A stretch of 24,525 bases of DNA from positions 1 to 24,525 of the forward strand of contig BTUM01000105.1 of assembly GCA_045863235.1 (NCBI GenBank), given 5' to 3'. The notes beneath the pieces are model-generated. The model was not told the origin of the DNA. It saw only the letters and a program-made list of their open reading frames with translations, and searched no databases. The translations under genes were made by a program, and so were the position numbers. This document shows positions 1-24,525 of the stretch, in pieces. Numbering within the stretch: the first letter of the stretch is position 1; each line of letters starts with the position of its first letter. The DNA is from Candidatus Xenobia bacterium. GTDB lineage: Bacteria > Vulcanimicrobiota > Xenobia > Xenobiales > QWHO01.

Positions 1-270
1 TCCGAACGTTGGCTGTCCCGCGCCCCGACCGGCGGTGACAATCTCGGGCATCGGCTCGACCGTCCCCGGGTCCCGACCACCCAGAACGTCGCTCGTCCCA
101 CGCCCCGGCGCCGGTGTCAATGTCGGGCTTCCGGCTCGATTGCCCCGGGCTCCAGAAGCCGGCCACGCTGTCCCGCCGGCATCCATTTCAAGCATGGGTT
201 CGATTGCTTCCGGGCCGCTCAAAACGGCGCGCCCAGGTCGACGACCGGTTGAGCTTCGCCGGGGAAAGCC

Positions 271-1011
271 TCAGCCAGGCTTCAGCGCCTCGTGCAGGCG
301 TCCGTTGCTGGCCATGAAGCCACCCCTTGTCAACCTGGCCGGAGCTCCGTCCAGGCGCGTGAAGAGCCCCCCCGCCTCTTGCACGATCAGTCCTCCCGCG
401 GCCACGTCCCAGGGCTGCAGGTCCCACTCCCAGTAACCCTCTAATCGTCCGCAGGCCACCCAGCAGAGGTCCAGTGAGCAGCATCCATTGCGGCGCACTC
501 CGTGACAGAGCGCGTCCAGCCGGCGGAAGCGGTCATACTCCTCATCAGCCGAGGAGCCACCAAAGCCCGTGGCCAGCAGCGCCTCGGAAACAGACTCCAC
601 CTCGCTGACCGTGATGGGCAACTCGTTCAGGAACGCACCCTCGCCAGCGCGGGCCCGAAACAGCTCGCGGCGGAAGACATCGTAGACAACACCCAGCACC
701 ACTTTGTCACCCCTGGCCAGAGCCACCGACACGGCCACCTGGGGAAATCGGTGCACGAAGTTGGTGGTGCCGTCCAGCGGGTCCACCACCCAGCACCACT
801 CATCCTGGCCCCAGCGCCCCCCTTCCTCGCCCCAGAACGAGCAGGTCGGAAGCTCTCGGCGCAACAGTTCTTCAGCCCGCCGGTCGGTGGCCGTGACCAG
901 GCCTTCGGCTCCCTTGGAAGCATACTCGCGCTGGCCTCGTCGGATCAGCGCTCCGGCTCGCCGCACCAGCCGAACGGCCGCGCTTTCGGCGGTAGCCAGG
1001 GTCGTGCGAAT
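271..1011 (-). CDS. suhB: Inositol monophosphatase family protein (SuhB/ImpA-like); start uncertain (GTG 966 in the track, possibly ATT 1011 or CTG 999)
   Basis: Motifs GEEG, WVVDPLDGTTNF, LATGF and WDVAAG. The frame stays open upstream of 966 up to the TAG at 1026-1024 and encodes the expected first helix (AAVRLVRRAGALIR). Confidence 0.9.
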   Translation of the reverse strand: MRTTLATAESAAVRLVRRAGALIRRGQREYASKGAEGLVTATDRRAEELLRRELPTCSFWGEEGGRWGQDEWCWVVDPLDGTTNFVHRFPQVAVSVALARGDKVVLGVVYDVFRRELFRARAGEGAFLNELPITVSEVESVSEALLATGFGGSSADEEYDRFRRLDALCHGVRRNGCCSLDLCWVACGRLEGYWEWDLQPWDVAAGGLIVQEAGGLFTRLDGAPARLTRGGFMASNGRLHEALKPG

Positions 1012-1023
1012 GAGCGTGTCCCC

Positions 1024-1911
1024 CTACAGATCCGCGGCCAGCTCGCGGCGGTAGCAGCAGTCGCTGGCGTGGGTGCGAAAGCCCAGGCTCTGGTAGAGGC
1101 GGCAGGCGGCCTCGTTGCTCGAGCTGACGAACACCGAGGCGGTCAGGGCCCGGCGCCAGGCCAGCTCGTGCAAGGCCCAGGTAACCAGGTAACGACCCAG
1201 GCCGCGCCCTTGCATCGCGGGGGCCACGGCCATTCGGAACAGCTCGCCCTCGGTCTGCAGGGCGTGATGCTTGAGCCACAGATAGCCGATGGCTTGCTCG
1301 TCGAGCCGGGCCAGGCGCAGCAGCGAGGGGTCGAACCAGGGCTCGGCCAGGCGTAGCTGCAGGTCCTCCTCACTCCAGGCCCTCGTCGGATCGGGCTGTA
1401 CCGAGCGGTGCAGGGCCATCCAGGCAGACACGTCCCGAGAGCCATCGAAGGGATCCAGGCGGATCGGACCGGGCTGCAGAGGGGGTAGAGAGTCCAGCGC
1501 TCGCACCAGAAAGAGCAGGCGGCGCAGGGGGGCAAAGCCCAGCGAGCGACTCAGGCGGGCCCCACCCTCGTGGTCTCCGAAGCACCACACGTCCAGGTGG
1601 CTGGCCCCGCGCTCGCGGGCGCCCTGCACGCAAGCGTCCAGGAGGTGCCGGCCCAGGCCCTGGCGCCGGGCTGACGGGTCCACCAGCAGCTCGCCCCAGG
1701 CCCCCTGGCCGGTCAGGTGCAGTTGGGCGTATCCCGACCAGCCCTCGGCCCCGGGAACCCAGCTGGCCCAGGTGTCGCCCGTGCCCTTACGCAGGCGCAG
1801 CAGCAGCTCTTCGGAAAGGCAGCGCGACCGGTCGGCCTGCTGGCAGCGCTCCACCAACCGCTCTAGCTCGACGAGACCCGCACCCGACAGGCGATCGTTC
1901 CAGGTGACCAA
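1024..1911 (-). CDS. mshD: MshD-like tandem GNAT acetyltransferase (mycothiol synthase-like)
   Basis: Two acetyl-CoA motifs (VDPSARRQGLG, VAPAMQGRGLG), C-terminal NEAACRLYQSLGF, and MshD-typical segments ADxxxxLSEELLLRL and EPWFDP...IGYLWLKHH...GE. Confidence 0.75.
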   Translation of the reverse strand: MVTWNDRLSGAGLVELERLVERCQQADRSRCLSEELLLRLRKGTGDTWASWVPGAEGWSGYAQLHLTGQGAWGELLVDPSARRQGLGRHLLDACVQGARERGASHLDVWCFGDHEGGARLSRSLGFAPLRRLLFLVRALDSLPPLQPGPIRLDPFDGSRDVSAWMALHRSVQPDPTRAWSEEDLQLRLAEPWFDPSLLRLARLDEQAIGYLWLKHHALQTEGELFRMAVAPAMQGRGLGRYLVTWALHELAWRRALTASVFVSSSNEAACRLYQSLGFRTHASDCCYRRELAADL

Positions 1912-2042
1912 GAAAAGATGCGGCTCCCTTCCCCGATTTGCCCCCGGAGTTTCTGCCTCGCCGCCCGCCTTCCTTCGATCGTTTCCGGTGCAACCTTGCC
2001 CGCCGTCGCAAACTGAGCAAAACTCAACCGGGGGGCTTGACC

Positions 2043-4211
2043 ATGCGCCGAACGACCATCTGCTGGATCCTGATGCTGGCCTTGCTGACCGGCTGCTCGG
2101 GCGGCGTGTCGGCCTCGGGAGAGGCCGGCACCATTCCGGCCCCCCCCCGGGACCACGAAACGTCAGCCTGCGACTCGAAGTCGGCCTGTCCCGTGAGCTG
2201 ATTCAGGCCAGCGGCGGCCAGATCACCCAGGTTGTGGCGAAGTGGCGGCCCCCAACACCCTCGACCCCGGCACTCTCAGCGGGCGCCGGCTCGTGACTCA
2301 GGGCGCAGCGGAAGTGGGTCCGTCCGACTCCAAGGCCATTGTACTACTCGACGTGACCCCGGGCCTCTGGGAGGTGTACGTCTTCGGTCGCGACGCCGAC
2401 GGCCACGTGGTGGCCCAGGCTCCTTCGAGGCCCCCATCAACTCCGGTACGGTGCTGGTGCGCACAGTCGTGCTCCAGACCGGCTCACAGACCGGCTCGGT
2501 CGTGGTCAACCCCACCAGCGCCAGCGTGATCGTCGGGCAGACTCAAAGCTTTCGGCCCTGGCCCGGCTGGCCGACGGCTCGAGCTCCCCGGTGAGCTGGA
2601 CCAGCTCCAATCCCGCCCGGGAGCGGGGGCAAACGTCAGGCTGACGGCGGTGACGGTCACGTTGGGCGGAAGCACCACCAGGGTGGCCTGGGCCGAATGG
2701 CTGGAGTCGAGCGTCGAGGTGGCCAGGATCTGGACGGTGCCCGGAGCGACTCCGGTGGCAAGAGCGGTGGGGTCCACCGTGGCCCCACCGTGCTCGTCGG
2801 TGACCCGAGCCTGCAGTTCACGGCCACGGCCACCTTCTCCGACGGCACCACCCAGGACGTGACCCCCGTGGCCAGCTACGTCAGCTCGGCGCCGGCCGTG
2901 CTCTCGGTCAACGCGGCCGGTCAGGCCACCGCGCTCAGCGCTGGCAACGCCGCGGTCACGGCCGATTTCCAGGGAGTGACCAGCGCTCCCCTCAACGTGC
3001 TGGTGATCGCTCTGACCACCATCAACCTGACCTTCGCCCCGGCCCCCACCGTGAACGCCTGCAGTTCACCGCCACCGGGATTTTCTCCGATGGCTCCACC
3101 CAGGATCTGACCAACCTGGCCACCTATGCCAGCACCCGGCCTGCCGTGCTCACCGTCAACGCGACCGGCCAGGCCACGGCCCTGACCGCTGGCACCTCGG
3201 ATGTGACGGTGACCTGGGCGTCACCAGCGCCCCGGTCACCGTCACGGTCAGTTCCCCCGTCGCCCGGGTGCTGGTCCTCGACGGCACCAACCTCAATTCC
3301 GTGCTTCTGAACACCACCACCGGGGTGGCCACCCCGGTCCAGACCCTGCCCGTCGTGGGTCCTGCCCCGAGGGATATTTACTCCGACGTGGTCGGCAACC
3401 TGGTCTTCGTGGACCAGGCCGGAACCCAGGTCCAGCCGGTTTCTGTCAGCGCCGGGGCCGGGCTGAGCAGTCTCACGAGCATCTTCGGGTTCGCTGGCGG
3501 CGCCATCATGCCCATGGCCGGTCACAATGGCCGGCTCTACGTCTACGACGATGCCGGTGGCACGCCCGGCCTCAAGCGCTTCGTTTTCGACGGATTGACC
3601 ACGTTCAACCCGGTCGGGGTCACTTTCGGGACGACCCAGACCACGATCAAGTCGCTTCTTCTGGCTCCGCCGGCCACCCTGACGCAGTTCAGCTACGCGC
3701 TGGATGGCGCCGGCGCTCCGACCGGAGCCGTTCCGGGCGCCTTCGGCCCCAGCGCCGTGGTGAACATGGTGCAGCATCCCAATGGCACCTTCCTCATCAT
3801 CGCCAGCAACCTGGACGTTGAAACCGTGGCTACCGCGGGAACCGGCGCGATCGGGGCCACGCTGGACACCGATGTCTACTCGACCGTGGGCGGCGCCAAC
3901 GCCATGGCGCTCACCCCCAACGGCCAGTTCCTCTATGTGGTGACCGATTTTGGCCCTGCCTCCACCGACATCGACGTGTTCAGCGTGACCGCGGGCGGGG
4001 TGATGACCTTTGTCTCCTCGGTCAACGTCGGTGGCGGCTACAATGTCAACGATCTGGCCATCGATCCCGCGGGCCGATTCCTGCTCTATCCCACGGGATC
4101 GGCCTTGAGCAACGGCGTGGAGTTCCGCCCCATCGACCCGACCACGGGCGCCCTGGGCGCGGCCACCCTGATCGCCCTCCCGGGGCCACCCGGCTGGAAA
4201 TTTTGCCCTGA
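2043..4211 (+). pseudogene. Frameshifted lipoprotein with three Big_2-like Ig repeats and a C-terminal beta-propeller (decayed gene or local consensus errors)
   Basis: ATG 2043 with signal peptide and lipobox LLTGC. Ig-like pieces (SWTSSNPA, LQFTATATFSDGTTQDVT, LQFTATGIFSDGSTQDLT) lie in different frames, with about 7 frame switches and one inverted segment. Propeller repeats ALTPNGQFLYV and AIDPAGRFL. A natural-looking end PGATRLEILP* at TGA 4209-4211 is in a shifted frame. Confidence 0.7.
2618..2783 (-). other. Inverted internal segment of the lipoprotein gene
   Basis: The minus strand encodes ATVDPTALATGVAPGTVQILATSTLDSSHSAQATLVVLPPNVTVTAVSLTFAPAP, which fills the gap between plus-strand SWTSSNPA (ends 2617) and PTVLVGDPSLQF (starts 2784). 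Confidence 0.8.
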
Positions 4212-4248
4212 GGTAGGCGGTGGTGTCGCCAGACCGAAGGGGGGGCTG

Positions 4249-5181
4249 GTGTGGACCTGGGGCGATCGACTCGAATCGGTAGATCAGAGCGACTGGGCGC
4301 GGCTTCTCAGGGCCAGCCCTCGGCCCACGCCGTTCCTGGCTCCCAGCTTTCTCTTCCCCTGGAGAGCCGCCTTCGCGCCTGACCGCCCCTTGCGGATCGG
4401 ACGCTACAGCGCCGACGGGGCCGTGCGCGCCTTGCTTTTCCTCTATGACGCGGGGCTTTACGAGGAGTTGCTGGGCGGCCAGGACGTGGCCGATCGGCTG
4501 GACATGCTGGTCGAGCCGGCTTACGAAGAGGCTGCCGTTGGCGCCTTCCTGCAAGAGCCGCGCGAAAAGCCGGTGCGCTTTCCCAACCTGGCCCCGGATG
4601 CGTGCCTCTTTCGCCGGCTCGGCGAGCAGGCCGTCGCCACCCGGACCGACTCCAACCCGGTGCTGGCTCTGCCGCCAAGCTTTGAGGACTACCTTGGGGG
4701 GCTGACCAAGAAGCAACGCCACGAGCTGCGCCGCAAGATGCGCCGGGCCGAACGGCTGGGCGGACCGCTGCGTTTCGTGCTCGACCAGAGCGCCGGCCGC
4801 ATCGACGACTTCCTGCGCCTGCACCGCCTGAGCCATCCCGAAAAGGAACGCTTCATGGATCAGCGCATGGAGGGCTTTTTCCGCGCTCTACTGGGTGGCT
4901 GGGCCGAGGAAGGCAGACTGCGCCTGGCCCTGCTCGAGGGGCGAGGCCAGACCCTGGCGGCCATGCTCCAGGTGGCCGAAGGACGGGTGCTGCACCTCTA
5001 CAACTCGGGCTTCGATCCCGAGCACCGCGAGCTGGCGCCCGGGGTGGTGCTGCTGGGCATGTGCCTGCAGGACGCCATCGCCTCTCGTTACGAGGAATAC
5101 GACCTGCTGCGCGGCACCGAGCGCTACAAGTATGACCTGGGAGGGCAAGACCGCTCCGTCTGGCGACTCGATCTCCTGTGA
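4249..5181 (+). CDS. GNAT-family protein of the CelD/BcsL (Acetyltransf_6, FemAB-like fold) type
   Basis: Motifs LPPSFEDYLGGLTKKQRHELRRKMRR, YNSGFDPEHRELAPGVVL and YDLLRGTERYKY. Probable GTG start at 4249 after AAGGGGGG. Its stop overlaps the next start (GTGA). Confidence 0.85.
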   Translation: MWTWGDRLESVDQSDWARLLRASPRPTPFLAPSFLFPWRAAFAPDRPLRIGRYSADGAVRALLFLYDAGLYEELLGGQDVADRLDMLVEPAYEEAAVGAFLQEPREKPVRFPNLAPDACLFRRLGEQAVATRTDSNPVLALPPSFEDYLGGLTKKQRHELRRKMRRAERLGGPLRFVLDQSAGRIDDFLRLHRLSHPEKERFMDQRMEGFFRALLGGWAEEGRLRLALLEGRGQTLAAMLQVAEGRVLHLYNSGFDPEHRELAPGVVLLGMCLQDAIASRYEEYDLLRGTERYKYDLGGQDRSVWRLDLL

Positions 5182-6209
5182 AGCACCTCTGCCTGAGCTA
5201 CCACACCTGCCCCCTGGAAGAGACCGGCACCGGTCTTGCCGGCGGCATGAACGTCTACCTGCGTGGCTTGCTTCCGGCTCTGGAGGCCGATACGCTGGTG
5301 CTGACCGCCGGCGACCGTTCCGAAGAGCTCGGGTTGGGCAGGGCGCGCATTCTGCGCATCCCTTGCAAGAGCGAGCCCTGGACCCGCGAGCAGGCCTTCC
5401 AGTCCCTGCCCGAGTTCGTGCGCCAGGCCCGAGAGCGTATCTTGGGCCTGACCTTCGAGGCCGTTTCGGCCCACTACTGGATGTCGGCTCTGGCGGCTGA
5501 AGAGCTGGTCCCCGGGCTGAAACCCGTAGTGATGTTCCACTCCCTCGACCCCCGGCGCAACCCCGTGCGGCGGGAAGCCGAGCGACGCATCGCCGCCCGG
5601 GCCGCCAGTGTGGTCTTCTCCTCGGCGCTGGACCGGGCTGTCAGCCAGGCCAGCCTGCCCGAGCTCACCAGGGCCCGGATCATCCGTCCCGGACTCGAGC
5701 CCATCTTTTACCCCCGCAACCAGAGCCAGGCCCGCCAGGCCCTCGGTCTGCCCGACGATGAGACGCTGATCGGCCTGGTGGCCCGGGACGATCCGGCCAA
5801 GAACGCCGCCCTGGCCCGCCAGGTAACCCGTGAGTTGGGCCTGACCCTGATCGAGGTGCCCGGCCCGCGCTGGCCCCAGGGCTTGCCCCACCAGAGCATG
5901 CCCGACTTCTACGCGGCCATGGACCTCGTGCTGGCCATCGCCGACTACGAGACCTTTGGCCTGTCGGTCCTGGAGGCGCTGGCCTCGGGCTGCCGAGTGC
6001 TGGTCTCCGACCGCGGCTACTGGGGTGCCCTGGGCCGTCGCACCGGGGCGGTTCGGGTGACAGCGCTGAAAGACCTGGGCCGTAACCTGCAGCTGGCCCT
6101 GCAGGCGCCTCCCCCCGACCGGGCCCTGCAAAGCTACTTCACCTGGCCCCGCGCCGCCCGGCGCTGGCTTCAGGCCCTGCTCCAAAGTCGCTCGGGAAAA
6201 ACCTTGTAA
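5178..6209 (+). CDS. mshA: MshA-like GT4 glycosyltransferase (D-inositol-3-phosphate GlcNAc transferase-like)
   Basis: HTCPLEETGTGLAGGMNVY (MshA signature HTSP..QPGTGDAGGMNVY), HYWMS, and the GT4 ExFGLxxxEA motif ETFGLSVLEA. It is shorter than typical MshA. Confidence 0.8.
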   Translation: MKHLCLSYHTCPLEETGTGLAGGMNVYLRGLLPALEADTLVLTAGDRSEELGLGRARILRIPCKSEPWTREQAFQSLPEFVRQARERILGLTFEAVSAHYWMSALAAEELVPGLKPVVMFHSLDPRRNPVRREAERRIAARAASVVFSSALDRAVSQASLPELTRARIIRPGLEPIFYPRNQSQARQALGLPDDETLIGLVARDDPAKNAALARQVTRELGLTLIEVPGPRWPQGLPHQSMPDFYAAMDLVLAIADYETFGLSVLEALASGCRVLVSDRGYWGALGRRTGAVRVTALKDLGRNLQLALQAPPPDRALQSYFTWPRAARRWLQALLQSRSGKTL

Positions 6210-6232
6210 CGATTCTGTAACTCTGTTAAAAT
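6204..6232 (+). promoter_or_regulatory. Sigma70-type promoter of the MFS gene
   Basis: TTGTAA (6204-6209), 17-bp spacer, TGnTAAAAT extended -10 (hexamer 6227-6232). The ATG follows 8 nt later with no SD. Confidence 0.65.
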
Positions 6233-6240
6233 CGCCCGCA

Positions 6241-7599
6241 ATGGCCCAGAGGGATGTGCGTCGCGATCTCCGCTACATGACCCTGGAAGGCTCGGCTTTT
6301 TGCATCATGGCCGGGGCAGGCGAAGCCTATTTTCCCGCTTTCGTGCTGGCCCTGGGCCATTCGCAGGTGAGCGCCGGCCTGATCGCCACCCTGCCGCTCT
6401 TTTTGGGCAGCCTGCTGCAGAACCTGTTCCCCCCGCTCTTGCAGCGGGTGGGCTCGCTGCGCAGCTGGATGGTGGGTGCAGTGGCCCTGCAGGCCCTCTT
6501 CCTGATCTTGCTGATCAACTCGGCCGCTTCGCTGCCCCTGATCTTCCTGGCCGTCAGCCTCTACTGGGCGGCCGGCTGGGCCTGCGGACCGGCCTTCAAC
6601 ACCTGGGTCGAGCGCCTGGTGCCCCGCTCCGTGCGGCCCAGGTACTTTGCTCGCCGCACCGCCCTGTGCAACCTGGTGCAGTTCACCAGCATGCTGGCCG
6701 CCGGCTGGCTGCTCAGCCGGGGGGCCCAGTCCGGCCAGGCCCTGCAGGCCTTCACCCTGCTCTTCGGGGTGGCCGCCCTGGCCCGCCTCGCCTCCGCCTT
6801 CTTCCTGTCGCGCCAGACCGACGCCCGGCTGCCCGAAGGACACCGCGTGCTGGGCTTCAGGCAGGCCTTCGAGGTGGTGCGCAAGAGCCCTCAGGGGCGC
6901 ACCCTCTTCTACTTGCTGGGGGCGCAGGCGTCCCTGCAGATGGCCGCTCCCTTCGTCAGCCCCTTCCTGCTCGGCTGCCAGAAGCTGGGCTACTTTGACT
7001 ACATGCTGGTGCTCTCCACGCTGGTGCTGGCGCGCATCCTGGCCCTGCCTCGCCTGGGTGGCCTGGTGCGCCGGGCCGGGCCCCGCAGAATGTTCTACTG
7101 GAGCGGTCTTGGTCTCATTCCCGTGCCCCTCCTGTGGCTGGTTTGCGCTCCCAGCCTGCCCGCCATGCTGGCCCTGCAGGCCTTCACCGGAGTGCTGATG
7201 GCCTGCTACGATCTGGCCGTCATGATGACCTACATGGAAGCCATCCCCGCCACCGAGCGACCCAGCGTGCTGACGCGCTTCTCGGTGGCCCACACCCTGG
7301 CCATGCTGAGCGGCTCGGCCGTGGGCAGCCTGTTGCTCTGGGCTCTGGGCTCGAGCTGGACCGGCTACGCCGTCGTCTTCGGCCTGGCCGTGGTGGCCCG
7401 GGTGGCCGCCTTGCGCCTGCTGGCCATCGTGCCCGTGCCGGCGCCCCGGGTGGAGTTCCTGTCCGTCCCGCCGCGACTTGCGGGCGAGCCGGTGGTGGCT
7501 CGCGGTGCCCTGCTCACGAAGGTGGCCCAGCGCGCCGAGACGCGCGCCCGCGAGGTGGCCCTGACCGAGCTCGAAGTCAAGGCGCCCTCGCGTAACTGA
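6241..7599 (+). CDS. MFS transporter
   Basis: About 12 hydrophobic segments in two halves, with loop motifs WVERLVPRSVRPRYF, LGGLVRRAGPRR and EAIPATERP. Confidence 0.85.
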   Translation: MAQRDVRRDLRYMTLEGSAFCIMAGAGEAYFPAFVLALGHSQVSAGLIATLPLFLGSLLQNLFPPLLQRVGSLRSWMVGAVALQALFLILLINSAASLPLIFLAVSLYWAAGWACGPAFNTWVERLVPRSVRPRYFARRTALCNLVQFTSMLAAGWLLSRGAQSGQALQAFTLLFGVAALARLASAFFLSRQTDARLPEGHRVLGFRQAFEVVRKSPQGRTLFYLLGAQASLQMAAPFVSPFLLGCQKLGYFDYMLVLSTLVLARILALPRLGGLVRRAGPRRMFYWSGLGLIPVPLLWLVCAPSLPAMLALQAFTGVLMACYDLAVMMTYMEAIPATERPSVLTRFSVAHTLAMLSGSAVGSLLLWALGSSWTGYAVVFGLAVVARVAALRLLAIVPVPAPRVEFLSVPPRLAGEPVVARGALLTKVAQRAETRAREVALTELEVKAPSRN

Positions 7600-7604
7600 C
7601 GCTC

Positions 7605-8789
7605 ATGGCCCGTCTGCTCGTGCTGATGGGGTCGGGCGAGACCACCCCCACGATGACCTCCACCCACCGCGAGGTGCTCGCCCGCGTGGGCGGCCCGGCC
7701 GTGCTGCTGGATACGCCTTATGGCTTTCAGGAGAATGCCGAGAAAATTTCCGCCCGGGCCGTCCTGTATTTCGAGCGCAGTTGCGAGACGCGGCTCGAGG
7801 TGGCCCGCTGGCACGGCGAGGCCTCACCCCTCGATCGGGAGACCGCCCTGACCCTGGCCCGCGACGCCTCCTTCCTCTTCTCGGGTCCCGGTAGCCCCAG
7901 TTACGCCCTGCGCCAATGGCAGCAGACCGAGATGGCCGCCATTCTGGCCGAGAAGCTCTCCCGCCCTGGAGCCCTGGTCTTCGCCAGCGCTGCCGCCTGC
8001 ACGCTGGGCTCGCGGGCGGTGCCGGTGTACGAGATCTACAAGTGCGGGGCGGAGCCCCACTGGCTTCCCGGCCTGGACCTGCTCACCCCGCTGGGTTTCC
8101 CGGCCGTGGTGGTGCCCCACTGGAACATCCAGGTGGGGGAGGACCACGACACGCGCTACTGCATGCTGGGCGAGCGCCGCCTGCAGCTGATGGAGGCCGA
8201 GCTGCCCGAGGACCAGTTCCTGCTCGGCCTGGACGAGCACACCGCCCTGGTGCTCGACCTGGACACTCTGACCGGCCAGGTCACCGGCAAGGGGGCCGTG
8301 GTGGTGCGCCAGCGGGGTGTGACCACCACCTTCCCGGCCGGACGTCCCTTCCGGCTGGGCGAGCTTTGCGATGGCCCGGCTCCACCGGCTCTGGCCGCTG
8401 AACCCCCCCGGGCCCAGCCCCTGGTGCAGGAGGTGGATCGCCTCGAGCAGGCCATCCGCGCCGCTCTGGAGCAGCGCGACAGCCAGCAGGCCGTGGCCTC
8501 CGCCCTGGAGCTGGAGAGCTTGCTGGCCGAGTGGTCCCACGATACCGACGCGGCCAGCCTCAAGCGCGCCCGGGCCGCCCTGCGCTCAACCCTGGTGCAG
8601 CTCGGCCAGGCCGCCCGCACCGCCGGCGAGCTGCTCGAGCCGGTGGTGGAAGCCATGCTGACCTTGCGCCGCCAGGCCCGCTCGCGTCAGGAGTGGCGCG
8701 AGGCCGACGCCATCCGCGCCGAGCTCGCCCGGGCCGGCATCCAGGTGCACGACACCCCCGAGGGCACCCGCTGGGAGCTCGCTGGTTGA
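7605..8789 (+). CDS. Cyanophycinase/peptidase S51-like (class I GATase fold) protein fused to a CysRS C-terminal helical domain
   Basis: LVLMGSGE, GPGSP, nucleophile elbow FASAAA, VVPHWN and GLDEHTAL. The C-terminus LRRQARSRQEWREADAIRAELARAGIQVHDTPEGTRW resembles the end of CysS. No HIGH or KMSKS motifs. Confidence 0.75.
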   Translation: MARLLVLMGSGETTPTMTSTHREVLARVGGPAVLLDTPYGFQENAEKISARAVLYFERSCETRLEVARWHGEASPLDRETALTLARDASFLFSGPGSPSYALRQWQQTEMAAILAEKLSRPGALVFASAAACTLGSRAVPVYEIYKCGAEPHWLPGLDLLTPLGFPAVVVPHWNIQVGEDHDTRYCMLGERRLQLMEAELPEDQFLLGLDEHTALVLDLDTLTGQVTGKGAVVVRQRGVTTTFPAGRPFRLGELCDGPAPPALAAEPPRAQPLVQEVDRLEQAIRAALEQRDSQQAVASALELESLLAEWSHDTDAASLKRARAALRSTLVQLGQAARTAGELLEPVVEAMLTLRRQARSRQEWREADAIRAELARAGIQVHDTPEGTRWELAG

Positions 8790-8812
8790 GCTTTGTGCTA
8801 TGATCCCGTCGA

Positions 8813-8831
8813 CGGTGCCAAATGTCACTGA
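8813..8831 (+). promoter_or_regulatory. Conserved upstream operator-like motif, copy 1
   Basis: CGGTGCCAAATGTCACTGA, 16/19 identical to 9464-9482 and starting 75 nt before the ATG. Confidence 0.5.
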
Positions 8832-8887
8832 GGGCTCGGGATAAGGCCAGGTAGGATGGAGCTATGACGAGCAGGGAGGTCAAAGTC

Positions 8888-9169
8888 ATGAGCTGGAGCC
8901 ACTATGAGGAGGCTCTGGAAGAACTTCGCGAGCAGCAACGAGAAGACTTTCTGCTGGTCATGGTCGCCATGGCCACCACGCGCGATGCCCTGGCTCGCAC
9001 TCAGGAGAGCCTCGAGCAGGTGGAGGCAGGTCTGGTCCGTCACCAGAAGCACAACGAGATGCGCCTGGAGCTGATCGAGCGGGCGGCCCGCTCGGAGTCT
9101 TCCGCGGTAAACTCGCGTCTTGACCGCATCGAGGAGCGGCTCGACCGGCTCGAGCACCCGGCCGCCTGA
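8888..9169 (+). CDS. Small coiled-coil hypothetical protein, paralog 1
   Basis: GGGAGG upstream of ATG 8888. Aligns end to end with 9538..9813. Confidence 0.75.
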   Translation: MSWSHYEEALEELREQQREDFLLVMVAMATTRDALARTQESLEQVEAGLVRHQKHNEMRLELIERAARSESSAVNSRLDRIEERLDRLEHPAA

Positions 9170-9182
9170 GGTTCTTGCAGGA

Positions 9183-9458
9183 TTGAGGACCCTGCAGTGG
9201 CGCAAGCTTGCGCTGGTCGGCGGGGCACCCGAGGCGACTGTCCCCGGGCCGATCGAGAGCTACAATGACGGGACGGGGGCCAAGCCTCTCAATGCCTACT
9301 CTGTCGACGGCCGAGTGATCGCTCGCAACGTCCGGAGCTGCAGCTTTGAGCGCCTGGGCCTGTCAGTGCAGTACCAGGTCGTGGCCGAGCGGAAGCGTTA
9401 CGGCACCGATCGGCTCGAGTCGGTGAGATTGGCCAGCCAGATCACGCCGCGCAACTGA
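9183..9458 (+). pseudogene. Possible 3' gene remnant or small hypothetical ORF
   Basis: Protein-like open frame with GC3-rich codons ending VRLASQITPRN*, with no convincing start. Confidence 0.3.
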
Positions 9459-9463
9459 GCGAT

Positions 9464-9482
9464 CGGTACCAAACATCACTGA
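9464..9482 (+). promoter_or_regulatory. Conserved upstream operator-like motif, copy 2
   Basis: CGGTACCAAACATCACTGA, starting 74 nt before the ATG. Confidence 0.5.
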
Positions 9483-9537
9483 AGTCCCGTAAGTCACACG
9501 CTAAACTCATGCTATACTCACTTTCGAAGGAGCAGCC

Positions 9538-9813
9538 ATGAGTCGTTGGAGCCATTACGAGAGCGCCCTGCAAGAGGTTCGCGAGCAACAGACCGAGGAC
9601 TTCCGGCTGGTCATGGTGGCCCTGGCCACTACTCGCGACGCGGTGACGTCTGGCCTGGAGCGCGTCCAGGCGGGTTTGGAGAGGCACCAGCAGCACAACC
9701 AGAGACGACTCGAGCTGCTCGAGCAGGCCGCCCGCGCCGAAGCCGAGGAGGTCACCCTGCGCCTCGACCGCATCGAGGAGCGACTCGACCGGCTCGAGCC
9801 CCCGGCCGCCTGA
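9538..9813 (+). CDS. Small coiled-coil hypothetical protein, paralog 2
   Basis: AAGGAG SD and upstream TGnTATACT. Shares WSHYExAL, EDFxLVMVAxATTRDA and RLDRIEERLDRLExPAA with paralog 1. Confidence 0.8.
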   Translation: MSRWSHYESALQEVREQQTEDFRLVMVALATTRDAVTSGLERVQAGLERHQQHNQRRLELLEQAARAEAEEVTLRLDRIEERLDRLEPPAA

Positions 9814-9854
9814 CCTTTCAGCCTTTTTTGCAAGACAGGTCGTAAACTGGGGAC

Positions 9855-10451
9855 ATGCTCGCGCAAACTCGAATGCCGATCGGCTTCTTCGGGGACAGGG
9901 TCTCCCCCGGGACCTGGGTGGGGCCAGGCTCGGCGCCCACCGATCGGGATATCTTCATTCCCGATGCCGGGAACCTGTTCGCGCGAGGAGCTCAGATTCA
10001 GGCGGTCTCGATCACTGGCGGTCAGGCCCGCCTGGTCAACCCGGCCGGGCAGGCATTCAACTATCCCGCCAACCTGCTGGCGGTGGCCGCCGCGGGCAAC
10101 GGCTCGATCCCCGCTCTGATTGCGACCTCCTCGTTTCCGAGCGTGGGCGACCTGGTGCAGGCCTGCGATCGGGCCAGGCCCCGGAAAGACCCGTTCTTCG
10201 AGGTCCCGGTGGCCCTGATCGAGACCCACGGGTTCGAGGAAGGAACCTTCCTGAACGTCCACGGCGAGTCCAGAAAGATGAGCCTGTTTGAAACCCGAGT
10301 TGCCCGCGAGGAATCCTACCAGAATTGGACCCCCGACGTGCTGACCAGGCTCAGGGCCGGCATCGTCGACCCGCACACCGCCAGTATTGGCTTGCTTCCA
10401 GGCGGTCTGGCCATCGGTGGGGTCCTGATGCGTACTCGACACGCGGCCTGA
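9855..10451 (+). CDS. Hypothetical protein
   Basis: 198-aa ORF with host-like codon usage, filling the gap. TAAACT lies 6 nt before the ATG. Confidence 0.7.
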   Translation: MLAQTRMPIGFFGDRVSPGTWVGPGSAPTDRDIFIPDAGNLFARGAQIQAVSITGGQARLVNPAGQAFNYPANLLAVAAAGNGSIPALIATSSFPSVGDLVQACDRARPRKDPFFEVPVALIETHGFEEGTFLNVHGESRKMSLFETRVAREESYQNWTPDVLTRLRAGIVDPHTASIGLLPGGLAIGGVLMRTRHAA

Positions 10452-10543
10452 AAACCCGGAAAGAATTTTCGCGGGAATCCGACCCTGCTCGTGGAACGGT
10501 GTCCACCACACAACACCAGAAAGTTTCGAGGTCGTCCACCAGC

Positions 10544-13500
10544 ATGCAACGCCGCCTGAGCGCGCTCTACCTCATTTTGATGTTCCTGACAGCCTGCGGG
10601 CCCGTGCCCCAGGGCGGGCCCGGGAGCGCGGCCACCAAATGGCCCGAGGGCAAGCCCCGCCCGCTGGAGGTGACCTTCGCCTCTCCGATCGGCGAGGTGG
10701 AGAGCCCCGATGACGCGGCTGCCATCCTGGTGGGCTTCAACCAGCCCATGACGGCGCTTCAGCCCCTTCCCACCGAGCGGGCCATCGGACCTTTGACGCT
10801 GACCCCCGCGGTCAACGGGAAGTTCCGCTGGAAGGGTACGGCCACGCTGGTCTTCACGCCCGACAAGCCGCTACCGCTGGCGACCAGGTTCAAGGCCACG
10901 GTGCCGGCCGGCACCCCCTCGGCCCAGGGCCCCAAGCTCGAGAAAGACTATGTCTTCGAGTTCGAGACGCCCCGACCGCGAATGGTCAAGTCCGAGCCCG
11001 CCGATGAAGCCAGGTGGGTGCCGCTCAACCAGGTGTTCCTGCTCGAGTTCAACCAGCCGATGAACGCGGCCAAGCTGACCGGTCAGCTCGGTCTGGTGAG
11101 CGCCCTCAAGGACAACGCTGTCAAGAGCATCGAGCTCGACGTTCGCGAGCCCGATGCCAAGGAGCTCGAGCGCTTCTTCGGCCCCGAGCCCGATGAGGCC
11201 ACCAAAGAGCGTTTCAACCGCCTGGTGGCGGCTGTTCCCAAGCAGCCCATGGACACCGGCAAGGCCTATCGCCTGGTCCTCAAGAAGGACCTGATGGCCG
11301 CAAGCGGCGAGCTCGGCTCGGCCGACGAGCAGGCCTTCACCTTCTCCACCGTCAACCGCTTCGAGTTCACCCAGCTGCGCGAGGCGGGCAAAACGGTTTC
11401 GCCCTACGAGTCGCTCAGCTTCAACTTCTCCAACCCGGTCAGCTATGCCGAGTTGGCCAGGAACCTCACCATCGAGCCGGCGGTCAAGATCCCCGAGAGC
11501 TATCTCGAGGACCGCGATTATGCTTCGGAAGACCTCTACTTCTATCTTCGCATGGCCCCCCGAACCAGCTACAAGGTGCGCATCGGCGAAGGCCTCAAGG
11601 ACCAGTTCGGCAACACCCTGGGCAAGGCCACAGAGCTCACCTTCAAGACCGGCGACTATCCGAGCGGCGTGCGTATGCCTGAGGGCACCGCCGTGCTCGA
11701 GACCGGCACCCCCGACCCCCGAATTCCCATCGGCATGATGAACGTCAAGCAGGCCGAGCTGAGGGTGGCCGTTCTTCCGCCCGACCAGCTGATCAGGGCA
11801 GTCGGCAGCCTCAGCGACTACAAGCCCCCCGGTGGCTACAAGCTCACCCGCAAGCTCACCCCCAACGATAAGCCCAACGTGCTCCAGGATCGCTACTTCA
11901 AGGTGGCCGACGTCCTGGGCAAGAACGGCTCGGGCTGGCTCTTCATCACCCTCGAGAACGGCAAGTACGACCGCAACCTGCTCGTCCAGGTGACCAACCT
12001 GGGCCTGACCGCCAAATTCTCGCCCGAGAACACCGTGGTTTGGGCCACCGCGCTGGACACCGGCAAACCGTTGCCGGGCACCGCCCTCGAGATCCGCGAC
12101 GAGAAGGGCAATGTGCTGGGAAGCGCCACCACCGGAGCCGATGGGACCGCCAGCTTCAAAGGTTGGCACACCTTCGGGCTCAAGCAGGAGGACCGCTGGA
12201 GCCAGCCCACCCTCTACATCTACGGCCGCTCGGGCAACCAGGTGGCCTTCATCGGCAGCCGTTGGAACTGGCAGATCGACCCCTGGAGCTTCGATCTGGC
12301 CTACGACTACTCGCCCGAAGTGCCCGAACGACGCGGCATGGCCTTCAGCGAGCGAGGTCTCTATCGGGCCGGCGAAGAGGTTTACATGAAGGGCGCTCTG
12401 CGCGAACTGGTCAACGGCAGTTACCAGATTCCCGAGCTGAAGCAGCTCGACTTCAAGCTGATGGACTCGCGCGATCAGCTGGTGAAGCTGGGCGTTGTCG
12501 ACCTGGGCAGCTTCGGCTCCTTCGACCACACTCTGAAGCTGGCCAGGAACTCGCCCACCGGTTACTACAGCATCTACTACTATCTTCCGGGGGAGGCCCG
12601 CAAGAGCCTCAAGAACGGCGATGCCTCGCCCCTGTTCGTCGACTCGTTCCGGGTGGAGGCCTTCCGTCCGGCTCAGTTTGAAGTCAAGGTAAACGTCAAG
12701 GAGCCTGTTTACGCCTTTGGCGACAAGCTGCAGGCCGAATTGCTCGGTCGCTACCTCTTCGGCGGCCTGATGAAGGGCGACGCCGTGGAGTGGACGGTGC
12801 GAGCCGAGCCCCACAGCTTCCAGCCCGAGGGTTGGGACGGTTGGGACTTCGGTCCTCTCAGCTGGCTCGACTCGGATGACGAGCAGCCCGAAGAGGCCAA
12901 GACCCTGCTCAAGGGCAGCGGCAAGCTCGACGACCAGGGCCAGAAGAAGCTCGAGGCCGACCTGGCCCTCAAGTACCGCGGAACGGCCGCCGTCACCGTG
13001 GAGGGCACGGTTACCTCGGCCTCCCGCCAGCAAATCAGCGGACGGGCCACCGTGCTGGTGCATCCGGGCAACTGGCTGATCGGCCTGCGGCCCAAGAGCT
13101 CGTTCTTGAGCTCTGGGGCTCCGGCCGGCATCGATGTGGTGACGGTCACCTCGGAGGGCAAGAACCTGGGCGGTCAGAAGGTCAACCTGGAGCTCTTCCG
13201 GCGCCAGTGGCATTCGGTGCGCCGGGCTGAGACCGGGGGGTCGTATCGCTGGGTGGTCACCACTGAGGATCAGAAGGTGGGAGAGCCCATCGTGGTTACC
13301 AGCCAGGATTCGGCCGTGCTGGCCAACCTCAACCCCGACAAGTCCGGCTTCTACGTCGTGAAGGCCTGGGGCGAGGACAGCAAGGGCCGCAAAATCGAGA
13401 CCCAGACCACCTTCTACGCCAGCGGATCGGACTACGTGGCCTGGGCCCGGGGCGAGAACGATCAGGTCGAGCTGGTGGCCGACAAGAAGAGCTACAAGCC

Positions 13501-16183
13501 CGGCGAAACGGCCCGCATCCTGGTCAAGTCCCCCTATGAGGACTGCCAGGCCCTGGTCACCGTCGAGCGCGAGCTCATCATGCGCCGGTTCGTGGTCGAG
13601 CTGAAGGGCAGCACCCCCACCATCGAGGTGCCCCTCAAGTCTGAGGATCTCCCCAACGCCTTCATCTCGGTGGTGCTGGTGGAGGGCCGCCTCACCGACA
13701 AGGGCTTCGACGAGCAGGGCGAGGACCTGGGCAAGCCGTCCTTCCGGATCGGCTACGTCAACCTCCCGGTCGACACCGGCGAGAAGCACCTCTCGGTCAG
13801 CGTCAAGACCGACCGAGAGGAGTATCAGCCCCGCCAGACCGTCACCATCAACCTCGAGGTCAAGGACTCCCAGGGACGCCCGGTCCAGGCCGAGGTAGAC
13901 GTGGCCGTGGTCGATCGGGGTGTGCTCAACCTGATCGACTACCAGACCCCTGACTTCTTTGCCCCGTTCTATGGCCCGCGCTCTTTGCGCGTGGTCACGG
14001 CCGAGATGCGACGCGACGTGATCGGTCTTCGCAGCTACGGAGTCAAGGGAGATCCCGAAGGCGGCGGCGGGGCCGGCGTTCCCGGCGAGACCCGCGAGGA
14101 TTTCGGGGCCACGCCTTACTGGAACCCCCGCGTGCTCACCGACTCTCAGGGCAAGGCCACGGTCACCTTCGAGCTGCCCGACAGCCTGACGTCCTTCCGG
14201 GTCATGGCCACCGCTCTCACCAAGGCATCCGACTTCGGAGCCTCCGACTGCGAGCTGCGGGTCAACAAGCCCCTCCAGATGCTGCCTTCGATCCCGCGCT
14301 TCGTGCGCATCGAGGACCGCTTCCAGGCCGGGGTGCTGGTGCACAACAACACCAAGACCTCGGGCAGCGTCGAGGTCTCGGTGCAGGCCGAGGGCGTCGA
14401 TCTGGCGGGCGAGGGCAAAGCCACCGTCAGCGTGCCGGCGGGCGAGGAGAAGGAAGTCATGTTCGACTTCCTGGCCAAGCGGCCGGCCGATGCCAGGCTG
14501 ACCTTCCAGGCGAAGATGGACATCCACCAGGACGGTCTGGCCCTGCCCTTGCCGGTACTTTTGCCCGTGGCCACCGAGACGGTCGCCGACTCGGGCGATA
14601 CCGACCAGGGCCAGGTCAAGATTCCGCTGGGATTGACCTCCAGGCCGGCGCCCGGAGTGGGCGGCCTGACCATCACTCTCTCGCCCTCTATCCTGTCCGG
14701 GCTGAGCGGGGCGCTGGAGTACATCAGCAAGTACCCTTACGGGTGCCTCGAGCAGCGGCTGACGCGCCTGGCGCCTAACTTCCTGTTCCCCGATCTCCTC
14801 AAGGCCTACGCCGAGGGCGATCGCAAGAAGGCTCGCACCCTGGTGCAGGCCAGTCTGGACGAGCTGCGCGGCTTCCAGGCCCCCAGTGGGGGCATGTGGC
14901 TCTGGCCCGAGAGCGACTGGGTCAACGATTATCTCTCGGTCTATGCGCTCGACATGCTCAATCGGGCCAAGGACGACGGCTACGAGGTCGACAAGCGCCT
15001 TCTGACCGACCTGCGCGGCTACGTCAAGAAGGTTCCCAACGCCCAGAAGTTCGACTACCCCTATTCCAAGGCCGAGGAGTTCGTGGTGCGCTCGTATGCT
15101 GTCAGCGTGCTCGCTCGCCTGGGAGTCAAGGACCGGGGCGCCTTCGACGTGCTCTACGCCGACCGCAAGGACGCCCCCCTGGAAGCTCGCGTCTACCTGC
15201 TGCAGGCCTCGCGTCGCATGGGCGTGGGCAAGGAGAAGGTGGCCACGTTGCGCAACGAGCTGACCTCGCGCGTGCGCATGGAGGCCGACTCGGCTTACTT
15301 CCAGGAGAAAGACCAGGAGTCGCTGGGCTGGGTCTACGGCTCCAACCTGCGCCTGACGGCCCAGATCCTGAACGTGCTGCTCGAGGAGGAGAGCCCGCCC
15401 GACTTCGCGCCCAAGGTGGTCAAGTATTTGATGAGCGTGCAGAAGAACGGACACTGGGGCAACACCCAGGAAGACCTGGCCGTGCTGACGGCGCTCGACC
15501 TGTATCGCGAAAAGTTCGAGAAGGGCTCGCCCAACTTCAAGGCCATGGCCAAGATCGACGCAAAGTCGGTGCTGGAGAGGAGCTTCTCGGGCACCGCTCC
15601 GCAGGTGGCCAACGTCAAGATTCCCATGACCGACCTGCCGGTGGGCAAGGTGAATGTCGACCTGACCAGGAGCGGTGAGGGCCGCCTCTACTACACCCTG
15701 CGCCTGCAGTACGCCCCGGCCGAGGACGTGCCGGCGCGCGACGAGGGCTTCATGGTACTCAAGCAGGTAGTCAACGTCGAAACCAACACCGTGGATCCGG
15801 TGCTTAAAGCCGGTAAGATCTATAAGGTCACCGTCTCGGTGATCACCCCGCAAGAGCGCCGGTTCGTGGTGCTCGACGATCCTCTGCCGGGCGGGTTGGA
15901 GGTTGTGCAGACCACCTTCGAGACCGAGTCCGACAGCATGCGCCGGGTTCTCGAGCTGGGCTCGAACGACCGCCGGTGGGGCGGCACGTTCGACCACTTC
16001 GAGGTGCATGACGACCGCGTGCTGCTCTTTGCCCAGCAGCTCAACCCCGGCGAGCACACCTTCGAGTACCTGGTGCGGGCGGGTTATCCCGGCAAGTATG
16101 ACCAGCCGGCCACCAAGTGCGAGGAGATGTACGAGCCCGAGGTGTTCGGCACCACGGCCCGCCAGGCGGTCGAGGTCCGCTGA
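10544..16183 (+). CDS. Bacterial alpha-2-macroglobulin lipoprotein with N-terminal Ig-like domains
   Basis: Signal peptide with lipobox LTAC from ATG 10544, MG-domain motifs (ERGLYRAGEEV, DKKSYKPGETA, LPDSLTSFRVMA), intact thioester YPYGCLEQ and C-terminal EEMYEPEVFG. Confidence 0.95.
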   Translation: MQRRLSALYLILMFLTACGPVPQGGPGSAATKWPEGKPRPLEVTFASPIGEVESPDDAAAILVGFNQPMTALQPLPTERAIGPLTLTPAVNGKFRWKGTATLVFTPDKPLPLATRFKATVPAGTPSAQGPKLEKDYVFEFETPRPRMVKSEPADEARWVPLNQVFLLEFNQPMNAAKLTGQLGLVSALKDNAVKSIELDVREPDAKELERFFGPEPDEATKERFNRLVAAVPKQPMDTGKAYRLVLKKDLMAASGELGSADEQAFTFSTVNRFEFTQLREAGKTVSPYESLSFNFSNPVSYAELARNLTIEPAVKIPESYLEDRDYASEDLYFYLRMAPRTSYKVRIGEGLKDQFGNTLGKATELTFKTGDYPSGVRMPEGTAVLETGTPDPRIPIGMMNVKQAELRVAVLPPDQLIRAVGSLSDYKPPGGYKLTRKLTPNDKPNVLQDRYFKVADVLGKNGSGWLFITLENGKYDRNLLVQVTNLGLTAKFSPENTVVWATALDTGKPLPGTALEIRDEKGNVLGSATTGADGTASFKGWHTFGLKQEDRWSQPTLYIYGRSGNQVAFIGSRWNWQIDPWSFDLAYDYSPEVPERRGMAFSERGLYRAGEEVYMKGALRELVNGSYQIPELKQLDFKLMDSRDQLVKLGVVDLGSFGSFDHTLKLARNSPTGYYSIYYYLPGEARKSLKNGDASPLFVDSFRVEAFRPAQFEVKVNVKEPVYAFGDKLQAELLGRYLFGGLMKGDAVEWTVRAEPHSFQPEGWDGWDFGPLSWLDSDDEQPEEAKTLLKGSGKLDDQGQKKLEADLALKYRGTAAVTVEGTVTSASRQQISGRATVLVHPGNWLIGLRPKSSFLSSGAPAGIDVVTVTSEGKNLGGQKVNLELFRRQWHSVRRAETGGSYRWVVTTEDQKVGEPIVVTSQDSAVLANLNPDKSGFYVVKAWGEDSKGRKIETQTTFYASGSDYVAWARGENDQVELVADKKSYKPGETARILVKSPYEDCQALVTVERELIMRRFVVELKGSTPTIEVPLKSEDLPNAFISVVLVEGRLTDKGFDEQGEDLGKPSFRIGYVNLPVDTGEKHLSVSVKTDREEYQPRQTVTINLEVKDSQGRPVQAEVDVAVVDRGVLNLIDYQTPDFFAPFYGPRSLRVVTAEMRRDVIGLRSYGVKGDPEGGGGAGVPGETREDFGATPYWNPRVLTDSQGKATVTFELPDSLTSFRVMATALTKASDFGASDCELRVNKPLQMLPSIPRFVRIEDRFQAGVLVHNNTKTSGSVEVSVQAEGVDLAGEGKATVSVPAGEEKEVMFDFLAKRPADARLTFQAKMDIHQDGLALPLPVLLPVATETVADSGDTDQGQVKIPLGLTSRPAPGVGGLTITLSPSILSGLSGALEYISKYPYGCLEQRLTRLAPNFLFPDLLKAYAEGDRKKARTLVQASLDELRGFQAPSGGMWLWPESDWVNDYLSVYALDMLNRAKDDGYEVDKRLLTDLRGYVKKVPNAQKFDYPYSKAEEFVVRSYAVSVLARLGVKDRGAFDVLYADRKDAPLEARVYLLQASRRMGVGKEKVATLRNELTSRVRMEADSAYFQEKDQESLGWVYGSNLRLTAQILNVLLEEESPPDFAPKVVKYLMSVQKNGHWGNTQEDLAVLTALDLYREKFEKGSPNFKAMAKIDAKSVLERSFSGTAPQVANVKIPMTDLPVGKVNVDLTRSGEGRLYYTLRLQYAPAEDVPARDEGFMVLKQVVNVETNTVDPVLKAGKIYKVTVSVITPQERRFVVLDDPLPGGLEVVQTTFETESDSMRRVLELGSNDRRWGGTFDHFEVHDDRVLLFAQQLNPGEHTFEYLVRAGYPGKYDQPATKCEEMYEPEVFGTTARQAVEVR

Positions 16184-18414
16184 AACGCCTCCGGCTCGGC
16201 CGCCGGGCGCGTTGGGCCCTGGGCCTGGTGGCCCTGGCCGCTGTGGTGTTCTTTCTCTGGCCCGTGCCCGAGGCCATCCGCCATCCGGCCCCGGCCGGCT
16301 CGGTGCAGCTGACCGATCGCCACGGCCTGCCCCTGCGTGAGGTGCTCGGCCCCGAGCACATCTCCAGCCATGCCATCAGCCTGGATCAGGTCTCGCCCTA
16401 CCTGATCCGGGCCACCCTGGTCAGCGAGGACCGGCGGTTCTACTACCATCCCGGGGTGGATCCCCTGGCCGTGCTGCGGGCCGTGTGGCTGGATGTTCAG
16501 AGCGGCGAACTGGTCTCGGGTGGATCCACCCTGACCCAACAGCTGGTGCGCAACCTGGTCGACATCGGCCCGCGCGGTTGGCGCTCGAAGCTGCGAGAGG
16601 CCTTCTACGCCCTGCGCCTGGAGGCCAACCTCAGCAAGGCCCAGATTCTCGAGCTCTACCTCAACCGGGTGCCCTACGGCAACCAGGCGCTGGGGGCCGA
16701 AGCCGCCGCCCAGCTTTACTTCGAACGCCCCGCGCTGGCCCTCTCGCCCGCCCAGGCGGCCTTCCTGGCCGTGCTGCCGCGCGCTCCCGGCCATTACAAC
16801 CCCTACGTCAACCTCGAGGAGATCCTGCCTCTGCAGAAGGACCTGCTGCACCGCATGGAGCTCACCCCCGAGGAGCTCAGGCTGGCCCTGGAGGAGCCCA
16901 TCGAACCAGCCTTTCCCGAAGGCGCCTTCCGGGCTTCCCACTTCTGCGACTTCGTGACCTCGGAAGGCTTGCCGCCGGGGCCGGTGACGCGCACCACACT
17001 GGACTGGCCCCTGCAAGAAGAGGTGGAGCTCATGCTGCGAGCCCACCTGGCCCGCCTCCAGCCCCAGCAGGTAACCAACGGCGCGGTGCTGGTGCTCTCG
17101 GTGGAGACGGGCGAGGTGCTGGCCATGGCTGGCTCGGTGGACTACGCTCAGGGCCAGGTGAACGCCGCTCTGGCCCTGCGCCAGCCCGGCTCCTCTCTCA
17201 AGCCCTTCACCTACGCCCTGGCCCTGGAGCGGGGTTTCAGTCCGGCCAGCCTGGTCAGCGACATCGAGACGGGCTCGCTGGAGGACCGCTACCTGCCCGA
17301 CAATTACGACCGCAAGTTCCACGGCCCGGTGCGGCTGCGCGAGGCCCTGGCCTGCTCCTACAACGTCAGCGCCGTGCGGGTACTGCACGAGGTAGGGGTG
17401 GATGCCCTGCTCTTGCGCCTGCGCGAGCTGGGCTTCGTGGAGCTGACCGAGGCTCCCGATCACTACGGGCTGGGCCTGACCCTGGGTGACGGCGAGGTGA
17501 CCTTGCTCGAACTGGCCCAGGCCTATCGCTGTCTGGCCCGGGGCGGGCTGTTCGCCCCCTCGCTCACCTTGCTCGACCAGCCCGTCCCGGCTGACCGGCG
17601 CGTGTTCGACCCCGTGACCGCCTACCTGATCACCAGCATCCTGTCCGACAAGAACGCTCGCGTGAACGCCTTCGGAGCCGACTCGGTGCTCAACTTGCCC
17701 TTCCCCTGCGCCGCCAAGACGGGCACCTCCAAGGCCTACCGCGACAACTGGACGGTGGGCTACACGAAAGGCTACGTCGTGGCGGTCTGGGTGGGCAACT
17801 TCGACGCCGACCCCATGGTGGACGTGTCCGGCATCACCGGCGCCGGCCCGCTCTTTGCGGACGTCATGCTGGCCCTGCATCGGCGCGGTCCGGCCGAAGC
17901 CTTCGCGGCTTTCCCCGAGCCCCCCGGGGTCACCCGCCAGATCGTCTGCACAGCCTCGGGCGAGCGTCCCGGCCCGAGCTGCCCCCACCGCATGGAGGAA
18001 CTCTTCGCCCCGGGCACCGAGCCGTCCGAGGATTGCAGCGTGCACCGCCAGCCCGGCTACGAGGTCTATCGGCCCGAGTTCCAGCCCTGGATGGAGGACC
18101 GCGGCCTGCCCCGACCGCCTCCAGCCCCGCAACTGGAAGGCAAGGTGCGCATCGTCTTCCCCGAGGACGGCGACTTCTTTCGCCTCGACCCACTGTTGCG
18201 CGGCGAGTATCAGAGCCTCCGGCTGCGGGCCGTGGTGCCCGAGGGCTGCCGCAGCCTGACCTTCATCGTGGACGGAAAGCGCCTCGATGAGGTGACCGGC
18301 CCCTTCAGCCAGCGCTGGCAGCTCTCACCGGGCACCCACCGACTGGAGGCCGAAGCCCTCGGAGCCGGTGGAGCCCGGCTGCGCAGCAGCCCGGTGACCA
18401 TCACCGTCCGCTGA
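16180..18414 (+). CDS. pbpC: Penicillin-binding protein 1C (start uncertain; CTG 16180 overlapping the a2M stop proposed)
   Basis: Transglycosylase motifs EDRRF, GGSTLTQQL and LELYLN; transpeptidase motifs SSLK, SYN and KTGT; C-terminal beta domain. Canonical position after the a2M gene. Confidence 0.92.
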   Translation: MKRLRLGRRARWALGLVALAAVVFFLWPVPEAIRHPAPAGSVQLTDRHGLPLREVLGPEHISSHAISLDQVSPYLIRATLVSEDRRFYYHPGVDPLAVLRAVWLDVQSGELVSGGSTLTQQLVRNLVDIGPRGWRSKLREAFYALRLEANLSKAQILELYLNRVPYGNQALGAEAAAQLYFERPALALSPAQAAFLAVLPRAPGHYNPYVNLEEILPLQKDLLHRMELTPEELRLALEEPIEPAFPEGAFRASHFCDFVTSEGLPPGPVTRTTLDWPLQEEVELMLRAHLARLQPQQVTNGAVLVLSVETGEVLAMAGSVDYAQGQVNAALALRQPGSSLKPFTYALALERGFSPASLVSDIETGSLEDRYLPDNYDRKFHGPVRLREALACSYNVSAVRVLHEVGVDALLLRLRELGFVELTEAPDHYGLGLTLGDGEVTLLELAQAYRCLARGGLFAPSLTLLDQPVPADRRVFDPVTAYLITSILSDKNARVNAFGADSVLNLPFPCAAKTGTSKAYRDNWTVGYTKGYVVAVWVGNFDADPMVDVSGITGAGPLFADVMLALHRRGPAEAFAAFPEPPGVTRQIVCTASGERPGPSCPHRMEELFAPGTEPSEDCSVHRQPGYEVYRPEFQPWMEDRGLPRPPPAPQLEGKVRIVFPEDGDFFRLDPLLRGEYQSLRLRAVVPEGCRSLTFIVDGKRLDEVTGPFSQRWQLSPGTHRLEAEALGAGGARLRSSPVTITVR

Positions 18415-18425
18415 GGACACCGGCG

Positions 18426-18474
18426 TCGAACATTTGTCCGATACCGCCGGTATAAATTTCGAGCAGGTGTTCGA
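18426..18474. promoter_or_regulatory. Two LexA (Cheo-box-like) sites flanking TATAAA
   Basis: TCGAACATTTGTCCGA (18426-18441) and TCGAGCAGGTGTTCGA (18459-18474) each differ by one base from TCGAAC-N4-GTTCGA. Confidence 0.55.
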
Positions 18475-18514
18475 TTTCTGGGTCCGTGGATCACCCCCTG
18501 CAGTTGTGGAACCC

Positions 18515-18988
18515 TCACCCGTTCGGGCTTGGGTGGTTGGGGATCCGGTAGAGCCAGATCGACCGGATCCTTCCCTGGCGGTCACCTTCAGCAGTCAATG
18601 CGCTAGCATACTCTTCTTGATGGCTGAGTGGTGGTAGCCCGATGCTGTAGTACGGGTTACCATGGCCATCGTGCCCAAACTTGCCTCCGGGGAAGACCTG
18701 TTGTGCGCGCGTCAACCTATCCCCCACCTTCAACAAGACGACCGTTCCCTGTGTCAGCACTCGTCCCTTGACGGATGAGGTTCCGTCATCGGCTCGCGAG
18801 TGCCCCATGTTGTCGGGTAGCAGGCGTCGATAGGCAGAGTCTTTCCAGTGCTCCGACGGCAAGATTCCCTCGATTCGCAGACCTGCCCCATCCGGATCAT
18901 AGCGGGCGGGCGAGGGACGACTCTCGCCAAATACGAGAATGGCCGTGACGACGAGCAGGATGGGCAGGTCGAGCGAGCGTTTCCTCAC
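18515..18988 (-). CDS. Hypothetical exported or membrane-anchored protein
   Basis: 157 aa with a basic N-terminus and a hydrophobic stretch (LPILLVVTAILVF). Weaker GC3 bias than its neighbours. Confidence 0.5.
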   Translation of the reverse strand: MRKRSLDLPILLVVTAILVFGESRPSPARYDPDGAGLRIEGILPSEHWKDSAYRRLLPDNMGHSRADDGTSSVKGRVLTQGTVVLLKVGDRLTRAQQVFPGGKFGHDGHGNPYYSIGLPPLSHQEEYASALTAEGDRQGRIRSIWLYRIPNHPSPNG

Positions 18989-19098
18989 AGACTGGATACC
19001 CCGGATCGGGGAGAAGTTCGACTGTTCGGCCGTGCATCGAGCTGGTGCGCGGTGTCTGGGGCCAGGCCCAGGAGCTGATCCGGTTCTGGCGTAACTTG

Positions 19099-19938
19099 TC
19101 AGAGCCGCTTGCGCAGCGGCACGCCGCCGACGAGCACCATCGACTCACGCTCCTCCATGGCCGTCCGACCCGCCTTCTGCTCGGTGGCGGCGAGTGTGGT
19201 CCAGGCGCTGAGCAACTCGGGATGCTCGAGCGACCGCCCCAGCCAGCGAAAGGGCTTTCGAAACTCCTGTTGGGAAGGTGGGCTCACGATCTCGACCATG
19301 CGCGACCGGCTATCCCACCACGTCTTCAGGCCGCGCCACCCGTTCGTCCTCAGGTGGGCCGGCAGGCTCCCGGTGGCCAGGTAGTAGTCGGTCTGGGTCT
19401 GGGCCTGGATGTCGCGCGGATAGCGCTCCGTCTCGTGACCGGCGCGCTCGAGGACGGCCTCGGCCGACACCGCCCCCCCGGCGTCCACGCGCAGCTCCAG
19501 CGCCGCTCGCCCCTCAACACCTCGCCGATACTCGTCGCGGACCACGGTTCGCGAGCCGTCGGCGTGGAAGGTCTCCTGCCAGCGGCGGTAGTCCAGCCCG
19601 TCCTTGTGCTCGAGGCGGGACGCCATGCCATAATCGAATGTGCGCGGGTCGATGACCAGCTCCGGATCGATCGGATCGAGCTCCACGTGCCAGCGGCCGT
19701 CGAGCCCGGTGGCCACCTTGAAGCTCCGATCCGGGTGGGTGGCCGGCCGCACCGAAGGCTCGCCCATCAGCGGCATCTCGACGAGCAGGTCGACGGGCAG
19801 GAGCGGCCCGGCCGGAAGCCGGGCGCTCACACCCGGCGAGTCGGACGACATCGGCAGGATCTCGACGCCGTTCGCGAGTTGCGTGCCAGGCTTCAGAGTC
19901 GCCGTGGTCGGCCATCGATAGGCACTGGAGACGAGCAT
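19099..19938 (-). CDS. Hypothetical protein
   Basis: Long ORF with GC3-rich codons; ATG 19938 preferred over TTG 19956. Ends EERESMVLVGGVPLRKRL. Confidence 0.7.
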   Translation of the reverse strand: MLVSSAYRWPTTATLKPGTQLANGVEILPMSSDSPGVSARLPAGPLLPVDLLVEMPLMGEPSVRPATHPDRSFKVATGLDGRWHVELDPIDPELVIDPRTFDYGMASRLEHKDGLDYRRWQETFHADGSRTVVRDEYRRGVEGRAALELRVDAGGAVSAEAVLERAGHETERYPRDIQAQTQTDYYLATGSLPAHLRTNGWRGLKTWWDSRSRMVEIVSPPSQQEFRKPFRWLGRSLEHPELLSAWTTLAATEQKAGRTAMEERESMVLVGGVPLRKRL

Positions 19939-20509
19939 GGCTCCATCTTCACTCAAACGGCTGAAAGGACCCGGAAAACTCCGGCACGGAGCCCTCCGGA
20001 CTCGAGCCCGATCCTCGGCCCTATTGAGTTCCGGGCGGAGTGAGCAGTGGCGCCTTATCTGAAGGGGGGGCTGAGTCGGTGAATTTCATCGAGGAGCTTG
20101 ACATGAGGGTGGAAGGCAACCTGACCCGGCGGAAGATTCGCCACAGGGAAGCACTGGCTAACCTCTCCAGGAGATCTGAAATGGTCCTCCTGAGAGCTCC
20201 GGTGCCCATGCCCGCCCCTGGTCCTCGACCAGGTTGCCTGCAGGGCCGCGAAGCGGCCGAAGGGTTGACGGAGAGTGGGCGTAGGCGGCCCGAACCGTCA
20301 GAGGGGCCGGTCTCCCACGGCGGGCCGACTCTTGGCAAGATGCCGCCCCTGGTGATCCGGGACATCCAATCTGGGTCCTACGTAACGCCCCTTCAGCGCC
20401 TTATGGCAGGCGACGAGCTTTCCGCTTCGCTCTTGCACCGTCGAAGTGTGAGCTGCACAAGGTTACCTGAGAATTATTCTGGATGTCATTGTAGGGTGTG
20501 GTCGACGAT

Positions 20510-20830
20510 TCATTGGGGAATCGGAGCGGCAGGGACACCGCGGAAGCGGTACGTGTCGGCAGAACCTTTTCCTGTGATAGTCTGCCCTCCTCGGCTTGTG
20601 TCCCCTGATGCATGGACACCTGGAACGAGCCCAAACATGCCAATCGCGGTTGTCTTCTTGTGCACGTCGAGCCCGACGAAGATGTTGTTGGATTCCTGGG
20701 TGGGCAAAGTCTCATCGTTTCTGGCTTGGCGATTCTTCGCCACGCGACTCTGCTGACTCTGTCAGTAACCCGCGGGTCCACCCACCTTTCGGTTTCGTGC
20801 GGGTTCGGAGAGCCCGTAATCCGAGGATAA
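20510..20830 (-). mobile_element. IS110-family remnant: transposase N-terminal fragment plus upstream non-coding end
   Basis: IFVGLDVHKKTTAI (about 20642-20683) is the first catalytic-Asp motif of IS110 DEDD recombinases. The frame ends after 77 aa. Hairpin-rich sequence lies upstream. Boundaries are approximate. Confidence 0.65.
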
Positions 20831-20900
20831 AGAGTGCGGCCCCCAGGTGGTTTTCCCCGAGCGCGTAGGGTCTTTGCACCGGCTCCCGAAGAGCCCGGCC

Positions 20901-21314
20901 ATGCCTTTGCACGAGATCCTCACCACGCTCTTCATTCTCATCCTCACCTCCGTCATGCCGCCGGGCCCTCAGACCCAGTACCGCATTACCCTGGAGCGGG
21001 GCATGGAGACAGGCGTGGTGCTGGTCGAGCGCACACCCACCGGGCTGGACTTTACCGACCAGGGGGGGCTCTTGATCGCCCGCGCTCTGACCCAATCCCC
21101 TTTGGTCTACCAGGTCAGCTCGCAGGAGGGCGAGGAGCGCGTCGACCTGAAGGGCTATCTCCCCACCCTCACGGCGCCGCTTCCGGCTGATCAGGCCTCG
21201 CTCAGCCTGACCGCCACCGATGGCGACAGGGTCGACATTACCCGCCAGGGTCAGGCCATCGTGGTGAAGTTCTCCGCCCTGCCGGACTTCGTGGCCACCA
21301 TCGAGCCGCGCTGA
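20901..21314 (+). CDS. Hypothetical exported protein
   Basis: N-terminal hydrophobic segment ILTTLFILILTSV followed by a beta-rich body with host-like codons. Confidence 0.65.
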   Translation: MPLHEILTTLFILILTSVMPPGPQTQYRITLERGMETGVVLVERTPTGLDFTDQGGLLIARALTQSPLVYQVSSQEGEERVDLKGYLPTLTAPLPADQASLSLTATDGDRVDITRQGQAIVVKFSALPDFVATIEPR

Positions 21315-21355
21315 GCTTTCATCCTCCTTTGAGGGGAGGACCCTACAATCAGGCC

Positions 21356-22357
21356 ATGCTCTCGACCACCATGGCCCTCGCGCCCCTGTCCGGCGCAAGC
21401 TGGAAGGCAAGCCCCCACTCCAGTTCCGCCCACACTGACCCGCAGGACTATCGTACGTCCCCGAGCGATGAGGTGATTCAGGTATCGGCCCCGGCACCGC
21501 AAGCCCCGGCGCGGCTTCCTCGCATCGCGATGCTGGTGGCCCTGTGCGCCAGCCTGGGAGCCTGTGCCACTCTCCCGGGCGGCCCGGTCCTAGCCCGCCA
21601 GGCCGGCGAGCCCATCACCCGCCAGAACCTGGCTGCCGAACTACCGGGAGGCGATCAGTGCGGGCGATTGGTCCCTCTGTCCCGTCAGCAGGCCGACCGG
21701 CCCACCCACGTGACCGTGCACGGCATGAACGGTGCCCCCGACAACCTGCAGGCTCTCACCAACCAGGCCGCCGCCCAGGGCTACAACACCATGGCCTTCG
21801 TCTACGAAGACCGCCAGTGCACGCTGCGTGAGACGGCCCGCGATCTGGCCGGCGAGCTGGCCGCCTGGCGCCTGGCTCATCCCACCCGGCCGCTGCGTAT
21901 CGATGCTCACTGCATGGGGGCTCGCATCAGCCTGAAGGCCCTCTCTGAGATGGGCGTCCGGGCGGGCGCGGTGCAGTTGAACATGCTGACCCCCCCGCTG
22001 GGCGGTTTCGCCCTGGCCAACACCGCCCAACTCGTCCCGCGGCCCCTGGCCCGGCTCTTCCCGGGCACCCTGCCGGGCTACGACATGGGCTCGAGCTCTG
22101 ACTTCCAGGCCGACCTCGAGCGCACCACTCTGCCGGGAAACATCAAAACCCGCATTTTCTACGGCCAGCGTGACGAGCTGATCGACTACACCCGACCCGT
22201 CTTCCATCAGGTGCAGCAGAACCTGAGGGCCAGCGTGCACTATGTTCCGGATGCGGACCACTTGCAGGTGATCGACGAGGTGGCCCGAGGCAACTTCACC
22301 ACCCGCCCCCTGCCCTACCAGCCACCCGGTAGTTTCCAGGCTATGGTGAGCTTCTGA
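21356..22357 (+). CDS. Alpha/beta-fold hydrolase with an AHCMG nucleophile elbow, possibly a lipoprotein
   Basis: Oxyanion motif VHGMNG, IDAHCMGA, PPLGG, GQRDELI (Asp) and ADHL (His). Internal hydrophobic stretch ending LGAC. Confidence 0.8.
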   Translation: MLSTTMALAPLSGASWKASPHSSSAHTDPQDYRTSPSDEVIQVSAPAPQAPARLPRIAMLVALCASLGACATLPGGPVLARQAGEPITRQNLAAELPGGDQCGRLVPLSRQQADRPTHVTVHGMNGAPDNLQALTNQAAAQGYNTMAFVYEDRQCTLRETARDLAGELAAWRLAHPTRPLRIDAHCMGARISLKALSEMGVRAGAVQLNMLTPPLGGFALANTAQLVPRPLARLFPGTLPGYDMGSSSDFQADLERTTLPGNIKTRIFYGQRDELIDYTRPVFHQVQQNLRASVHYVPDADHLQVIDEVARGNFTTRPLPYQPPGSFQAMVSF

Positions 22358-22505
22358 GACATCGCCCTGCGACCATCGAGACATCGCAGAACGCGCTGGG
22401 GGCTTCCCGTCGAGACGCGCGAGCCGGAGGCTGGAGCTTCTCCATCGAGACTGCGCAAGACGCGCGAGCCCGTCGTGGGAGGCTATCGAGGCTCGCGAAG
22501 CCTCG
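22356..22505. repeat. Degenerate short repeats and a hairpin between convergent genes
   Basis: GAGACATCGC x2 (22356, 22378), CCATCGAGAC x2 (22373, 22442), AGACGCGCGAGCC x2 (22413, 22458), and hairpin CGAGGCT-N5-AGCCTCG (22487-22505). Confidence 0.45.
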
Positions 22506-22511
22506 CCATCG

Positions 22512-23672
22512 TCAGGTCTGGTCGGCGCGCGGGTTGCGCAGTTTCGCGAGCAGCTGCGGGTCGGCCGTCTGGGTGGTGGGATCCACCTGCTGGGGCTGCT
22601 GACCTTTCTGGGCGTTCTGCTGCTCTTCCAGGTTGTTGGCCACCTCGCCACCCTTGCGCTTGTGGAGCGTTGGGCTGGCCAGGAGGGGCGAGTCGTCCAG
22701 CTTGCGGAAGCTGCGGAAATACGAGCCCGGCCCGATCTGACCGGCCGACTGCACATCCACGCTCTGGGTCGAGCCGGTGGCCCGGGTCTGCACGTCGTAG
22801 CTGCCGGTGGCCCCGGCCTGCCCCTCGCCACTCTTGGCGGCATTTTGGAGCTGCTCGGGCTGCTGCACTCCCGGCTGTCCCTGGAGCTGCTGGGCGGCCT
22901 GCTGGGTCTCGGGCGAGAGCTCGACCTTGTCGGTCTCCTTGTCGTCCTCGCCCGGCTTGCTCGGGTTGGTGGTTTTCGCCTGCTGAGCAGGCTGGGTGGC
23001 CTGAGTCGGTCTGGCCGCTGCGGCCGGGGGCGCGCTGCCCACCGCGCCGCCGCCCGGGGCGCCCGTACCTCCACCGCTCGACTTGGCTCCGCCCGCCTGT
23101 CCGGCGGGAGCCACCTGTCGAGGAACGTTGGGCTTCTTGGTGGCATTCTGGCCAGCCTGGCCCTGGGCCGCCTGCTGGTTGGGCTGGACGGTTTCTTCCT
23201 TGATGTCCACCCGCCCGATGACGTCCCGGCCGCCGTGCAGCATGCCGGGCTCGGTGGACGGGTTCCAGTAAGCCTTCTGCTGCTTCTTGGGCTGCTGGCT
23301 CTCCTGCACCGCGTTCACCCCGCCTCCACCGGCCGGGTCCTGGGGCTGGGCCTGCTGGCCCTGCTGCAGGTGCTGATCCACCCGCGGCTGCACCAGGCCC
23401 TGCAAGGCTTGCACCAGCGAGTCGATGTCGCCGTTCTTGGCAACGTTCTTGGTGTCCATCTCGCTCAACAGCTCGGCCGAAATGCTGGTGGCATCGAAAC
23501 CCGGATTCTCCGGACTGGCGACCCGAGACAGGCCCTGATCCTCAGCAGCCCTGGTGACGGTTTGCACAGCCCGGTTGCGAACCTCCGGGTTCTCACCCAG
23601 GGGCCGCTTCTCAAGAGGTTGGGGGGCTTGCTCGGGGGCGGGGGCTCCGGCCGTGGGGGTCTTCAGCAGCAT
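22512..23672 (-). CDS. Gln/Ala/Pro/Gly-rich low-complexity hypothetical protein
   Basis: GGAGG SD 8 nt before ATG 23672, 386-aa ORF, GC3-rich codons. Confidence 0.75.
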   Translation of the reverse strand: MLLKTPTAGAPAPEQAPQPLEKRPLGENPEVRNRAVQTVTRAAEDQGLSRVASPENPGFDATSISAELLSEMDTKNVAKNGDIDSLVQALQGLVQPRVDQHLQQGQQAQPQDPAGGGGVNAVQESQQPKKQQKAYWNPSTEPGMLHGGRDVIGRVDIKEETVQPNQQAAQGQAGQNATKKPNVPRQVAPAGQAGGAKSSGGGTGAPGGGAVGSAPPAAAARPTQATQPAQQAKTTNPSKPGEDDKETDKVELSPETQQAAQQLQGQPGVQQPEQLQNAAKSGEGQAGATGSYDVQTRATGSTQSVDVQSAGQIGPGSYFRSFRKLDDSPLLASPTLHKRKGGEVANNLEEQQNAQKGQQPQQVDPTTQTADPQLLAKLRNPRADQT

Positions 23673-23789
23673 GCAGCGTTCCTCCAGATCGCATATCCCC
23701 CTGAAATCGACCCGAACTAGGGGGGGCGGGTAAACAGGTTATGAATAAATCGTAACATTCTGGGGATGTTGAGCAAGTTCTTGGGGACA

Positions 23790-23815
23790 TGTAACAGAAC
23801 GTCCACGGGCCGGTC
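23790..23815 (+). promoter_or_regulatory. Possible ECF-sigma promoter
   Basis: TGTAAC-N16-GGTC upstream of the SD of the EF-hand gene. Confidence 0.3.
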
Positions 23816-23851
23816 GATAGGGGCAGAGAGACAGAAAGGAGCCCAACCCCG

Positions 23852-24525
23852 ATGAACCGTGGATGGAATGCGATGCTGATCGGCCTGGTGGCCGCTTTGA
23901 CCCTGACCGCCGGCGCCCAGGAGCCGAGCCAGGAGTGCCAGCAGGGTGGAGGCCCGCGGGGCCAGATTCTGGAGCGTTTTGATGCTAACCAGGACGGCCG
24001 ACTCGATCAGGGTGAGCGCCAGACCGCTCGCCAGGCCCGCCGCGAGCGTAACCAGGGCAAAATTCTGGAGCGGTTCGACGCCAACCAGGATGGCACGCTC
24101 GACCAGGGCGAGCGCCAGTCTGCCCGCCAGGCTCGCCGCGAACGCATGGGCCAGAGCGGCGGCAACTCTCCGAATTGTGACCGCGACGGCAATCGACCCG
24201 GCCCGCGCGGCGGCCAGGGCACCAACTGGGAGAACCCGCCCGGACAGGCCGGCGGACCGGGCACGAGTCCCGACCGCCCGGGGCGGTTTGGTAACGAAGG
24301 CAACCAGGGCCAGGGTCCGCGCTTTGACCGCGACGGCAATCGACCCGGCCCGCGCGGCGACCAGGGCACGAACTGGGAGAACCCGCCCGGACAGGCCGGC
24401 GGACCGAGCACGAGCCCGGACCGCCCCGGACAATGCGGAAACGAAGACCGTCCGCGCTTTGATCGCGACGGCAATCGACCCGGCCCGCGAGGCGGCCAGG
24501 GCACCAACTGGGAGAACCCGCCCGG
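23852..24525 (+). CDS. Secreted EF-hand protein with Gly/Pro-rich tandem repeats (3' end beyond window)
   Basis: AAAGGAG SD, ATG 23852, signal peptide (LIGLVAALTLTAGA/QE), two ILERFDANQDGxLDQGE EF-hands, then DRDGNRPGPRGxQGTNWENPP repeats. Open to the window end. Confidence 0.85.
   Translation, partial: MNRGWNAMLIGLVAALTLTAGAQEPSQECQQGGGPRGQILERFDANQDGRLDQGERQTARQARRERNQGKILERFDANQDGTLDQGERQSARQARRERMGQSGGNSPNCDRDGNRPGPRGGQGTNWENPPGQAGGPGTSPDRPGRFGNEGNQGQGPRFDRDGNRPGPRGDQGTNWENPPGQAGGPSTSPDRPGQCGNEDRPRFDRDGNRPGPRGGQGTNWENPP
24179..24525 (+). repeat. Intragenic tandem repeat, three copies visible
   Basis: Units start at 24179, 24326 and 24461 (periods 147 and 135 bp, both multiples of 3). 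Confidence 0.9.

Follow-up and report, generated by a model that had tools for sequence, protein, structure and literature searches.

A six-gene cluster in a bacterium of the Vulcanimicrobiota may well make the protective thiol mycothiol or a close analogue without MshC, a reading to which we give about an even chance, and in it a Fem-fold GNAT protein is predicted to use Cys-tRNA. The cluster lies in the window, that is, the whole stretch of 24,525 nucleotides that was analyzed, and the host genome has a completeness of 97.6%. The reading draws on gene content, linkage, predicted fold, motifs and distribution, from which all substrates and products, and cysteine as the amino acid, are predicted.

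Gene organization and proposed route

ORF and profile checks of the window recovered, at their positions, all six genes that the initial annotation had placed within 8.5 kb. The labels of two of them, the CysRS-type protein and the second GNAT, were corrected. The features are as follows.

271..1011 (271-966 from GTG), minus strand: inositol monophosphatase family protein (IMPase), candidate MshA2-type phosphatase (PF00459, 209.8 bits)
1024..1911, minus strand: MshD-like tandem GNAT acetyltransferase (TIGR03448, 158 bits)
2043..4248, plus strand: broken Ig-like (Big_2) and lactonase-type beta-propeller gene, outside the pathway (Pfam)
4249..5181, plus strand: Acetyltransf_6 double-GNAT protein with a predicted FemX-like fold, the proposed MshC substitute (AF2 model, Foldseek)
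5178..6209, plus strand: divergent MshA/SPS-type GT4 glycosyltransferase (TIGR03449, 52.9 bits; PDB matches)
6241..7599, plus strand: MFS transporter (PF07690)
7605..8789, plus strand: fusion of a peptidase-S51/cyanophycinase-like serine hydrolase with a CysRS anticodon-binding module (fold matches, PF23493)

The start of the GT4 gene overlaps the stop codon of the Fem-type GNAT gene by 4 bases. In the IMPase gene, the codon at 1011 is ATT in the window and in the relative G002, and ATG in G001; the first common start codon is the GTG at 966. The host had been supposed to be non-actinobacterial, and this is supported: the nearest named homologue of the GT4 comes from bacterium CPR1, and the relative G035 (locus L120) belongs to the Vulcanimicrobiota.

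In the proposed route, Ino1 would form inositol-1-phosphate, the GT4 would add GlcNAc to the inositol phosphate, and the IMPase would take the phosphate off. An unlinked deacetylase would free the sugar amine, onto which the Fem-type enzyme would put an amino acid, predicted to be cysteine from Cys-tRNA. The MshD-like GNAT would acetylate the aminoacyl product to N-acetyl-Cys-GlcN-inositol (mycothiol). Accessory roles would fall to the MFS transporter, in export, and to the S51/CysRS-anticodon protein, in turnover and quality control on tRNA-Cys.

Other pathway genes in the host genome

Profile searches of the host genome detected no MshA, MshB or MshC over cut-off; for MshB, the best TIGR03445 score was 44.6 bits against a cut-off of 224.35. 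The sole match of TIGR03447 (MshC, a CysRS paralogue that lacks the anticodon domain) was the full-length housekeeping CysRS. Since no MshC was found and only this CysRS matches, an MshC-free route is favoured. The four cluster-bearing relatives tested for MshC also have full-length CysRS only, with MshC-like genes being told from CysRS by tail length. Of the three genes noted as lying outside the window, therefore, mshB and mshC were not recovered, and ino1 was found on contig C7 (PF01658, 127 bits). It is present in 11 of the 12 cluster genomes versus 5 of 29 others, and it lies within the cluster in all seven family-f2 genomes, which bears out the supposed inositol link.

Four PIG-L genes, all unlinked to the cluster, could be candidate MshB substitutes. 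No linked deacetylase was found in the clusters of 11 relatives. An orthologue of the Chloroflexota operon PIG-L was not found in the host genome (best 78 bits versus 284-372), nor was a PIG-L orthologue common to all five cluster-bearing Vulcanimicrobiota tested. A BshB1-scoring deacetylase gene on contig C68 is also unlinked; we rejected it as the cluster's general deacetylase because, of four relatives tested, just G004 has a close orthologue.

The MDMPI family of mycothiol-dependent enzymes was not found in four genomes (G000, G004, G007 and G134). Glutathione synthetase domains were not found in the host genome, and BshC was not found over cut-off in five genomes including the host, which favours a thiol reading. 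Of the 26 GT4 proteins in the genome, 8 were scanned for BshA, as was the GT4 of the window, and no BshA was found.

Distribution of the cluster

The six-gene block marks 12 of the 41 relatives searched. Because the GT4 and the S51/CysRS protein mark exactly the same 12, the clustering is beyond chance. Despite rearrangements, the six genes lie within 19 kb in 10 of the 11 relatives fetched (the contig of the eleventh ends early), which points the same way. The IMPase is in the cluster in 10 of these 11. All 11 have the MFS gene there, yet among 80 metagenome Fem loci just one has it. In the metagenome loci, the GT4 gene is directly downstream of the Fem-type gene in 63 of the 68 with room for it, ino1 is present in 25/80 and PIG-L in only 3/80. 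Some of them carry a further gene, of 193 aa, upstream of Fem; it was considered as a deacetylase and rejected, since it looks like a lipoprotein. In Chloroflexota, PIG-L shares a 16-kb stretch with the Fem gene at 10 of 19 loci, mostly in the order GNAT>GT4>PIG-L. The linkage of GT4, ino1 and, in Chloroflexota, PIG-L to the Fem gene favours the MshC-free route. The mycothiol-like product read from the sequence at first is supported as likely.

Among 121 Chloroflexota genomes searched, 88 were mshA-like-positive, a set that includes at least one paralogue (G093). Of these, 33 had Fem only, 46 MshC only, six both and three neither. This near exclusion of Fem and MshC-like genes favours the MshC-free route; the counts are not independent because the genomes are kin, for which reason a Fisher p of 1e-14 was set aside, and the exclusion may reflect just a few class-level events. 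Both genes also occur in the Rokubacteria genome G042, where the copy is split in two ORFs. The idea that genomes with both carry two mshA genes was discarded, as the second copies are EHASP/GGQN paralogues. MshD-like genes were found in just 14/121 Chloroflexota; their rarity, and the genomes that keep both Fem and MshC-like genes, weaken the mycothiol reading.

A wider reading, which we hold slightly less probable than an even call, is that in Vulcanimicrobiota, Rokubacteria, Deferrimicrobiaceae-like bacteria and many Chloroflexota the Fem-fold enzyme works with Cys-tRNA and mycothiol-type thiols are built by this tRNA-dependent route. The tRNA-Cys-anticodon hydrolase would serve this route in the host's order, possibly as a deacetylase or in tRNA-Cys quality control.

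The Fem-type GNAT

The second GNAT had been taken for an ordinary acetyltransferase, and structure prediction speaks against this. The AF2 model of the Acetyltransf_6 protein (pLDDT 95.4) has the double-GNAT Fem fold, and its best Foldseek matches were FemX, Sba18 and Sbb17. When structures were ranked against the model by VIA, FemX and the aminosugar acylases gave Z of about 20 (21.4-19.6) and MshD gave 14.6; acetyl-CoA tandem GNATs ranked lower (Z <= 15.9). The nine top matches (Z 17.1-21.4) comprise eight aminoacyl-tRNA-using transferases and one uncharacterised protein, and the matched Sbb17 and Sba18 structures are bound to the aminosugar streptothrisamine. This nearness to aminoacyl-tRNA-using transferases favours the MshC-free route. 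Based on the model, we propose that the protein is an aminoacyl-tRNA-dependent ligase in place of MshC.

The basic helix 154-171 and the residues R157, R162, K163, Y293 and K294 are invariant in 45/45 alignment rows; equivalence to FemX residues was assigned from position, with F304-K305 of FemX as the reference for the catalytic aromatic-Lys pair. Acetyl-CoA motif A occurs in just 2/45 rows. The protein is like FemX/FemAB, Orf11, Sba18 and Sbb17 in its predicted fold (Z 19.6-21.4) and lack of the acetyl-CoA motif, and probably also in its basic helix and near-C-terminal aromatic-Lys pair. However, its identity to FemX/FemAB/Orf11-type folds is 10-19%, and a sequence search against the PDB gave no match, including none to Fem proteins. 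Orf11 is a Gly-tRNA-dependent aminosugar acylase (PMC12945691); the accessible sources do not describe a GlcN-inositol acceptor or a Cys-tRNA donor, both predicted here, for the FemX/Orf11-type family. Complex prediction of the Fem-type GNAT with the S51/CysRS protein scored 0.00, evidence neither for nor against. Source annotations label the Acetyltransf_6 protein CelD/BcsL.

With the same backbone and tRNA-dependent step, the amino acid could be Gly, Ala or Ser; the product would then be an aminoacyl-glucosaminyl-inositol without a thiol, serving for instance as a compatible solute or for storage. We consider this unlikely, though it deserves some weight. As far as the accessible sources go, the described Fem-fold enzymes use Gly, Ala, Leu, Phe or Ser and none uses Cys, which also weakens the mycothiol reading, and among folds of solved structure the closest ones take Ala- or Gly-tRNA (PMC12945691, PMC4964394). 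The failure to find MDMPI and the six genomes retaining Fem and MshC-like genes point the same way, whereas the near exclusion of the cysteine-specific MshC-like ligase, the linked MshD-like gene and the co-inherited tRNA-Cys-reading module argue for cysteine.

The GT4 glycosyltransferase

The GT4 had been called MshA-like. Its motifs sustain this label, and its score and tree position do not: TIGR03449 (MshA) gave 52.9 bits against a cut-off of 462.5, and the protein forms a long branch in a separate clade outside canonical MshA, with support 100. Sequence matches in the PDB were sucrose-phosphate synthase (SPS) 6kih at 43 bits and MshA 3c4q at 38 bits, so that by sequence it is slightly nearer SPS. 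It keeps the MshA-type HTxP, GGMN and HYW motifs and the ExFG...E pattern, with H121, R203, K208, E258 and E266, which we take to have the roles of the MshA active-site residues. It carries GGMN/HYW and not the SPS-type GGQ(N), and the tree does not place it with SPS-like rows. The His/Glu roles in the SPS active site are described in PMC7264703. The low score, together with the missing linked deacetylase and MDMPI, weakens the mycothiol reading.

In the Vulcanimicrobiota/Deferrimicrobiaceae-type branch, the GT4 might use another sugar or acceptor with no deacetylation, and the Fem-type enzyme might aminoacylate a glycosyl-inositol, possibly at a hydroxyl, to give an exported or envelope compound. 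The separate clade, the slightly better SPS match, the scarcity of PIG-L in metagenome loci and the linked MFS gene are consistent with this. Nevertheless it is improbable, given the MshA-type motifs, the same Fem family beside PIG-L in Chloroflexota and the four unlinked PIG-L genes of the genome.

The S51/CysRS-anticodon protein

The CysRS-type protein turned out to be a peptidase-S51 hydrolase in which the CysRS likeness is confined to a C-terminal anticodon-binding module (PF23493). The S51 part matches 6nqc, PepE and cyanophycinase in fold, with S128, H172 and D210 invariant in 38/38, and so resembles this family in fold and in the invariant Ser and His. In profile comparison, positions ~265-410 correspond to residues ~315-462 of CysRS, with E as low as 1e-19. 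R359, W364, D368 and R371 align to R427, W432, D436 and R439 of E. coli CysRS, whose anticodon-contact residues are given in PMC13449415; the fusion thus keeps the contact residues of this domain. Unlike its parents, the fusion is uncharacterised, and profile and fold searches detected no ligase or aminoacylation domain. As only the anticodon-binding module is present, the protein is not MshC; moreover, MshC-like genes co-occur with it. Of the 61 Acidimicrobiia-class genomes searched, 11 carry a full-length copy, and every one of these has an MshC-like match as well. Because this tRNA-Cys-reading module is co-inherited with the cluster in the same 12/41 relatives, a thiol reading is favoured; its absence from the metagenome Fem loci (0/80) weakens the mycothiol reading. 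An alpha/beta hydrolase gene adjoins the S51/CysRS gene in 42 of 80 fetched loci (gene called in 70), and the six-gene cluster is found at just one, the Vulcanimicrobiota locus L120.

The protein might itself be a core enzyme: it could supply the missing deacetylation or, as a serine transacylase, pass Cys from tRNA-Cys to the sugar. It is the only linked hydrolase, keeps its catalytic and anticodon-reading residues and marks the same relatives. We find this quite improbable, for outside the host's order it is not beside msh genes, the Acidimicrobiia copies accompany MshC-like matches, and near-full-length copies occur in only 9/121 Chloroflexota.

Comparison with known thiol pathways

The mycothiol reading has in common with the Actinomycetota pathway Ino1, a GT4 with MshA-type motifs, a candidate phosphatase and an MshD-like acetyltransferase that keeps the catalytic Glu/Tyr pair. 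It differs in its Vulcanimicrobiota host, the clustering of the genes, a GT4 far under the MshA cut-off, the failure to find MshB or MshC, and the added Fem-fold GNAT, MFS transporter and S51/CysRS fusion. With the bacillithiol pathway (BshA, BshB, BshC) it shares the Cys-GlcN glycoside logic, a cysteine ligase unrelated to MshC and, unlinked, the BshB1-scoring deacetylase; in contrast, BshC was not found here, and inositol genes stand in place of malate.

A published survey reports complete mshA-D sets in Actinobacteria only (bioRxiv 10.1101/173617). Our literature search, which covered few subscription journals and no bioRxiv supplements, found neither a published Fem-type or tRNA-dependent mycothiol route nor a thiol assignment for the phyla concerned. 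Should the Fem-type enzyme prove to use Cys-tRNA, this would be a cysteine-ligase chemistry new to thiol synthesis, and redox buffering would be coupled to the pool that feeds translation. One Acetyltransf_6 ('CelD/BcsL') subfamily would then have a function, and genomes with mshA but without mshC would be explained.

The MshD-like GNAT and the broken propeller gene

The assignment of an MshD-like acetyltransferase largely stood: the best PDB sequence match is mycothiol synthase 2c27 (E 3.6e-20), and E223/Y273, invariant in 10/10 aligned, correspond to E234/Y294 of MshD, whose roles are described in PMC4964394. The TIGR03448 score, 158 bits, is below the cut-off of 163.1; its HPEQ segment has diverged, and the orthologues in f2 genomes reach just 66-69 bits. 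As the window already holds an MshD-like gene that keeps the catalytic residues, no acetylase role need fall to the Fem-type GNAT, which favours the MshC-free route. It is very improbable that the Fem-type GNAT is an acyl-CoA- or carrier-dependent acyltransferase in a pathway to an acylated inositol glycoside with no relation to thiols: the CelD/BcsL labels, the missing sequence match to Fem proteins and the fact that a common fold does not establish function are outweighed by the missing motif A, the invariant basic helix and Y-K pair, the fold ranking and the complementarity of Fem with MshC-like genes.

The Ig-like/beta-propeller gene is present as fragments in G001 and as a remnant in G002, and is absent from G004; its indels differ between strains in public runs. 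One base near 4181 is absent relative to G001 and one public run, and only because of this is the propeller gene in frame with the Fem-type GNAT. The propeller-GNAT fusion (ORF 3268-5181) was therefore rejected as a true architecture, being a one-base difference within a decaying gene.

Gene content of the cluster and its host

All six genes that the initial annotation had placed at 271..8789 were confirmed as real ORFs in the source genome (8.36 Mb, 97.6% complete; the window is its contig C105).

Features of the cluster
271-966, or to ATT at 1011, minus strand: inositol monophosphatase (IMPase); the relative G001 has ATG at 1011
minus strand: MshD-like tandem GNAT; 158 with the MshD model, just below the cut-off of 163.1
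2043-4248: decaying, lipoprotein-type Ig-like and beta-propeller gene, separating the two divergent arms
4249-5181, plus strand: Acetyltransf_6 GNAT (Fem GNAT)
5178-6209, plus strand: GT4, overlapping the stop codon of the Fem GNAT gene
plus strand: MFS transporter
7605-8789, plus strand: S51/CysRS protein, 394 aa

The propeller gene has relatives on contigs C7 and C128 and shows strain-level indels. It reads through into the Fem GNAT gene because a single base is missing near 4181. This base is present in G001 and in run X7. Three DNA runs from three studies have the same form as the window, and one of these runs possibly represents the source sample. Among named organisms, bacterium CPR1 has the closest GT4 homologue (89%), and G035 (locus L120), a relative of the same order, belongs to Vulcanimicrobiota. 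In agreement with the initial annotation, the host is not an actinobacterium.

Predicted structure of the Fem GNAT

The predicted model of the Fem GNAT (pLDDT 95.4) matched FemX, Sba18 and Sbb17 best, with E values of 5e-13 to 8e-13, versus 1e-6 for MshD. A wide structure search ranked FemX, FemA, Sbb17, MprF-type enzymes and an uncharacterised protein as its first nine chains (Z 17.1-21.4), ahead of the acetyl-CoA tandem GNATs, which began at Z 15.9. Sba18 and Sbb17, which the Fem GNAT resembles in predicted fold, are aminoacyl-tRNA-dependent synthases. Sequence searches with the Fem GNAT found no match to Fem proteins. Residues 154-171 of the Fem GNAT form a basic helix, and its Y293-K294 pair was conserved without exception in 45/45 aligned sequences. 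According to PMC12945691 and PMC4964394, FemX contacts tRNA through a basic helix and requires F304 and K305. We infer that the helix and the Y293-K294 pair are the equivalents of these elements.

Conservation in relatives

Strong GT4 matches were detected in 12/41 relatives searched, and the S51/CysRS protein marked the identical 12. The GT4, MFS and S51/CysRS genes occurred together in 11/11 fetched relatives. The Fem GNAT, IMPase and MshD-like genes joined them in ten; the contig of the 11th stops early. Gene order varied by inversions and insertions. The ino1 gene was present in 11/12 cluster genomes versus 5/29 others, and lay within the block in all seven genomes of family f2, a subgroup of the relatives. 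Across the phylum, strong Fem GNAT matches were found in 10/151 genomes, all of this order, with two weak matches in addition.

Pathway genes and the proposed route

No match to the MshA, MshB or MshC models reached the cut-off anywhere in the source genome at this completeness; the sole MshC-model match was a full-length CysRS, and in four cluster-bearing relatives CysRS alone was returned. A glutathione synthetase domain, BshC and MDMPI were also not found in the source genome. Its four PIG-L genes are all unlinked to the cluster, and none is orthologous to the Chloroflexota operon deacetylase. One scores as BshB1 (199.7 versus 182.5); this gene (L048:7228-7917, contig C68) adjoins a GT2 gene. 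Among five cluster genomes compared, no PIG-L orthologue common to all was found.

The proposed steps would correspond one by one to those of the mycothiol route described in PMC6178380, with MshC replaced. Ino1 and the GT4 would be followed by the phosphatase, a putative deacetylase, the Fem-type enzyme as ligase and finally the MshD-like acetylase. MshC is tRNA-independent according to PMC2922099, and the survey 10.1101/173617 places complete mshA-D sets in Actinobacteria only. Our literature search found no report of a Fem-type, MshC-replacing mycothiol route. We hold at about even confidence that a cysteine thiol is made in this way. The transfer of an amino acid other than cysteine, by a ligase of the same predicted fold, is rather unlikely. 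The locus would be a one-block version of the Fem-type route that also includes MshD-like and IMPase genes and a putative tRNA-Cys-reading protein, in a phylum other than Chloroflexota.

Fem GNAT and MshC-like genes in other phyla

Named Fem GNAT homologues were found in Deferrimicrobiaceae, Syntrophorhabdaceae and Rokubacteria, and loci without an organism name were placed in these groups by similarity. Of 305 confirmed metagenome Fem loci, the best 80 were used to count gene contexts. Sixty-eight had space for a GT4 gene, which lay directly 3' of the Fem gene in 63 of them, and the 80 loci contained ino1 (25), PIG-L (3), MshD-like (2), IMPase (2), MFS (1) and S51/CysRS (0) genes. In 121 Chloroflexota genomes, the Fem GNAT gave 49 matches (43 at >=170 bits), and mshA-like genes were present in 88. 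A PIG-L deacetylase was near the Fem gene in 10/19 Chloroflexota loci fetched. Since MshD-like genes are rare there (14/121, 5 above cut-off), acetylation would be no general part of the Fem-type route.

Many Chloroflexota carry short MshC-type CysRS paralogues. Candidates were classified by tail length past KMSKS (>=190 aa, CysRS; <=160, MshC-like), giving 36 MshC-like calls by sequence and 17 by score alone. The top matches in 15 Fem-positive genomes were verified as CysRS, and G078, G114, G134 and G150 were judged via frame length; six weak Fem matches were scored negative or lay outside the set. Among the 88 mshA-like-positive Chloroflexota, which are kin so that counts are not independent, 33 carried Fem alone, 46 carried MshC-like alone, 6 had both genes and 3 neither, with 13-19 candidates scored per genome and at least one "mshA-like" match being a paralogue. 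The Rokubacteria genome G042 carries both genes; on its contig C142 (L372), the MshC-like gene is split into two ORFs, by decay or assembly error, and the genome also has the Fem-GT4 pair. The short paralogues are common in Chloroflexota by sequence and apparently also in Acidimicrobiia by score. Since all score below the TIGR03447 cut-off, mycothiol-type capacity beyond Actinomycetes has probably been underestimated.

Glycosyltransferase

The GT4 had been annotated as MshA-like. It scored 52.9 with the MshA model, versus a cut-off of 462.5, and is about equally close to sucrose-phosphate synthase (43 bits) and MshA (38 bits). FastTree placed it outside canonical MshA, in a long-branch clade with Deferrimicrobiaceae/Syntrophorhabdaceae-type proteins whose position was not resolved. 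It does not qualify as MshA by membership. It retains the MshA-type HTxP, GGMN and HYW motifs with the catalytic His and Glu, residues which we take to have the same roles as in MshA. The roles of the catalytic residues in sucrose-phosphate synthase are described in PMC7264703. We infer that the GT4 acts like MshA; a different sugar chemistry in the Vulcanimicrobiota/Deferrimicrobiaceae-type branch is quite unlikely.

Of 76 distinct GT4 proteins encoded next to a Fem gene and readable at this motif, 75 have HxCP (canonical MshA, HTSP), as do 4/20 GT4 proteins of MshC-type Chloroflexota. The Cys of HxCP may be a specificity or redox residue.

S51/CysRS protein

The "CysRS-type" domain proved to be the anticodon-binding module of CysRS only, joined to an S51 hydrolase fold. 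R359, W364, D368 and R371 align to R427, W432, D436 and R439 of E. coli CysRS, the four positions of the anticodon domain that were targeted in PMC13449415. With 7,879 matches among 8,000 scored, the family is large; its members are mostly actinobacterial and Chloroflexota. A conserved alpha/beta hydrolase gene precedes the S51/CysRS gene in 42/80 loci (L051-L130; Actinomycetota, Chloroflexota and Rokubacteria). The gene does not adjoin msh genes in actinobacterial and Chloroflexota loci, and it co-occurs with MshC-like genes. We treat the protein as accessory to the cluster's route; that it is a core enzyme is improbable. Its co-inheritance with the cluster is a modest hint of tRNA-Cys involvement. 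That the Fem GNAT is instead an acyl-CoA enzyme is very improbable, and the earlier reading of this "second GNAT" as an ordinary acetyltransferase is not supported: its predicted fold is FemX-like, and it lacks acetyl-CoA motif A, which 2/45 aligned sequences have.

Other genes near the cluster

An alpha-2-macroglobulin gene followed by pbpC (TIGR02073, above cut-off) occupies 10544-18414, and the macroglobulin gene adjoins the cluster also in G001, G002 and G004. Two similar coiled-coil ORFs of ~90-100 aa without a Pfam family (8864-9169 and 9538-9813) lie in the window, and G001-G003 have one copy. Directly 5' of ino1, the family-f2 clusters share an ORF of ~69 aa that is conserved and has no Pfam family (L045:3320-3529 and equivalents). 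In the G011 cluster, a GINT1_N/GH43-like protein (L046:11068-11910; PF24793, E 3e-39) is encoded directly 5' of ino1, inside the cluster; PF24793 is a domain of glucosamine-inositol transferases.
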